The notes under the pieces were generated by a model, which was given only the letters and a program-made list of their open reading frames with translations, did not search any database and was not told where the DNA came from. A DNA stretch of 64,000 nucleotides from Desulfomonilia bacterium (GTDB lineage Bacteria; Desulfobacterota; Desulfomonilia; UBA1062), in assembly GCA_050014195.1 (NCBI GenBank), contig JBEKDT010000002.1, positions 256,001 through 320,000 on the forward strand. The letters are read 5' to 3'. This document shows positions 1 to 64,000 of the stretch, piece by piece (the stretch's first letter is position 1; the number at the start of each line of letters is the position of its first letter). The translations under genes and the position numbers were made by a program.

Positions 1-322
1 CTTCGTTCAGAGGGGGGATGGGAACGCGGATGATCCTGCCGTCGTTGTTTGGTGTAAGGCCGAGTTCGGATTTTAGGATTGCCTTCTCGATGAGTGCCAG
101 TGCACCTTTATCCCAAGGCTGTATGGTTATAAGCCTCGCCTCCGGTACCGCCAGAGTTGCAAGCTGATTCATAGGCGTGGGTGTGCCGTAGTAATCCACC
201 ATGATGCCGTCCAGGATGCCGATGGATGCCCGGCCTGTTCGAACTTTCTGAAGAGATCCTTTCATGGAATCTATGGACTTGATCATGCCGTGCTTCATAT
301 CATTGAAGATCTCATCAACCAT
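1..322 (-). CDS. frr: Ribosome recycling factor (3' end runs off the window)
   Basis: Manual translation from ATG at 322: MVDEIFNDMKHGMIKSIDSMKGSLQKVRTGRASIGILDGIMVDYYGTPTPMNQLA...IQPWDK...GLTPNNDG; start overlaps the pyrH stop (TAATG). Confidence 0.97.
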   Translation of the reverse strand, partial: MVDEIFNDMKHGMIKSIDSMKGSLQKVRTGRASIGILDGIMVDYYGTPTPMNQLATLAVPEARLITIQPWDKGALALIEKAILKSELGLTPNNDGRIIRVPIPPLNE

Positions 323-1038
323 TAATTATCCCTCCTCGATCTGACGACTGATCCGATCTCCTCTCCTTCTAGGAGTCTTGCCAAGCTGTTCCGTTCGAAA
401 ATATTGATCACCCTCACCTCAAGGTTATGTTCACGGCACAACGATATGGCTGCCGCATCCATGACGCCGAGGTTCAAGGTGAGAACCGTATCAAAGTCCA
501 GCTCCGGGAAAAATAATGCATCCCCATGCCTCATAGGGTCTTTATCATAAATACCGTTTACTTTGGTAGCCTTGATAAGGACATCCGCCCTGATCTCCAA
601 GGCCCTCAGCGCCGCCGTGGTATCGGTAGTAAAGAAGGGACTGCCGGTTCCACCTGCAAAGACCACCACCCTTCCCTTTTCCAGATGGCGGATTGCACGC
701 TCGCTTGTTATGGGCTCGGCCGTGGATGCAATGGGTATGGCGCTCATGACCCTGCACTCGACCCCCTGGCTGACAAGTGCACCTTTAAATGCCAGGGCGT
801 TGATCACGGTAGCCAGCATGCCCATATAGTCCGCGCTGACCCTGTCGACCATGGATGCAGCGCTTATACCCCTGAAGATGTTGCCGCCTCCGATCACAAG
901 GCCCACCTGGACCCCGGAATCGTGGGCGGCCTTAATCGGGGCGACGAAGCTCGTTAACGTTGCTTCGTCAATACCGAAACCCTTGCCGCCTGCGAGGGCC
1001 TCTCCGCTCACCTTGAGGAGTATGCGTCTATAATGCAA
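322..1038 (-). CDS. pyrH: UMP kinase
   Basis: RILLKVSGEAL, GGGNIFRG, DYMGMLAT, PFFTTDT motifs; likely TTG start at 1038 after a GAGGA SD (ORF track extends to 1062). Confidence 0.97.
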   Translation of the reverse strand: MHYRRILLKVSGEALAGGKGFGIDEATLTSFVAPIKAAHDSGVQVGLVIGGGNIFRGISAASMVDRVSADYMGMLATVINALAFKGALVSQGVECRVMSAIPIASTAEPITSERAIRHLEKGRVVVFAGGTGSPFFTTDTTAALRALEIRADVLIKATKVNGIYDKDPMRHGDALFFPELDFDTVLTLNLGVMDAAAISLCREHNLEVRVINIFERNSLARLLEGEEIGSVVRSRRDN

Positions 1039-1048
1039 GGGAATCCTC

Positions 1049-1648
1049 TTAGATCTCTTCACCCACCTGATACCGGACGAACCTTCTGACGAGGCACTTC
1101 TCGCCGGTCTTGGCCATCAGCTCTTCCAAGAGCTGCTTGATGGTCTTGTCCTGGTCCTTCACAAAGGGCTGGTCCATGAGGCAGCGCTCGGAATAAAACT
1201 TGGTGAGCTTCCCCTCAACGATCTTTTCGATCACCTTCTCGGGCTTACCCGTCTTCAGTGCCTGCTCCTTGAGAATTTCCTTTTCCTTATCCAGCACGTT
1301 TTGAGGCACCTCGTCCCTGGTGACCCAATCAGGACTTGCGGCAGCGACCTGCATGGAAACGTCTTTGACGAAGTTGTTGAAGTCATCCGACTTCGCCACA
1401 AAGTCACTCTCGCAGTTCACCTCTACAAGCACGCCGATCTTGCCGCCCATATGGATGTAGGCGGTTACCGTACCCTGGCTGGCCTGCCTTCCGGAGCGCT
1501 TGTTTGCTACGTCGATGCCTTTCTTCCTGAGAATTTCCACTGCCTTTTCGAATTCCCCGTTCGTCTCTTCAAGGGCCTTCTTGCAGTCCATCATGCCGAC
1601 GCCGGTCTTGTCTCTGAGTTTTTTAACAACTTCCGATGTTATCTGCAC
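1049..1648 (-). CDS. tsf: Elongation factor Ts (short form)
   Basis: VKKLRDKTGVGMMDCKKAL and EVNCESDFVA motifs; GTG start at 1648 after GGAGG. Confidence 0.97.
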   Translation of the reverse strand: MQITSEVVKKLRDKTGVGMMDCKKALEETNGEFEKAVEILRKKGIDVANKRSGRQASQGTVTAYIHMGGKIGVLVEVNCESDFVAKSDDFNNFVKDVSMQVAAASPDWVTRDEVPQNVLDKEKEILKEQALKTGKPEKVIEKIVEGKLTKFYSERCLMDQPFVKDQDKTIKQLLEELMAKTGEKCLVRRFVRYQVGEEI

Positions 1649-1671
1649 TGTATATACCTCCAAGCGCGTTG

Positions 1672-2562
1672 CTATGCGATTTCTTCCCCGTCGGTATCAT
1701 CCCCTGCGGTTGCAGCCGCTGCAGCACCTTTGCCCTTGGCCGGTTTGCTGTCCTTAACGATGATCTCGATTTCTCCCTCAAGCCCCTTGCCCATGGTCTC
1801 GGAAGTCGCAGCCTTCTGTTTGGCCTGGGCCTTCTCCTCGGTCGTCTCTTCCTTTACCTCGGCGGCCAGTTTTGCCTGCCAGAGCTGCATACCCTGGTCC
1901 ACCGCATCCGCTACCTTTGAGGTGAACAGCCTGATGGCCCGGATGGCGTCATCATTACCGGGAATGACATAATCGATTAATGTGGGGTCGCAGTTGGTAT
2001 CTACGATGGCGACAATGGGTATCTTGAGTTTCTTTGCCTCCCGAACCGCGATATATTCGCGGGAGGGGTCTACGATGTAGAGGACATTGGGAAGACCGCC
2101 CAGGTCCTTGATCCCGTGAAGAGAGCGCTCAAGCTTCATCTTATGGCGCTTCATGCTGATCTGTTCCTTCTTGGGATAGTTCTCAATGGAACTATTGTCG
2201 ATGATGGACTCAAGCCACTTAAGCTTATCCACGCTCTTACGGATGGTGGAAAAGTTCGTGAGCGTGCCGCCGAGCCAGCGGTAGTTCACATAGAAGGCCC
2301 CTACCCTTTGTGCCTCTTCTTCTATGGCATCCTGGGCCTGTTTCTTGGTACCTACAAACAGGATCTTTCCGCCGTTTGCGGTTGTTTCACGAATGACATC
2401 ACATGCCTTTTCAAAGAGCTTCTCGGTCTTTTGAAGATCGATGATATGGATGCCGTTCCGGGAACCGAAAATGTAGGGTTTCATCTTGGGATTCCACCTC
2501 GGTGTCTGGTGGCCGAAATGGACCCCGGCCTCGAGCAGCTGCTTCATGGTGACGACTGACAT
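1672..2562 (-). CDS. rpsB: 30S ribosomal protein S2
   Basis: [41 protein letters not shown]. Confidence 0.99.
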
Positions 2563-2657
2563 CTACTACCTCCTTGGTTTTTCCTCCGTCCTGCAAGGCC
2601 GATCCTTGATTTCCAAGGACACCTTAGACCCCGACGTACTACCGGACGTGTGTGCTG
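2563..2657 (-). promoter_or_regulatory. rpsB 5' leader (S2 autoregulatory, t44-like RNA)
   Basis: Minus strand reads CACACACGTCC...CGGGGT...GGACGGAGGAAAAACC, matching the characteristic elements of the rpsB leader; CGTCC/GGACG can pair. Confidence 0.7.
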
Positions 2658-2720
2658 GTTGAGCCCTTTACCATACAAGACTGCACGCTTTCAAGGTTTT
2701 TATGCTTGAATCTTGAAGTC

Positions 2721-3275
2721 TTATTTAAAAAGGGGTGAAAGCTGTTTAAAAATATCCGTTCCTGCCTTCTCGATGAGCATGAATGCAATGGTCTCGGCAG
2801 GGTATATGAGCACATTGAGACGCGCCAGTGCATCGAGCGAGGTCACCCTGTCAAGCGCCCTCCTGGAGCAGACCGCATCGGCCGCAATGACCACGTTGTA
2901 CCCGTCGGCCAAGAGGTCAATGGCGGTCTGCATAACGCATACATGCGTCTCAATGCCGCTGATGATGGCCGTCTTTCTCCCTGTCGACTTAACGGCCTTC
3001 TTGATGTTCTCATTCCGGTAACAGCTGAAAAAGAGTTTTTCATACCGCGGTATACCCTCAAGGTGCCCTGACACTTCAGCAATGGTCGGGCCGAGCCCCT
3101 TGGGGTATTGCTCGGAAACAATGACAGGGATCTTGCAGGCCTTTGCGGTTTCTATGAGTATGATGCCGTTCTTCACATAGGTATCTTTGAATTGCTCTTC
3201 CATGGCTGCATGGAGCCTTTCCTGAATGTCCACGACTATCAGCAGGCAGTCATCACGTTTGAGAAATGCACTCAT
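2721..3275 (-). CDS. Isochorismatase-family hydrolase
   Basis: VVDIQERL, SEQYPKGLGPT, K..FSC, GIETHVCVMQT. Confidence 0.92.
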   Translation of the reverse strand: MSAFLKRDDCLLIVVDIQERLHAAMEEQFKDTYVKNGIILIETAKACKIPVIVSEQYPKGLGPTIAEVSGHLEGIPRYEKLFFSCYRNENIKKAVKSTGRKTAIISGIETHVCVMQTAIDLLADGYNVVIAADAVCSRRALDRVTSLDALARLNVLIYPAETIAFMLIEKAGTDIFKQLSPLFK

Positions 3276-3285
3276 ATTTTGCCTT

Positions 3286-3963
3286 TCATGTGAAAATGAG
3301 CGGATATGCGGCCGCATACACCAGAGCCGGGATCAAATTCCCTACCCGGATAGTGGTGAGCCCCAGCAGGTTGATGCCGATGCCCAGGATGATCATCCCG
3401 CCGGTAGCCGTGATAGAGCTAAGTACAGCCGGTTCCTGGAGAAAGGCGATATGTGCTGCCAGCAGCGTTAAAGAGCCCTGGATCACAAGCACGCTTATTG
3501 CGGAGAAGGCAACACCGATACCCAAGGTTGATGCAAGTGCGATGGATGACACCCCGTCGAGCATGGATTTCAACAGCAGCGTGTCCGGGTTGTGCGCGGT
3601 TCCGTCCTGGATACACCCGATGATGACCATTGCACCGGTGACAAACAACAACGTTGCACTCATGAACCCCTGTACAAACGTAGCGGATGATGAATTGAAC
3701 CGTACCTTGAGATATTCTCCTATACGTTCGACACCCCTCTCGATCCTCATGATTTCCCCTGTAACGGCACCAAGCAGTATGCAGGCAACGGAAGGTATGA
3801 GGCCCTTAGCCGAAAGCGCCATGTTGAGACCGATGACGACAACCGCAAGCCCGAGGGCCTTCATAAGGGTTGCCTTAAGGTCCAGGCTTATACGCTTTCC
3901 GGCAAGAATCCCCACCAGGGAGCCTGCCAGCACGGCTGAGGTATTTGCAATGGTTCCAATCAT
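3286..3963 (-). CDS. DUF554 membrane protein
   Basis: MIGTIAN start, GF..ATLLF..GAM.IIG, LLKSMLDG, GIGVAFSA. Confidence 0.9.
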   Translation of the reverse strand: MIGTIANTSAVLAGSLVGILAGKRISLDLKATLMKALGLAVVVIGLNMALSAKGLIPSVACILLGAVTGEIMRIERGVERIGEYLKVRFNSSSATFVQGFMSATLLFVTGAMVIIGCIQDGTAHNPDTLLLKSMLDGVSSIALASTLGIGVAFSAISVLVIQGSLTLLAAHIAFLQEPAVLSSITATGGMIILGIGINLLGLTTIRVGNLIPALVYAAAYPLIFT

Positions 3964-4176
3964 GAAATAAACCTTTTCGGTTTTCGTCCTTAAGGGTTCG
4001 ATCAAGGGATTTCACTACCGGATGGGAAAGTCATTGGTCAATGATAAAAATATTGAGGATCGAGTACTGTTACTCATGGGGTTTCAGGGTATTCTTTAAA
4101 AAAATGATAATGTTTTTCGGCAAATGTGTCGAATATTTAGTTGATAAACGAATCAGGCCGGAGGAAACAATAAAAG

Positions 4177-5313
4177 ATGCTGCATATCATTCCTCATGAA
4201 GACCCGAGCCAGGCCCTGAGGATCAAGCGATTCCTCATGGCCTTTGGTTCGTACTTCATGTGGATGCTACTTGTGTTGTATTGCTACATGCAGGGCCTCT
4301 TCGGGATGACTCTGCCCCAGACACTGCTTATCTGCGGCATGGTCAGTGCGATGAACATCATCATCTTCTTTATCATTCGCACCGGCCTGAACAAACATTT
4401 CAAGGACCCGAGCCTTACCGAGACTCAGATGGTTCTTGCAACAGTCTGGGTTATGATCATAACCTATCACCTGGCCCAGGGCCGGGGTATCATGCTGCTG
4501 CTCTACATGGTGGTATTCATCTTCGGCATCTTCAGGCTGAACCTGCGTCAGTTCTGCTCACTCTCCGTATTCGCAGTACTGGGCTATGGCTTTGTAATCG
4601 CTCTTTTACGCGTGAATCATCCTGAGAGTATCAACATCAAGGTGGAGCTTCTCTACATGGTGACATTGGGTGCCGTCCTCTTATGGCTCTCATTCATGGG
4701 GAGCTACATCAGCATATTAAGGAAAAAGCTGAGCGTAACCAACAGCGAGCTCAGCGACGCCATGAAACTGATCAAACAGCAGGCCATCCACGATGACCTC
4801 ACCGGTGTGTATAACAGGGGCTACCTCTTCCAGATCCTGCTCCGTGAGAAGTCACTTGCAGACCGGGGAGAATGCCCGTTCTCCGTGTGCATATTCGACC
4901 TTGATGATTTCAAGAAGGTCAATGACACCTACGGCCACTTATGCGGTGATACGGTCTTAAAGACACTGACTGGGCGTACCAAGGAGAACATCCGCCAGCA
5001 GGACTATATTGCCCGCTATGGCGGGGAGGAGTTCGTGCTTGTCCTCGCCTACTCCGACCTCGGAGATGCAGTCAAATGCGCAGAGAGGATCCGGAAGATG
5101 ATCTCCGAGATATCCTTCCCCGGCCTGCCCGAGGATTTCCGGGTCACCATCTCCATGGGCCTTACACGCTACCAACCTTGTGAGACCATCGATGCCCTGT
5201 TGGTCAGGGCCGATGATGCACTCTACCGGGCCAAGGGATCAGGCAAGAACACCATCATATGCGACCCGCCGGTTTATCTCAATATAACCGACCATCGATA
5301 TTCGGCTGCTTAA
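4177..5313 (+). CDS. Membrane-bound diguanylate cyclase
   Basis: About 6 TM segments, then DDLTGVYNR, DLDDFKKVNDTYGH, RYGGEEF; RQQD I-site. Confidence 0.95.
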   Translation: MLHIIPHEDPSQALRIKRFLMAFGSYFMWMLLVLYCYMQGLFGMTLPQTLLICGMVSAMNIIIFFIIRTGLNKHFKDPSLTETQMVLATVWVMIITYHLAQGRGIMLLLYMVVFIFGIFRLNLRQFCSLSVFAVLGYGFVIALLRVNHPESINIKVELLYMVTLGAVLLWLSFMGSYISILRKKLSVTNSELSDAMKLIKQQAIHDDLTGVYNRGYLFQILLREKSLADRGECPFSVCIFDLDDFKKVNDTYGHLCGDTVLKTLTGRTKENIRQQDYIARYGGEEFVLVLAYSDLGDAVKCAERIRKMISEISFPGLPEDFRVTISMGLTRYQPCETIDALLVRADDALYRAKGSGKNTIICDPPVYLNITDHRYSAA

Positions 5314-5387
5314 AAAATCGTTCTTCTCTGTGAAGCATACTTTTATAGTTTGCATCCTTTTCACAGCCCATTGTTCTCACCACTTTA

Positions 5388-5507
5388 GGACACGAAGAGC
5401 ACGAAGATGATCTAAAAAATGCAAACAAACACGCTTAGACCCTTTGAACTGGTCCGCAATTTCTATAAAATCCTTTTTTTTCGTGTCCTTCGTGCTCTTC
5501 GTGGTGA
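5388..5507. repeat. REP-like inverted repeat between convergent genes
   Basis: CACGAAGAGCACGAAG (5391-5406) / CTTCGTGCTCTTCGTG (5488-5503) is a perfect 16-bp IR; partial copy TTCGTGTCCTTCGTGGT near 9908. Confidence 0.75.
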
Positions 5508-5642
5508 AGTACTCTTCTGTCTGCTAGAGCCTATGCTCCATTTTGGTTGCGGCTATGCTTCACTAAGTCCTTCGTTGTGATATATCCCTTTTGTGTGCTC
5601 TTCAATGATCTGAGGATGTTTTACTGTGATGAGCCTAAAAGA

Positions 5643-6320
5643 TTAACTGCGAAGATATCCGAGCAGGTCCCTTGGATCATCCAGGAGAACCCTTGCACCG
5701 TGATTCATGAGCCGCTGCCTGTCCTGGTAACCCCATAAGGCGCCGAATGGCGCCATGCCGGCCCGGCCGGCGGTATCCATATCAATAGCGCTGTCACCCA
5801 CGAAGATGCAGTGTATCGGGTCCACTCCCATACGCTCGGCACACAGATAAGCACCCGCGGGATCAGGCTTTCTCGGGACAGATGGTACAAGACCCCTTAC
5901 TTCGATAAATCTCCAGTTCGGAAGCAGAGACCTTGCCATTGTCTTGGTAAAGTCATCGAGTTTATTTGAGAGGATCGAGAGCCTGATGCCCATTTCCATA
6001 AGCCCGTCAAGCAGCTCCGGGATGCCGGGAAAAGGCCTGGACTTGACGGACCACCGGGCGCCGTATTCATCCCTCATGGCCTTCACACTCGCAGCAATTG
6101 TCTCAACGGTCCTATGTTCCTCCGGCAGGGCCCTCATGGCCAGGACCTCGATCCCGTCGCCGACAAGATCACGATACTGCTCTACCGGAAGGAGGGAAAA
6201 CCCGAGGCCTTCAAGGGCCGCATTCATGGAGTCGGCAATATCCTCGATGGTATCGAGCAATGTACCGTCCATGTCAAAGATCACGGCCTGATATGTGTTA
6301 TTTTTCATAATGTCTGGCAT
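5643..6320 (-). CDS. HAD-family hydrolase (phosphoglycolate phosphatase-like)
   Basis: FDMDGTLLD, LSNK, KPDP, FVGDSAID. Confidence 0.92.
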   Translation of the reverse strand: MPDIMKNNTYQAVIFDMDGTLLDTIEDIADSMNAALEGLGFSLLPVEQYRDLVGDGIEVLAMRALPEEHRTVETIAASVKAMRDEYGARWSVKSRPFPGIPELLDGLMEMGIRLSILSNKLDDFTKTMARSLLPNWRFIEVRGLVPSVPRKPDPAGAYLCAERMGVDPIHCIFVGDSAIDMDTAGRAGMAPFGALWGYQDRQRLMNHGARVLLDDPRDLLGYLRS

Positions 6321-6573
6321 ACTTAATTAATGAAAGGTGTAGAGTGCAATAATAGTCAATCAAGATCCTGCTGTAAAGACCAGGAAGTAGATCCAGGACG
6401 AATATGGGACTTCTATCCATTTTCCTTATAAGGTTACGTGCAATCTGTGGGGATACCCCCGGACATTTTAGTTTTTATTGTATTCGTCACTCCACCTGGT
6501 TCATCGAGAAGTAAAGATTATGTTTTAGAAATATTCAATTTGGCCAAAGCGTTACTCATGGCACGTGATCTTA

Positions 6574-6671
6574 AGTCAACGCTACTCATCAGCGGCCGCC
6601 AGTGCCAGACAAGCTTTTAACTTTGTATGGATGCACGGTCCTGGCGGTCCGCGTGGAACCGATGGTTAGGC
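6574..6671 (+). other. attC-like integron recombination site (solitary)
   Basis: AGTCAAC (R'') ... GTTAGGC (R'); inner stem GCGGCCGCCAG (6592-6602) / CTGGCGG-T-CCGC (6641-6652) with a single extrahelical base; 98 bp. Confidence 0.65.
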
Positions 6672-6705
6672 GCTTTTAGAAAATAAATCTGTTCCTTTTC
6701 AATGC

Positions 6706-9552
6706 TTAATCCTCAATTCCAATGAGCTTTCCAAACCGCTTAAAAGTGAGTTGTGAGGCCGGGACAATAAACTTGGCTAACGTTGCTTCCTTTTGCTCCC
6801 ATGCCGAAATGATACCTGCATGTATTTTTTTTAATGCAGTTCTAAGATCACCGTTCGAGGCTCCTACAGCTTTGGTTTTTGCTTTATAAAGACCCAATAA
6901 TCGCCTATCCATTTCATTCAATAATGGAAATGTAAGGCCTATCTGAATGGCAGCTTGACATGCTTGAATGAAAATAGGGTTGTTATAAGATTCAGAAAGC
7001 TTAAAGAAGTTTGTTGCCAAGCCAGTTAGGCACATAGCAGCAGTCTTATTTTCAATTGACTTCAATTCTACATTATCAGATAGGGCCACACCGCGAAGCC
7101 AACAAGCTAAGGCATTATTATCACTAACACCTTCAGCAACACCCCATTCAAAAAAGAAGCTTCTCACAGGGCCAACTACGCCATGATCTAAATCTCTGAA
7201 TACTCTAATACTTAACTCAGGATGACCAGCCTCACGCAAAAGTCTCGAAAGATGCACTATTAGACGAGAATCGGTGGGGTCAATTTTAATCAACGCTTGA
7301 TCAAGTCGAATTGCGAGGGCTGTATTGCCCTGCTTCAGAAAATGATCTGACAAAAACTTCCATTTCACAAAGTATGGAAGAAAGAGACCTCTGCAATAAA
7401 ATCGATAGGCTGCTTCAGCAAGTTCAATAAAGATTTCATCAAAATCAACATGAAAAGTTTCAGAAAGTATCTCCACTGCAGTTTCAGCTATTGCTCGATG
7501 ACGAGTATAAATGCGATCTCCGCCAGTTGACGCGGCTGCTTCGTCCCCAAGCGGGCCAGTAATTTTCTTTTTGACATCGCTCATTTTGCAGGTTAATAAC
7601 TCTGCCAAAATTTCTTTTGTTAGAATAAAAAGTTGCTCTGAATGCATGGCAGCAATATAGGCAAAGGCATCCATAAGGGTCTCATTTTTTACATACCTTT
7701 CCTTGAGGCGTAATAAAAGGGCTTTTACATGTGATTTTAGTTCACTCCCCATGCGAACCCGCAACATAGCACCCAAAAATGCACCCTCATCATGATATTT
7801 CTCTTCCTCAGACTTTGATGCATAATATAGTCGAGTAACTGCCTCCTTTAAATCTAAACCGCTCAGGTTTCCTAACCCGTTGCTGCCGAACTGTGCCCAT
7901 CCCTTAATTATCAGTTCTGCATCCTCCAGTGTAATGCCTCTTAATCTTTTTTCAACATATATAACATGCTCTTTCCATTGCCATTCATTCGCTTCAGCGG
8001 CGAGCCAGTCAGAATCTCTACAACATAATATGAACTGAATATCTCTGCGACCAGCTCTACGGAAGGATTTTGCGGTTTCAAAAATGTATTTGGCTATCAA
8101 ATCAGCATCATCCGAAGCTATTAGCCATGTATCTTTATCACTTGAAAGTTGATTAAGAAACCTGTTAGGCCATAAAATGTCACGAGATGGGTTTGAGAGC
8201 CACAGTATTTTCCAGCCAGAACCAGAACCTGCCAAATCAGAAATGGCTTGCAGCAATACTGTGGATTTACCTTCGCCTCCTGCACCCAATATTAATGTGA
8301 CACGTAATTCACCCCTTTTGCGAGCATCATTCAGTTCTGTTTTAAGATCATGAACGATCTTTCGACGTGGGATTTTAGGTGAGAGCGCTTCTCTCCACGA
8401 GGGAATCCGGCCATCAAAAAAGCTCAAAATAGCGTTATCTTCTAAATCGCTGTGCTTTCCGTCTAAAAAAGAGTTGTCGATAAGGAACCACCCTTGGGGT
8501 AAAATTGATACATCCTCTTCCAATGACGTTTTCTTGGGCTTGGCTGTACTCTTATGCGGAACATCTTTTAATGGTAGCACCCAATAATCAGTACCGGGGG
8601 TTCTATATTCGGCTGGATAAGCTAGACCGTCCAGAGCCCATTCCTGATATTCCTTTGACCATTGGAGTGGGTGGACTTTGACATCCCCACTTTCCAGATT
8701 CAGTTGACACCAAAGTAAGCGATTTATCCATTTTTCATTTTCGCGCGCTTGAAATGTAGCGCCTGATTGAATAGTCAAGAATTTGCGGCCTGCACCAAAT
8801 TCTTGATTTCCACTGTTCTTATGAAGATGCCCTTGTATATATATAACATCTTGTTTTCCAAAAATAGAGCGAATGGGCGTTACGTCCTCATCATACCAAT
8901 CTAATGGATGATGACCCAAAACAATTTTAAAATTACAGCTCCCAAGTTTCTTTAGACCCGTTTCAATTAATGCTTTGCCGGGTGTTAGATTATGCCTATC
9001 ATTGTCACCTTCTGACAACCAAGCGGTGTTTATTCCCAAAATTCCAATTTTATAATTGTCTATTTCATGAATGTGATTAAAAAAACCTTCCGTAGATAAG
9101 AGCCAATCAGAGCCTATAGTAAACCATGTATGCATATCTGCGTGAGCATAGCTTTCAAATCTTGGGAACAAGACTTTCCTTTCATGCACCCCTTTCTCGT
9201 TAGGATCGAAAAACTCAGGGATTTCATTTGCGACACCATATCTTTTAGTTGCTCTCGCTTCGTCGCGATCCACATCATGATTCCCCGGAACCATAAATAT
9301 CTTTGTGGAGTCGCCTAAAAGGTCATAGAGGGGAAAGACTAAGCTGTTGCAAAATAATTCGTATTCATTTTTTTTACCTTTATTAGCAATGTCACCGGTG
9401 AAGAAAATCATATCAGGCTTCTGGCCTGACCTTATTTTGCTCTCAATATGTTCAATAATTGATTCAAAAAGCTGTATTTGGCCATATTGATCCTTGCCCG
9501 TATGAAAGTCAGATAGATGAAGCCATTGAAGACTTTTATTTGACATAACCAC
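6706..9552 (-). CDS. Calcineurin-like metallophosphoesterase fused to a P-loop (STAND-like) NTPase and helical C-terminus; putative defence protein
   Basis: HLSDFH, TGDIA, PGNHD, HHP, GHLH phosphoesterase motifs; Walker A GAGGEGKST; Walker B LIASDD; visibly AT-richer than the core genes. Confidence 0.8.
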   Translation of the reverse strand: MVMSNKSLQWLHLSDFHTGKDQYGQIQLFESIIEHIESKIRSGQKPDMIFFTGDIANKGKKNEYELFCNSLVFPLYDLLGDSTKIFMVPGNHDVDRDEARATKRYGVANEIPEFFDPNEKGVHERKVLFPRFESYAHADMHTWFTIGSDWLLSTEGFFNHIHEIDNYKIGILGINTAWLSEGDNDRHNLTPGKALIETGLKKLGSCNFKIVLGHHPLDWYDEDVTPIRSIFGKQDVIYIQGHLHKNSGNQEFGAGRKFLTIQSGATFQARENEKWINRLLWCQLNLESGDVKVHPLQWSKEYQEWALDGLAYPAEYRTPGTDYWVLPLKDVPHKSTAKPKKTSLEEDVSILPQGWFLIDNSFLDGKHSDLEDNAILSFFDGRIPSWREALSPKIPRRKIVHDLKTELNDARKRGELRVTLILGAGGEGKSTVLLQAISDLAGSGSGWKILWLSNPSRDILWPNRFLNQLSSDKDTWLIASDDADLIAKYIFETAKSFRRAGRRDIQFILCCRDSDWLAAEANEWQWKEHVIYVEKRLRGITLEDAELIIKGWAQFGSNGLGNLSGLDLKEAVTRLYYASKSEEEKYHDEGAFLGAMLRVRMGSELKSHVKALLLRLKERYVKNETLMDAFAYIAAMHSEQLFILTKEILAELLTCKMSDVKKKITGPLGDEAAASTGGDRIYTRHRAIAETAVEILSETFHVDFDEIFIELAEAAYRFYCRGLFLPYFVKWKFLSDHFLKQGNTALAIRLDQALIKIDPTDSRLIVHLSRLLREAGHPELSIRVFRDLDHGVVGPVRSFFFEWGVAEGVSDNNALACWLRGVALSDNVELKSIENKTAAMCLTGLATNFFKLSESYNNPIFIQACQAAIQIGLTFPLLNEMDRRLLGLYKAKTKAVGASNGDLRTALKKIHAGIISAWEQKEATLAKFIVPASQLTFKRFGKLIGIED

Positions 9553-10109
9553 CTCGTTGCTTCTTATTCTTTAATCTATTGCGTCTATCCGTTTATATTC
9601 AGACAACTGTTCATTATCAGACAGATTTGCTTTGCCCATAATATACTGGAAACATTTACAGACAAATTTGCCTTGACCTGTTATCACCTTTAATAACCAT
9701 CCTCATGAAGGATTATCTCATTATGTCAACAATTCAAAAAGAAGAAGCTAAGTTCCAAACTCCGAATACTCATTGTAAGGTGAAAAGTGATGTCGTGGTG
9801 TATGTTTATAAGAATACTATCATGCAATATATAAATTATATCATGAATGGATCGTTAAATCTATAGGTGTTAGAATAGGCCTTAGGCTTGGAGTTCCGAT
9901 AATCTCTTTCGTGTCCTTCGTGGTAGAAACAATAAAAAGCATGTTTCAAAAAGAAGAACCTGAATTACTTGTTAAGTATGAATTATATATAATGCTGTCC
10001 ATGACCAGCTATTTCTTGATGTAGAATCAAAGGTTGATAATTACCTAAGTTAAATAATATATCATAAATTATAAGCTTTATATCAATTCCATATCAGATT
10101 GAATATAAG

Positions 10110-10168
10110 TGCGATTTCTTCTCGGTTCTGAAGTGTCTGAAAACCGAAGATCTTGAGTTGAAACATAC
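10110..10168 (+). repeat. 59-bp direct repeat, copy 1
   Basis: 49/59 identical to 10983-11041; last 30 bp (GAAAACCGAAGATCTTGAGTTGAAACATAC) identical. Confidence 0.9.
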
Positions 10169-10297
10169 GAAGCCTATCAATTCATACCAAAGGTCAGCTC
10201 AAAGTAGATCATCTCAGGTCAATATGATATTAATATCTTAGTGTCATGATATTTCATCTGTGAACCCCACCAAGACACCATAAAAGGGGGAAAGGCT

Positions 10298-10957
10298 ATG
10301 AAAGTTGGAAAGAAAATTCTTATAGCCATAGGCATCCTGATTATCGTAGGGCTAATCCTGACCATCATCAACAGTCTGCAGAACGGCATTGGCGGATGGG
10401 ATGGCCGATCCGTCGAGAAGATACTTTCGGTTCCACCGGAGAAGGCAACACTAGCGGACATAGAAAAACTTTCGAAGTCCGAGGTAATGCAGCTCTTCTA
10501 TGCAGCTCCCGCACCGGAGTTCACGAGTGTCAATGGAGAGTACAAGGCTAAAGTACTCCCTCTTGGCATAATGGCACCGATTGCTCCTTTTTATACGAAA
10601 TATATACTGGGTCCCGGTGACTGGAAGGGCAAGGCTTTTTATCCTTTTAAAAAAGATAACGGGTGGGGATACAATCTGTGGGAGATAAAGAAAAACGGAC
10701 AACCCAAGATCATCCGAACAGTCAAGATGAAGACCTTCATTGGAAAGTCCCGATTGGATGACAAGGATTCATTCCAGCTTGATTACAGTCCCTTCAACGG
10801 CGGCATCGATTACTTCATGAAAGATGAGGTCCGTCGTATCAATGAAAGGCTATACATCTGCATGGGAATGGTCATAACAGTAGGGCATAAGTGGAATCCT
10901 GCAGCATTCGTTATGTATGATCCGACTCCCTGGGTCGGACCCGATAAAACACAATAG
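10298..10957 (+). CDS. Membrane-anchored hypothetical protein (GXWXG/DUF4334-like beta-barrel suspected)
   Basis: 219-aa ORF with SD, N-terminal hydrophobic helix, LFYAAPAP, WKGKAF, DEVRRINERLY. Confidence 0.65.
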   Translation: MKVGKKILIAIGILIIVGLILTIINSLQNGIGGWDGRSVEKILSVPPEKATLADIEKLSKSEVMQLFYAAPAPEFTSVNGEYKAKVLPLGIMAPIAPFYTKYILGPGDWKGKAFYPFKKDNGWGYNLWEIKKNGQPKIIRTVKMKTFIGKSRLDDKDSFQLDYSPFNGGIDYFMKDEVRRINERLYICMGMVITVGHKWNPAAFVMYDPTPWVGPDKTQ

Positions 10958-10982
10958 GTGTGCATCCCTTCCTGGAGGGATC

Positions 10983-11041
10983 TGCGATTTATCCTCAGTT
11001 TTAGGATGACAGAAAACCGAAGATCTTGAGTTGAAACATAC
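10983..11041 (+). repeat. 59-bp direct repeat, copy 2
   Basis: See 10110-10168. Confidence 0.9.
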
Positions 11042-11253
11042 CAACAAGGTGCTTTATACCAGAGCCTTACACATGGCACGTTATATATAGCTTATTGATG
11101 AATATCTTTTAATTCATTCTATATCTTTTTTACTTCAGCTAACTCTTGCCTTATTTTTAATACATCACTACCAACCTTGTGTTCTGTCGGACCAATAAAC
11201 CATGATGCAACAAATCCTGAAAAGACACCAAATAATCCTACGCCAGCATTCTG

Positions 11254-11502
11254 CTAGAGCTCCTTCCCGGTCTGGAAGGCCTGGCCCACCACCTCGCCGA
11301 GCTTGTGATAGGTCTCGGATGATGTCGAATAGATGAGGGGGTCCACCAACATCGGGTCCACCTTCTTTCCCTTCATGCAGTCCTCGCTGACATAAGTCTG
11401 GGTGATCTCACCGACCACAAGGGTATGGCTTCCCAGATCGAGGGTATGGAGCAGCTTGCATTCGAGGCTCACCGGGCACTCGTCGACAAGCGGTATGTGA
11501 GG
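11254..11502 (-). pseudogene. Duplicated 3' portion of the flavin reductase gene (247-bp direct repeat, copy 1)
   Basis: 11256-11502 appears identical to 23257-23503; encodes PHIPLVDECPV...QTGKEL; stop is TAG here and TGA in the full gene. Confidence 0.93.
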
Positions 11503-11617
11503 CCAGGCCACCCAGAAATCAGCCTATCGCTTATTCCGGCCACCCGTCCGCAGTTTCCGCGGCCGCTAATCCACGTTATGCAAAAGGCCACACCTTCCTC
11601 GCCAGCTGGCCTGGCCT
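11500..11617. repeat. GC-rich junction element with 11-bp terminal inverted repeat
   Basis: AGGCCAGGCCA (11500-11510) / TGGCCTGGCCT (11607-11617). Confidence 0.6.
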
Positions 11618-11622
11618 TGATC

Positions 11623-12225
11623 TTAATGTGACAACCACGCCAGATATGGAGCTACTGCTGCTAATCCAATAAACAAGAAAACCACAATCGCTGGAATTAA
11701 AAATATTATAGCAGCCTTAATATATGAGAGTTCTTGGATAATTTTCATTGCATAGAGAGATAGCCATATACACCAAATGAAAATCAAATAACCTTCTATA
11801 ATCAGTATGATATGTGGAGTAAATGGATTCAAAACAAATGAGATTAGTTGACAAATCACACCAATTGAGCTTATCGACATGAAAGAAATCGCCAGAGACT
11901 TCTTCCCATCATTTTTTGTCACTGCTTTACATGCCCAAGCTACACTTCCAACAAACAAGAAATACAATATGTAGCCGAAGAACCATCTCGCTTGAGGTAT
12001 ACTTAAAAATGATAAGAGATTATTTGTGCTATTATCAAAAAAAGTTATGTAATTCCTTTTTACCCAAAAACTTTTTAATAAAGAAATTACTGCACCGACC
12101 CCGAAAACAAGGAGAGCTTCATTTTGAAGCTCTCCTTGTTTTACTTTGTTAAAAACTGTACTTGGTTGCAGTATTAAATCCCTCATCATGTACCCGGAAG
12201 ACATAAAAAGGTTTTTGTTGCTCAT
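11623..12225 (-). CDS. Putative immunity protein 3, multi-pass membrane protein (Yip1-like)
   Basis: ATG overlaps the stop of the orphan-2 toxin frame (TGATG); 5-6 hydrophobic segments; AT-rich. Confidence 0.7.
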   Translation of the reverse strand: MSNKNLFMSSGYMMRDLILQPSTVFNKVKQGELQNEALLVFGVGAVISLLKSFWVKRNYITFFDNSTNNLLSFLSIPQARWFFGYILYFLFVGSVAWACKAVTKNDGKKSLAISFMSISSIGVICQLISFVLNPFTPHIILIIEGYLIFIWCIWLSLYAMKIIQELSYIKAAIIFLIPAIVVFLFIGLAAVAPYLAWLSH

Positions 12226-12800
12226 CAGTAACCTTGCCTCCAATATTTTTCATTCCCGCCTTGTCTCCAACTTTTTTCATTGAGATCATCATAGGTGCGA
12301 TTATTTACCCAAGGATCCCATTGATAATAAATTGGTTCATCGGGGTTATTGATAAGGTCTTTCCCTGGTCCTCTATTTATGAATGGTCTAACATTTTAAT
12401 GTATTTTTCTTTTTGTGCCGTATGCATGTTCTTTATCTTTACAGGGATTATCAGGATCGGGCTGCCATTCCTGTACGACATTTCTTGATAAACCTGTATA
12501 ATCTGCCGGTGAGGAGAAAGGAACTACGGGATCGAGTCCAATTCCGATTTCTCTTCCAATCCAATTCCCTACACCTCTTAACAAATTATTTGTTTTAGGA
12601 TATTCATAGTTGGTAGTCACCCATATCAATCCAAAAGGATCCACCAGATTCACCGGATCATTGAGACAGTACCCATAGAGGTCGGAATCCCCGCCGTTGA
12701 AGAGGATGGGGTCTTTTGCCGTCCAGCGACCGGTGTCCGGGTCGTAATCACGTGCGCCGAAGCGGATAATTCCGGTGTCCCCGTCACACAGCCCGCCTGC
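12225..12800 (-). pseudogene. Orphan Rhs core tip plus C-terminal toxin module 2, interrupted by one in-frame TAA
   Basis: [57 protein letters not shown]; TAA at 12396-12398, then 56 more sense codons to TGA at 12225-12227. Confidence 0.85.
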
Positions 12801-12808
12801 CGCTTCCT

Positions 12809-13198
12809 TTAATCAATTTTTGAGAATGGCCATATGCGTGGAAGGTTTGAATCTGCCCGACTCTTATAAATATGAATAAATAATATTCTTATAGGCCATG
12901 ACAATATAATCCCAATGAATATGAAGATCGCACTTATATTAGGTGTGTTGGGAATATAAATTGACATTACTCCATTCAATAGAGTTAACAATGACATTGT
13001 CAGGCAAATCATAAAGGAGATCTGATCACCAATTTTTAATATTTTTTTGTTTTTGATATTAGCAAACAATAGATTATCTACGTTATAAAACAATTTTATT
13101 GCTCTCCCTTCTCCTTTGAATGTTCCTTCAATGAACATGAGACCAACACATAGAAGAGCAAAAGAGAATAACCCATTCACAAGAAAATAATTTCCCAT
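12809..13198 (-). CDS. Putative immunity protein 2 (3 TM)
   Basis: 129-aa AT-rich hydrophobic ORF directly downstream of the orphan-1 toxin. Confidence 0.7.
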
Positions 13199-13262
13199 GG
13201 CACCATCCTTTTCAAAATAAAATTTGTTTCATGATTGTTCGCTTATGCTCTTCTAATTGAGT

Positions 13263-14880
13263 CTACCTTTTATCCATAGTGTGGGGCTTCTCAAGGGGAA
13301 CAGTAAGATTGACAGGGAACCCAAGGCCGGTACCTAAACCAAAACTAACAGCATCAACATATTTAAGAGGATCATACCATGATCTACAAGGATCAAATTC
13401 TTTTCTTAACCCAAATTGAACGCCTCCGTACTTACCAGAACCGAGAGATATAACACTCCCTCCGCTTTGTCTTCCTGTTCCACTAAGATCACTAAAACCT
13501 ATACTAACACCGATATCTGCCCATGTGCCAGCAACAGCTTCTGGAGTGAATCCTTTGTAGCTGTAATCAACCAGTGAGCCGTTTGATACATTATATTCGG
13601 AACTAAAAGATCCACCAACTGCAACGGGGCCTATATTAAAAGGAAGATGCGCTCCGCCACTTGCAGTTACTTGGTATAAGCCCCATGGATCTAATAAGTT
13701 GACCGGATCATTGAGACAGTACCCATAGAGGTCAGTATCACCGCCGTTGAAGAGGATGGGGTCTTTTGCCGCCCATCTGCCGGTGTCCGGATCGTAGTCA
13801 CGGGCGCCGAAACGGATGATTCCGGTGTCCCCATCATAGAGCCCGCCTGCAAATCCAAACGGCATGGTGAAAGAAGGATTCGTGTCATTCACCACATACC
13901 CAAAGGTATCATAATCCACCCTCTTCACCACATTGCCCGCAGTATCCGTCACCAGCCTCAGGCTCCCCACCTGGTCACAGCTCAGGTAGTATCGAGTGCT
14001 GCTGCCGTCGGTCATGGCTACAGGCATCCTGGCGTCTGCATACTCGAAGCGGTATCTGAGGGAGTTGTCTGCGTTGTATACCGCGAGAAGCCTGGTTGAA
14101 CCCTGCCAGAGGTACTTCTCGATGATCGAGCCGTTGACCTTCTTCGTTATCCTCCTCCCCAAAGGATCATAATCATATTCTATCACAGTTCCACCCGGCA
14201 GGTTTACTCTTAATAGCTCGCCCCGGCTTGTGTACGTGTAGGTCGTTGCGGAAGAGCCCTGTGTCTTTGTGTGCAGGAACCCATCCGCATCATATACATA
14301 GGAAGTACCCCCTGCCGTGATCACCTGGTCATCATTGGAATAGCTCAGGGACCTCGATGTGGTGATGTCTTTGTACACATTCATCTCCGAGATCCGGGCT
14401 CCATTATTCCCGTAGCTGTAATCCTCCACCACGCTGTTGTTCAACGTTACGGTGCGCAGCCTGCCCAGCGAGTCGTATGCATAAGTAAACGTGTTCGTGG
14501 TGCTGTTCATGGTCTCGGTCTTTCCTGTTATCCTGCCCGTGTTATCATAGGTGAGGCTCCAGGAATGCCCGCTGCTTCCGGCCAAGAATGACTGGCTTGC
14601 CTGCTCCCCGTAGGTATTGAATGTTCGGCCTATGGTGATAGTCCCGTCGGATACTGTGGTGGGAAGCCCGTTGCCCGCATCACGGGTGATTGCATACACG
14701 CCTGCCTGTTTGAGCAGGCGGTCCTTATCGTAGGTGAGGTTCATGATGCCGCCTGCATAGGTCACTGCGCTCACGTCAAAGTCGTTGTTGTATGTGTAGC
14801 CCAGGCTCTGGCTCAACGAACCGCTCATGGTCTCGGAGCTCAGGAGCGAGCCGTTATAGCCGTAGGAAATCCCCTGTGCT
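13263..14880 (-). CDS. Orphan YD/Rhs module 1 with alternative C-terminal toxin (ORF 13263-14828; homology extends to 14880)
   Basis: 13849-14855 appears identical to 15784-16790; PVNLLDPWG cleavage motif followed by a unique Gly-rich tail; no signal peptide. Confidence 0.9.
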
Positions 14881-15021
14881 TTGCCTGAGCATGTTCAGTT
14901 TTGTTAATATGTCCCACGGGCAAGCCCTTCGGGCTTCGCCCCTGCCACCCATGGTCTCTTTATCCAGGCCACCCGCCCGCGCCAGCGGGCGCGCGTCATA
15001 CAGGCGGTGGTCGTCTTTATT

Positions 15022-15285
15022 TTAATTCGCATCTGACCCCGTTTTCCCGGACCGTCTTCTTGGAATAATTATAATTTCAACTACAAACACTATTACCCAA
15101 AATAAAACATACCAAGTTAATGCATATATCCCAGTAAAATATTTCATGATGAACGGACTATTGGGGAAAATATATCTCAGAAGAAATATAGAGAAAAAAA
15201 TAGCTATTACTATAATAACAGAAATAGCATCAGATACTGTTACCGTTCTCTTTTCTATCTTAGATTTTTTATTTATTAATGGCAT
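15022..15285 (-). CDS. Putative immunity protein 1 (2 TM)
   Basis: 87-aa AT-rich ORF overlapping the toxin gene end by 10 nt; two hydrophobic helices. Confidence 0.7.
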   Translation of the reverse strand: MPLINKKSKIEKRTVTVSDAISVIIVIAIFFSIFLLRYIFPNSPFIMKYFTGIYALTWYVLFWVIVFVVEIIIIPRRRSGKTGSDAN

Positions 15286-18200
15286 GGTTTCAGATTCGAC
15301 TCCTTTCGTCTATAGGTCCAGTTATAAATATCAGCTCCTAATGATTGGCCACTTATCTCTTCATATAGTCGATTAAATGCTAAGCCTATTTCCAAACCGC
15401 TACCTAAAGCTAAACCAAAAGGTAAAAATATAGGCAATGATGAAGAAGTCGAAAGCATAATCTCTGAAACAAAAATTCCTGAAGCGCCACTCGCAATTTC
15501 TAATGTATTACCAACAGGACCCCATTTCTCAGGTATATTCGTTGTAGCTTCAAGACCACCAGCGATTATAGGGAGCGCTATTTTAATCGCAATTTCAGTT
15601 TCCTGAAGTATTGTTCCTTTTGGATCTCTATAGTTCACTGGATCACTGACACAGTACCCATACAGGTCCGTATCGCCGCCCTTGAAGAGGATGGGGTCTT
15701 TTGCCGTCCATCTCCCGGTATCCGGGTCGTAGTCACGGGCACCAAAGCGGATCATTCCGGTGTCACCGTCATACACACCACCCGCAAATCCAAACGGCAT
15801 GGTGAAAGAAGGATTCGTGTCATTCACCACATACCCAAAGGTATCATAATCCACCCTCTTCACCACATTGCCCGCAGTATCCGTCACCAGCCTCAGGCTC
15901 CCCACCTGGTCACAGCTCAGGTAGTATCGAGTGCTGCTGCCGTCGGTCATGGCTACAGGCATCCTGGCGTCTGCATACTCGAAGCGGTATCTGAGGGAGT
16001 TGTCTGCGTTGTATACCGCGAGAAGCCTGGTTGAACCCTGCCAGAGGTACTTCTCGATGATCGAGCCGTTGACCTTCTTCGTTATCCTCCTCCCCAAAGG
16101 ATCATAATCATATTCTATCACAGTTCCACCCGGCAGGTTTACTCTTAATAGCTCGCCCCGGCTTGTGTACGTGTAGGTCGTTGCGGAAGAGCCCTGTGTC
16201 TTTGTGTGCAGGAACCCATCCGCATCATATACATAGGAAGTACCCCCTGCCGTGATCACCTGGTCATCATTGGAATAGCTCAGGGACCTCGATGTGGTGA
16301 TGTCTTTGTACACATTCATCTCCGAGATCCGGGCTCCATTATTCCCGTAGCTGTAATCCTCCACCACGCTGTTGTTCAACGTTACGGTGCGCAGCCTGCC
16401 CAGCGAGTCGTATGCATAAGTAAACGTGTTCGTGGTGCTGTTCATGGTCTCGGTCTTTCCTGTTATCCTGCCCGTGTTATCATAGGTGAGGCTCCAGGAA
16501 TGCCCGCTGCTTCCGGCCAAGAATGACTGGCTTGCCTGCTCCCCGTAGGTATTGAATGTTCGGCCTATGGTGATAGTCCCGTCGGATACTGTGGTGGGAA
16601 GCCCGTTGCCCGCATCACGGGTGATTGCATACACGCCTGCCTGTTTGAGCAGGCGGTCCTTATCGTAGGTGAGGTTCATGATGCCGCCTGCATAGGTCAC
16701 TGCGCTCACGTCAAAGTCGTTGTTGTATGTGTAGCCCAGGCTCTGGCTCAACGAACCGCTCATGGTCTCGGAGCTCAGGAGCGAGCCGTTGTATCCGTAG
16801 GAAATCCCCTGTGCTCCCCTGGTCAGGGTGCTGATCTTGGACGGGCAGGAGTACGTGACGTCGATGTTCCCTTCGGGCATCTGCACCTCGGTGAGCAGGC
16901 TGTTCGTATAGGTGTTGCTGATCTGCCTGCCCGAAGGCATGCTGATGGATAGCAGCTGCCTGTCCTTGTTGTAGGCGTAGGCATAGGTGTTGTTCAGAGG
17001 GGTCTGGTATGAGCTTGACAGGTTCACGCGGTTGTAGCCGAAGTCATGGTCCGCCGTGGTGCCCAGGGTGGGGCTCGGCTTGCTCAGCACGGTCATGTTT
17101 CCGTTTGGGTCATAATTGAAACTGAGACCGCTGCCATCCGGACGGTCCACCTGGAAGAGGAGGTCGCGGCTGTTATAGTGATAGATTGTGGTGAAATTCA
17201 TTGGGTCTGTAATCGCAGATGTCCGGTCATTCACGTTCGTGTCATTGTACGCTAAGCTCGTGGTGCGGCTGCCGGTGGTGATTGCCAAGGGCCTGCCCCT
17301 GTTGTCATACTGGTATGCGGTGTCAGTGAGCCCGGTCACGTGCAGCAGTATGGTCAGCAGGGTGCCCGGGTCGTACGTGAACGTGGTTACCCTGCCTTCA
17401 GGACTTGTGAGGGTGCGGATGTGATTGATGGTGTTTGTTGCAAGTGTTGCGGTCTTGCCGTTCATTACCGAGGTCTCTGTGATGAGGTCCGGTATGCCGT
17501 CGCCATTGGTATCCGCATAGGTCGCACCAAAGGTCGTTGTCCGGGAGAGGCTGCCCGTAGTCTCCATAAGATTATTCATGAATTTGTACTTGTAAGCCGC
17601 ATCCAGGCCGTAGTCACTCGTAATGCTCATGCCGCAGGAAAGCGTCTTCTCCACATGCATGTCGCTTGCTGACTGGAAATAATTCGTCTGGTCTCCTGCA
17701 GGGCCTGTGATGACGGAATGGAACCCTGCGGAATCAGTGGTGTCTGCATAGGTGGTGGTGTTGTTCTCGCCCGAGGTTATGGCATAATCCGTCTCCCCGG
17801 TTGTCTGGTTGACCTGCCTCGTGTAGACCCAGTGGCCTCCTTCCGGATCGGTTACGTCCGTTACCTTGCCCGTGTCGTCAAAGGTATGGACGAAATAGTT
17901 GCCCCTCGGATCGCGTTCCTGTGTCATGAGGCCGCCGCCGTTGTAATCGAAATGATACCCGTTGCCGTCGGAGAAAGTGAGGTCCGTGAGATTGCTTCCC
18001 GCATCGAGAGTAAGCGCTGTACTGATGCCGTCTTGCGATACTATGGTTGAAGGAACACCGCCTGCATAATTGATGGTGGTCGTCTCATTAAAGCGGTTGG
18101 TGACGGAGGTGAGGTTCCTGTTGCTGTCATACCCGAAGGCATAGAGTTGGGCACCTGTCTGCACGTCAAAGGTTCTCTTGTGATATCCTGCATAGTCAAA

Positions 18201-21200
18201 GACATAGCAGATCCCATCTTCCACAAAGGGGATGTCGCCCTGGTCCAGCTTGTAGGACCCGATATCGCCATATGCCGAGGAGACCTCGCGGACCCTGAAA
18301 TTGTTCGAATCCGCTATGTAGAGATCCCCTTTCTGGTCCAGAGCCAATCCAAAGGGTAAGTAGAGATACGAGCTTGTTGCCAGGCCGCCATCTCCGGAGA
18401 AACCCCACCGCCCCATTCCTGCAAGAGTAGTTATGATACCGTTCGTATCTATCATCCGCACCTTATGGGTGGTCCCATCCGATACATAGATATTGCCGAC
18501 ATGATCGACCAGTATGCCGCTGGCATTTATGTAAGCCTGCGTTGCCGGTATTCCATCACTATCGGATCCAGATACTCCGTAGTTTGAAGACCCTCCAGCG
18601 ATGCGCGAGAGATATCCACTGGTATCAACCTTTAAAACCCCGTCAGATAAGTCAGCAATATACATATTGCCTTCATCGTCAAAGCAGACGGATTGCGGTT
18701 CGATACTGGCCTTTTTCGCCGGACCGGGGATATTGCCGGGGCCCATGGTTCTGGTGCCGGCAACCGTATTTATGAGTCCATTCTTGTCGATCCTGCGTAC
18801 TCGATAACCACTGTCTACATACCCTTCTGTGAAATAGATGTTCTTTTCGCTATCAACAGCTATTTTCCAGGCATAGATCAATGCCTGGGTTGCAGGGATA
18901 TTTTCGTTGTGGCAATCATTGCCCCCACCGGCTATGAGAACCGAACTGCCTGCCGGGTTGATTTTATAAATGTAGAATCCGGCCGAATAATTTCCCATAG
19001 AATAATAGACAGTATCATCCTTATCAACAGCAACTGAAATAACCGACCCAGGTGTTATTCTTGTGAGAACATTGTTGGTATCAAGCTTATACACCCCGCC
19101 CGTATAAGCATAGTAATCTACAACAGCCATGTATACATTGCCTTTTGAATCAATCGCTACGTCATAGGGATAACCTGCACTACTGGAAGTCAAGAAATTG
19201 GCTACCGTATCTATGGTTCTATTTAATTCATTGCTGACGACTGTCCCATCGCCCTTATAAACCTTGGCTGGTTCATAAGGATACATACGGTGATTTGTGC
19301 TGACAGTCCAGCTCTGGGCCATGGACTTATCCAGTGATCCCTTGTTTACGACAAGCCGGTATTGTTTCCAGATGATTGCTTGCTGCCGTGCCGAATTGAA
19401 CGTCCATGCAAGGCTTTCACTATTTTGAGCAAACGCCAGGATAGATGGGTTACTTGCTGCTTCAGTATCGGGAATATAACAGGCCGGGTACGCGAAACCT
19501 ATCTTTATATTTGCAGGGATTGGTCCATGGGTCTGATTTCCCCAGGCATCCATCCCATCCCACACAAACGTTACTGTCTGGTTCGGTGCAGGGGTAAGCG
19601 TCTCACTATACACTTCCCCGGCAATAGTCATCTGAACAATAATGGAAGATAGATTGGAAGGCACCGTATTACCACTCGCAGGGATGGTGATGGTGTATTT
19701 GTTGCCTTGGGACCTGCTGCTTGCATAATGCAGCGAGATATCCGTACCGGGTATCGGGATGTCCTCATCTACGCTCTGGCTCCTGTCTTCTACGGAACTA
19801 GCAATTTTAGGAACAGGACAGGGTTTTATGTCTACATTCTGGTTTCCACCTCCCTGGACTGAAGGGGCACTATTAGGATTCGGCGGTTTATTATCCGCTG
19901 GCAGAAAGGCAAAGTTCCAGTCATAGATGCTGAAATGCGACATCTCCACCCGCATGAATGTCTTGCCGGGCTGGAATCTCGATGGGTTCTGCTGGAGCCC
20001 TGCCACTTCATCGGTAAAGTCACCGTTTCCATTCAGATCCGTCGGCTGACCATTTCCTGTTGCATCGAGGGCATGGACAAGACCATCCCCAACTGTGTCG
20101 AGCAGTTTGACTACAACGCCATTCTTTTGTGCTATCCAGGTGCCCGTATCCCTATTGTAGTAGCCTACCGGGACAACGGTACCGACAGGCAAATTAAGGA
20201 AGTTATCCTCCCATGCTATCACCGGATTGCTGAATGTAACCCTTTCGACGCCGTCTATCTTGAACTCGGCGCAGAAGGTGTAGGCCGACTGGGGTGGAAG
20301 CAATGCGGGCATTGACATGGGACCATTGTCGCCCACCGTGTACTCGGTCACCCTTACCGACATGCTGCTGGGCAGTGTCTGAATCGCATTGCCGTTGGCA
20401 TCAACCGCTGTGGCAACGGTATTACCTTTAAACACCAGGGTACAGGACCGCTGACCGTTGCTGTCGGAAGAGGTGCTGCTCTGATGGAGGAACGCGGACT
20501 GAGAGTTTCCGTCCAGGGTGATGGTGGTTGCTGCGGTATCCTGCTGAATCATCACTATTGTGTCGACAACAGCGTGCTCATTCCATGGAACGTTGACATT
20601 CGGGTGCACGTTCAGGAAACCATTCATGCTGTATACCACGGTCATGAGGCCGCCGCCTTCAACGGGCAGACCGAATCTCCCTGTACTGTCTGTCTGTGCC
20701 GTGCCGTACTCGGGGTGGCCGAGGATCGTGACCGACACCCCGGGCAGCGGGGCGTTGGTTTTGTCCTGGACAATGCCGGTGACCACGGAAAACCGGCCGG
20801 CATCATATTGCTGCACAGTGGAATCAATCGGGATGAACCCTTCATATGGCTTGCCGAAAGAACCGTCGGGCAGAGGAGTACGGGGGACCGCTACCTTCAC
20901 CGTGACCTGTGCGCTCGCAGAGCCCCACTGGTTCGAGACCGTGAGGGTATAGGTGGTGGTTACCTGGGGGGAGATTGTCAGAGGAGATGCGCTTATATTA
21001 ACCGTGCCTACAGGGTCGATGTAGGCGGTCGTTACATTATCCACATTGGAGCATTGCCAGCTCAGCGTCGTGGATGTGCCTTGAAGGATCGGGGTATTGC
21101 CGCAGGCTGCAGTAAAACTGTCAATAGAGGGCGGGTTGTGTGCAGGTGTCACGGTGACTGTTGCGCGCGAGGTCGCGGTACCGCCCGGGCCGGTAGCTGT

Positions 21201-23039
21201 AATAGTGTAGGTTGTGGTCTGGTTCGGCGACACGAGCGTGGACCCGGTCGGGTTGACCGCACCGATGCCATTGTCGATACTCAGGGTGGTGGCATTGGCT
21301 GAAGACCAGGTGAGGGTAGACGAAGAACCTTGAACAATGGATGCGGGATTCGCCGTCAAGGTCACGATGGGGGGAGGCGGTGGAGTAACGGTCAATGTAA
21401 CACTGGCAGTGGCAGTTCCACCAGGGCCGGTGGCATAGATGGTATAGGTGGTTGTCGTGGTAGGTTTAACGGTCAGGGAGCTGTTCGCGGGTACCGCCCC
21501 GATGTTATTGTCGATGGTGACGGTGACAGCATTGGTGGATGACCAGGAGAGGATCGAGGTCTGACCTGTGATGATGGAAGTCGGTGTGGCATTGATACTG
21601 ACCGTTGGCGGCTGGTACACGGTAATTGTGACCGACTGTGTCTGGGTCCCGCATGCGCCTGTGGCGGTGATGGTATAGGTGGTGGTGCTCTGGGGGTTTA
21701 CCGAGATGGAGCCTGATGCCGCTACAGCACCTATCCCATTGTCTATGCTGACGCTCTGGGCATTCTCGGAGGTCCATATGAGAGAGCATGGGTCGCCCGT
21801 TTTTATTGCAGCAGGGTTGGCGGTTATGCTTACCGTGGGAGGTGAGCATTGTATGGTTGCCTTGGTGGTATCACTTGAAGTTCCGCCGTTATTGTTGGAG
21901 ACAGTGAGCTTTACCGCATATATGCCGGGTGAGGTGTATTTATGTGTAGGGGAAACGCCACTCCCATAAGAACCATCTCCAAAATCCCAGTTATAGGTCA
22001 GAGGGGATCCATTAGGGTCTGTTGAACCGGAACCGTCAAAGGTTATCGTCTGGTTCACTCCGCCGGTATATGGCCCGCCTGCGCGGGCTACAGGCGGTAT
22101 GTTGAGTGGAGGAAGCTCATCCACCTCGGTGATGAAGGTCTGGAGCACGGATGCGCCTTTCCAGTCTTTTACTTTAACCGTTATCTCATAATCACCTATG
22201 GCAGGCGGCGTCCATTGGATGCATCCGGTAAGGGGATTGATTGTCATCCCGGGAGGTGGGCTCACAAGTGAGTATGTCATGATATCCAATTGAGGGTCTG
22301 TTGCAAGAACGTCATACATGTACGGCAGTCCTACAATGGCAGGGGTTACAGGCCGGGAATAAATAACCGGCGGATAATTGAGCTTGGGAATAGTGTGGAA
22401 CGGGTGGGCGCTTGCAACATGGGAAAAAGACAACGTGCCGTTCAGCAATACGCCGACCACGTACAAGTATGTTGCGTCCTTAAGATTTGGATCAGTGTAT
22501 GTGACGGCGGATGGTCCCAGTTCTGCGATCTTTACAAAATTTGAAGGGTCGGTCTCCGGTGCGCGGTAGATATCATAGCCCTGTGCACCCTTTACCGGGA
22601 GCCATGCCATAACCACTTTCCCTTTCAAACCAACAGGAAGGAAAAAATACTCGGGATCAACGGAGAAATAGAGGGTATGCGGGTCGGATCGCTGAAGTCC
22701 GTTATTGGTGAATAATGTGACGGCATACGTCCCTTCGGGAATAAAAACGAGCGGGCTGGGTTCAGCAATTCTTGAGAATGGGCCATACCATTCATAGGAA
22801 AGGGGATTGCCTGTAACGTTGAACAGGCTGCTGTCCAGAACAATGTTGCTCCCCAAGGGTAAGTTCTTGTCGAAAACAGCATCTCCTTTCGGGTCCGGAG
22901 GGCAGGCAGCGGCTTTGTTCGTGAAAGGGATGAGTGCAGTGTTGAGCAGGACCAGGAACAAGAATATTCTGAATATGAAAGCCAGGGATTTTAAGACACA
23001 CTGATATACACGACAAGATACGCGACAAGTGTTGCTCAT
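15276..23039 (-). CDS. Secreted bacterial teneurin-like YD/Rhs polymorphic toxin (Ig/PKD repeats, TTR-like, Fn-plug, NHL, YD shell, toxin tip)
   Basis: GGAGG SD before ATG 23039; Sec-type signal ending NKAAA; PKD (YNWDFGDG); four Thr-rich Ig-like repeats; NHL repeats (GFSGDGG...PFGLALDQKGDLYIADSNNFRVR); YD repeats; [10 protein letters not shown]...PVNYRDPKG. Confidence 0.92.
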   Translation of the reverse strand: MSNTCRVSCRVYQCVLKSLAFIFRIFLFLVLLNTALIPFTNKAAACPPDPKGDAVFDKNLPLGSNIVLDSSLFNVTGNPLSYEWYGPFSRIAEPSPLVFIPEGTYAVTLFTNNGLQRSDPHTLYFSVDPEYFFLPVGLKGKVVMAWLPVKGAQGYDIYRAPETDPSNFVKIAELGPSAVTYTDPNLKDATYLYVVGVLLNGTLSFSHVASAHPFHTIPKLNYPPVIYSRPVTPAIVGLPYMYDVLATDPQLDIMTYSLVSPPPGMTINPLTGCIQWTPPAIGDYEITVKVKDWKGASVLQTFITEVDELPPLNIPPVARAGGPYTGGVNQTITFDGSGSTDPNGSPLTYNWDFGDGSYGSGVSPTHKYTSPGIYAVKLTVSNNNGGTSSDTTKATIQCSPPTVSITANPAAIKTGDPCSLIWTSENAQSVSIDNGIGAVAASGSISVNPQSTTTYTITATGACGTQTQSVTITVYQPPTVSINATPTSIITGQTSILSWSSTNAVTVTIDNNIGAVPANSSLTVKPTTTTTYTIYATGPGGTATASVTLTVTPPPPPIVTLTANPASIVQGSSSTLTWSSANATTLSIDNGIGAVNPTGSTLVSPNQTTTYTITATGPGGTATSRATVTVTPAHNPPSIDSFTAACGNTPILQGTSTTLSWQCSNVDNVTTAYIDPVGTVNISASPLTISPQVTTTYTLTVSNQWGSASAQVTVKVAVPRTPLPDGSFGKPYEGFIPIDSTVQQYDAGRFSVVTGIVQDKTNAPLPGVSVTILGHPEYGTAQTDSTGRFGLPVEGGGLMTVVYSMNGFLNVHPNVNVPWNEHAVVDTIVMIQQDTAATTITLDGNSQSAFLHQSSTSSDSNGQRSCTLVFKGNTVATAVDANGNAIQTLPSSMSVRVTEYTVGDNGPMSMPALLPPQSAYTFCAEFKIDGVERVTFSNPVIAWEDNFLNLPVGTVVPVGYYNRDTGTWIAQKNGVVVKLLDTVGDGLVHALDATGNGQPTDLNGNGDFTDEVAGLQQNPSRFQPGKTFMRVEMSHFSIYDWNFAFLPADNKPPNPNSAPSVQGGGNQNVDIKPCPVPKIASSVEDRSQSVDEDIPIPGTDISLHYASSRSQGNKYTITIPASGNTVPSNLSSIIVQMTIAGEVYSETLTPAPNQTVTFVWDGMDAWGNQTHGPIPANIKIGFAYPACYIPDTEAASNPSILAFAQNSESLAWTFNSARQQAIIWKQYRLVVNKGSLDKSMAQSWTVSTNHRMYPYEPAKVYKGDGTVVSNELNRTIDTVANFLTSSSAGYPYDVAIDSKGNVYMAVVDYYAYTGGVYKLDTNNVLTRITPGSVISVAVDKDDTVYYSMGNYSAGFYIYKINPAGSSVLIAGGGNDCHNENIPATQALIYAWKIAVDSEKNIYFTEGYVDSGYRVRRIDKNGLINTVAGTRTMGPGNIPGPAKKASIEPQSVCFDDEGNMYIADLSDGVLKVDTSGYLSRIAGGSSNYGVSGSDSDGIPATQAYINASGILVDHVGNIYVSDGTTHKVRMIDTNGIITTLAGMGRWGFSGDGGLATSSYLYLPFGLALDQKGDLYIADSNNFRVREVSSAYGDIGSYKLDQGDIPFVEDGICYVFDYAGYHKRTFDVQTGAQLYAFGYDSNRNLTSVTNRFNETTTINYAGGVPSTIVSQDGISTALTLDAGSNLTDLTFSDGNGYHFDYNGGGLMTQERDPRGNYFVHTFDDTGKVTDVTDPEGGHWVYTRQVNQTTGETDYAITSGENNTTTYADTTDSAGFHSVITGPAGDQTNYFQSASDMHVEKTLSCGMSITSDYGLDAAYKYKFMNNLMETTGSLSRTTTFGATYADTNGDGIPDLITETSVMNGKTATLATNTINHIRTLTSPEGRVTTFTYDPGTLLTILLHVTGLTDTAYQYDNRGRPLAITTGSRTTSLAYNDTNVNDRTSAITDPMNFTTIYHYNSRDLLFQVDRPDGSGLSFNYDPNGNMTVLSKPSPTLGTTADHDFGYNRVNLSSSYQTPLNNTYAYAYNKDRQLLSISMPSGRQISNTYTNSLLTEVQMPEGNIDVTYSCPSKISTLTRGAQGISYGYNGSLLSSETMSGSLSQSLGYTYNNDFDVSAVTYAGGIMNLTYDKDRLLKQAGVYAITRDAGNGLPTTVSDGTITIGRTFNTYGEQASQSFLAGSSGHSWSLTYDNTGRITGKTETMNSTTNTFTYAYDSLGRLRTVTLNNSVVEDYSYGNNGARISEMNVYKDITTSRSLSYSNDDQVITAGGTSYVYDADGFLHTKTQGSSATTYTYTSRGELLRVNLPGGTVIEYDYDPLGRRITKKVNGSIIEKYLWQGSTRLLAVYNADNSLRYRFEYADARMPVAMTDGSSTRYYLSCDQVGSLRLVTDTAGNVVKRVDYDTFGYVVNDTNPSFTMPFGFAGGVYDGDTGMIRFGARDYDPDTGRWTAKDPILFKGGDTDLYGYCVSDPVNYRDPKGTILQETEIAIKIALPIIAGGLEATTNIPEKWGPVGNTLEIASGASGIFVSEIMLSTSSSLPIFLPFGLALGSGLEIGLAFNRLYEEISGQSLGADIYNWTYRRKESNLKPCH
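20893..21842 (-). repeat. Four tandem ~77-80-aa Ig-like repeats within the toxin
   Basis: PPTVSI.A.P..I..G....L.W.S.NA..V.IDN.IGAV........P..TTTYTI.ATG..GT consensus. Confidence 0.8.
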
Positions 23040-23254
23040 CACAAACAACCTCCTCAAAATTACTCAAAGTAATGAGAGGGTGATTACATAACAATATTTA
23101 CAGTATATTATTTAATATCCTGAGATCTGCCGGCCTGTCAATATGAAAACTTACAGAATGGTTGAATCGACATCGTTACCCATCAACCTGTGAATCCAGA
23201 AAGCTCTTAATTCCCGGATACTGATTCATTCATTTCATCTCAAGCCCACAGTCC

Positions 23255-23812
23255 TCAGAGCTCCTTCCCGGTCTGGAAGGCCTGGCCCACCACCTCGCCG
23301 AGCTTGTGATAGGTCTCGGATGATGTCGAATAGATGAGGGGGTCCACCAACATCGGGTCCACCTTCTTTCCCTTCATGCAGTCCTCGCTGACATAAGTCT
23401 GGGTGATCTCACCGACCACAAGGGTATGGCTTCCCAGATCGAGGGTATGGAGCAGCTTGCATTCGAGGCTCACCGGGCACTCGTCGACAAGCGGTATGTG
23501 AGGGTTTTCGCCTCTGCTTATGGTAAAGAGGTTTGATTTGTCCCGGTCTTTGCCGGAATAGATGCCGCAGTAGTCAACGATCTTCACCATTGCGCTGGAT
23601 GGTACATTCACTGAAAAACAATGATTCTCCTCGATCCCTTTCAGGGTATGGCGGCCTTTCCGTACAGCAACGGAAACAGTCGGCGGCTGGTGCGATGCAA
23701 TGCCGCACCAGGCAACGACCATAAAATTGGCCTTGCCGTCCACTTCGGCCCCGATAAGGACCGATGGCATGGGGTATAAAATTGTCCGCGGGCCCTGCTT
23801 TTGTTTGATCAT
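23255..23812 (-). CDS. Flavin reductase-like FMN-binding protein (flavoredoxin family); 3' 247 bp form direct repeat copy 2
   Basis: LYPMP, NFMVVAW, FSVNVPS, DYCGIYSG...DK, ECPVSLECK, GSHTLVVGEI. Confidence 0.92.
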   Translation of the reverse strand: MIKQKQGPRTILYPMPSVLIGAEVDGKANFMVVAWCGIASHQPPTVSVAVRKGRHTLKGIEENHCFSVNVPSSAMVKIVDYCGIYSGKDRDKSNLFTISRGENPHIPLVDECPVSLECKLLHTLDLGSHTLVVGEITQTYVSEDCMKGKKVDPMLVDPLIYSTSSETYHKLGEVVGQAFQTGKEL

Positions 23813-24149
23813 TTGTTGCCTCCCTTCTCGTCATGATATCATTGTGGACATTTTTGTTGTATTCACGAACGACGGATCATGTCTCAAAGGTGCGGATTAA
23901 CACTCAAGAATGTAGCCACATTCTTTCTTTATACGTGATTACTTGTTGATACTCAACAACCTTACTTGCAAACTGCGGCGTAACGACGTGATGTCGCCTT
24001 GCGATAGATCTCCGAGATAGGCGAGTGCTTGTATAAGGTCTTAAGAAATCGATGATCTCTTGATATGATTTCCGCGCATGATCACTTCGTGCCAGGGTGA
24101 AACAGAAGGCACGAGATCAACGTAACGAGCAATATACCTGCAACCATGT

Positions 24150-24172
24150 CTCTTGGCACAATATCTTCACTT
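24150..24172 (+). repeat. TGGCAC-N3-ATCTTC motif (left inverted copy)
   Basis: CTCTTGGCACAATATCTTCACTT; 17/23 match to the reverse complement of 27292-27314. Confidence 0.5.
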
Positions 24173-24523
24173 CCTTCAACTGCTTAAAATGATAAAGTAC
24201 GTGCCATAAGGCGTGGTCAGTAACAGGACAGCTTTTCATATAGATAACATCAGCAGATCATCAGTTTTCAAGCTCTATGAAAGCGCACATTTATCGCAGT
24301 GATCTATAGTTTGAACAATGATCGTTATTGAGCAGATAACGAAGAAGACCTAAATGATATGAGAAACTTACTGAGTTCACTAAATAGTGTCTTTCTATGA
24401 ACAACGGATAGAACTTGAATTCGACTATGATACCATGCATAAGAATAACTACACTTGCGGCGAGATGGATTACTGATCTCGCAATAAGCTATCAATAGTT
24501 GAAATAAATAGGAACTTTTTTGT

Positions 24524-25558
24524 ATGATTGTAAAAACAATATCCCTTGTTGTTCCCTGTTATAATGAGACTCATACTATCCCTGCTTTTTACAAGAGAGT
24601 TGTAGCACTGGCCGAGTTAATGAGCAGGCAGTCCTTTGAGTTTATCTTTGTAAATGATGGCAGTACCGATGGAACAGATCGCATCCTAAACGATCTGGCC
24701 CTTAAGGATCAAAGAGTCAAAATACTACACTTGGCTAAGAATAGAGGTCAGCAAATAGCACTCATTGCGGGTATGGATTTTGCGACTGGTGAGATGATCG
24801 TCACAATAGATGCAGACTTGCAAGACCCACCAGAACTTATAACAGAGATGATGAAAAAGATTGAAGATGGATATGATGTTGTCCACGCACAAAGAAGGCA
24901 TAGGAGTGGCGAAACCTGGTTTAGACTTGCAACTGCAAAATTATATTACCGTATCCTCAAAATGTTATCTCAGCTTCCTATAATTGATGAGTGTAGTGAG
25001 TTCCGTGCATTTAGTCGTGCTGTCCTTTTAGCGGTTTCTGAATTTCGGACCTCACATCGATTCTTACGAGGCACTTTTATTCAAGTAGGGTTCAGGCAGT
25101 GTATCATACAGTACGACAGAGATCCTCGATATGCAGGGTATTCAAAATATCCCTTTTGTAAGTTGATGGATTTAGCAATTGATGGAATACTAAGCTTTTC
25201 ATCTGTACCGATCAGGATCATCACCTGGCTATCAATAATTCTTTGCACTTGTGTTCTCATACAATTGTTAGCTGTACTATACGAGCATTCATTCTTACAT
25301 AGTGCCATAAACATATGGAGTTTAATTATAGCGACAATGTTTTTTTTCACTGGTCTTATTCTATTTATTCTGTTCAGTATCGCCATTATAGCCTTATATA
25401 TAGGACGCATCTTTCAACAAGGGCAGAACCAGCCACTATATTGGATATATGAGACTCGCAATATTGATATTGCCTGTATTTCTGAAAAAGCACTTGAATT
25501 GAGAGAGGTCAGACTTTCACAACAGATTATGAAAGAGAATAATTGTGATCGATCATGA
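24524..25558 (+). CDS. GT2 polyprenol-phosphate glycosyltransferase (GtrB/ArnC-like)
   Basis: VVPCYNE, VNDGSTDGT, DADLQDPPE, two C-terminal TMs. Confidence 0.92.
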   Translation: MIVKTISLVVPCYNETHTIPAFYKRVVALAELMSRQSFEFIFVNDGSTDGTDRILNDLALKDQRVKILHLAKNRGQQIALIAGMDFATGEMIVTIDADLQDPPELITEMMKKIEDGYDVVHAQRRHRSGETWFRLATAKLYYRILKMLSQLPIIDECSEFRAFSRAVLLAVSEFRTSHRFLRGTFIQVGFRQCIIQYDRDPRYAGYSKYPFCKLMDLAIDGILSFSSVPIRIITWLSIILCTCVLIQLLAVLYEHSFLHSAINIWSLIIATMFFFTGLILFILFSIAIIALYIGRIFQQGQNQPLYWIYETRNIDIACISEKALELREVRLSQQIMKENNCDRS

Positions 25559-25618
25559 TAAGTCTTTAATGTTCAGTAAAAATATAAATCACTATGATCT
25601 GATTTATTCATAATAACA

Positions 25619-27208
25619 ATGAATACACAGAATGATAAGCAATCCCAAACAGATGCTCAAAATAAATCACGAGAGTTATTTTATGTAGCTATTTATTTAT
25701 TTATCTTAAGCTTTGCTATTCGATTCCCTTTCTTCTTTGATATTGTTATTAATTGGGATGAGAGCACATTTATATTAATGGGACAATCCATCCTGGATGG
25801 ACACCTGCCCTATACAGAGTTGTGGGATATAAAGCCACCATTAGCAATCTTGTTCTTCGCAGGTGCTATTGCCCTACTGGGTAAAAGCATTGTTTCAGTA
25901 CGAATTGCTGGCACACTCTGTGTTGCATTAACTGCTTTTTTTACTTATCTAACAGGCAAGACTCTCTGGAATCGTCGCACAGGCATTTTAAGCGCAACGT
26001 TGTTTATAGTACTTGCCAGTAGTATCAATTTAGGGCAAGCAGTCATGACGGAACATGTAGCATTAGTGCCCCTGGTTGGCGCACTTGCTCTTTTCGTAAT
26101 GCGAGAACAAACACCACGTACAGTTTTTTTCATTGGTATATTGATAGCAATAGCATCCTTTGTTCGTATCAATCTTGCTTTTGTTGCAGTTTTCGCTGGT
26201 ATTATTATAGTTATTGCGGCGTTGACTGCCCGACCTCGTCAGTTCAGCTACTTCAACTCACTCAAGTCAGGACTTGCATATATAGCTGGTGGTAGCCTCA
26301 TCGTTCTGCTTGTTTTCCTACCTTATGTAATCACTGGGAATGAGAGACTCTGGTGGTCATCAGTTGTTTTAGCTCCATTAAGTTTTGCAAATTCCCAGCT
26401 TTCTTTTTTGGAAGCGTTAAATAAACAGTTGGAGATGTTTTGGGGGTTTTTCCTTAATATCAAAGGATCTCTTTTTGGAATAAGCGTGATAGTATGGCTG
26501 TGTGGATTTGCGGGTCTTTTCTTTGGCATTACACAGTTGCGAAATATGTCAAAAGATAAAAGATTCGGTTTTCTATTTCTAATCGCTTTTCTTTTATCAA
26601 TAGAGTTATCAATTTTAAAAGGTGGGGGTGGTGGACTACCCTTTACTCATTACCTTATACAACTAGTTCCCTTTATGTCTTTAACTGCATCTTCTATTTT
26701 ATGTTCTACCAAATCTTTCAATGCTCGCTTGATAATAATGGGCATGGTTTTATTGGCATTAATAACATCTATGCCCCCGATTATTACAGAATACGAGATA
26801 ATAATTTCACGTGTTTTAGATGGCCTTCCGATAAATCATGGCACTGCATATGCGGTTGCGGATTATATTAGGCAGCATAATGTTAATCGTAAACCGGTTT
26901 ACATGATGGATGACCACATTGTTTATTGGCTTCTTGATTTAAAGCCATTGAGTAAGTCCACCACGCATCCTTCAAATATTTCGAGGGAATATCTTCTTAA
27001 GGTACTCGTCGGTCCTGGGACTACCACTGAGATGGAATTAGCTAAAATATTCGATAAGAAGCCTCTATTCATTGTGTTTGACAATTGGAGTATGGCTTAC
27101 ATAAGTCAAAGTAAGGAAGCAAGGAACTTTTTCATCTACAAACTGACAACACTATATGATCCTATCATGAGTATAGATGATGAGCATATATGTCGATTAA
27201 AAGAATAA
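25619..27208 (+). CDS. GT-C fold membrane glycosyltransferase (ArnT/PMT-like)
   Basis: WDESTF...G.LPY..LWDIKPP motif and about 11-12 TM segments. Confidence 0.85.
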   Translation: MNTQNDKQSQTDAQNKSRELFYVAIYLFILSFAIRFPFFFDIVINWDESTFILMGQSILDGHLPYTELWDIKPPLAILFFAGAIALLGKSIVSVRIAGTLCVALTAFFTYLTGKTLWNRRTGILSATLFIVLASSINLGQAVMTEHVALVPLVGALALFVMREQTPRTVFFIGILIAIASFVRINLAFVAVFAGIIIVIAALTARPRQFSYFNSLKSGLAYIAGGSLIVLLVFLPYVITGNERLWWSSVVLAPLSFANSQLSFLEALNKQLEMFWGFFLNIKGSLFGISVIVWLCGFAGLFFGITQLRNMSKDKRFGFLFLIAFLLSIELSILKGGGGGLPFTHYLIQLVPFMSLTASSILCSTKSFNARLIIMGMVLLALITSMPPIITEYEIIISRVLDGLPINHGTAYAVADYIRQHNVNRKPVYMMDDHIVYWLLDLKPLSKSTTHPSNISREYLLKVLVGPGTTTEMELAKIFDKKPLFIVFDNWSMAYISQSKEARNFFIYKLTTLYDPIMSIDDEHICRLKE

Positions 27209-27291
27209 TCCTGGAAATAGATACTTGGCACCATATTCTGCTAAAGAGAACTCATATACCTTCTTCTGTATCATCGCTTATGAACTTTGAT

Positions 27292-27314
27292 AACCGAAGA
27301 TTCCGTGCCAGGAG
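27292..27314 (-). repeat. TGGCAC-N3-ATCTTCGGTT motif (right inverted copy)
   Basis: Minus strand CTCCTGGCACGGAATCTTCGGTT. Confidence 0.5.
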
Positions 27315-27390
27315 CAAGGGTTTGGCCTAATTGAATATATCTTTTGATAATCATCACCAACATGCAATCAGATACGAGTCAATAGATCTA

Positions 27391-27628
27391 TAAGATATTG
27401 AAGCATCAGTAAAACCATGGATATCTTCGATAGATCTCATCCAACTCTATTTCATTTGAGAAGAATATCTTGGAACGAAATCTATAAGCTTCTATTCGAA
27501 GAATGTTTGACTATCAGCCTTTAAGGTCCCTTTGCAATCCTTCCATCACATCACCGGGGAGCCACTAATCTCAATTTCAAGCAGTAACATAATCTTACAT
27601 CCCTTCACTTCGGGGCACAGTACGCTGT
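27391..27628 (+). repeat. ~237-bp non-coding direct repeat, copy 1
   Basis: First 88 bp identical to 30781-30868; remainder aligns with scattered mismatches and small indels. Confidence 0.93.
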
Positions 27629-27651
27629 CAAGATCATTGTCGAGACGCACT

Positions 27652-27966
27652 TCAATGTGATCTCGAGCCACCAGAACGCGACTGCGACGGAATAGACGGC
27701 ATCGAGTGGGAAGCAGGCGCTGATCTGTAAGTGTGCGCAGATGCGTGGCCACTTCCACTGGTTGGACGATTGTCACCGCGGCGAACCGGCGCCACGTGGT
27801 AGTCATGTCCCCAACCACCGTAATCGCCACCGTAGGGTTCATAGTAAGCCGCTCCAAAGCCCCCGCCGTCGTCGTATCCGTATCCGCCAACAGTTAAGGC
27901 GCAGCCGGACAACAGGACTCCAACCACGAAGACAAGCACTGACCAGCGTAAGAATAAGGTATTCAT
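27652..27966 (-). CDS. Small Gly/Tyr-rich lipoprotein
   Basis: Lipobox LLSGC after a hydrophobic stretch; GYGYDDGGG...GGWG; start overlaps the VOC gene stop. Confidence 0.75.
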   Translation of the reverse strand: MNTLFLRWSVLVFVVGVLLSGCALTVGGYGYDDGGGFGAAYYEPYGGDYGGWGHDYHVAPVRRGDNRPTSGSGHASAHTYRSAPASHSMPSIPSQSRSGGSRSH

Positions 27967-28898
27967 TTGGACACCTCTTTACTCTCAGTGTCCGGCCATT
28001 CAAGCAATCCGAAGGGTGCCCCCAAAGGGTCGGCGACCACCGCGACCTTGCCGCCGTGGCGATCAATCCGAGGCTCAACCAGCACGCGCCCACCGAGCGC
28101 CACGACCTTTGCAGTCATCTTGACCGTATCTTCGACGCGTACGTAATTGAGCCAGTGAGGATGGGCATTGGGCCTATTCGCAGGCAGTGTATTCGCGCTC
28201 GCACGAGCATAGTTGTCGGACGCGAGCAAGAGATGTTGCACACCCTCGCTAGCGGGCAACTCGAAGACTTCGTAGTCGAATAGCTTCTGGTAGAAAGCAG
28301 CATCGGTGTCCGGATCGCTCGTGATTAGCGAGCTCCAAATCCATTCTCCGGGTGCGGCCAGAACATCGGCCGGATCGCCGCTAGTGGAAGCTAGGACGGC
28401 AAAAACGGCTCCCTGTGGATCTGCGAAGACTGCTTCCCGGCCGCGGTCAGGGATGCTATGCGGCTCGAACAGCACCTTCGCGCCATTTTGCAAAGCAACT
28501 TTTTTTGCCGCGTCGACATCGCCCACGGCGAAGAAGCTCAGCCACGCCGGCTGTCGATGCTCGCCAGCCTGTACATTCTTGTGAAACAGTCCTGCGACCG
28601 GACGACCGTCGAGAAATGCCTCGGCATACTCTGTCCTACCGGCCTGAATGTCGCGAAATGTCCAGCCGAAAAGTCCCGCATAGAACTGTTTGGCGGCGGC
28701 GAGGTCCGGCGTCACCAATTCAACAAATATAAGTTTGCCGATGTGATGCTCTTGGCTTGCGGGCTCAACAATCGCCGGCAACCGGATCGGTGCGGCCATG
28801 ACCGGCACAGCACACGCAACACCGAGAAGTACGGCGAGCAACCCTTTTGTCTGTAAATTAGATAACGCACTCTTTACCCGGATGATCCTCATTTTCAT
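27963..28898 (-). CDS. Exported tandem-domain VOC/glyoxalase-bleomycin resistance family protein
   Basis: ELVTPDLAAAKQFYAGLFGW, GREAVFADPQGAVF, second domain GKVAVVADPLGAPFGL; signal peptide ...AVPVMA. Confidence 0.9.
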   Translation of the reverse strand: MKMRIIRVKSALSNLQTKGLLAVLLGVACAVPVMAAPIRLPAIVEPASQEHHIGKLIFVELVTPDLAAAKQFYAGLFGWTFRDIQAGRTEYAEAFLDGRPVAGLFHKNVQAGEHRQPAWLSFFAVGDVDAAKKVALQNGAKVLFEPHSIPDRGREAVFADPQGAVFAVLASTSGDPADVLAAPGEWIWSSLITSDPDTDAAFYQKLFDYEVFELPASEGVQHLLLASDNYARASANTLPANRPNAHPHWLNYVRVEDTVKMTAKVVALGGRVLVEPRIDRHGGKVAVVADPLGAPFGLLEWPDTESKEVSK

Positions 28899-29066
28899 TC
28901 TCCTAAAACAGTAAAATAGATCCCTTTGCCTATAAGACAGATTATAATAAAGTTCATGACAACTTTTTCAAGGGGAGTATAGAGACATAACCAGATCATT
29001 ATACGAGCCTAAACAATTTTGGTCTTTCAAAAGACTATAAATCTCGAGGTATTTCTGATCGATCAA

Positions 29067-29085
29067 AACCGAAGATAATGTGCCA
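29067..29085 (-). repeat. TGGCAC-N3-ATCTTCGGTT motif
   Basis: Minus strand TGGCACATTATCTTCGGTT, 16/19 identical to the 27292-27310 copy. Confidence 0.5.
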
Positions 29086-29814
29086 CACTCGTCAGTCTGG
29101 GCATAGCACCTTCACAACAGAGCTTATACCTCAAGATATTCACGTTGTAGGTAATAAATAATCGCACTCAAGGATTCTTCTTACATTGGTGATCCCATGA
29201 ATGGTCGATCATGATGAAGTATACATGAAAGCGTAAAATTTGTTCCAACAGATCTGCTCTGACCCTATGTGATCAGCTTCATTGATCTTGAATACAGATC
29301 ACTCATCAATCTGACAGGGGGTATCTGCAGCTCCCCTATTAGATTTTACTAAAAAAGACTATTAAAGCTTGATGTTAGGCCATTGATGCAAGAATCCAAG
29401 CCTGTATAGAATTTTTCGACTCTGACCTCACGTCCTTAATCGTAAGGCCCGACGCGGTAACTGTCTTCCTGATGTCCTTAATGCACTGAGTTAGTAGTTT
29501 GAAGATCCTCTTCTGAGTTCGCTCTATATTAGACTGTTTCTCACCAATACGTTCCATGATTCCCTCTCTTTCTCCTATAGGCATGATACCCCTCTCAAGA
29601 CGCAATACAACACAATTCGACATGGGCTTGGTGAAACAAGTGTGAAAGGACAAGGTTCATAAGACAGAAGAGCATTAAACTGTCTTAGATCATCTAAGCA
29701 TATATTAATCGTTTGCTGCATAGATCTTATTTGAAGGCCTTCCTTAATCAGATCCTGAGAATTAATCCAGTAATATTTATTATTATAATATAATGTAATG
29801 CCGAATAGCTTCAT

Positions 29815-30783
29815 ATGGAATTATTTCGGCCAATCCCCATTGATGTCATACAGATCAACGAGAAGTCCGTAGTGGACCTTTTTATAAGGCAAGATGACAG
29901 GCTAGTGCCCTTGCTTGAGAAGGGAGGTGTTTTCACCAGGGAGCACCTTATAAATCTTAATCGCTACGGTGCCAGAAAAATATTCATACGGGGCAAAGAA
30001 AATATTGCCTTTGCAGAATATGTCAGTTCTTACTCAGACAGGATTCTCACTGACCCGACTGTTCCCTCCAAAGTCAAGGCTGCAACCTTCTATGTCTCTT
30101 CCGTCCATGCCCTCAAGAAAGCATTTGATGATCCGAATGAGGAACGGATCAAGGAGATAAAGAAAACACTTAAGCCCATGCTTCAGAACATCATGAAAAA
30201 CCAAGTCCTGTTGAGTGACCTTTTCTCCATCACGGAGTATGATTTCAACACATATACTCATAGCGTCAATGTTGGAATCTTCGCTACCTCGCTTGCCATA
30301 ACTTATTACAAGGGTGGCAGCACAGTCAGAATGGAGGAACTTGAACGTCTGAGCTATGGATATTTCCTCCATGATATCGGTAAATCCAAAATACCCCTTA
30401 GCATACTCAAGAAGAAGGGAAAACTGAGCCAAGATGAATGGGTCATAATGAAGAAACACCCCGAATGGGGTTATACCATCCTCATGGAGACTGGTCACCT
30501 CACAGAAGAGGCTGCTTACATTTCTATGCAACATCATGAGCGGCCGGACGGCTCGGGGTATCCCTCAGGAATGACGGATATCCACCCCTGCGCTCGAATC
30601 TGTACAATTGCAGACATATTCGAAGCATTAACATCTGTTCGTCCCTATAAGACCGCTATGAGGCCATTCGATGCTCTAAAGATTATCAAGAATGAGGCTT
30701 TAACTGAATTTGACCAAAGCCTGCTGAAAACCTTGATCAGATTGTTAGGGCCACAAGCTGAACACGTACAAATATCTCATTAA
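29815..30783 (+). CDS. HD-GYP cyclic dinucleotide phosphodiesterase
   Basis: YTHSVNV, LHDIGK, HHERPDGSGYP, ADIFEALTSVRPYK. Confidence 0.95.
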   Translation: MELFRPIPIDVIQINEKSVVDLFIRQDDRLVPLLEKGGVFTREHLINLNRYGARKIFIRGKENIAFAEYVSSYSDRILTDPTVPSKVKAATFYVSSVHALKKAFDDPNEERIKEIKKTLKPMLQNIMKNQVLLSDLFSITEYDFNTYTHSVNVGIFATSLAITYYKGGSTVRMEELERLSYGYFLHDIGKSKIPLSILKKKGKLSQDEWVIMKKHPEWGYTILMETGHLTEEAAYISMQHHERPDGSGYPSGMTDIHPCARICTIADIFEALTSVRPYKTAMRPFDALKIIKNEALTEFDQSLLKTLIRLLGPQAEHVQISH

Positions 30784-31015
30784 GATATTGAAGCATCAGT
30801 AAAACCATGGATATCTTCGATAGATCTCATCCAACTCTATTTCATTTGAGAAGAATATCTTGGAACGATCTATAAGGCTCTACTCAAAGAATGTTTGACT
30901 ATCAGCCTTATGGGTCCCTTTGCAACCCTTCCATCACGCCACCAAGGAGCCACTTATCTCAATTTCAAGCAGTAACCTATCTTACATCCCGTCACTGCGG
31001 AGCACGGTGCGCTGT
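30781..31015 (+). repeat. ~237-bp non-coding direct repeat, copy 2
   Basis: See 27391-27628; its first three bases are the HD-GYP stop codon. Confidence 0.93.
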
Positions 31016-31022
31016 GGGAACC

Positions 31023-31493
31023 TTATTTATACATCCATTCCAGGGCCTTTACATAGATGTGGTAGCTCGCCTGTATCATGGATATGATCTCTTCCTTGGT
31101 AAAACGCTGTCCTTGGCCGATGCCGGGGCATCTCAGCCTGGCATCATCCCAGGCAACAATAGAACGCATGTTCTGGAACCAGAAGGGAAAGGTTACGCAC
31201 TGGATGGGTCTGACGGGATAGATGACACACCCGTTCTCATAAAATATACACCTCCCCTGTTCGGCCTCCCGTGCGGTGTAGCCGTCCTTGAATGGGTCGA
31301 GCATCCTTTCTGTCAGCACCTCTACCGTTATATCGAGAAATGAGGCTATCCCAGCGGCCTCATCCTGATCCATATAGACGATACCAGGCTCACCGGTACA
31401 GCATGTACCGCACCGGGTACATTGGAACTTGAGCCCTTTGTCGAAGAAGTATTTCCTGTGCTTGAGTGATTCAACAAATCCGTGTTTACTCAT
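31023..31493 (-). CDS. YkgJ-family cysteine cluster protein
   Basis: CTRCGTCC, CIFY..GCVIYPVRPIQCVTFPFW, CPGIG. Confidence 0.9.
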   Translation of the reverse strand: MSKHGFVESLKHRKYFFDKGLKFQCTRCGTCCTGEPGIVYMDQDEAAGIASFLDITVEVLTERMLDPFKDGYTAREAEQGRCIFYENGCVIYPVRPIQCVTFPFWFQNMRSIVAWDDARLRCPGIGQGQRFTKEEIISMIQASYHIYVKALEWMYK

Positions 31494-31685
31494 TGTGATG
31501 TCCTATCTTATTTTCTTGAATTGACAACCTTATGATATTACTACACCATTCTCAGTTTGGCTCATACTATTTCATGTCTGGGATATATAGTACACCGATG
31601 AATAAAATACCAAAAAAAATACTTGCCATTTCAGAATAATTCCTATACCAACCAAGCAGGATACCAGGAAAGGAGAGGTGCTACA

Positions 31686-31859
31686 ATGGCTTACGTAATT
31701 ACAGATGAATGCATCGCCTGCGGTACTTGCATCGATGAATGTCCGGTTGAAGCTATCAGTGAGGGTGATGACAAGTATTCCATCGATCCGGAATTGTGCA
31801 CCGATTGCGGTGCTTGTGCGGACGCCTGCCCCACAGACGCCATAGAGCCTGGGGAATAA
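31686..31859 (+). CDS. 2[4Fe-4S] ferredoxin (57 aa)
   Basis: MAYVITDECIACGTCIDECP...CTDCGACADACP; SD GGAG/GAGG upstream. Confidence 0.96.
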   Translation: MAYVITDECIACGTCIDECPVEAISEGDDKYSIDPELCTDCGACADACPTDAIEPGE

Positions 31860-31873
31860 GGATACTTCATCAC

Positions 31874-31903
31874 AAGGCCCGGGGCTCGTGCCTTCCGGGC
31901 CTT
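31874..31903 (+). terminator. Hairpin after the ferredoxin gene
   Basis: AAGGCCCGG / CCGGGCCTT followed by a T-rich tail. Confidence 0.7.
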
Positions 31904-32147
31904 ATCATTTCCATTCAGATCTTTTCTTAATCACCAACACATGAGCAAATCGTTCACTTTTTCTCTCTACTGCCCTTCATGAATATGACTTTTTATTAAG
32001 ACCCCCCGCCTGATCTCTTCGCATGAACATATCGTCTCAGGGATCAGGACGAGGGCATGTATTGATCACACCGGCCGCATCTGGTTGCTTATCTTTTTTA
32101 AACCCTTATGAACGTGCGGACAGAAGTGAATGAGAATATTGCCGCAA

Positions 32148-32438
32148 TCAGCCTTTGCTTGTGAGCCTGGACCTCAGCACGTTGGATAAGGAAAAGGTGA
32201 CCACCCTCCTCGGAGAGATAGTGATCTCCTGTGCGGTCTTCGGGTTCCGGCCGCGCCGTGCAGTCTTCTCCCTGATCTTCCATTTCCCGAATCCGGAGAT
32301 GCTTACCGGCTCCTTCTTTCCCAGATTCGCCTTGATGATATCGATGAACGTCTCGATCCCATCACTGGCCTCTTTCCTGGATAGGCCTGTATTCAGAACG
32401 ATCTCATCAATGATGCCGCTCTTTGTGAGGGTCCCCAT
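32148..32438 (-). CDS. ihfA: Integration host factor subunit alpha
   Basis: LTK, SISGFGKW, RRGRNPKT, ISPRRVVTF. Confidence 0.88.
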   Translation of the reverse strand: MGTLTKSGIIDEIVLNTGLSRKEASDGIETFIDIIKANLGKKEPVSISGFGKWKIREKTARRGRNPKTAQEITISPRRVVTFSLSNVLRSRLTSKG

Positions 32439-32666
32439 ATGGCACTTACCTCCTTTGTGTTCAATGAGATAACTATAACTACATAAAATTATTAATGCGG
32501 ATACCCGCTCATGTCAATATCCGATTGTTTTAGTGGGCATTTTTTATCTTGTAACCTCTTATTAATATTACACCAGGAAAATCTTCGTGTAGATATCAAC
32601 ATGCTTATCTCTTAATATGCGTTTGAGTCTCCTCAATTGTTTGGGCTCAATCATTACGATTCCAGG

Positions 32667-33023
32667 TTACACCTTGATCTCACAGGCACCAAAGCCGTCC
32701 CATTCGCTTATGGGCTTGCTCGATGTGACGGCAAAGCATTTTTTCCCTGCGTCATCACGAGAGGAGATAGTAATATCCCCTGCAAGCTCATATGTCTCCA
32801 TACTGATAATAAATGTCACTCCTTCCTCTTCATGGACAAGGTCTGCTTCGGTAGCCATATCAATGCGGAGGCCAAGAGAAGGATCACAGCATCCCGTGAA
32901 ACAGAGCTCTATCCGTACAGGCCCCTGTGATTCCTTCACGGCGAGGAAGTCCTTGATGGACTGCAGTGCTGTCCCTTCAATTCTGACTTGAATATTCTTC
33001 TTCCCCTTCCCTTTCAACTTCAT
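32667..33023 (-). CDS. HesB/IscA-like protein
   Basis: VRIELCFTGCCDPSLGLRID...D.V....GVTF, C-terminal GFGAC. Confidence 0.7.
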   Translation of the reverse strand: MKLKGKGKKNIQVRIEGTALQSIKDFLAVKESQGPVRIELCFTGCCDPSLGLRIDMATEADLVHEEEGVTFIISMETYELAGDITISSRDDAGKKCFAVTSSKPISEWDGFGACEIKV

Positions 33024-33291
33024 GTACTGCCCCTCCCGTCCGTCACTATTATAATGTTAATACGCCTGGGTGTATATATTCATGATATCAGCCGGGTCAT
33101 TGACAGGGCGGGTATTGAACAGGTTCGCCGTATTAAATGAACAGAACTTCAAAATAAGTGGAGTGAACGGGATAATTCGCCAGGCATAAAATCATATTCA
33201 ACAGGGCAATAATCACTACCTAGCAAGAATATACTTGACAATATAATACGCATCAGTAATATATGTATAAAACTAAAATGGGTGTGAAATA

Positions 33292-33789
33292 ATGGGATCA
33301 AAAAAATTATGTGATTATAAATATTTTACCTCAACCCCCAAGGACTGCCCCTACTACCTGATAACCCGCGTCTCTCTGGCAGCCACGTCGGTCTTCAAGA
33401 AGGTGTTTGCAGAGGCAGGGCTTACGGAGTTGAAACCCGCCTACATCGGCACGCTCATGAGCCTGTGGAACGAGGATGGATTGAAGGTGATCGAGCTGGG
33501 CCGCAGGGCCGGCCTGGAACCTTCCACCATGACCGGCCTCATGGACCGGATGGAGCGGGACGGCCTGGTGAAGCGGGTCGCTGATCCGGATGACCGGAGG
33601 GTGCTGAAGATATTCCTTACCGATGCCGGGCGCGCGATTCAAGACACGGTAGCCGCAACAGTCGATCACGTCATGGCCCAGGTGCTCTTAGGGATAGATG
33701 ATGATGATGTCACACACCTGAAAGACACGCTGCGCAAGGTGCTTGCCAATGTCCATGAGGAGAACTTCGATGAGCAATCAGAGAAATGA
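33292..33789 (+). CDS. MarR-family regulator
   Basis: EPSTMTGLMDRMERDGLVKRVADPDDRRV; TTGACA -35 at 33235-33240. Confidence 0.93.
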   Translation: MGSKKLCDYKYFTSTPKDCPYYLITRVSLAATSVFKKVFAEAGLTELKPAYIGTLMSLWNEDGLKVIELGRRAGLEPSTMTGLMDRMERDGLVKRVADPDDRRVLKIFLTDAGRAIQDTVAATVDHVMAQVLLGIDDDDVTHLKDTLRKVLANVHEENFDEQSEK

Positions 33790-34819
33790 GGCAATCGGGT
33801 ACGCCTGTGCGTATACCCCGCTTGTGCTGCTTTATGCGGCAAAGTACCGCCCGTATCGGGTGTTGCCCCGGACCGAGAGTCAGGACCAGGCAGGCCTTCA
33901 CCTCCACGACAACCTGTGCCCGCATGTGAAGCGTATTCTCGACCGTGCCATGGGGGGCGATCTTCCGGAGCTCAAGGCTATGGTCTTCATGAACAGCTGC
34001 GATGCCATGCGGAGGCTGTCCGATGCCTGGGCAAAGGTCCGGGGCCACGACAGAACCATCCTGGTGGACCTCCCGTCAATCTCCGACAGCCATGCTGTGA
34101 GGTTCTTTGCCGAAGAGCTCAGGCGCCTGGGCAGGTCACTCCGGCAATGGAGCGGCAATCCCCTGACTGATGATCTCATCCGGGAAGGCATACATGAATA
34201 CAACCGGCTCTCAAGAGCCCTTTCCACCCTGGCGGCAAGGGTCCATAAAGAAGGCGGACAGGCAAGCCTCCAGGAGGCCTATATAAAGGCTGCCACAGAA
34301 CCACTTCCGGATGCGATCCGGTTCGTCGATGGCCTTCTATCCGGGGATATGCCTGCAAAGGCTGCGGGCCAATCATCCGCCATCTTCCTGTTCGGGAATA
34401 TCCTGCCCGACAGGGATGCCTTCGATCTCTTCGAGGCCTGCGGGGTTCACATTGCCGACGAGGATCTCTGCACCGGATCACGGATGTTTCAGCCCATCGA
34501 GATTCCTGAAGGGGAAGACCTCTACCTGGGCCTTTCCCGGGCGATCCTCACCCGCAAGCCCTGTGCGCGCACCTTTGACCCGGCACGGCCGGGTCAAATC
34601 GCTTTTGACATGATTGAAAGCGCAAAGGCCTGCAATGCGGCAGGAGCGATATGCCACACAGCCAAGTTCTGCGACCCCTACCTTGCACGCCTGCCCTTTA
34701 TCCGCGAGGTATTCAGGAAAGAGGGAATGCCGCTGCTTGTACTCGAGGGCGACTGCACCATGCGGTCGATGGGCCAGCACAGAACAAGGATAGAAGCCTT
34801 TATTGAAATGTTGGGGTAA
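33770..34819 (+). CDS. 2-hydroxyacyl-CoA dehydratase / BCR-family subunit (HgdB/BcrC-like)
   Basis: CAYTP, NLCPHVK, NSCDAMRR, EDLCTGSR, KFCDPY, RTRIEAFIE. Confidence 0.9.
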   Translation: MSNQRNEAIGYACAYTPLVLLYAAKYRPYRVLPRTESQDQAGLHLHDNLCPHVKRILDRAMGGDLPELKAMVFMNSCDAMRRLSDAWAKVRGHDRTILVDLPSISDSHAVRFFAEELRRLGRSLRQWSGNPLTDDLIREGIHEYNRLSRALSTLAARVHKEGGQASLQEAYIKAATEPLPDAIRFVDGLLSGDMPAKAAGQSSAIFLFGNILPDRDAFDLFEACGVHIADEDLCTGSRMFQPIEIPEGEDLYLGLSRAILTRKPCARTFDPARPGQIAFDMIESAKACNAAGAICHTAKFCDPYLARLPFIREVFRKEGMPLLVLEGDCTMRSMGQHRTRIEAFIEMLG

Positions 34820-34824
34820 GAGAC

Positions 34825-36057
34825 ATGCTTAAAGATTATTTCGAAAACCTGGAAAAGGGAATCGTATCATCTATTCAGGAACAGGGTGGCAAAGCGAGCC
34901 CGCGGAAGCTCTACTCCCTTGAGATCGCACGGGTCGGTAAACGGCTCTATTCCGGGACGAACAAGGTGGCCTGGTGCGGTGTCACCGCACCCTTCGACCT
35001 CCTGTACGCCATGGGCCTGACCTCCTGCTTCGTTGAATTTGTCGGGGCCATGCTTGCCTCCACCGGCATGGTGGGGGACATCATTGAGGTGGCGGATCAT
35101 GTGGGTTATTCATCGGATGTCTGCAGCTACCACCGGGCCGTGACCGGTGCTGCCATCAAAGGGCTCATGCCCAGGCCGGAGCTCCTTGTGGGCACAACGA
35201 ACCCATGCAGCGGCGGGCTTGGCGTGATCGAGAACCTTGCACGGCACTTCAGCAAGCCGCTCTTTATCCTGAACATCCCCCAGGGCGACTCCGATCATGA
35301 TGTGGCGTATCTCGCCGGGCAGATGAGAGACCTCACCGAGTTCGTCAGCACCCATACCGGGAATAAGCTCGACAGGGAAAGGCTCAAAGCCGTCATCGAG
35401 AACACCAACAAGGCCAGGGAGCTCCTGATCGAGGTTTTCGACCTGGCAAAACAGAGCCCTTCGCCGGCCAATAATAAGGATCTGAACAATTTCCTCATCT
35501 CCCTGGCCCTCATCCTCGGGAGGGAGGAATGCGTCGATCTGGCAAAGGCCTACCGCGACGAGTTTGCACGCCGGATAGCGAACAACCAGAGCGGGGTTGA
35601 AGGCGAGAAAATCCGCCTCATGTGGATACAGAACCGCATCCAGTTCCGCAACCCGCTGGAAAAGGTCCTCGAGAATGAATACAAGGCATTGATCGTCATC
35701 GATGAGCTCAACGACATTGCGTGGGACCCCATTGATCCGGATGATCCCTTCGAGGGGCTTGCCCGGAGGTCCATGTCGATCTCATTCAACGGCACGAGCT
35801 TCCGCCGCATCGAGAGCCTGAAGCGGCTTGCAAAAGATTACAAGATCCACGGCGCCATCAACCCCTGCAACTGGGGATGCAGGCAGGGCACCGGGACACG
35901 GGGGCTGATCGAGGCAGGCTTACGCGATATCGGCGTACCGGTGTTGAACCTCGAGGTAGACTGCGTGGATGAGCGCAAGTTTACCGAGGGGCAGTTCAGA
36001 ACCCGGATCGAGGCCTTTATGGAGATGATCCAATCAAACCCGTCTCCCTGGCAGTAA
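34825..36057 (+). CDS. 2-hydroxyacyl-CoA dehydratase / BCR-family subunit (HgdA/BcrB-like)
   Basis: DVCSYHR, TTNPC, WGCRQ, VDCVD.R, RTRIEAFMEM. Confidence 0.9.
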   Translation: MLKDYFENLEKGIVSSIQEQGGKASPRKLYSLEIARVGKRLYSGTNKVAWCGVTAPFDLLYAMGLTSCFVEFVGAMLASTGMVGDIIEVADHVGYSSDVCSYHRAVTGAAIKGLMPRPELLVGTTNPCSGGLGVIENLARHFSKPLFILNIPQGDSDHDVAYLAGQMRDLTEFVSTHTGNKLDRERLKAVIENTNKARELLIEVFDLAKQSPSPANNKDLNNFLISLALILGREECVDLAKAYRDEFARRIANNQSGVEGEKIRLMWIQNRIQFRNPLEKVLENEYKALIVIDELNDIAWDPIDPDDPFEGLARRSMSISFNGTSFRRIESLKRLAKDYKIHGAINPCNWGCRQGTGTRGLIEAGLRDIGVPVLNLEVDCVDERKFTEGQFRTRIEAFMEMIQSNPSPWQ

Positions 36058-36078
36058 GGTTAGGAAGGAGCGTTTATC

Positions 36079-36867
36079 ATGTACTATCTGGGTATCGACA
36101 TCGGCAGCCTGTCATGTGATGCGGTCCTGATCGACCGGGAACGGAATATGGTTGCAACATCAGTGGTGCCCACCGGCGCCAGGAACCGTGAGGCCATTGC
36201 CATGGCCACCGAGTTTGTGCTGAGCCGGGCCGGGATTTCGCGGGACAAGGTGAAGGCAGTCGTATCAACCGGTTATGGACGTGACAGGGTTGAGGAAAAG
36301 CTTACATCTGTTACGGAGATAACATGCCATGCCAAGGGAATACAGTCTCTCCATAGCGGCGCCAAGGTGCTGATCGATATCGGCGGCCAGGACAGCAAGT
36401 GCATCCTCATGTCGGACAAAGGGACTGTGGTGAACTTTGCCATGAACGACAAATGCGCGGCAGGGACCGGCCGTTTTCTGGAGGCCATGGCCCGTGCTCT
36501 CCAGGTGGACATCAACGATATGGGAGATCTCGATGCCGGGGCAGATGGCGCGCTCACCATCAGCAGCATGTGCACGGTTTTTGCCGAGAGCGAGGTGGTC
36601 TCGCTCATTGCGGAAGGGGCCGGAGTGAACGAGATCGTCAAGGGACTGAACCGTTCCATTGCATCCCGTACGGTCTCGCTGATAAAACGTGTCGTACCGG
36701 ACTTTTCCGGGATGCAGTTTGCCATGTCCGGCGGAGTTGCCAGGAACAAAGGCGTGGTACGTGCTATCGAAGAGGCATTGGACTATAATGTTTTTGTCCC
36801 GGAGATACCTGACACCGTGGGAGCCCTGGGTGCCGCCCTCTTCGCCATCGAAAGGAGCCTGCAATAG
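36079..36867 (+). CDS. Acyl-CoA dehydratase activase (HgdC/BadG ATPase)
   Basis: GIDIGS, STGYGR, EITCHAKG, DIGGQDSK, MNDKCAAGTGRFLE, SSMCTVFAESEV. Confidence 0.95.
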   Translation: MYYLGIDIGSLSCDAVLIDRERNMVATSVVPTGARNREAIAMATEFVLSRAGISRDKVKAVVSTGYGRDRVEEKLTSVTEITCHAKGIQSLHSGAKVLIDIGGQDSKCILMSDKGTVVNFAMNDKCAAGTGRFLEAMARALQVDINDMGDLDAGADGALTISSMCTVFAESEVVSLIAEGAGVNEIVKGLNRSIASRTVSLIKRVVPDFSGMQFAMSGGVARNKGVVRAIEEALDYNVFVPEIPDTVGALGAALFAIERSLQ

Positions 36868-36958
36868 GGCTATTAATAAAATCGATGGATCTTCAAAAAC
36901 ATCGCACAAAAAAGTCCTTAAGACTTTATGGCAAGAACATGGATAACGGGGGTAACCA

Positions 36959-37735
36959 ATGAGCGAGACAACAAAAGAAAAGATTAAAAAATATGCATTG
37001 GACCTTGGTGTGGAGGATGTCGGATTCGGAGCGGTATCTGACTATAACAGTCCCTTGTCTCCCAAAATTGAAACGATTTTCCCAGGAGCAAAGAGTCTGG
37101 TCGTCATGGCTTTCAGGGAGTTGTCAAACTGCGAGAGCGATAACAAAAGGATTGCCATGGGCGGAAGGCTCGATAGCATGGAATTCGCGAGATCATGTAA
37201 CTATAAGCTCTCACGATTTATTGAGAGAGAGTTTAACAGCAAGTCCATGTCCACACCGCTGTCATATCCTTTGAACATGCAGCCTGAAACCAGGTATGGC
37301 CTGATAGCAGATTTTTCTCAACGCCATGCTGCCCTTGCAGCAGGATTAGGGAATTTAGGGCGGCACAATCTTGTGATTCATCCGAGATTGGGCTCCCGGG
37401 TGATTTTTTCAACAATCCTGACTGAACTGGAGCTGCCCTCTGATCCTCCGGTAAAAGAGGATCTCTGCATCCATTGCAACATCTGTGTGGAGAATTGTCC
37501 TGGCCGGGCACTCGATGAAGAAGGAAAGACCGATGAATTTAAGTGCATGAAACATTCGCAACCATATGGGCTGTCAGGGAATATCAAATTCTGGATGAAA
37601 TTTATCGATAGTAGTCCTGATGAACAAAAAAAGATGATGATAAGCCCCAAATATATGAGCTTGTACCAATCGGCGTTCATCGGCTTTGAATACCACTGTT
37701 TCAAGTGTTACCTATCATGCCCTGTCGGCCAATGA
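36959..37735 (+). CDS. Epoxyqueuosine reductase/reductive dehalogenase-like 4Fe-4S protein
   Basis: FSQRHAALAAGLGNLG...L..HP..G.R, CIHCNICVENCP, HCFKCYLSCP. Confidence 0.85.
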   Translation: MSETTKEKIKKYALDLGVEDVGFGAVSDYNSPLSPKIETIFPGAKSLVVMAFRELSNCESDNKRIAMGGRLDSMEFARSCNYKLSRFIEREFNSKSMSTPLSYPLNMQPETRYGLIADFSQRHAALAAGLGNLGRHNLVIHPRLGSRVIFSTILTELELPSDPPVKEDLCIHCNICVENCPGRALDEEGKTDEFKCMKHSQPYGLSGNIKFWMKFIDSSPDEQKKMMISPKYMSLYQSAFIGFEYHCFKCYLSCPVGQ

Positions 37736-37890
37736 CACCTATCCATGATAATACTCTAGACTGATGACGGAAACGTGAGCCAGCCATGAGGACATGGCTC
37801 CGGTCCCCTCACTGCCCACGAACTCAAGCGTTTACTTGACGCTTTCCTGGAAAAGGCCAGGGTGAAGAAGATGAGGCCGTATGATATGCG

Positions 37891-38235
37891 CTATCCGAAT
37901 GGATGATATGAATGCTTTGGAGAATTTATGAGACCCATATCACGGGTCATGATGAGCTTTATGTCGGAAATCTTGATCATCTGGACCTCGTGGTTCACCC
38001 CGTAGGTGAATGGGAACAGGTGGATCTTGCCTGCCAGATCGTCCTCTTCAATGGGAGAGATCATAAGCTTCCACCTGAAGGACCGCATACGGGGGACTAT
38101 AACCTTGAGATCCTCCCATGAGAAGCACTCGTTCCAGTAATCTTCCTCCTGGATACCCGTCGGGGTTGGATTATCTTTGATGATCTCATACCTTCCCGAG
38201 GAAGGTACGGATACCTGGATGTTGTATCTCCTCAT
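37891..38235 (-). CDS. Hypothetical protein
   Basis: 114-aa ORF with AGGAAG SD, downstream of radA; no recognisable family. Confidence 0.55.
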   Translation of the reverse strand: MRRYNIQVSVPSSGRYEIIKDNPTPTGIQEEDYWNECFSWEDLKVIVPRMRSFRWKLMISPIEEDDLAGKIHLFPFTYGVNHEVQMIKISDIKLIMTRDMGLINSPKHSYHPFG

Positions 38236-38353
38236 GTACTTCCTATCGTCATGTAAAGAGACGGCCTTGAGTGCTCCCTTAAGAGTTTCCGATCAGTATG
38301 GTTAACGATAAGTTGGGTAAAGCCGTCGCCGGGAAAGACGGATTTATTGCCGA

Positions 38354-39709
38354 TCAGATAAGGATTGTCAACGCCGTCTTCACATGGTCCCTGGCAATAA
38401 GGTCAATCCCCTTGTGCTGTGAGAGGGTATCCCGGTTGGCCTCGGGAATGATCGCCTGCGTGAAGCCCATCTTCCGTGCCTCCCGTATGCGCGACTCCAT
38501 ATGGCTTACCGGTCTGAGCTCGCCCGACAGACCGATCTCCCCGATAAAGACCGTCCCTTTGGGTACCGGCTTGTCAAAGGCGCTGGAGGCCACGGCCATG
38601 ACCAGGGCAAGATCAACCGCAGGCTCGGTAACCTTGAACCCGCCTGCGATGTTCACCACAATATCCGACTGTGCCAGAAAGATGCCTGCCCTCTTTTCAA
38701 GGACTGCCAGGAGAACGGTCAGCCTGGATAGGTCCGAGCCCATGGCGATCCTCCTGGGCATGCTGAATGTAGTCCGGCTTACCAGGGCCTGGACCTCGAC
38801 CACAAAGGCCCTGCTGCCCTCACATGTCGCCATGACGGCGCTGCCGGGCACCTCTCCGCCGAGTCCATGGATGAAAATGGCGGAAGGGTCCTTCACCTCA
38901 GAAAGCCCATCGGCCTTCATCTCGAACACACCGATCTCGCCGCTTGTACCAAAACGGTTCTTCACGGTACGTACAATCCGGTATGCCCCGGTATTGTCAC
39001 CCTCAAAGGAAAGCACGGTGTCCACCATGTGCTCCAGCATCTTGGGGCCGGCAATCCAGCCGTCCTTGGTCACATGGCCTACAATGAATACGGTTACACC
39101 CTTGCCCTTGGCGATCTCCATAAGCATACCGGCACAATGCCTTATCTGCGAGACACTTCCCGGCGGGGCGTCTATGGAACCGGAGAATATCGACTGGATG
39201 GAATCGATGATCACGACTTCACTTTTCAAAGCCTCGATCTCATCCCTGATCCTCTCAATGACCACCTCCGGGTATACCATGATGCTCTCAGTTGCGGTGC
39301 CCAGCCTTTGTGCACGCATCTTCAGCTGCGGGGCCGATTCCTCGCCGCTCACATAAAGCACGTTCATACGTAACGAGCCGAGTTTGTCTGCCATCTGGAG
39401 CATGAGCGTGGATTTGCCGATGCCGGGATCGCCGCCGATAAGCACGAACGAGCCTTCAACCACCCCTCCGCCGAGGACGCGGTCGAGCTCTGTAATGCCG
39501 CATTTCCTCCTAGAGGAATCCTTTGCCGTTATCTCATGCAGGGCAACGGGCCTGGTCTGGTTCGACATGCGGGCACTGACGATCTTTTCTTCTTCAATGA
39601 AGTCCTCTTCCAAGGTGTTCCAGAGGCCGCACTGGGTGCACCTCCCCATCCACTGAGGATGGGTAAACCCGCATGATGAGCAGCGAAAGACTTTTTTGGG
39701 CTTGGCCAT
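38354..39709 (-). CDS. radA: DNA repair protein RadA/Sms
   Basis: C4 zinc finger, GGDPGIGKSTL, KNRFG, Lon-like C-terminus. Confidence 0.98.
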   Translation of the reverse strand: MAKPKKVFRCSSCGFTHPQWMGRCTQCGLWNTLEEDFIEEEKIVSARMSNQTRPVALHEITAKDSSRRKCGITELDRVLGGGVVEGSFVLIGGDPGIGKSTLMLQMADKLGSLRMNVLYVSGEESAPQLKMRAQRLGTATESIMVYPEVVIERIRDEIEALKSEVVIIDSIQSIFSGSIDAPPGSVSQIRHCAGMLMEIAKGKGVTVFIVGHVTKDGWIAGPKMLEHMVDTVLSFEGDNTGAYRIVRTVKNRFGTSGEIGVFEMKADGLSEVKDPSAIFIHGLGGEVPGSAVMATCEGSRAFVVEVQALVSRTTFSMPRRIAMGSDLSRLTVLLAVLEKRAGIFLAQSDIVVNIAGGFKVTEPAVDLALVMAVASSAFDKPVPKGTVFIGEIGLSGELRPVSHMESRIREARKMGFTQAIIPEANRDTLSQHKGIDLIARDHVKTALTILI

Positions 39710-41406
39710 TACTGCTGGGTGACCCGCAAGACCTCTTCAATGGTTGTGATCCCGTCCTCTACCTTTCGTGCGCCGTCTTCCCTGAGTGTATGGAGCCCCT
39801 CGCTTACGGCCTGTTTCTTGATGATATTGGAATCGGAGGTCTTAAGGATAGTGGTCTTGATTGCATCGCTCACGGTCAGGATCTCATAGATGCCCGTCCT
39901 GCCCTTATAGCCGGTGCCCAGGCATTCTTTGCACCCGGCGCCCCTCCAGAGAAATCCATCCTTGCCAAGCATCTCCTGGGACAGTCCGATCTCCATGAGG
40001 GTCTCGCTCTCGGGGAAATACTGCTGTTTGCAGACAGGACAGATCTTGCGCGTAAGCCTTTGGGCGACAATGGCGTTCACCGATGAGGTCACCAGGAATG
40101 GCTCGATGCCCATGTCGATAAGCCTGGTTATGGCGCTGGATGCATCGTTGGTGTGCAGGGTGGAAAAGACCAGGTGACCGGTGAGTGCGGCCTGGATGGC
40201 GATTTCGGCGGTCTCCAGGTCGCGGATCTCGCCCACGAGGATGATATCCGGGTCCTGCCGCACGATGGACCGAAGGCCTGAGGCAAAGGTGAGTCCGACC
40301 TTGGCATTCACCGGTATCTGACCGATGCCCTTAAGCTGGTATTCGATGGGGTCTTCGATGGTGAGGATATTCTTGTCGGGCGAATTGACCTTGCTCAACA
40401 TTGAATACAGAGAAGTGGTCTTGCCTGAGCCCGTGGGCCCGGTCACCAAGATAATGCCGTGCTCCTGCGTGATGAAGTGCTCCATGATGGCAAGGTCATC
40501 GGCGTAGTACCCGAGTTCTTCGAGACCCATAAGGACGGAAGATTTGTCGAGAATCCTCATGACAACCCGCTCTCCGTTAACCGTGGGTACCAAGGAGATC
40601 CTCAGGTCTACCGAGTGGTCGCCGAGCTTGATGCCGATCCTGCCGTCCTGGGGAAGGCGCTTTTCGGCAATGTTCAGGGTGGCCATGACCTTGATGCGCG
40701 AGACCACTGCCGGATGGAGCCTCTTGGGGAGGTTTAAGACATCATGCAGGATGCCGTCTACCCTGAATCTGATCTTTACATCGTTCGGATACGGCTCGAC
40801 GTGGATATCGGAGGCGCGCTCGCGAAATGCCTGTACCATGAGCCGGTTCACGAGGCGGATGATGGGTGCCTCGGTCTCCATGGCCGTAATATCCTGGATG
40901 CTCTCCAGGTCTTTTAAGAATTCGTCTTCTTCCTCTTCGATGTCCCCCATGATGTCTTTGGCATTCTCATCCTTCATCTCTACCAGCCGGTTGATGGCAC
41001 CCAAGATCTCCTGTTTGGGGGCAAGGACCCTTTTAATATCCTTGAGGTGCAAAATGCGGGATATATCAAAAAATGCCTCTTGCTCTGAAGGGTCGTGTAC
41101 CGCCACCACCATGGTATCATGCAGGAGTTTCACCGGTACCATGGTGTATTTTCTAAGATAGTTCACCGGCAGCTTGTCAAGGACTGCAGGGTCCACCTCC
41201 AGCTCGCTGATGGTCTGTACCGAGGGAATATCCCACTGTTTCGAGAGAGCGCTTATCATCTCATGGTCGGTGAGAGCCCCTGTAAGGACAAGGGCATCCT
41301 TCAAGCGAATACCACGCTCGGAAACAATCGCCCTGGCCTTCTCTATCGACTCTCCATCCAAAAGATGCATATCGAGCAGTACATGCTCAAGGCTTGTTCT
41401 TGTCAT
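39709..41406 (-). CDS. gspE: Type II secretion ATPase
   Basis: ASDIHVEP, AEKRLPQDGRI, GPTGSGKTT, RQDPDIILVGEIRD, TGHLVFSTLH, CxxC pairs. Confidence 0.95.
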   Translation of the reverse strand: MTRTSLEHVLLDMHLLDGESIEKARAIVSERGIRLKDALVLTGALTDHEMISALSKQWDIPSVQTISELEVDPAVLDKLPVNYLRKYTMVPVKLLHDTMVVAVHDPSEQEAFFDISRILHLKDIKRVLAPKQEILGAINRLVEMKDENAKDIMGDIEEEEDEFLKDLESIQDITAMETEAPIIRLVNRLMVQAFRERASDIHVEPYPNDVKIRFRVDGILHDVLNLPKRLHPAVVSRIKVMATLNIAEKRLPQDGRIGIKLGDHSVDLRISLVPTVNGERVVMRILDKSSVLMGLEELGYYADDLAIMEHFITQEHGIILVTGPTGSGKTTSLYSMLSKVNSPDKNILTIEDPIEYQLKGIGQIPVNAKVGLTFASGLRSIVRQDPDIILVGEIRDLETAEIAIQAALTGHLVFSTLHTNDASSAITRLIDMGIEPFLVTSSVNAIVAQRLTRKICPVCKQQYFPESETLMEIGLSQEMLGKDGFLWRGAGCKECLGTGYKGRTGIYEILTVSDAIKTTILKTSDSNIIKKQAVSEGLHTLREDGARKVEDGITTIEEVLRVTQQ

Positions 41407-43612
41407 TTTCCTTTCCCTTTACTGAAGTATCCAGGTTTTTCTCAATCTGTTCAGCCTCGTTGCTCTTCTCCCTGTAAAGGGCCTGTGACTTTTCATTCGT
41501 GTCGAGGATGTAGGGGGTGAGGAAGATATAGAGATTGGTCTTCGCACGGCTTCTGCTTATCGATTTGAAGAGATAGCCCAGAATTGGTATGTCTCCTAAC
41601 AGCGGCACCCGGGAATTGCCCAGCGTGAGGGTATCGCCGATCAGGCCGCCTATGACCATGGTGTAACCTTCATGAATTGTAACTGTAGCGCTGGCGGAGC
41701 GTTTCAATGTTGTTGGCGCGAAATCCTGAGCGCTCGTTGTACTTGATACAAGACTTGAACTTTCCGCGAAGAGCTTCAGCCGGATATCGCCCTGCTGATT
41801 GATCTGGGGTGTAAGCTTTAGATCAACGCCGACATCCCGATAATCATACGTGCGCTGTGTATTGTTGAGGTTACTCGAGTCGGTGTATGTATTCGTAAGA
41901 TAAGGGACATTGGAGCCCACTTTGATCTCGGCCTCCTGATTGTCCATGGTGAGGATCTGGGGCGTTGAAATGACGTTTACATCCGTATCGGTGGCCATGC
42001 CATTAATGAAGGCGGCCATGTTGGGGAATGTGAGCGTAGTGCTGCCTTGTTTGACAGTGATTTCCTGGCCTATGACACCCAGCAATGCGCCGGTCGGAAT
42101 GTTGGTTGTGCTGTTGATGAAGCTGCTCGCGGTTGTCCCAACGACCGCCCCTGTCTTGTTGCTGCTGTCATAATTGAAACTTGCGGCATAGTTCCACTCA
42201 ACCCCGAAATTCAGATCATGGGTAGTGTTCACCTCCATGATCAGCGCCTTTACATAGACCTGCTTCCGGGGGATATCGAGATACTTGATGGTCTCCAACA
42301 GGCTTTTGTAAGCATAAGGATCGGCATAGATGATAAGCGAGTTCGTCTCCTTGTCCGGGCTGATCTTGATGTTCTGCTCTTTTAAAGCGGGGTTCTGGGT
42401 CATCTTGGGCACCACCGGTTGTGCCCCTTTCTGGGCGCCCTGTCCGGCCTGTGGTGTTACCGGGGCCTCAGGATTTTCGGGAGTGGGTATCTCGGTTAAG
42501 ACCTTCGCCATGTCCTCTGCCTTGGCATACTGGAGATAGTAGACATGGATGTCTTCCTTCCCCGAGGGTGTGGGGATATCGAGCTTTTTGATGAGCTCTT
42601 CGATGCCGCCGAGGTCAGGTGGGGGTGCCATGACAATGAGGGAGTTTGTCCTCTCATAGGGGATGATCTTTGTTGTTGTCTTCGAACCGACATTCTCGGT
42701 AGGCTGGCGTAGCGCCCTCAACCTCTGCGCTTCATCCCCCTTACCCTCGGAGAGGATATCGTTTAGTTTAGAGGCCAGGTCCGTTGCCGAAGCGTAGGTG
42801 AGGGGGAATATTTTTACTTCCTGGGCAAAGCCCGCCATGTCGACCACCTTCAGGATATCCAGGATCTTCTTTATATTGCTCTTGGTATCCGTGACGATCA
42901 GCACATTGCTCTGGGGGTACGACAGGAGCTGGGACGAGGTCTTTGACATGAGCGGTGACAACAGATTTCTCATATCGTTGGCATCCGCAAATTTAAGCTG
43001 GATGATCTGTGTAATCATGGTATCGTCCCTCAGCATGGGCGGTTCCATGGTGGTCTCCAGGCTCTTGGTGATGGCATCGGAGGATCTGACAATCTTGATC
43101 ACCCCGCCCATCTCCACGGTACCGAAACCGTTCACCTCCAATACACTCAAGAATACCCGGTAGGCCTCATCAAGGGTCATCTTTCTCGGAGAGATCACCG
43201 TCACTTTTCCCGTGACCTTATCGTCAATGATGAAGTTTTTACCTGTGATGTCTGCGATGAATTTGATGAAAACCTTTATGTCCACACCATCGAAATCCAT
43301 GGTTATGAACTGCCCCCCGGAATCCGCAGTGTTCTTTGTTTTCGGCTGTCTTGTCGGTTGCGCAACTGAAGATGCAGGTGTCTTGTTTTGTAAAGTGGAG
43401 TTGGGTAGGTATGTACCCGGACCCTGGTCATCCGAATTCATATTCATCTTTGCAGGGCTTGGCGTATTGGTCTGGGCGGTATTCGTGCTCTGGGTGGTCT
43501 GTTTCTGAACGGGCAAAGTCCCATCATCCTGGATGAGACGGGCTCCCCACAATACGGAGAAGCACACAAGCAAGATCAGAACCGCAAGAGAAATGACCTT
43601 GTGTATATCCAT
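41387..43612 (-). CDS. gspD: Type II secretion secretin
   Basis: DFDGVDIKVFIKFIADITGKNF N0 domain, LDIPRKQVYVKALIMEV, VPLLGDIPILGYLF. Confidence 0.95.
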   Translation of the reverse strand: MDIHKVISLAVLILLVCFSVLWGARLIQDDGTLPVQKQTTQSTNTAQTNTPSPAKMNMNSDDQGPGTYLPNSTLQNKTPASSVAQPTRQPKTKNTADSGGQFITMDFDGVDIKVFIKFIADITGKNFIIDDKVTGKVTVISPRKMTLDEAYRVFLSVLEVNGFGTVEMGGVIKIVRSSDAITKSLETTMEPPMLRDDTMITQIIQLKFADANDMRNLLSPLMSKTSSQLLSYPQSNVLIVTDTKSNIKKILDILKVVDMAGFAQEVKIFPLTYASATDLASKLNDILSEGKGDEAQRLRALRQPTENVGSKTTTKIIPYERTNSLIVMAPPPDLGGIEELIKKLDIPTPSGKEDIHVYYLQYAKAEDMAKVLTEIPTPENPEAPVTPQAGQGAQKGAQPVVPKMTQNPALKEQNIKISPDKETNSLIIYADPYAYKSLLETIKYLDIPRKQVYVKALIMEVNTTHDLNFGVEWNYAASFNYDSSNKTGAVVGTTASSFINSTTNIPTGALLGVIGQEITVKQGSTTLTFPNMAAFINGMATDTDVNVISTPQILTMDNQEAEIKVGSNVPYLTNTYTDSSNLNNTQRTYDYRDVGVDLKLTPQINQQGDIRLKLFAESSSLVSSTTSAQDFAPTTLKRSASATVTIHEGYTMVIGGLIGDTLTLGNSRVPLLGDIPILGYLFKSISRSRAKTNLYIFLTPYILDTNEKSQALYREKSNEAEQIEKNLDTSVKGKENDKNKP

Positions 43613-43628
43613 TATCCCCCCTTATACA

Positions 43629-44348
43629 TCACTGCGCGCGAATGATTCCCTTGAAATCCTTATCTTCCTTGAGCGAAGCCAAATCGGGATCGCGGCCCGC
43701 CCAAAGCCTTGCCTCCGGCTGCATGCTGCAAGCCTGGCGCAAAGATGATAGCGCTGCATCCTTCTTCTTTAGTCTCGCATAGGCACAAGCCATGTTGTAG
43801 ATCGGCTCCACATAGTCCATCGAGTTTCTTCGAGCCTGGATGAAATAGTTAAGCGCCTTTGCAGGATCTCCTTTAGCTAATAGCACACTTCCTATATTAT
43901 TCAATAACCGTGCATCGTTCGGCTTAAGTTTTCTGGCGCTCGAATAGGTTTCAAACGCCTTATCATAAAGCTTGGTTTCATAATAGATGCTTCCAAGCTT
44001 CAGATACGCCTCAGCCAACCCTGGAGATAAAGAGATGATCTGCGTATATACATCGATAGCCCTCAGCATCTCACCCTTGGTATGCAGCCTCTCGGCCTTA
44101 TTCATGAGGTCCATGATCCGTTCAGGGTTTGCCTGCGGCTGCTTAATGACCTGCAGGGGCACAGTCCTGGCCTTACCCACGACACCGACTCCGTAGAGTA
44201 AGGCCGTGGTGGCTGCCGAGCTGATGAGTATGGCCGCGGCTAAGATCCAGAAGATTCTGCGCGCCTGGATGCCTTGGGGTGCATGGGCGCCGGATGCAAC
44301 GGGCCTGTTCACCTGGGTTCTCTTAAGGGCCTCATATATGGAGCTCAT
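43629..44348 (-). CDS. Membrane-anchored TPR protein (ExeB/GspB position)
   Basis: MSSIYEALKR N-terminus typical of GspB-like genes, one TM, TPR repeats, YNMACAYA. Confidence 0.8.
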   Translation of the reverse strand: MSSIYEALKRTQVNRPVASGAHAPQGIQARRIFWILAAAILISSAATTALLYGVGVVGKARTVPLQVIKQPQANPERIMDLMNKAERLHTKGEMLRAIDVYTQIISLSPGLAEAYLKLGSIYYETKLYDKAFETYSSARKLKPNDARLLNNIGSVLLAKGDPAKALNYFIQARRNSMDYVEPIYNMACAYARLKKKDAALSSLRQACSMQPEARLWAGRDPDLASLKEDKDFKGIIRAQ

Positions 44349-45901
44349 TTGGCACCTTCCGAGATGCTCCGCAAAAGCACCATGGTCTCCGGTCCTGCAA
44401 CACCGTCCCTCCTGAGCCCGAAGGCCTCCTGGAATTTCTCCACGCCCTGTGAGGTCTCAACCCCGTAGACGCCGTCAGGGGTGATGGAGAGCATGCCGAG
44501 GCGGGTAAGAACATTTTGTATCTTTTCCACGTCGTTACCGGTCATATCAAGGCTGTACACGATCTCGTGCAACGGTTTAGCATAGGGGACCATAATATTC
44601 CAGCGGTAGAGGCTTATAAATTCATTCATGGGGATTTCGATTATTGCCCGCTTCATACCTACAACCCGGACGAATGAGGCATCTGCTTTGAGCATGACGA
44701 GATATCCCCCGTCCATTGAGACTATTGCCGGGGATGGGAGATACTTGAGATATTCCGGCTGGGGATGAAGATTCAATGCATCGGGCCCGGCAAGTCCTTC
44801 CGGCAGCTGGCTTAAGATATCAAGGGCAGCGTTATAATCCGGCATTATCCAATCCTTGGAGTTATGCTTCGGCACTGTGTGGACCGGTGCAGCCGCATTC
44901 CGGTCCGCTTCAAGTGCAACCGAGGCCTCCTGGATTGCCGGCATTATCTTCTCATCTTTGGCGCTTACCTTAGTGCCCACCATCTCGGAGAGGTGTGAAA
45001 AGAATGCGGGCCAGAGGATGACAGCCGCTAGAACAGCCAGGGCGCTGAGCACCGGCACGATGTATGCGGGCTTGATCCTGCGTTTCGTGTAGTTTCCTTC
45101 AAGCTCGTGGATGGCACTTGATACTATTCGTGCAGTAATCCGTTTTGTGGACCGTAAATATGCAATGAGCAGCGAGCGCTCCGCAACCGCATTGATCTTC
45201 CTTGGTATGCCTTGGGAATAGCGATAAATGAGTCTCAATGCCAAGGCTGAAAAGGTGATATCTCCGTGGGAGCCCGATATAATGAGCCGGTGAATAATAT
45301 AACTCTTCGTGTCCAAGAGGCTCAAGGCCCAGATGTGGTATCGCAGTACGATTCGATCATTGATCTGTTTCATGGCAGGTGATGCCAGGAGCTTTACGAG
45401 CTCGGGCTGGCCGACAAGCACGATCTGGAGAAGTTTCTCCTTCTCAGTCTCGAGGTTCGAGAGCATGCGGATCTGCTCCAGGACGTCAGGCGAGAGGTTT
45501 TGACACTCGTCGATTATGAGCACGGCATTCTCGCCTGCGATAAACACATTGATGAGAAATTCATAGAGCTCATCGAGCAAGGCCTTTTTGGAGGTATGTG
45601 ATGCATTGATGCCGAAATCCTGGTTGATGGTCTGAAGGAGCTCGATGTCTGAAAGGGCAGGATTCAATATAAGCGCCGTACGAACCGTTTTGGGCAGGTT
45701 TCCAAGCAGGGCCCTGCATATGGTAGTCTTGCCGGCGCCCACCTCTCCGGTGATCATTATGAAGCCTTTGCGCTGGTCTATCCCGTAGCGAAGGTATGAT
45801 AACGACTCCTCGTGCGCCTTGGACAGAAAGAGGAACTTCGGGTCCGGGGTTACATTGAAAGGGTTCTCTGATAGACCGAAGAATTTCTCAAACATACTCA
45901 T
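44345..45901 (-). CDS. gspA: ExeA/GspA AAA ATPase with peptidoglycan-binding domain
   Basis: FGLSENPF.VTPDP.F, GEVGAGKTT, IDECQNL, LVGQPEL, C-terminal DGVYG.ET...FQ...GL..DGVAGPET. Confidence 0.9.
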   Translation of the reverse strand: MSMFEKFFGLSENPFNVTPDPKFLFLSKAHEESLSYLRYGIDQRKGFIMITGEVGAGKTTICRALLGNLPKTVRTALILNPALSDIELLQTINQDFGINASHTSKKALLDELYEFLINVFIAGENAVLIIDECQNLSPDVLEQIRMLSNLETEKEKLLQIVLVGQPELVKLLASPAMKQINDRIVLRYHIWALSLLDTKSYIIHRLIISGSHGDITFSALALRLIYRYSQGIPRKINAVAERSLLIAYLRSTKRITARIVSSAIHELEGNYTKRRIKPAYIVPVLSALAVLAAVILWPAFFSHLSEMVGTKVSAKDEKIMPAIQEASVALEADRNAAAPVHTVPKHNSKDWIMPDYNAALDILSQLPEGLAGPDALNLHPQPEYLKYLPSPAIVSMDGGYLVMLKADASFVRVVGMKRAIIEIPMNEFISLYRWNIMVPYAKPLHEIVYSLDMTGNDVEKIQNVLTRLGMLSITPDGVYGVETSQGVEKFQEAFGLRRDGVAGPETMVLLRSISEGAK

Positions 45902-45919
45902 CCGCTCCCGGCCATACCG

Positions 45920-46777
45920 TCACTTGAGCGGCACGCTTAACGTGGTGGTTGTGCCTTGCCGTTCGATCTCCATTTGCACGTTTGTATTGTTCTGGAGCTC
46001 CTGGTAGGCACTCAGTGCATCCTGCGGGGTGCGGATAGGGACGCCGTTGATGGACTTGATGATATCGCCTGTACGTACACCAAGTTCGTAGATCTTTGCC
46101 CCTTCCGCCACATCGCTCACCCTGAACCCATAGGGCTGACCTCCGCGGTAGTAGGGGACCACCCTGGCGTTCCCGAGAAGCTGGTCCATGTTTTTCATGG
46201 CCTCCGGGATCCCGCCGGCGTTCGCCGATGAGGATGCCCCGGCGGATCGAGGTCTCCTGGGCTCCCTCCCCATTCCTGCCCTGGATGCGAGACCCTGCCC
46301 GGACTTTGTCTCTTCCACCACGAGCATCTGCTGCTGGCCGTTCACATCCATTATTACCTTGTTTCTGAATATTGCAATGAGCCTTGCCCCTTTGACGGTA
46401 TCGCCGATCCGGTAGAGCTTCTGATCGTTCGACTCTTCGATGATGGCCCGGGCGATCTCGCTGGGACCGGTTATGGTGCCTCTGAGGGCAAGTCCCATTT
46501 CAGCGAGCGGTCTTTCCACATCACCCGTGATTGATTGCCCCTGACCCGCCGGACCCGCCTTGGCAACCTTGAGGAGGTCCCGGGTTGTGATGACCTCGTA
46601 GGTATTCCTGGTCTTTGGCTGTTTGTTGTGGTGTATGCTTGCCACCTCGGTCACCTTTTGGGGACGCGGGGGTTCATAGAGGATATGGCCTATGATGGCG
46701 GTGATAATCCCGGCTATCACCCATACGAACAAGGTGATCATTACAATTGCGGCGATCAGCTTATAGCGTTTGTCCAT
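45920..46777 (-). CDS. gspC: Type II secretion protein C with PDZ domain
   Basis: N-terminal TM, LRGTI...AII...QKLYRIGD HR domain, G.RTGDIIKSING PDZ. Confidence 0.85.
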   Translation of the reverse strand: MDKRYKLIAAIVMITLFVWVIAGIITAIIGHILYEPPRPQKVTEVASIHHNKQPKTRNTYEVITTRDLLKVAKAGPAGQGQSITGDVERPLAEMGLALRGTITGPSEIARAIIEESNDQKLYRIGDTVKGARLIAIFRNKVIMDVNGQQQMLVVEETKSGQGLASRAGMGREPRRPRSAGASSSANAGGIPEAMKNMDQLLGNARVVPYYRGGQPYGFRVSDVAEGAKIYELGVRTGDIIKSINGVPIRTPQDALSAYQELQNNTNVQMEIERQGTTTTLSVPLK

Positions 46778-46784
46778 CTATTCC

Positions 46785-48803
46785 CTAGACCTTGTCGAAT
46801 CCGGAGAACCTCATAGAAAAGCTCCCCCTTCCACGGGTCAATGATCTAAGAACGGTTGAATAGCCGAAGGTGTTCGAGAGGGGTACATATGCCTTTACCT
46901 GGTGATATTTCCCCTTGGTGATAACACCTTCGATGCTGGCCTTCCTGGACGATAGATCACCCACAACATCTCCCACATAGTCTTCAGGTGAAAGTGCGTC
47001 AAGCTCCATGATGGGTTCAAGCTGGACCACGCCTGATTTTTTCATGGCATCCTGGAGCGCCATCTGAGTGGCAATTTTAAGGCCTTGCCCGGTGGTCTTG
47101 TCGGTGAGGGCAACCTTGTCCACGTGCACATGAATGTCCACCACCTCGTAACCATATTCCGGATCCGCCAGGCAAGCCTCCTCAAGGCCGTTCATGACAT
47201 GCCCCTTCAAGCCGTCTTCAAGGGCCTGGTCCACGATGAACATATTGCCGCTGCCTCTCTTGGCGGGTTTTATGTTCAGCTCCACATGGCCGTAATGGGC
47301 AGTCTCACCGATGAGTTTGTCAAAGATCTTCTCGGCCTGAGACGGCTTATCGATGGTGGCGCAATAGAGCACCTGGGGCTTGCCCACATTGATGTCCACT
47401 CCAAAGGCGGTCTTGAAGCGATCGAGGGCGATCTCAAGGTGAAGCTCTCCCATACCTGCAAGTATGACCTGGCCGGTATCCGGATCTTCATGCACCTTGA
47501 TGGTGGGGTCTTCCTCCATGATCTTGCGCATGGCATCCAAGAGACGCTCGGATGATTCCGATGTCTTGGGTTCAATGGCTACCGATATGACGGGTTTCTG
47601 AACATCGATAGCCTCAAGGACCAGTGATTCACCCTCGGATGCAATGGTGTCGCCAGTTACGGAATCCTTCATGCCCACTGCTGCAACGATGTCGCCTGCA
47701 GAGGCCTGCTCAATGCGCTGCTTTTGGTGTGCATGCATGGAGAAGAGACGTGCGATCTTCTCGGACACCTCCCGGGTGGTATTGTATACCTCATCACCCA
47801 CATGGAGCATGCCGGAATATATTCTCAAATATACCATCCTCCTGCCCTCATCCATGTACACCTTGAATACATATGCGACAAGAGGCCCTTTGGGGTCCGG
47901 ATGGATGGGGACCTCTTCGAGAGTTTTCTTTACATGGGCGGTTACAGGCCTCACTTCCAGCGGCGAAGGCAGGTAGTCGATCACGGCATCGATCAGGGGC
48001 TGGATTCCCTTGTTCTTCAGTGCGGAGCCGCACAACACAGGCACAAGTGTGCCGTCAATGGCGGTTTTGCGAATGGCCTGCTTTATCTTTTTCTCATCCG
48101 GCTTCTCGCCTGCAAGAAACTTCTCCATGATCTCGTCGTCAAAGTCGGCAAGTTTCTCCAGCATCTTCTCCCGTGCAAGGGCTGCCTCCTGGAGGTGATC
48201 TTCAGGGACCTCAGAAGCCACAAAATTGGCCCCAAGGGTGTCATCGTCCCATACAAGCCTTTGCATGGAGACAAGATCGATCACCCCTTTAAAGGTGTCC
48301 CCCTCATAATAAGGGATCTGGATAGGCAGCGGTGTCACCTCCAGCCGGGTCTTGATCTGACCCAATACGGCATTGAAGTCGGCACCGGGACGGTCCAGTT
48401 TGTTGATAAAGGCCATGGCAGACACATGGTATTTTCTGGACTGCTGCCAGACGGTCTCGGTCTGGGCTTCTACGCCTCCTACGGCGCAAAGGATCACCAC
48501 CGCCCCGTCGAGTACCCGTAATGAGCGCTCCACCTCGATGGTGAAGTCGACATGGCCGGGTGTGTCGATGATGTGGATGTCGTGGTTGTTCCATTCACAG
48601 GTAGTCACCGCAGAGGTTATCGTGATGCCGCGCTCCTGCTCCTGCGGCATCCAGTCCATAGTGGCCTGGCCGTCGTGTACCTCGCCCATGCGGTGGATCT
48701 TGCCGGTATAGAAGAGCACACGTTCCGTTACTGTGGTCTTGCCGGCATCGATATGGGCTACGAAACCGATGTTCCTCACCCTGGCCAGATTCCTTGTTTT
48801 CAT
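46785..48803 (-). CDS. fusA: Elongation factor G paralogue (outside the str operon)
   Basis: RNIGFVAHIDAGKTT, QERGITITSA, DTPGHVDF, NKLDR, EEDPT, GMGELHLE, LRSLTRGRG. Confidence 0.93.
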   Translation of the reverse strand: MKTRNLARVRNIGFVAHIDAGKTTVTERVLFYTGKIHRMGEVHDGQATMDWMPQEQERGITITSAVTTCEWNNHDIHIIDTPGHVDFTIEVERSLRVLDGAVVILCAVGGVEAQTETVWQQSRKYHVSAMAFINKLDRPGADFNAVLGQIKTRLEVTPLPIQIPYYEGDTFKGVIDLVSMQRLVWDDDTLGANFVASEVPEDHLQEAALAREKMLEKLADFDDEIMEKFLAGEKPDEKKIKQAIRKTAIDGTLVPVLCGSALKNKGIQPLIDAVIDYLPSPLEVRPVTAHVKKTLEEVPIHPDPKGPLVAYVFKVYMDEGRRMVYLRIYSGMLHVGDEVYNTTREVSEKIARLFSMHAHQKQRIEQASAGDIVAAVGMKDSVTGDTIASEGESLVLEAIDVQKPVISVAIEPKTSESSERLLDAMRKIMEEDPTIKVHEDPDTGQVILAGMGELHLEIALDRFKTAFGVDINVGKPQVLYCATIDKPSQAEKIFDKLIGETAHYGHVELNIKPAKRGSGNMFIVDQALEDGLKGHVMNGLEEACLADPEYGYEVVDIHVHVDKVALTDKTTGQGLKIATQMALQDAMKKSGVVQLEPIMELDALSPEDYVGDVVGDLSSRKASIEGVITKGKYHQVKAYVPLSNTFGYSTVLRSLTRGRGSFSMRFSGFDKV

Positions 48804-48823
48804 CGGACTGCTCACACTCCCTA

Positions 48824-49621
48824 TTATACACAAAGATCTATATCGTATACATATTTCATTTCATGTCCGAGGAAGTGCTCGCCAAGCTCGATGAACCTCG
48901 GTGATGAGTCTGAAAGGTAATAGGTGATTTCTCGGCTTTCAGAACGGTCATTCGCAGGCCCCACGATCTCCTTGACCACCCGCGCAGTGGAGAGCGCAGA
49001 GTCCACGATGGCAACGCCGTTGCCCATAACTTTTACAAGGACACCTTTGAGCAGAGGATAATGGGTGCAACCCAGCAGCAAGGTATCAATTTTGGAATGT
49101 ATGAGATCTTTCAAGTATCGCCTGGCTACCTGCTCGGTGATTTCATCGTCGAACCAACCTTCCTCCACCAGTGGCACGAACAGGGGGCATGCCTGGGGAA
49201 AAATCTCCAGTCCCGGCTTCAAGCCCAGAATAGTCTTCTCATAGGCACGGCTCATGATGGTGGCCGAGGTTCCGACAACGCCTATCCTGCTGACAGCGCA
49301 CTCTATTGCTGCCCTGGCACCGGCCTCCACCACGCCGACGACCGGTATGTTGAATTCCTCCTTCAGTGCGGGTACGGCATGGGCGCTGGCCGTATTGCAG
49401 GCGATCACCAGCATGTCGATGTCCATTGAGGCAAGAAACCGGGCGCACTGGAGGCTGTAGCTGATAATGGTCTTGGGCGACTTGGTGCCGTAGGGCAGCC
49501 GCGCCGTATCCCCGAGATAGACCATGTCCACACCGGGGACCAGCTCAAGGAGACAGTTGAGTACCGTGAGCCCCCCTATCCCTGAATCAAACACACCGAT
49601 ACGCGAGATCTTTTTTTTCAT
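48824..49621 (-). CDS. murI: Glutamate racemase
   Basis: FDSGIGGLTV, PYGTKS, ACNTAS, LGCTHYP. Confidence 0.97.
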   Translation of the reverse strand: MKKKISRIGVFDSGIGGLTVLNCLLELVPGVDMVYLGDTARLPYGTKSPKTIISYSLQCARFLASMDIDMLVIACNTASAHAVPALKEEFNIPVVGVVEAGARAAIECAVSRIGVVGTSATIMSRAYEKTILGLKPGLEIFPQACPLFVPLVEEGWFDDEITEQVARRYLKDLIHSKIDTLLLGCTHYPLLKGVLVKVMGNGVAIVDSALSTARVVKEIVGPANDRSESREITYYLSDSSPRFIELGEHFLGHEMKYVYDIDLCV

Positions 49622-49767
49622 GAAATAATCAGCTTCCCCGCATTCTGTGCAGCTAAAAAATTGGTTATTTGTCTAGTGCTTTTGCCGGGTGCTGTCAAGA
49701 AAAGTCGAAGGGATTTAGGTTTACGGAAAAACAGAATTGCAAAGGCATAAGGGTATCGAGCGACAAA

Positions 49768-49860
49768 TGATCAGTGAGCAGTAACCAGAAAAGAAGTGAC
49801 TAGTGATGAGTGAATAGTGACTGAACCTGTACCTACCTCATTAACTGATCACCATTCACT
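49768..49860. repeat. Imperfect 7-nt tandem repeats (AGTGANN) with a partial inverted arm
   Basis: AGTGACT AGTGATG AGTGAAT AGTGACT at 49795-49822; TGATCAGT/ACTGATCA and ATTCACT inverted copies. Confidence 0.6.
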
Positions 49861-49930
49861 TTTCCAGTAGCAACACAAACGTGCATTGAGGTATAAGTCC
49901 CCCCAATCTTCACATATGCCTGGAGGAAGT

Positions 49931-51184
49931 ATGGAACACTGCATCGGGATCATCGGACTCGGGTATGTAGGGCTACCCTTGGCAGTAGAGTTCGGCAAGA
50001 AATACCCGACCGTGGGGTTTGATATTAGTGATAAACGTATTTCAGAGCTCATAGCCTTCACGGACAGGACCCAGGAGGTGACCAGCGATGAGCTGAAGGC
50101 TGTTACCCATTTAAGTTACACAACAGACCCCGAAGGCCTGAAGTCCTGCAATACCTATATCGTGACCGTGCCCACCCCCATTGATTCCCACAACAGGCCT
50201 GACATCACCTTGCTGCTCAAGGCAAGCGCCGCCATAGGCTCTGTCATCAAAAAGGGTGATATCGTCATCTACGAATCCACCGTCTATCCGGGTGCCACTG
50301 AAGAAGATTGCGTCCCGGTTATTGAGAAGACATCGGGTATGAAATACAATCGCGATTTCTACTGCGGATACAGCCCGGAGCGTATCAACCCCGGGGACAA
50401 GGCACATCGTGTAACAAACATCAAAAAGGTCACATCAGGCTCCACCCCTGAGGTGGCCAAGATAATCGATGATCTCTACAGCTCAATCATCACCGCGGGC
50501 ACCCACCTTGCTCCTTCTATTAAAGTAGCTGAGGCCGCCAAGGTCATTGAAAATGCCCAGCGTGACATCAACATTGCCTTTGTCAATGAGCTGGCCATGA
50601 TCTTTGCCCGCATGGGAATCAGGACCGCTGATGTGCTCAAGGCGGCCGGGACTAAGTGGAACTTCCTGCCGTTCTTGCCGGGGCTGGTGGGAGGACATTG
50701 CATAGGCGTTGACCCCTACTACCTGACCCATAAGGCCGAAAGTCTCGGGTACATACCCCAGGTGATCCTCGCAGGCCGCAGGATCAACGACGGCATGGGC
50801 AGGTATGTGGCCACCCAGCTCATCAAGATGATGATCAAGAAATGCCACCGCATCACAGATACCAAGATCCTCGTACTCGGCATCACCTTCAAGGAGAACT
50901 GCCCGGACATCAGGAACTCCAGGGTGATCGATGTGATCGCCCAGCTCAAGGACTTCGACTGCAAGGTAGAGGTGTACGACCCTGTAGCGGACCCTGATGA
51001 AGTGGAGCGAGAGTACGGCATTGACATACTGACCCGTCAAGAACAGCTCACCGCCTATGAGGGCATAATAGTGGCCGTGGCCCATGATGAGTTCAGGACC
51101 CTTGACTTAAACAGGCTCAAGGCCAATGGCTGTGTCGTCTACGACGTGAAAAATATTTATGCAGATGCGAATGCCTCACTCTGA
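49931..51184 (+). CDS. UDP-N-acetylhexosamine 6-dehydrogenase (TviB/WbpO family)
   Basis: [47 protein letters not shown]. Confidence 0.95.
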
Positions 51185-51678
51185 TGATAATGAAGCGGAT
51201 CGGCGTTTTATCAGATACCCATTTGAAGGGCCCGGATGCATTCCTTGAGGAGATCGTATCCAATCATTTTGCAGATGTGGATCTCATCGTCCATGCTGGA
51301 GACATGGTAAGCCTTAATGTACTGGATGTGTTCGCCCGGATGGATAAAGAAGTAGTGGCAGTATGTGGGAACATGGATGGCTATGATGTGAGGGGATCAT
51401 TTCCAGCCTCGCATACGCTCGTCATTGAAGGACTGTCCATCGGCATCATCCACGGCTGGGGGTCGCCCGTGGGTATCAGACGACGCATCATGAATTCATT
51501 CAAGAAGGTGGATGCCGTCATCTATGGGCATACCCATGAAGGGTTCTCAGATACTGAGGCCGGTATTTTCTTCTTCAATCCGGGATCACCTACTGACTCT
51601 CGATTTACAAGCCGCAGGTCAATAGGTATAATAACCATCCATAAACATACTATTGGTGGAGAGCTTATACCATTATGA
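51184..51678 (+). CDS. YfcE/MJ0936-family metallophosphoesterase
   Basis: SDTH, HAGD, GNMD, HG, GHTH, NPGS. Confidence 0.92.
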   Translation: MIMKRIGVLSDTHLKGPDAFLEEIVSNHFADVDLIVHAGDMVSLNVLDVFARMDKEVVAVCGNMDGYDVRGSFPASHTLVIEGLSIGIIHGWGSPVGIRRRIMNSFKKVDAVIYGHTHEGFSDTEAGIFFFNPGSPTDSRFTSRRSIGIITIHKHTIGGELIPL

Positions 51679-52142
51679 ACAATATCTGGGCTCCATGGCG
51701 GGTGGAATACATAACGAGTTCGAAAGACCAGTCCTGCATCTTCTGCTCGGCCCACAAGGACAGGGACGATCTCATCATCACCTCGGGCAAGCTGTGTTTC
51801 GCCTTAATGAACCGCTTCCCCTACACCACCGGTCACTGTATGGTGGCCCCATACAGGCATGTGGGAGAATTCACTGAGCTGACTTCGGAAGAACTCTCGG
51901 AGATCATGGCCACGGCCCAGGCTATTGTTAAGGCAACCCGCGCTGCGTTGACGCCTGAAGGGTTCAATGTGGGTTTCAATATGGGCACCGTCGCCGGAGC
52001 CGGGATTGCAGACCACCTGCACATGCATATCGTTCCACGATGGAAGGGTGATACCAACTTCATGCCGGTCTTAGGCGATGTTCATATCATCTCGGAACAT
52101 ATCGAGAAGACCCGTGATAAGATCAAAAGGAATCTCCCTTGA
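51675..52142 (+). CDS. HIT-family hydrolase (Ap4A phosphorylase-like)
   Basis: WAPWR, CIFC, NRFPY..GH, HLHMHIVPRW.GD.NF. Confidence 0.93.
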   Translation: MNNIWAPWRVEYITSSKDQSCIFCSAHKDRDDLIITSGKLCFALMNRFPYTTGHCMVAPYRHVGEFTELTSEELSEIMATAQAIVKATRAALTPEGFNVGFNMGTVAGAGIADHLHMHIVPRWKGDTNFMPVLGDVHIISEHIEKTRDKIKRNLP

Positions 52143-52468
52143 GATACCTTAAGGCCGCATTCTTTTTTGTCCTTGCCGTTGCAGGCATCCTGTTCGGTAT
52201 TTCCAACCAGGATAATGCCACCGTGCATTTCTTCTGGTACTTTTCGAAATCCTACCCCCTCTATCTTGTCCTATTTGCCTGTTTCCTTGCCGGTACCGTG
52301 ATAGCGATCCTCTATGGTTTCATCTCGGGCGGCGACATGAAGGACAAGGAGCGCCGCTCGAACAAACACGTGGAGGATCTCAAGGGCAGACTCAAGAAGG
52401 CCCAGGCCGGGAAAACCCCCTTCACCCCACCGGGGAGTATTGATGGATCGCCCGGAAGCACACCTTAA
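52139..52468 (+). CDS. LapA/DUF1049-family membrane protein
   Basis: Two TMs, F..SN...ATV.F......PL..V pattern, coiled tail. Confidence 0.75.
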   Translation: MRYLKAAFFFVLAVAGILFGISNQDNATVHFFWYFSKSYPLYLVLFACFLAGTVIAILYGFISGGDMKDKERRSNKHVEDLKGRLKKAQAGKTPFTPPGSIDGSPGSTP

Positions 52469-53354
52469 TCAGCACCCAAGGCTGCCTGAATGGCTGAAAA
52501 AATACAGGGCACTTTCTTCACTGCACAGCCTGAAGACGAATCTTAGGCACTCCGGGCTCTCTACCGTATGCGAAGAGGCAAGGTGCCCCAATATCTCCGA
52601 ATGCTTTCACAGACCGACTGCAACATTCCTGATCCTGGGGAATGTGTGCACCCGCAACTGCACCTTCTGTTCGGTTGATAAAGGCAGCACTTCCCCACAA
52701 GACGAAGAAGAGCCTGCCCATGTCGCCTGCGCCGCTCAGGATATGGGATTGCAGCACGTGGTCATTACTTCGGTAACCAGGGATGATTTACCGGACAAAG
52801 GCGCTTCAGGTTTTTCTGCTACCATACACGCGATCAGAACCCTCATGCCCGAATGTACCATCGAGATACTCACACCCGATTTTTCCGGCAGGAAAGACCT
52901 GCTGGAGTCCGTTCTCAGCGAAAAACCCGACGTTTTCGGCCACAACGTGGAGACCGTGTCCAGAATTTATCCTGCAATCAGACCTGGTTCAAGTTTAGCA
53001 AGAAGCCTCCATGTGCTTAAGGATATTAAAAGCCTTTCTTCGGATACGATCGTCAAGTCGGGCTTCATGGTAGGGCTTGGTGAATCGGAACAGGAGATAG
53101 AAGATCTTTTAAAAATGCTATGTGATGCGGGGTGCGATGTGATGACCATCGGCCAGTATCTGAGACCTACCAAGGCTCAGGTACCTGTCGAGAGATATTG
53201 GGAGCCCGAATATTACGCGAACTGGTCCAATCTTGCGAAATCACTTGGTATAGGTTATTGTATTGCAGGACCGTTCGTGAGGAGTTCCTATCACGCCAAA
53301 GAGGTCCTTGAAGAGATACTAGACATTCGGCACAAACAGCAACACAACGATTGA
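52440..53354 (+). CDS. lipA: Lipoyl synthase
   Basis: CEEARCPNISEC, CTRNCTFC, RSSY. Confidence 0.97.
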   Translation: MMDRPEAHLNQHPRLPEWLKKYRALSSLHSLKTNLRHSGLSTVCEEARCPNISECFHRPTATFLILGNVCTRNCTFCSVDKGSTSPQDEEEPAHVACAAQDMGLQHVVITSVTRDDLPDKGASGFSATIHAIRTLMPECTIEILTPDFSGRKDLLESVLSEKPDVFGHNVETVSRIYPAIRPGSSLARSLHVLKDIKSLSSDTIVKSGFMVGLGESEQEIEDLLKMLCDAGCDVMTIGQYLRPTKAQVPVERYWEPEYYANWSNLAKSLGIGYCIAGPFVRSSYHAKEVLEEILDIRHKQQHND

Positions 53355-53364
53355 AGGAGCATGC

Positions 53365-54690
53365 ATGGATACTATTCAGATCGGGCTCATCGGATTAGGC
53401 ACTATCGGCACCGGGGTTGCCAAGACCCTGCTGGAAAACAAGGCCCTTCTAGAGGACCGGCTCGGTTTCTCTTTAACCCTGAAGGGGATCGCCGATATCG
53501 ACATAACAAAAGACCGTGGTATCAAAGTCCCGCCGGATATACTCACAACCGATGCGATGAAGCTCATCGACGATCCTGATATCGACATCATCATAGAACT
53601 CATAGGCGGGATTGAAACAGCGAAGAACTTCATCCTGAAGGCCCTGAAGAAAGGGAAACATGTGGTCACCGCCAACAAGGCCCTGCTTGCAACACACGGC
53701 AAGGAGCTGTTCGACGCCGCCCAAACCTATGGCAAAGACCTCTATTATGAGGCTGCAGTGGGCGGCGGCATACCCATCATCAAGACACTTCGTGAGGCAC
53801 TCATTGCAAACAACTACGCCTTTATCTATGGGATATTGAACGGCACATGCAATTATATCCTCACAGAGATGGGGGAGAAGGGTTCAACCTTCCAGGAGGC
53901 CCTGACCCAGGCAAAAGAGCTTGGCTATGCCGAGGCCGACCCTACGCTGGATATCGAGGGCATCGATGCCGCACACAAGCTTGCATTGGTAACGAGCCTC
54001 GCCTATGGGGTTCCGCCCGGCATGAAGGGTGTGTATGTGGAGGGTATCACCAATCTTGACAAACTCGATGTCACCTTTGCCCGGGAGCTGGGCTACAAGG
54101 TGAAGCTGCTGGCATTGACCATTGACAGGGGTAACATGGTGGAGGCCCGCGTCCACCCGACGCTGGTGCCGTTTAACTACCTCCTCTCCAAGGTCGATGG
54201 CGTGTTCAATGCCTTCTATGTACGGGGGGATATTGTGGACTCAACCCTCTTCTACGGCAGGGGCGCCGGTATGATGCCCACTGCCTCCGCCGTGGTGAGT
54301 GACCTTGCAGACATCGGCAGGAACATACGGGCCGGCATTGCAGGGCGAATCCCTCACCTGGGTTATCGCAAGGGCAGCTCGAATCCCAAGAAGTACATGC
54401 CCATCGACGATATCCATACGAATTATTACCTGAGGATCAATGCCTTGGACAAACCGGGGGTGCTTGCAAAAATCGCCGGTATTCTCGGAGAGCGAGACAT
54501 CAGCATCGTCTCAGTGATCCAAAAGGCAGGCGATGACAAGGATTTTGTACCGATTGTGTTGCTGACACACGAGGCAAAGGAATCAAACGTGAGAAAGGCC
54601 ATAGTTGCTATTTCCGCACTGGAAGAGGTGAGCGGGACGCCTGTGATGATACGGGTGGAGGACAGGAAGCTCAAGAACAAGCCTTCCTAA
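53365..54690 (+). CDS. hom: Homoserine dehydrogenase with ACT domain
   Basis: GLGTIG, VVTANKA, EAAVGGGIP, NGTCNYIL, GYAEADP, DKPGVLAKI. Confidence 0.97.
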   Translation: MDTIQIGLIGLGTIGTGVAKTLLENKALLEDRLGFSLTLKGIADIDITKDRGIKVPPDILTTDAMKLIDDPDIDIIIELIGGIETAKNFILKALKKGKHVVTANKALLATHGKELFDAAQTYGKDLYYEAAVGGGIPIIKTLREALIANNYAFIYGILNGTCNYILTEMGEKGSTFQEALTQAKELGYAEADPTLDIEGIDAAHKLALVTSLAYGVPPGMKGVYVEGITNLDKLDVTFARELGYKVKLLALTIDRGNMVEARVHPTLVPFNYLLSKVDGVFNAFYVRGDIVDSTLFYGRGAGMMPTASAVVSDLADIGRNIRAGIAGRIPHLGYRKGSSNPKKYMPIDDIHTNYYLRINALDKPGVLAKIAGILGERDISIVSVIQKAGDDKDFVPIVLLTHEAKESNVRKAIVAISALEEVSGTPVMIRVEDRKLKNKPS

Positions 54691-54763
54691 GGGTTGCTTC
54701 CTGTACTTCTTAGCGGTTTATAGCATTATTTCTCCGGGCAAATAAGGAGGAAATTCTGGAGAT

Positions 54764-55966
54764 ATGAAAAACATTATCCTACTCGGCGACGGTATGGCTG
54801 ACGAACCCCTGGAGGAGCTTGGCAACAAAACACCGCTGGAGACGGCAGATACACCTTACATGGACTCCCTGGCCTCCAAGGGAGAGTTGGGTATGGTGAG
54901 GACCGTGAAGAAAGGGTTCCCTCCGGGCAGTGATGTTGCTAACATGTCGGTCCTTGGGCTGGACCCTTCTCTCTACTACACCGGCCGGGCACCTATCGAG
55001 GCAGTGAGCATGGGTGTTGATCTTACCCCTGAAGATACCGCCTTCAGGATCAATCTGGTAACCATCACCCCGAAAGGTGGCCGCCCGGCCATGGAAGATT
55101 ACTGTTCCGGCCATATATCCACCGAAGAGGCAAAAGAGCTCATCACGGACCTCAGACGGATCGTGAGCAGCAATCCTGCCATAGCCATGTATCCGGGCAT
55201 CGAATACCGGCATCTCATGGTCATTCACAACTATCAAAAGCCTGATCTCAAGACTACGCCGCCCCACGACATCACCGGTGAATTTATTGCACAATATCTG
55301 CCCAATGATCCTTTGCTGGTCGATATTATTGAAAAATCCATGGCATTTCTGGAAAACCACCCCATCAATGTCCAGAGAAAGATAAAGGGGAAACGACAGG
55401 CCACATCGCTGTGGCCATGGGGAGAGGGTAAGGCCATGCAGGTCCCTACCCTTCAGAAAGAATATGGCATCTCGGGGGCTATGATATCTGCAGTTGATCT
55501 ACTGAAAGGGCTTGGGAGGCTTCGGGGCATGGAGGTTATTCAGGTGCCCGGCGCCACAGGCTGGATCGATACCAACTATTCCGGTAAGGCGGATGCCGCC
55601 CTCGATGCGCTTAATCGTCATGACCTTGTCTATGTTCATGTAGAGGCCCCTGATGAGGCAGGGCACGGCGGAAACGTTAAAGAGAAGATTAAGGCCATCG
55701 AGGATTTCGATACCAAGATCGTGGGGCATATCTTAAACAGCATGAACACACGTGGCACCACCTTCAGGCTTCTTGTTCTGCCCGACCACCCTACCCCCAT
55801 CTGCAAGAAAACCCACACCCCCGACCCTGTGCCCTATGTGCTCTATGACAGCACCCGACCGATGAGCATTGGAAGGCATTTCACCGAGAACGATGCCCGC
55901 AGTACGGGCCTCTTCATAGACGATGGCCATACCTTGCTGGTGAGACTTTTAAAAACAACTTCATAA
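54764..55966 (+). CDS. apgM: Cofactor-independent phosphoglycerate mutase, ApgM type
   Basis: GDGMAD, PGSDVAN, HVEAPDEAGH, PDHPTP...TH. Confidence 0.9.
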   Translation: MKNIILLGDGMADEPLEELGNKTPLETADTPYMDSLASKGELGMVRTVKKGFPPGSDVANMSVLGLDPSLYYTGRAPIEAVSMGVDLTPEDTAFRINLVTITPKGGRPAMEDYCSGHISTEEAKELITDLRRIVSSNPAIAMYPGIEYRHLMVIHNYQKPDLKTTPPHDITGEFIAQYLPNDPLLVDIIEKSMAFLENHPINVQRKIKGKRQATSLWPWGEGKAMQVPTLQKEYGISGAMISAVDLLKGLGRLRGMEVIQVPGATGWIDTNYSGKADAALDALNRHDLVYVHVEAPDEAGHGGNVKEKIKAIEDFDTKIVGHILNSMNTRGTTFRLLVLPDHPTPICKKTHTPDPVPYVLYDSTRPMSIGRHFTENDARSTGLFIDDGHTLLVRLLKTTS

Positions 55967-56039
55967 ACATATTTTTATTTTAGAACTCTTTAGATGGGTA
56001 TGTTCTGATCACTCTTGACGTATCAGCGATCACTCATCA

Positions 56040-56939
56040 TTAATTCTTCTTGAAGGCTGTCATGAAGTTGCTCTGCCGGTCGATATCGATATCGAGTTGG
56101 GACATAAGCGATATAATATCTTCAGTGGCAAAATGATGTCTTCGCTCTTGTATTATGGGCAGGATATCACGGTCGATAGTAATGAAGTGTCTGTCCTTCA
56201 GAGGAGTTATGCCTTTGGCCGTACACAGCGCATCCGCCAAATGCACACAAATTGAAAAGATCGGATCTCCATTTGACAATACCGGGGAATGATGATGCTC
56301 AACCGTGTTTACGACATCAGGGGGAAACATCCATGAACTGAGAAGAATCCGTCCGACTTCTGCGTGAGTTATACCGAAGATCCTCTCCTCAAGTGCATGA
56401 TAACTGTAAGGATTGCCATCCTCCTCAATTGCGGTAAGAAGCCTGTGAAAGGTATCTGTCATATATTGGGAGATGAATATCTTTCCCACATCATGGAGAA
56501 GTCCCCCTACAAAATATTTACCATCTATCTTCATATTGAGGTATTGTGCGATCATTCTGGTCCCGACACCCACAGAAAAACTGTGTCTCCACAATTGTTC
56601 CGAGAACTCAGTCCCTTTCCGGTCAAACATTTGGAGCACGGACATGCTCAGTGTGATATTTTGAATCTCCTGGAAGCCGAGCACAACCACGGCATGTGAT
56701 ATGTTGGATATCTTCTTCACAAACCCGTAATATGCCGAGTTCGCCACTGTCAGGATCCTGGTGGTAAGAGCCGGATCACTCTCGATAATACTGGTGAGGT
56801 CGGACGCGGATGAACTCTTCCTGGAGATCACATCCATGATCTCATTAATGATGCTGGGCAGGGTGAGGATCTCAGGAGCCCTGTCCAGGATTTCCATGAT
56901 ACGCTCCCGCTCAGTGGCGGGATTAATACTTCCATCCAC
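56040..56939 (-). CDS. HDOD domain protein
   Basis: DPALTTRIL.VANSAYYG, LWRHS, GLLHDVGK, HAEVG...W.FP. Confidence 0.92.
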   Translation of the reverse strand: MDGSINPATERERIMEILDRAPEILTLPSIINEIMDVISRKSSSASDLTSIIESDPALTTRILTVANSAYYGFVKKISNISHAVVVLGFQEIQNITLSMSVLQMFDRKGTEFSEQLWRHSFSVGVGTRMIAQYLNMKIDGKYFVGGLLHDVGKIFISQYMTDTFHRLLTAIEEDGNPYSYHALEERIFGITHAEVGRILLSSWMFPPDVVNTVEHHHSPVLSNGDPIFSICVHLADALCTAKGITPLKDRHFITIDRDILPIIQERRHHFATEDIISLMSQLDIDIDRQSNFMTAFKKN

Positions 56940-57142
56940 ATAAAATCAGTCGGTAGAATGATAGCCTAACTTGAGTAGGATAAGCGCCTCATTACACAAT
57001 TCATAGAGGCTTAAGTCCTAGATATTAAATACCTCAAACGATTAAACATACGGATATTATGTTCAAAAGATACATGTATACTATTTTGTTATTCATCAAT
57101 TATCCCTCAAGAGCGTTTTGGCATATCCCGATAAGTCCGTTG

Positions 57143-58216
57143 ATGGAACTTAATGCGTTTCTCTGGGTTATTATGCTCCTTGCAGTGGGCATCGGGGCTT
57201 ATATTGCGCTCACAAGCATCAAGGCTGAAAAGAAAAAACCCACCTTGAAAAAAACACCCGCCCACTATGTCACAGTCACATCTGATGAGGCTATCCAAAC
57301 TCTCCAAGATGCATATAACCTGGAATGGAAACCCCTCCGCGATAAAGTAATTGAGATACCTCAGCAAATTGAAGCTATTATCAGCAAGATTGAAAATATA
57401 TCACCCCTCATCACACAGCTCTCATCCAAACTAAATGACCCTGACATCAACCCAAAGGAAGTCAGCAAGATCATCATACAAGATCAGGGGCTCACATCCT
57501 TCATCCTCAAGAGGGTGAATTCTCCCTATTATGGGCTTCTCCAAAAGGTGGACAATATCTTCAACGCAATCGTGATCCTTGGATACAACGAGATTTACCG
57601 CATTGTCATGGAAGAAAGAACGCACAAGATCGGTATAAAACCTGACAAGTCTGAATGGGTCCATGCAAACCTAACCTCGACGGTTGCTGCTTATCTTGCC
57701 AGTACCAGCCGCCTTGGTGTGCCGGGTGGAACCATAGTTACTTTGGGCATGCTTCACGACATTGCACGAACCGTTATGATACAGTCCCTCCCGCAGCTGG
57801 ATGGAGGTTTCTTTGTAGATCCACGACAAAGGCTTCAACAGGAGATAGAGCATTTTGGGATTGATCACGCCACCCTCGGTGGGGTTCTGGCCAAGCACTG
57901 GGGCATGCCTCCTCGGCTCGTCTCATGCATTGAGAAACATCACTGGCCTATGTTCTGGCCCTTGAGAGATGTCGGCCAGTCCTGTAACGATATAATTAAA
58001 GAGCTCTCAGTTTTAGCCATATCCGACATTGCAGCAAAAAATTTCACACAGGAAATCACGGGACCTTATATCGGCGACGATTATTATCGTTACATCAATA
58101 AATCACCGAGGATGGAAAGCATCCTCAACCCGGAGATCACCAAAGAACTGAAGAAAATCCGCAGAGTCATGCTTGATACGGGCCAAGAAAGCCGGGAAAT
58201 CTTCGAAGAAGAATAA
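57143..58216 (+). CDS. Membrane-anchored HDOD domain protein
   Basis: N-terminal TM, DQGLTSFILKRVNSPYYG, MLHDIA, DHATLGGVLAKHWGMP; ORF track starts at 57059. Confidence 0.88.
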   Translation: MELNAFLWVIMLLAVGIGAYIALTSIKAEKKKPTLKKTPAHYVTVTSDEAIQTLQDAYNLEWKPLRDKVIEIPQQIEAIISKIENISPLITQLSSKLNDPDINPKEVSKIIIQDQGLTSFILKRVNSPYYGLLQKVDNIFNAIVILGYNEIYRIVMEERTHKIGIKPDKSEWVHANLTSTVAAYLASTSRLGVPGGTIVTLGMLHDIARTVMIQSLPQLDGGFFVDPRQRLQQEIEHFGIDHATLGGVLAKHWGMPPRLVSCIEKHHWPMFWPLRDVGQSCNDIIKELSVLAISDIAAKNFTQEITGPYIGDDYYRYINKSPRMESILNPEITKELKKIRRVMLDTGQESREIFEEE

Positions 58217-58237
58217 GTGAAGTCTTCTATAAAAATA

Positions 58238-58262
58238 CAAGGCTGGTTGCTAACCAGCCTTG
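58238..58262. terminator. Hairpin between convergent genes
   Basis: CAAGGCTGGTT-GCT-AACCAGCCTTG, perfect 11-bp stem. Confidence 0.8.
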
Positions 58263-58309
58263 ATACTGTTTCTTTTGGGAATTTACCCGGAGCTTAAGCT
58301 ACATGTGCA

Positions 58310-58576
58310 TCAACTGACTACTTGTGAAATGCGCTGGAAGTTAAGGTTATATAATCCGGAAGAAGCGCTCTCCATATCCCTGGTCACATTAGAGAGCAGC
58401 TTTTTCGCCTCTTCAACGTTTTCCACTCGGGAACGTGATGCCTGTTTGTTCTCCACTGAGACGATATCCGCAACCTGATCCTGAGAACGGGTATCGTTGG
58501 CCTTCTTTTGGTATTGAGAGTCTTTTCCCTTGGTTACGATGTTGATTACATTCCCCAATTCAGGATTGACCTTCAT
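58310..58576 (-). CDS. Small protein resembling a stand-alone flagellin C-terminal helix
   Basis: 88 aa with SD; EN..AS.SRV..V..A pattern similar to flagellin ENL.AA.SRI.D.D.A. Confidence 0.6.
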   Translation of the reverse strand: MKVNPELGNVINIVTKGKDSQYQKKANDTRSQDQVADIVSVENKQASRSRVENVEEAKKLLSNVTRDMESASSGLYNLNFQRISQVVS

Positions 58577-58608
58577 GATAGTCCCCTTTCAAGAGTTCTA
58601 CCTTTAAC

Positions 58609-58635
58609 TTATCGGAAGGCATTCACAATACTTTA
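58609..58635 (-). promoter_or_regulatory. Sigma-28 (FliA)-type promoter
   Basis: Minus strand TAAA-N15-TCCGATAA versus consensus TAAA-N15-GCCGATAA. Confidence 0.7.
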
Positions 58636-59463
58636 ATCTTTCTTGAGATGGATGAGCATCTTATAGATCTCATTCCTGCTGATTCCGGTCTCCTGGGCAA
58701 GCACCTGAAGGACATCTCTCCCGGAATGACCTGTATTTATCAATGTGCGCATACGTTCTTCAAGGGAATCCTGTTCAATTGTGGTGTGATTCAATGTGCC
58801 CTTGACCAGTACTGTCAATTCACCCTTCATTTCACGGCCTGCAAGCCGGGGAATGATATCACCGGCAGCACCTATGATATATTCTTCATGAACCTTGGTG
58901 AGTTCTCTTGCCACACAGATTTCTCTGTCAGGCATGTACTTCATGATCCACTTCAATGTGGCCAAGAGTCTCCTGGGTGACTCATAGAAGATGGTGACAT
59001 CGGTTGTTGCGCACATTCTTGCAAGTTCTTTTTTCTTTTCATCTTTTTGTCTGGGGAAGAAACCCATGAAACGAAAAGGCGGCTCAAACCCTGTTGCTGA
59101 TAAAGCAGTGATAAGGGCACATGGTCCCGGCAAGGCCTCGACCCTGATGCCTCTTAAGCGGGCCTCAGCAACAAGCCTTGAACCCGGATCGGAAACGGCA
59201 GGGGTGCCAGCATCACTTAACAATGCAATATTCTTCCCCGATTCGACTTGATCAAGGATATACCCAGTCTTCCTCGCCTCACTGAACCGTTCGCAGGAAA
59301 TGAGGGGCTTGCTGATGCCGTAATGGGTCAGGAGCTTCTTCGTATGCCTCGTATCCTCACAGACAATTAAGTCCACTGCCTTTATGATATCGAGTGCTCT
59401 GAGGGTGATGTCCTTGAGATTGCCGATAGGTGTGGGGACCAGATAAAGAGTCGATTTTTCCAT
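58633..59463 (-). CDS. rsmI: 16S rRNA C1402 2'-O-methyltransferase
   Basis: LYLVPTPIGNLKDIT.RA, CEDTR, SDAGTPAVSDPG, YESPRR, RELTKVHEE. Confidence 0.97.
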   Translation of the reverse strand: MEKSTLYLVPTPIGNLKDITLRALDIIKAVDLIVCEDTRHTKKLLTHYGISKPLISCERFSEARKTGYILDQVESGKNIALLSDAGTPAVSDPGSRLVAEARLRGIRVEALPGPCALITALSATGFEPPFRFMGFFPRQKDEKKKELARMCATTDVTIFYESPRRLLATLKWIMKYMPDREICVARELTKVHEEYIIGAAGDIIPRLAGREMKGELTVLVKGTLNHTTIEQDSLEERMRTLINTGHSGRDVLQVLAQETGISRNEIYKMLIHLKKD

Positions 59464-59549
59464 GGAATTATAATACTTTCTCCCTTTTATCGAAGCCTGA
59501 CTTATGGTATATATGTTTTTTACCGTAAAGGGAAGAAAGAGGCCAGTCC

Positions 59550-61262
59550 ATGGAGTCACTCAAGCTCGGTGGGAAGCCGATCGACAAGATGATTGAGAGC
59601 ACTCCCGAATATATGAAGAAGCTCTTCATTATGCCCGAATCATCGGACAGGTTCGTGGAGTTCGGTATCCATCTTCTTGACCTTATTCATGATTTCTTCA
59701 GGGAAAAGGGCGGCATTCATTCTTCCGTATCCATGGAAGATCTCACGAAGATCTTCAACAACATCGAGATGCCTACACAGCCTCATCTCATCAAGGATGT
59801 ACTGGACGAAATCAAGAACAACATAATAAAGCACTCGGTTAAAGTGGCCAACCCTTACTACATAGGCCACATGACAAGCGCCATCCCTTATTTTATGATC
59901 CTGCTGGAAATGATTGCCGTGAGCCTGAATCAGAACCAGGTGAAGATAGAAAGTGCCAAGGCATCATCTTTCGTGGAAAGGGAGTTCCTCTGTTGGATTC
60001 ACCAACTCGTTTATAACAACACCACTGACTTCTATAACAAAAATATTCAGAATCCCAAGATAGCACTCGGGAATATCACTTCCGATGGTACGGTGGCCAA
60101 CCTCACCGCGCTGACCCTTGCCATGGCAAAGGCATTTCCGCCTGATAAAAAGGGGTTCAGAGGAGTCCGGGTTGAGGGGCTGGCCAGGGCACTGGATCAC
60201 TATGGCTACCGTCAGGCCCTCTTCTTTGTATCCAAGAGAGGCCACTATTCAATTTGCAAGGCAGGTACCATCGTCGGTATAGGCGAGCATGGGGTGATCC
60301 GCGTTCCTGTCCAACCCTGCATCAATAAGATTGATATCAACAAGCTTCAGTGCATTGTTGAGAAGATCAGGAAAGAAGACAAGGCTGTCGGGAAACCCAC
60401 AAAATTCGTGGCCATAATCGGGATCGCCGGTGCAACCGAGACAGGCAATATTGATGACCTTGAGGCACTGGCTGAAATCGCCAAACAGCTTGGGGCCCAT
60501 TTCCATGTGGATGCCGCATGGGGCGGTGGAGCACTGCTCATGGATGGTGCACGGGATATGATGATGGGTATCGAAAAGGCCGACTCGGTAACCATGGATG
60601 CCCACAAACTCCTTTATGCCCCGAACAGCTTGGGAATATGTGTGTTCAAGGATGTGGAGGATTCCAGGTATCTCTACCACACATCAAACTATATCATCCG
60701 GGAGGGCTCAGTAGACCAGGGAAGATTCACCATCGAAGGATCCAGGTCATTCTCATGTCTGAAGCCGTGGGCATCGATCAAGATCTTCGGGAGAGACGGA
60801 TACAAGCTCATCTTTGACCATGCCCGCGATCTCCAGAACACGTTTGTGGAATTCATCGAGCGCGACCAGCTCTTCGAGCTCATGAATAAACCCGAGCTTT
60901 TCATCATCAACTACCGGTTCGTTCCTGAAGAATTGAGATCCATGCTGAATGAGTTGATGAGAAATCCTAGAAAGAATTCCGATCATATCACCACGATCAA
61001 CAAGATCATCAATAATCTCAATATCGAACTCCATAAGACCATACGTGACCATGACATGTCTTTCGTATCACGCACTAGGCTCGAATCCACCAAATATGCC
61101 CCGAGACAGATCGTGGTGCTTAGGGCCATAACCATCAACCCGAACACCGAACGATATATGCTCAAACAAATACTTAATGAGCACAGGAGCATGGGCATCA
61201 GGCTATGGCGGGACATGAAGAGGGCTTGCTTGTACTCGAAAGAGCTTCTCAAGACCGCATAA
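59550..61262 (+). CDS. panP: PLP-dependent group II decarboxylase, PanP-type aspartate 1-decarboxylase
   Basis: YIGHMTSAIP, LNQNQVKIESAK, HVDAAWGG, DSVTMDAHK, GRFTIEGSR. Confidence 0.85.
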   Translation: MESLKLGGKPIDKMIESTPEYMKKLFIMPESSDRFVEFGIHLLDLIHDFFREKGGIHSSVSMEDLTKIFNNIEMPTQPHLIKDVLDEIKNNIIKHSVKVANPYYIGHMTSAIPYFMILLEMIAVSLNQNQVKIESAKASSFVEREFLCWIHQLVYNNTTDFYNKNIQNPKIALGNITSDGTVANLTALTLAMAKAFPPDKKGFRGVRVEGLARALDHYGYRQALFFVSKRGHYSICKAGTIVGIGEHGVIRVPVQPCINKIDINKLQCIVEKIRKEDKAVGKPTKFVAIIGIAGATETGNIDDLEALAEIAKQLGAHFHVDAAWGGGALLMDGARDMMMGIEKADSVTMDAHKLLYAPNSLGICVFKDVEDSRYLYHTSNYIIREGSVDQGRFTIEGSRSFSCLKPWASIKIFGRDGYKLIFDHARDLQNTFVEFIERDQLFELMNKPELFIINYRFVPEELRSMLNELMRNPRKNSDHITTINKIINNLNIELHKTIRDHDMSFVSRTRLESTKYAPRQIVVLRAITINPNTERYMLKQILNEHRSMGIRLWRDMKRACLYSKELLKTA

Positions 61263-61346
61263 TACCTTCTTTCAGACTTCTCATTCCCACATATTTTGAT
61301 GTGCGCTGATTGACAACCAGACCGGGCACTTATATCTATAATAGTC

Positions 61347-63227
61347 ATGATCCTTAATTGGCACGATTCATATAAAGCAAGACTAACCGATGCCCGTACA
61401 GCACTTTCCCGGATCAGGAGGGGGGCGCGGGTTTTCATCGGTTCAGCGTGCGGTGAGCCACAGCTCCTGGTCCAGACCCTCATCGATGTGGCTGAAAACC
61501 TCGCGGACACAGAGATCATTCACTTTCTGGACCTCGGTATCGCCCCCTACACCGATGAGAAGTTTGATGCAAACTTCCGCCACAACGCCCTGTTCATCGG
61601 GGCAAGCACCAGGGCAGCCATCAAGGAAGGCAGGGCAGACTACACGCCTATCTTCCTTTCCGAGATCCCCCTGCTCATGGAAAGGGGGAGCATGCACATC
61701 GATGTGGCGCTGATCACGGTGTCCTCTCCGGACAATAATGGCTATGTGAGCCTGGGGATCTCAGTGGACATTACCAAGACCGCAGCCGAGGTCGCCCAAT
61801 ACGTGGTGGCCGAAGTGAACCCGAACATGCCCCGCACGCTGGGCGACAGCTTTCTTCACGTAAGCGAGATCGATGCCTTCGTGGAGAACGATGTCCCCCT
61901 GCTGGAGTTCGTGCAGAAGGCACCCGGAGATATTGCCAAGGCAATCGGTGAAAATATTGCGGATCTTATCGAGAACGAATCAACCATCCAGACAGGTGTG
62001 GGAAAGATACCTAACTCAGTATTTCCCTACCTCATGAACAAGAGGGACTTGGGTATTCACACCGAGACATTCACCGAGGGGCTCATCGATCTTATCGAGG
62101 CGGGTGTTATCACCTGCAGGAAGAAGTCTTTGCATCCGGGAAAGATCGTCTCCGCCTTCTGTATGGGAACAAGACGGCTCTATGACTATGTGCACAACAA
62201 CCCACTCTTCGAGTTCAGACCGTGCAAGTATGTCAATGACCCCTATGTAATCGCCCGAAATGACAGGATGGTCTCCATCAATTCCGCGCTTACCGTGGAT
62301 CTTACCGGGCAGGTATGCTCCGATTCTTTAGGCTTTGAATTTTATAGCGGCATCGGCGGGCAGGTGGACTTTGTACGAGGTTCCGCCATGTCTAAGCGTG
62401 GCAAATCCATCATGGTGCTGCCATCCACTACTGATGATGGAAAAGTGTCCAGGATCGTACCATATCTCTCTGCCGGCAGTGGGGTGGTCGTCACCCGGGG
62501 AGACATCCATTATGTGGTCACGGAATACGGGGTTGCCTATGTGCATGGGAAATCCATACGGGATCGGGCCATGGTGCTGATTAATATTGCACATCCAAAA
62601 TTCCGCGAGGAGCTGCTGGAAGCGGCAAAAAAACAAGGTTATATTTACAAGGACCAGATCCTCCCGGTTGTACTCTATCCGAGAGAGTATGAAACCTACT
62701 GGACCGACAAGAAGGGGACCGAAATCTTCTTCCGCCCGGTAAAGGCCACGGATGAACGGGCCATCCAGGACAAGATGTATGCGCTGCCGGAGCAGGACAT
62801 CTATACCCGGTTTTTCCAGAACCTTAAATCATTCCCCCATAAGATTGCCATGCCGCTTTCTGCAATTGATTACAACGACAAGATGGCCATTGCCGCAGTC
62901 ACCGGGAAAGAGGAACCCGAGAGCAGGGAGCAGATCGTGGCTGTTGGCCATTACATACGTGAACCCCAGACCAACTATGCCGAGGTCGCCTTCACCACCC
63001 ACCAGGACTGGCAGAACAGGGGCATCGGAACGTTCCTCTTGCAATACCTTATCCGAATCGCCAAAGAGAAGAATATCAAAGGGTTCACTGCGGACGTCCT
63101 GGCACGGAACACCCCCATGATGAAGGTATTCTCCAAGGCCGGATACCCCCTTAAGACCCACCTGGAATATGGTGTATATGAACTCGAGATCCCCTTCACC
63201 GGTGAGGGGAGCAAGGACGAGCTTTAA
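61347..63227 (+). CDS. Acetyl-CoA hydrolase/4-hydroxybutyrate CoA-transferase fused to a GNAT domain
   Basis: GEP, EVNPNMPRTLGD, LGIHTE, SGIGGQVDF.RG, VVTEYG; GNAT AEVAF...WQNRGIGT. Confidence 0.92.
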   Translation: MILNWHDSYKARLTDARTALSRIRRGARVFIGSACGEPQLLVQTLIDVAENLADTEIIHFLDLGIAPYTDEKFDANFRHNALFIGASTRAAIKEGRADYTPIFLSEIPLLMERGSMHIDVALITVSSPDNNGYVSLGISVDITKTAAEVAQYVVAEVNPNMPRTLGDSFLHVSEIDAFVENDVPLLEFVQKAPGDIAKAIGENIADLIENESTIQTGVGKIPNSVFPYLMNKRDLGIHTETFTEGLIDLIEAGVITCRKKSLHPGKIVSAFCMGTRRLYDYVHNNPLFEFRPCKYVNDPYVIARNDRMVSINSALTVDLTGQVCSDSLGFEFYSGIGGQVDFVRGSAMSKRGKSIMVLPSTTDDGKVSRIVPYLSAGSGVVVTRGDIHYVVTEYGVAYVHGKSIRDRAMVLINIAHPKFREELLEAAKKQGYIYKDQILPVVLYPREYETYWTDKKGTEIFFRPVKATDERAIQDKMYALPEQDIYTRFFQNLKSFPHKIAMPLSAIDYNDKMAIAAVTGKEEPESREQIVAVGHYIREPQTNYAEVAFTTHQDWQNRGIGTFLLQYLIRIAKEKNIKGFTADVLARNTPMMKVFSKAGYPLKTHLEYGVYELEIPFTGEGSKDEL

Positions 63228-63265
63228 GGTTTAAGCACATTAAGACATGTGGTGCAGTGGAATAA

Positions 63266-64000
63266 TCAGATCGGTAGGACGATGGTAAAGGTGCTTCCCT
63301 TTCCCAAAGTACTGCTCACCGTGATTTCCCCTCTGTGGGAAACGGCAAATGCCTTAGCCAGAGTAAGACCAAGACCCACGCCATCCTCAGAACGACTCTT
63401 GTCGCATCTATAGAATCGTTTGAATATGTGAGGGAGATCTTCAAAAGAGATCCCGATCCCTGTATCTTTTATTTTGATCGCAACCATGTTGTTATCTTCC
63501 TTCATAGAAATAGATACTTCTCCACCTGATGGAGTGTATTTTAAGGCATTGTCCAGGAGGTTTGCAATTATTCGCTGGATTTTATGGATATCGCCTCTTA
63601 TATGGCATGTTTCAGGAATGTCTATTATGAATTTAAGGTTTTTATCTTCTGCAAGAGGATGGAAAAGCTCATATGCCTTCCGAACAACTTCTGTAATATC
63701 AATTTGCTCCATGTGCAGCTTTGTCGCACCTGCCTCGGCTTCTGAAACATCAAGAATCGTATTGATCATTTGCATGAGATGATCGCATTCTTCCAAAATC
63801 CGGGCAGTAGAAGCATCATGGTGATTGTCACGATTTCCCGTGTATAAGTTATTCTCTGCTATGACTCGAATTCGTGCTATGGGTTTTTTCAGATCATGGG
63901 CAATGTCGTCCATTATGTTTCTGATACCGGTAACCAGGGCATTAATGCGATCCAGCATGTAATTAAAGGTGCTGGCAAGTCGTGTTATCTCGTCGGCCCC
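63266..64000 (-). CDS. HAMP-containing sensor histidine kinase (5' end outside the window)
   Basis: DEITRLASTFN.MLDRI, DIAHDLK.P, NLLDNALKYT, DTGIGI, GVGLGL. Confidence 0.93.
   Translation of the reverse strand, partial: GADEITRLASTFNYMLDRINALVTGIRNIMDDIAHDLKKPIARIRVIAENNLYTGNRDNHHDASTARILEECDHLMQMINTILDVSEAEAGATKLHMEQIDITEVVRKAYELFHPLAEDKNLKFIIDIPETCHIRGDIHKIQRIIANLLDNALKYTPSGGEVSISMKEDNNMVAIKIKDTGIGISFEDLPHIFKRFYRCDKSRSEDGVGLGLTLAKAFAVSHRGEITVSSTLGKGSTFTIVLPI

Follow-up and report, generated by a model that had tools for sequence, protein, structure and literature searches.

A probable bacterial teneurin-like protein and its downstream tip cassettes in a Desulfomonilia genome

Teneurin-like proteins and related systems

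The family of bacterial teneurin-like proteins (TLPs) was described from sequence in 2018 (Nat Commun, PMC5851990), and a TLP has since been solved and tested (Raoelijaona et al., Nat Commun 2026, PMC13018210). The available parts of the latter paper place Thermodesulfobacteriota among six phyla with TLPs. The locus considered here lies in a Desulfomonilia genome, in a window of 64,000 nt (positions 256,001 to 320,000 of contig JBEKDT010000002.1) to which all coordinates refer. A sequence-only reading of this DNA had implied that the family was new; as far as the accessible text of the two papers goes, both the family and its model were already in print, and the protein is a new member of a published family with some new local detail.

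The closest described protein is BiTLP of Bacillus inaquosorum (9PT5, 9IFO). The two share the order of Ig-type stalk, transthyretin-like (TTR) domain, TIP, FN-plug, NHL, YD shell, Rhs core and short tip; they are collinear over residues 491-2484 of the query and have the catalytic R/D/D residues and the FN-plug Cys and Ser in common. Both also have a hydrophobic tip of ~100 aa and a small gene directly downstream. However, the host here is Gram-negative, the stalk consists of PKD/He_PIG/Ig repeats rather than BIG domains, the tip and the candidate immunity protein are unrelated to those of BiTLP (the alignment stops at 2484), and two orphan tip/immunity cassettes follow the gene. The word 'orphan' has no occurrence in the main text of PMC13018210.

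Metazoan teneurins (chicken Ten2, 6FB3; mouse Ten3, 6FAY) match the protein in the TTR and FN-plug as separate domains. Unlike these, it has no type II transmembrane anchor, no intracellular domain and, by Pfam, no EGF repeats; it carries a TIP of ~240 aa between TTR and FN-plug; and it ends without the uncleaved C-terminus that forms the ABD and Tox-GHH of teneurins. Its Rhs cleavage motif is intact, whereas that of the animal proteins is missing, both in the alignment and in the available text of PMC13018210. T6SS Rhs effectors (RhsA, 7Q97; RhsP, 8H8A; Tse5, 8CP6) resemble it in having a YD shell around a cleaved polymorphic tip, a DPxG core and immunity genes downstream, but differ in their PAAR/VgrG mounting; the protein studied here has predicted Sec export, closure by an FN-plug and an NHL propeller.

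Identity and domain organisation

The TLP gene is a single uninterrupted reading frame on the minus strand (15276..23057), with 2,593 codons counted from a TTG. Translation likely starts at the ATG at 23039, which has GAGGAGG 9 nt upstream and gives a gene of 15276..23039 and a protein of 2,587 aa; residue numbering begins at the TTG, with the ATG as residue 7. Each of the strings quoted in the sequence-only reading that was tested sits where that reading had placed it: VTGIVQDK at 759-766, DTIVM at 832-836, EDIPIPGTD at 1098-1106, VTFVWDGMDAWG at 1162-1173 and DPKG at 2478-2481.

When the whole protein was searched against the PDB, the top matches were two chains named 'Teneurin-like protein' (9pt5_A and 9ifo_A, E 1e-229, query 491-2484). 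Animal teneurins ranked next, the best being teneurin-2 (E 2.2e-82), with fly Teneurin-m at 8.4e-52. [quoted passage not shown] The pre-NHL region had been named as the part on which the teneurin comparison hinged, and a search of residues 745-1260 alone against all PDB sequences returned bacterial TLPs or animal teneurins in 18 of 18 matches. Since the teneurin-specific Pfam models for TTR, NHL and YD shell all score above their cut-offs and the PDB ranking points the same way, the gene very probably encodes a bacterial TLP, a member of the Rhs/YD superfamily of polymorphic toxins that has the teneurin superfold as its framework.

The TTR domain (residues 752-836; 20550..20804, minus strand) was recognised by PF25020 TTR_TEN1-4 (E 1.2e-18; 67.2 bits against a cut-off of 27) and aligns to the TTR of teneurin-3 (E 6e-10). 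It is followed by the TIP (teneurin insertion protein) domain (~837-1077; 19827..20549, minus strand), which was placed by collinear alignment: query 754-1196 is collinear with BiTLP 398-835, across a stretch that animal teneurin alignments skip. The domain is named in PMC13018210, where, in the part available, TTR and the TIP insertion are reported in 96% of TLPs; the same succession is found here.

The FN-plug (~1078-1200; 19458..19826, minus strand) lies directly upstream of the NHL and shell and was placed by alignment of residues 1091-1194 to the FN-plug of teneurin-3 (domain E-value 6e-14) and collinearly to BiTLP. The Pfam model FN-plug_TEN1-4 reached 24.4 bits, under its cut-off of 27.8, and close orthologues carry a precomputed PF24329 annotation. 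The domain contains Cys1080 and a predicted autocleavage site, A1086/S1087; the BiTLP counterparts of C1080 and S1087 are C719 and S724, so that the loop Ser and nearby Cys of the second site are both present in the sequence. Counting the query protein, all 14 aligned sequences have the Cys and 13 of them the Ser, in whose place the orthologue P0015 has a Cys.

The NHL beta-propeller (~1260-1600, boundaries approximate; 18258..19280, minus strand) is of the teneurin type, with TEN_NHL (PF25021) at 54.9 bits against a cut-off of 27.1, together with NHL and SBBP repeats; several of its blades align to NHL blades of BiTLP. The YD/Rhs shell (~1601-2482; 15612..18257, minus strand) is likewise teneurin-type: TEN_YD-shell (PF25023) scored 130.3 bits against a cut-off of 50, RHS_repeat was also above its cut-off, and query 1539-2484 aligns to BiTLP 1201-2146 at 398 bits.

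The Rhs core motif (2437-2482) stands at the end of the shell. In an ungapped alignment, R2441, D2454 and D2478 fall on BiTLP R2103, D2116 and D2140, and T2482 falls on L2144; the accessible text of PMC13018210 gives the three BiTLP residues as catalytic and L2144 as the last ordered residue. The Rhs autoprotease signature (Arg and two Asp, DPxx-x(~20)-DPxG) is therefore complete at the sequence level, with DPIL at D2454 and DPKG at D2478, as the proposed DPxG self-cleavage motif had anticipated. Animal teneurin alignments end before it (~position 90 of the shell-end query). The series put forward from the sequence, namely signal peptide, stalk, TTR, FN-plug, NHL, YD shell and autocleavage motif, was recovered in full, and for the segments shared with teneurins the Pfam and PDB matches also bear out their order.

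Signal peptide and N-terminal stalk

A signal peptide of ~45 aa (residues 7-51; 22905..23039, minus strand) is predicted by hydropathy, with a core at ~17-47 and the end AAA/C. A MNNTC(R/K)-like start and an AxA/C end are common to many of the 34 listed stalk relatives. Ala at -3, preceded by Lys at -4, would suit signal peptidase I better than a lipobox. For Gram-negative TLPs, and in this respect unlike the present protein, lipoprotein (SPII) signals are predicted in the part of PMC13018210 available, a difference that counts against the proposed working as far as crossing of, or anchoring in, an outer membrane is concerned.

The stalk of beta-sandwich domains (residues 52-745; 20823..22904, minus strand) was delimited by Pfam and repeat starts. 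A He_PIG Ig domain (229-311) and a PKD_4 domain (320-401, 82.8 bits) are above the Pfam curated cut-offs, which upholds the PKD and Ig-like stalk proposed earlier; behind them come Ig-like repeats, each ~80 aa long, with starts at 406, 483 and 562, and a fourth, up to ~735, that was recognised by eye. The first ~545 residues are 50-73% identical to many other beta-propeller proteins of ~1,500-1,700 aa. At the same chromosomal locus, the congeneric sister species G403 encodes a non-TLP protein (P0011) with 81% identity to the stalk over residues 5-725 and 92% within the first ~530 aa. One N-terminal stalk is thus common to a TLP and a non-teneurin beta-propeller protein at one locus. The G403 protein is one of the YVTN/YncE-type beta-propeller surface proteins of Desulfobacterota (~1,500-1,700 aa), which share with the TLP the signal peptide, PKD-like and FN3-like domains (labels for 52-228 given by eye) and the N-terminal part through the He_PIG, PKD and Ig repeats. 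[quoted passage not shown]

C-terminal tip and candidate immunity gene

The C-terminal cargo, CTD1 (residues 2483-2593, 111 aa; 15279..15611, minus strand), has the dimensions of the short (~15 kDa) polymorphic C-terminal domain of TLPs. It is hydrophobic, with a GxxxG run (GLALGSGLEIG), one strong hydrophobic segment and a penultimate Cys2592. Neither a Pfam family nor a recognisable toxin fold was found for it, and the sole relative found is distant, the C-terminus of another RHS protein (P0003, 47% identity over 54% of the query).

The claim that the tip is exchangeable received direct support from two orthologues, P0015 and P0016. In most 100-residue windows up to ~2400, they are 85-95% identical to the query, and after 2500 only 16-22%; near-identity spans ~2,480 residues and divergence is confined to the last ~110. 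Their tips are unrelated to CTD1.

Candidate immunity gene 1 (15022..15285, minus strand) is an open reading frame of 87 aa with two hydrophobic helices by hydropathy and a 10-nt overlap between its ATG and the TLP stop; its position suggests an immunity role. It had no Pfam match above cut-off, and CTD1 and the three candidate immunity proteins of the locus matched no family of known function. By hydropathy, all three small downstream reading frames encode polytopic membrane proteins. In the available text of PMC13018210, E. coli is permeabilised by the hydrophobic tip of BiTLP if this is directed to the periplasm but not otherwise, and the hydrophobic GxxxG segment of CTD1 together with the membrane proteins fits such an activity.

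Proposed mode of action

The signal peptide would route the protein through Sec, and the stalk of ~700 Ig/PKD-type residues would keep the TTR-TIP-FN-plug-NHL-YD body off the cell, presumably at its surface. The YD shell, with the FN domain as a plug, may enclose the final 111 residues. The Rhs aspartyl-protease motif (R2441, D2454, D2478) is predicted to cleave after T2482, and another cut would fall within the FN-plug, ahead of S1087. Once freed, and perhaps tethered via Cys2592-Cys1080, the hydrophobic cargo would then be released onto a neighbouring cell and damage its membrane, while the 87-aa two-helix membrane protein would shield the producer. In chimeras described in the accessible text of PMC13018210, the shell failed to shield E. 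coli from the cargo, which leaves some doubt about complete enclosure in vivo. The labels 'adhesin' and 'self-contained' given to the protein in the sequence-only reading may be apt.

It could be argued that the protein serves chiefly in cell-cell adhesion or kin recognition, its shell offering a surface for binding like that of animal teneurins and its tip being no toxin. The long Ig/PKD stalk would suit such a role, the same stalk bears a non-toxin beta-propeller body in G403 and in many relatives of ~1,600 aa, CTD1 shows no recognisable toxin fold, and a signalling or social role is kept open in the part of PMC13018210 available. However, the complete Rhs autoprotease triad is conserved here and the cleavage motif is missing from the animal proteins, the tip is swapped between near-identical orthologues, and each spare tip is trailed by a small membrane protein gene. 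Conserved triad, swapped tips and tip/membrane-protein pairs are the signature of a toxin/immunity system, and adhesion as the chief function is considered improbable.

Delivery machinery

The sequence-only reading had stated that no PAAR, VgrG or Tc genes lie nearby. For PAAR and VgrG this holds genome-wide: PAAR_motif (PF05488), VipB/TssC (PF05943) and Phage_GPD/VgrG (PF05954) gave 0 matches in the 100%-complete genome, each search being positive in control genomes. For Tc it holds for the window but not beyond it, since another contig (C8) bears a separate Rhs gene whose propeller is of the FG-GAP/TcdB-midN type. No TcdB_toxin_midN was found in the TLP in the Pfam search, the sole match to it being in the Rhs gene on C8; the genome was also searched for VRP1 (TcA), in this case without a positive control.

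An ordinary T6SS Rhs effector, or a BC-type Tc toxin subunit, with its partner genes elsewhere would account for the similarity of the shell end and Rhs core to T6SS Rhs proteins, and the second Rhs gene also speaks for it; it is nevertheless very unlikely, as the N-terminus is predicted to be a Sec signal peptide and not a region of the PAAR or VgrG-binding kind, the three T6SS marker families searched for are missing from the genome and the closure consists of FN-plug and NHL propeller, not of the TcB type.

Downstream array

The proposal that the TLP gene stands at the head of a toxin array agreed with what was found on the same strand: a membrane protein gene, a 521-aa orphan, a second membrane protein gene, a second orphan tip and a third membrane protein gene. 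Immunity gene 1 and orphan 1 are separated by a GC-rich palindromic REP-like element (14905..14985, no strand assigned) with 16 matches in its own genome, because of which many contigs end loosely at 14904-14952.

Orphan 1 (13263..14880, minus strand) is a C-terminal YD/Rhs fragment of 521 aa comprising YD shell (PF25023, E 1.3e-32), Rhs core (DPWGL) and a Gly-rich tip of 137 aa that differs from CTD1. It shares a perfect run of 1,007 nt with the main gene (13849-14855 = 15784-16790), past which 27 mismatches occur in the final 163 nt before the tip. All five database matches of its tip family carry TEN_YD-shell; orphan 1 lacks the near-terminal Cys present in these five homologues and may be decaying. 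It is followed by candidate immunity gene 2 (12809..13198, minus strand; 129 aa, ~3 hydrophobic segments by hydropathy, no Pfam family).

Orphan 2 (12396..12800, minus strand), delimited by nucleotide identity and translation, consists of ~60 aa of Rhs core (DPFGL) and a third tip of 76 aa; it is 87-89% identical in nucleotides to the Rhs-core segments of the main gene and orphan 1, and no start codon was found upstream of its core. Candidate immunity gene 3 (11623..12243, minus strand) encodes a polytopic membrane protein of 206 aa with a Yip1 domain (PF04893, E 6.2e-8, 33.1 bits) and several hydrophobic segments. The two promoterless spare tip/immunity cassettes might swap in by homologous recombination in common shell/core sequence. 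In T6SS Rhs orphan arrays, too, orphan tips are homologous to the main gene and recombination is possible. Orphan rhs-CT/immunity arrays are reportedly the subject of work by Poole in 2011 (PMC3150448) and Koskiniemi in 2014 (PMC3967940). Elsewhere in the phylum, extra Rhs cores occur as well: 7 of 15 evaluable TLP loci have at least two Rhs-core copies within ~10 kb downstream.

Flanking repeat and assembly

A perfect direct repeat of 247 nt flanks the 12-kb array on both sides, its two copies being spaced 12,001 nt apart. The proximal copy (23257..23503, no strand assigned) lies within an intact flavin reductase gene (23255-23812, minus strand); the distal copy (11256..11502, no strand assigned; 100% identity to 23257-23503) corresponds to the 3' end of that gene. 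The distal copy is reached or crossed by contigs from the peat runs X4, X7 and X16 on its low side and X4, X7 and X17 on its high side. In X4, the repeat forms a separate contig at a depth of 21.7, compared with 12-15 in the flanks.

That the array is an assembly artefact, a two-strain chimera with its seam in either the 247-nt or the 1,007-nt repeat, is hardly credible: the genome is metagenome-assembled in 29 contigs, two pairings are possible around the 247-nt repeat that short-read graphs are unable to order, and the unitig graph is equally compatible with an empty site plus a 12-kb circle, but X4, X7 and X17, three of the four peat runs, between them supply contigs that reach or cross all four repeat edges (those of X16 reach the distal copy from the low side only), the array has the depth of its flanks with the repeat node at about double in X4, and the right-hand array junction is common to G403. 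The identity of the TLP gene is untouched by the artefact reading, and in two runs one contig of 6,526 nt carries the gene without a break.

Family assignment and domain organization

Bacterial teneurin-like proteins (TLPs) are the presumed ancestors of the receptors that wire animal nervous systems. The gene at 15276..23057 (-) is a single open frame of 2,593 codons, and translation most likely begins at the ATG at 23039, which follows a GAGGAGG by nine bases; the sequence-only reading had given this start too, and each string of that reading that was tested was found at the position and in the order reported. Residues are numbered here from the upstream TTG, so that the ATG is residue 7. Searches against Pfam gave, over the curated cut-offs, He_PIG (residues 229-311), PKD_4 (residues 320-401, 82.8 bits), TTR_TEN1-4 (residues 752-836, 67.2 bits), TEN_NHL (best stretch residues 1501-1547, 54.9 bits), TEN_YD-shell (best stretch residues 2153-2459, 130.3 bits) and RHS_repeat (best stretch residues 2297-2326), while FN-plug_TEN1-4 reached 24.4 bits, below its cut-off of 27.8. 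In the stalk, Ig-like repeats of about 80 aa each begin at residues 406, 483 and 562, and a fourth, recognised by eye, extends to about residue 735.

When the whole protein was compared with all PDB sequences, the top matches were 9pt5_A and 9ifo_A, the 'Teneurin-like protein' of Bacillus inaquosorum (BiTLP), with an E-value of 1e-229 and collinear over query 491-2484, followed by animal teneurins 2, 3 and 4 and fly Ten-m (2e-82 to 8e-52). Type VI secretion (T6SS) Rhs proteins ranked below the teneurins and matched query 2206-2487 only, in keeping with the earlier claim that ordinary T6SS Rhs proteins lack the teneurin-type segments. The region before the NHL propeller, on which the teneurin reading depended, was also searched alone: all 18 PDB matches of residues 745-1260 were TLP or teneurins, and against teneurin-3 the TTR part gave an E-value of 6e-10 and the FN-plug part 6e-14. 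Among the PDB matches, the roughly 240 residues between TTR and FN-plug align to the bacterial protein only, and they correspond to what the family's description (PMC13018210) calls the TIP domain. Judged from these comparisons, the gene product is teneurin-like; the earlier observation is confirmed and its interpretation supported.

The protein adds a member to a family that is already in print. TLPs have been found in 139 genomes of six phyla, Thermodesulfobacteriota included (PMC13018210), and since structure, cleavage, tips, immunity genes and phylum have all been reported there, its kind is already described. The locus does not change the published picture of TLPs, and the local findings, namely orphan arrays on TLPs, exchange of bodies on a common stalk and a 12-kb unit enclosed by repeats, are modest.

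Cleavage residues and the cargo tip

For BiTLP, a cryo-EM structure has been reported, as have a cut after L2144 by R2103, D2116 and D2140, a second cut in the FN-plug at G723|S724, and a disulfide joining C719 to C2216 (PMC13018210). The last 224 residues of the main TLP aligned with 9pt5 without gaps, and the counterparts of R2103, D2116 and D2140 are R2441, D2454 (part of DPIL) and D2478 (part of DPKG). Because T2482 aligns on L2144, the predicted cargo tip (CTD1) is the 111-aa stretch 2483-2593. Within the FN-plug, C1080 and S1087 align on C719 and S724 of BiTLP; in an alignment of 14 sequences (the main TLP, 11 TLPs of the phylum and two close orthologues), the Cys was kept in all 14 and the Ser in 13, the exception being the orthologue P0015, where a Cys stands instead. 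The last four residues of the cargo are KPCH; purely by analogy, a C2592-C1080 tether as in BiTLP is possible.

CTD1 matched no Pfam family. It has one strong hydrophobic segment, which contains GLALGSGLEIG, and a search of 5.8 billion clusters found a single distant relative, the C-terminus of another RHS protein, with which it has GLAFNxxYExISGQSLGADIYxWT in common. The 87-aa ORF at 15022-15285, a candidate immunity gene, starts 10 nt inside the end of the TLP gene and encodes two hydrophobic helices. The hydrophobic tip of BiTLP was reported to permeabilise E. coli from the periplasm only, other TLP tips have different activities, immunity genes lie downstream, and one tip class is named 'OMP-like' (PMC13018210). 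By position and by analogy with BiTLP, we read CTD1 and the 87-aa ORF as a putative membrane-damaging toxin and its membrane-embedded immunity protein. An AlphaFold2 model of CTD1 from the single sequence had a mean pLDDT of 40.1, too uncertain for a fold search, and prediction of a complex between CTD1 and the 87-aa product gave no answer (score 0.00). In the ESM Atlas, CTD1 retrieved unnamed clusters at 0.90 and a pore-forming colicin cluster at rank 22 (0.87), a recognition below the usual mark, so that the likeness to pore-forming colicins is a lead only.

Orphan cassettes and exchange of tips

The claim that the TLP gene heads a polymorphic toxin array was borne out by two orphan cassettes downstream, each with an unrelated tip followed by a polytopic membrane ORF. 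Orphan 1 (13263-14880) duplicates the final ~390 shell residues and carries, after DPWGL, a tip unrelated to that of the main gene. A run of 1,007 nt is identical in the two (13849-14855 and 15784-16790), and the 163 nt of Rhs core after this perfect run show 27 mismatches. The orphan-1 tip has five database relatives at 50-60% identity, all with TEN_YD-shell and four of them 370-454 aa long; an AlphaFold2 model from a 6-row alignment was an all-beta hairpin model with a mean pLDDT of 44.2, likewise too uncertain for fold comparison, and the tip was considered as a possible member of the 'OMP-like' class. Orphan 2 (12396-12800) retains only about 60 core residues before DPFGL and a third tip. 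The membrane ORFs that follow are of 129 aa and 206 aa, the latter with a Yip1 domain. A GC-rich palindromic REP-like element lies at 14905-14985, between the 87-aa candidate immunity gene and orphan 1, and matches 16 sites across the genome; loose contig ends at 14904-14952, considered as alternative cassettes, are explained by this element and were ruled out as such.

That the cargo tip is exchangeable is seen in two close orthologues from other assemblies, P0015 (2,600 aa) and P0016 (2,620 aa), which are 85-95% identical to the main TLP in most 100-residue windows and only 16-22% identical past residue 2500, and which bear a tip of another family. Both tips are of a single family, in which His/Asp positions are conserved (WHG...HAM...IHxAxD); it looks enzyme-like, unlike the hydrophobic CTD1.

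Orphan tip arrays are well known for Rhs and CdiA. Among 17 regions downstream of other TLPs in the phylum, two end before the core; 7 of the 15 evaluable regions contain 2-4 Rhs-core copies, 0.6-5 kb apart, some of which could belong to other genes. On this count, roughly half of the TLP loci sampled in the phylum would have such arrays as well. The word 'orphan' is absent from the main text of PMC13018210, and a literature search on orphan, immunity and Rhs arrays gave no 'teneurin-like' among the matches listed.

The stalk, its signal peptide and exchange of the body

The N-terminal ~545 residues consist of a signal peptide of about 45 aa (22905-23039 (-)) and PKD/FN3/Ig domains. Among the 34 stalk relatives listed, many have an MNNTC(R/K)-like start and a signal peptide ending in AxA|C; AxA is retained in the few that lack the Cys. 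In about 20 of the 34 (P0011-P0058), MNNTC(R/K) or something close to it stands ahead of the hydrophobic core; it could be an extended signal-peptide motif, and we know of no description of such a start. AAAC could be read as a lipoprotein signal, as the Cys is common among the relatives; under the general lipobox rule, the Ala at -3 and the Lys at -4 lean away from this reading, as do the Cys-less relatives. Since AxA is kept even without the Cys, cleavage by signal peptidase I is favoured, in contrast to the Gram-negative TLPs that are predicted to be lipoproteins in PMC13018210.

At the same site, the congener G403 has a gene (L022, G403:C22, 13829-18436 (-)) for a secreted protein of 1,535 aa, the first ~530 residues of which are 92% identical to the main TLP (81% over residues 5-725). 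It matches 21418-23039 of the window, nucleotide identity ending at about 21418 (residue ~546), and its body is a YncE-like beta-propeller, not a TLP; a 40-aa YD-shell remnant lies beside the HAD gene (L022:10907-11026). A database search with residues 1-560 found the stalk mostly on YVTN-type propeller proteins of ~1,500-1,700 aa at 50-73% identity, and joined to a TLP body solely in P0014-P0016 and the main TLP, which form the closest set. Because both the G403 site and the stalk relatives carry propellers, TLP and propeller bodies have been exchanged on one stalk, in one direction or the other. Tentatively, and with more doubt than confidence, the ~545-residue N-terminus may be viewed as a self-sufficient export-and-display cassette of peat Desulfobacterota, on which recombination at one fixed place in the chromosome swaps whole payload bodies; cargo exchange would then be nested (body and 111-aa tip), with the 12-kb array removable via 247-nt repeats. 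How TLPs are displayed and deliver their cargo is named as an open question in PMC13018210; were the display-cassette reading correct, the stalk family would be a pointer to the surface route of Gram-negative TLPs. One peat population and its relatives provide a natural series, with one shell bearing varied tips, further tips in reserve that are placed to recombine, and one stalk on another body, which can be used to map the parts that decide export, display and cargo exchange.

Delivery genes and distribution

The sequence-only reading had stated that no PAAR/VgrG or Tc genes lie nearby. Its first part holds for the genome as a whole (4.2 Mb, 29 contigs, 100% complete), in which PAAR_motif, VipB and Phage_GPD had no matches, each being matched in control genomes. 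The Tc part holds for the window only; TcdB-midN-like repeats occur on contig C8, and VRP1 matched neither this genome nor any other searched, and thus had no positive control. The contig C8 gene (163366-166791) is a second Rhs gene, a 2,004-aa open frame with FG-GAP, TcdB-midN-like and RHS repeats and an architecture unlike that of the TLP. The main TLP as the sole YD protein of the genome (PF25023 search) is ruled out by these RHS repeats.

Of 400 other genomes in the phylum, 26 had a match to the TIP and FN-plug segment; among high-quality genomes, its own counted, the figure was 17 of 340. Of the seven congeners, only G402 matched; G115, G209, G403, G407, G409 and G410 did not with this query. 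The G402 match (C10:73581-74852), a TIP/FN-plug of TLP type with 67% identity, lies at another locus, within an open frame of only 1,574 aa, and the gene may be truncated.

History of the locus

A perfect direct repeat of 247 nt, the 3' end of the flavin reductase gene, occurs at 11256-11502 and 23257-23503, 12,001 nt apart, and brackets the entire array. This is the pattern of Campbell-type integration or duplication, and recombination between the copies would excise the array and leave the flavin reductase gene intact. Seven congener loci were fetched around this gene: it lies 13-285 nt from the HAD hydrolase (window 5643-6320) in five, and its other side adjoins sequence at window 31.0 kb in six. 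Those congeners therefore lack what lies at 6.3-23.25 kb and at 23.85-31.0 kb in the window.

DNA of the TLP gene was present in all 24 peat/wetland metagenome runs listed, none of them an RNA run. Between them, contigs of three of the four peat runs compared (X4, X7 and X17) enter or cross each of the four edges of the 247-nt repeats. Array depth equals flank depth, and in one run the repeat forms a contig of its own with roughly twice the depth; the short-read graphs fit the integrated order and an empty site plus circle alike. No joints for an excised array or a tip-switched form were found in the metagenome contigs, which cannot resolve the 247- and 1,007-nt repeats.

Several other genes of the region were noted. 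Immediately beyond the flavin reductase gene, on the side away from the TLP, a low-GC (~0.38-0.41) stretch of ~7 kb, missing in six of the seven congener loci, encodes a GT2 glycosyltransferase (24524-25558 (+)) and a PMT_2/ArnT-like membrane glycosyltransferase (25619-27208 (+)); that these glycosylate the Thr/Pro-rich stalk is pure speculation. The inserted low-GC region that holds the array also encodes a 948-aa protein (6706-9552 (-)) in which a calcineurin-like phosphoesterase domain is fused to 'Novel STAND NTPase 5' (130 bits), which looks like a defence-type gene. A 62-nt direct repeat (10110-10171 and 10983-11044, 82% identical) flanks a 219-aa ORF, and similar sequence is found in G403 (L022 19830-19890, 87%).
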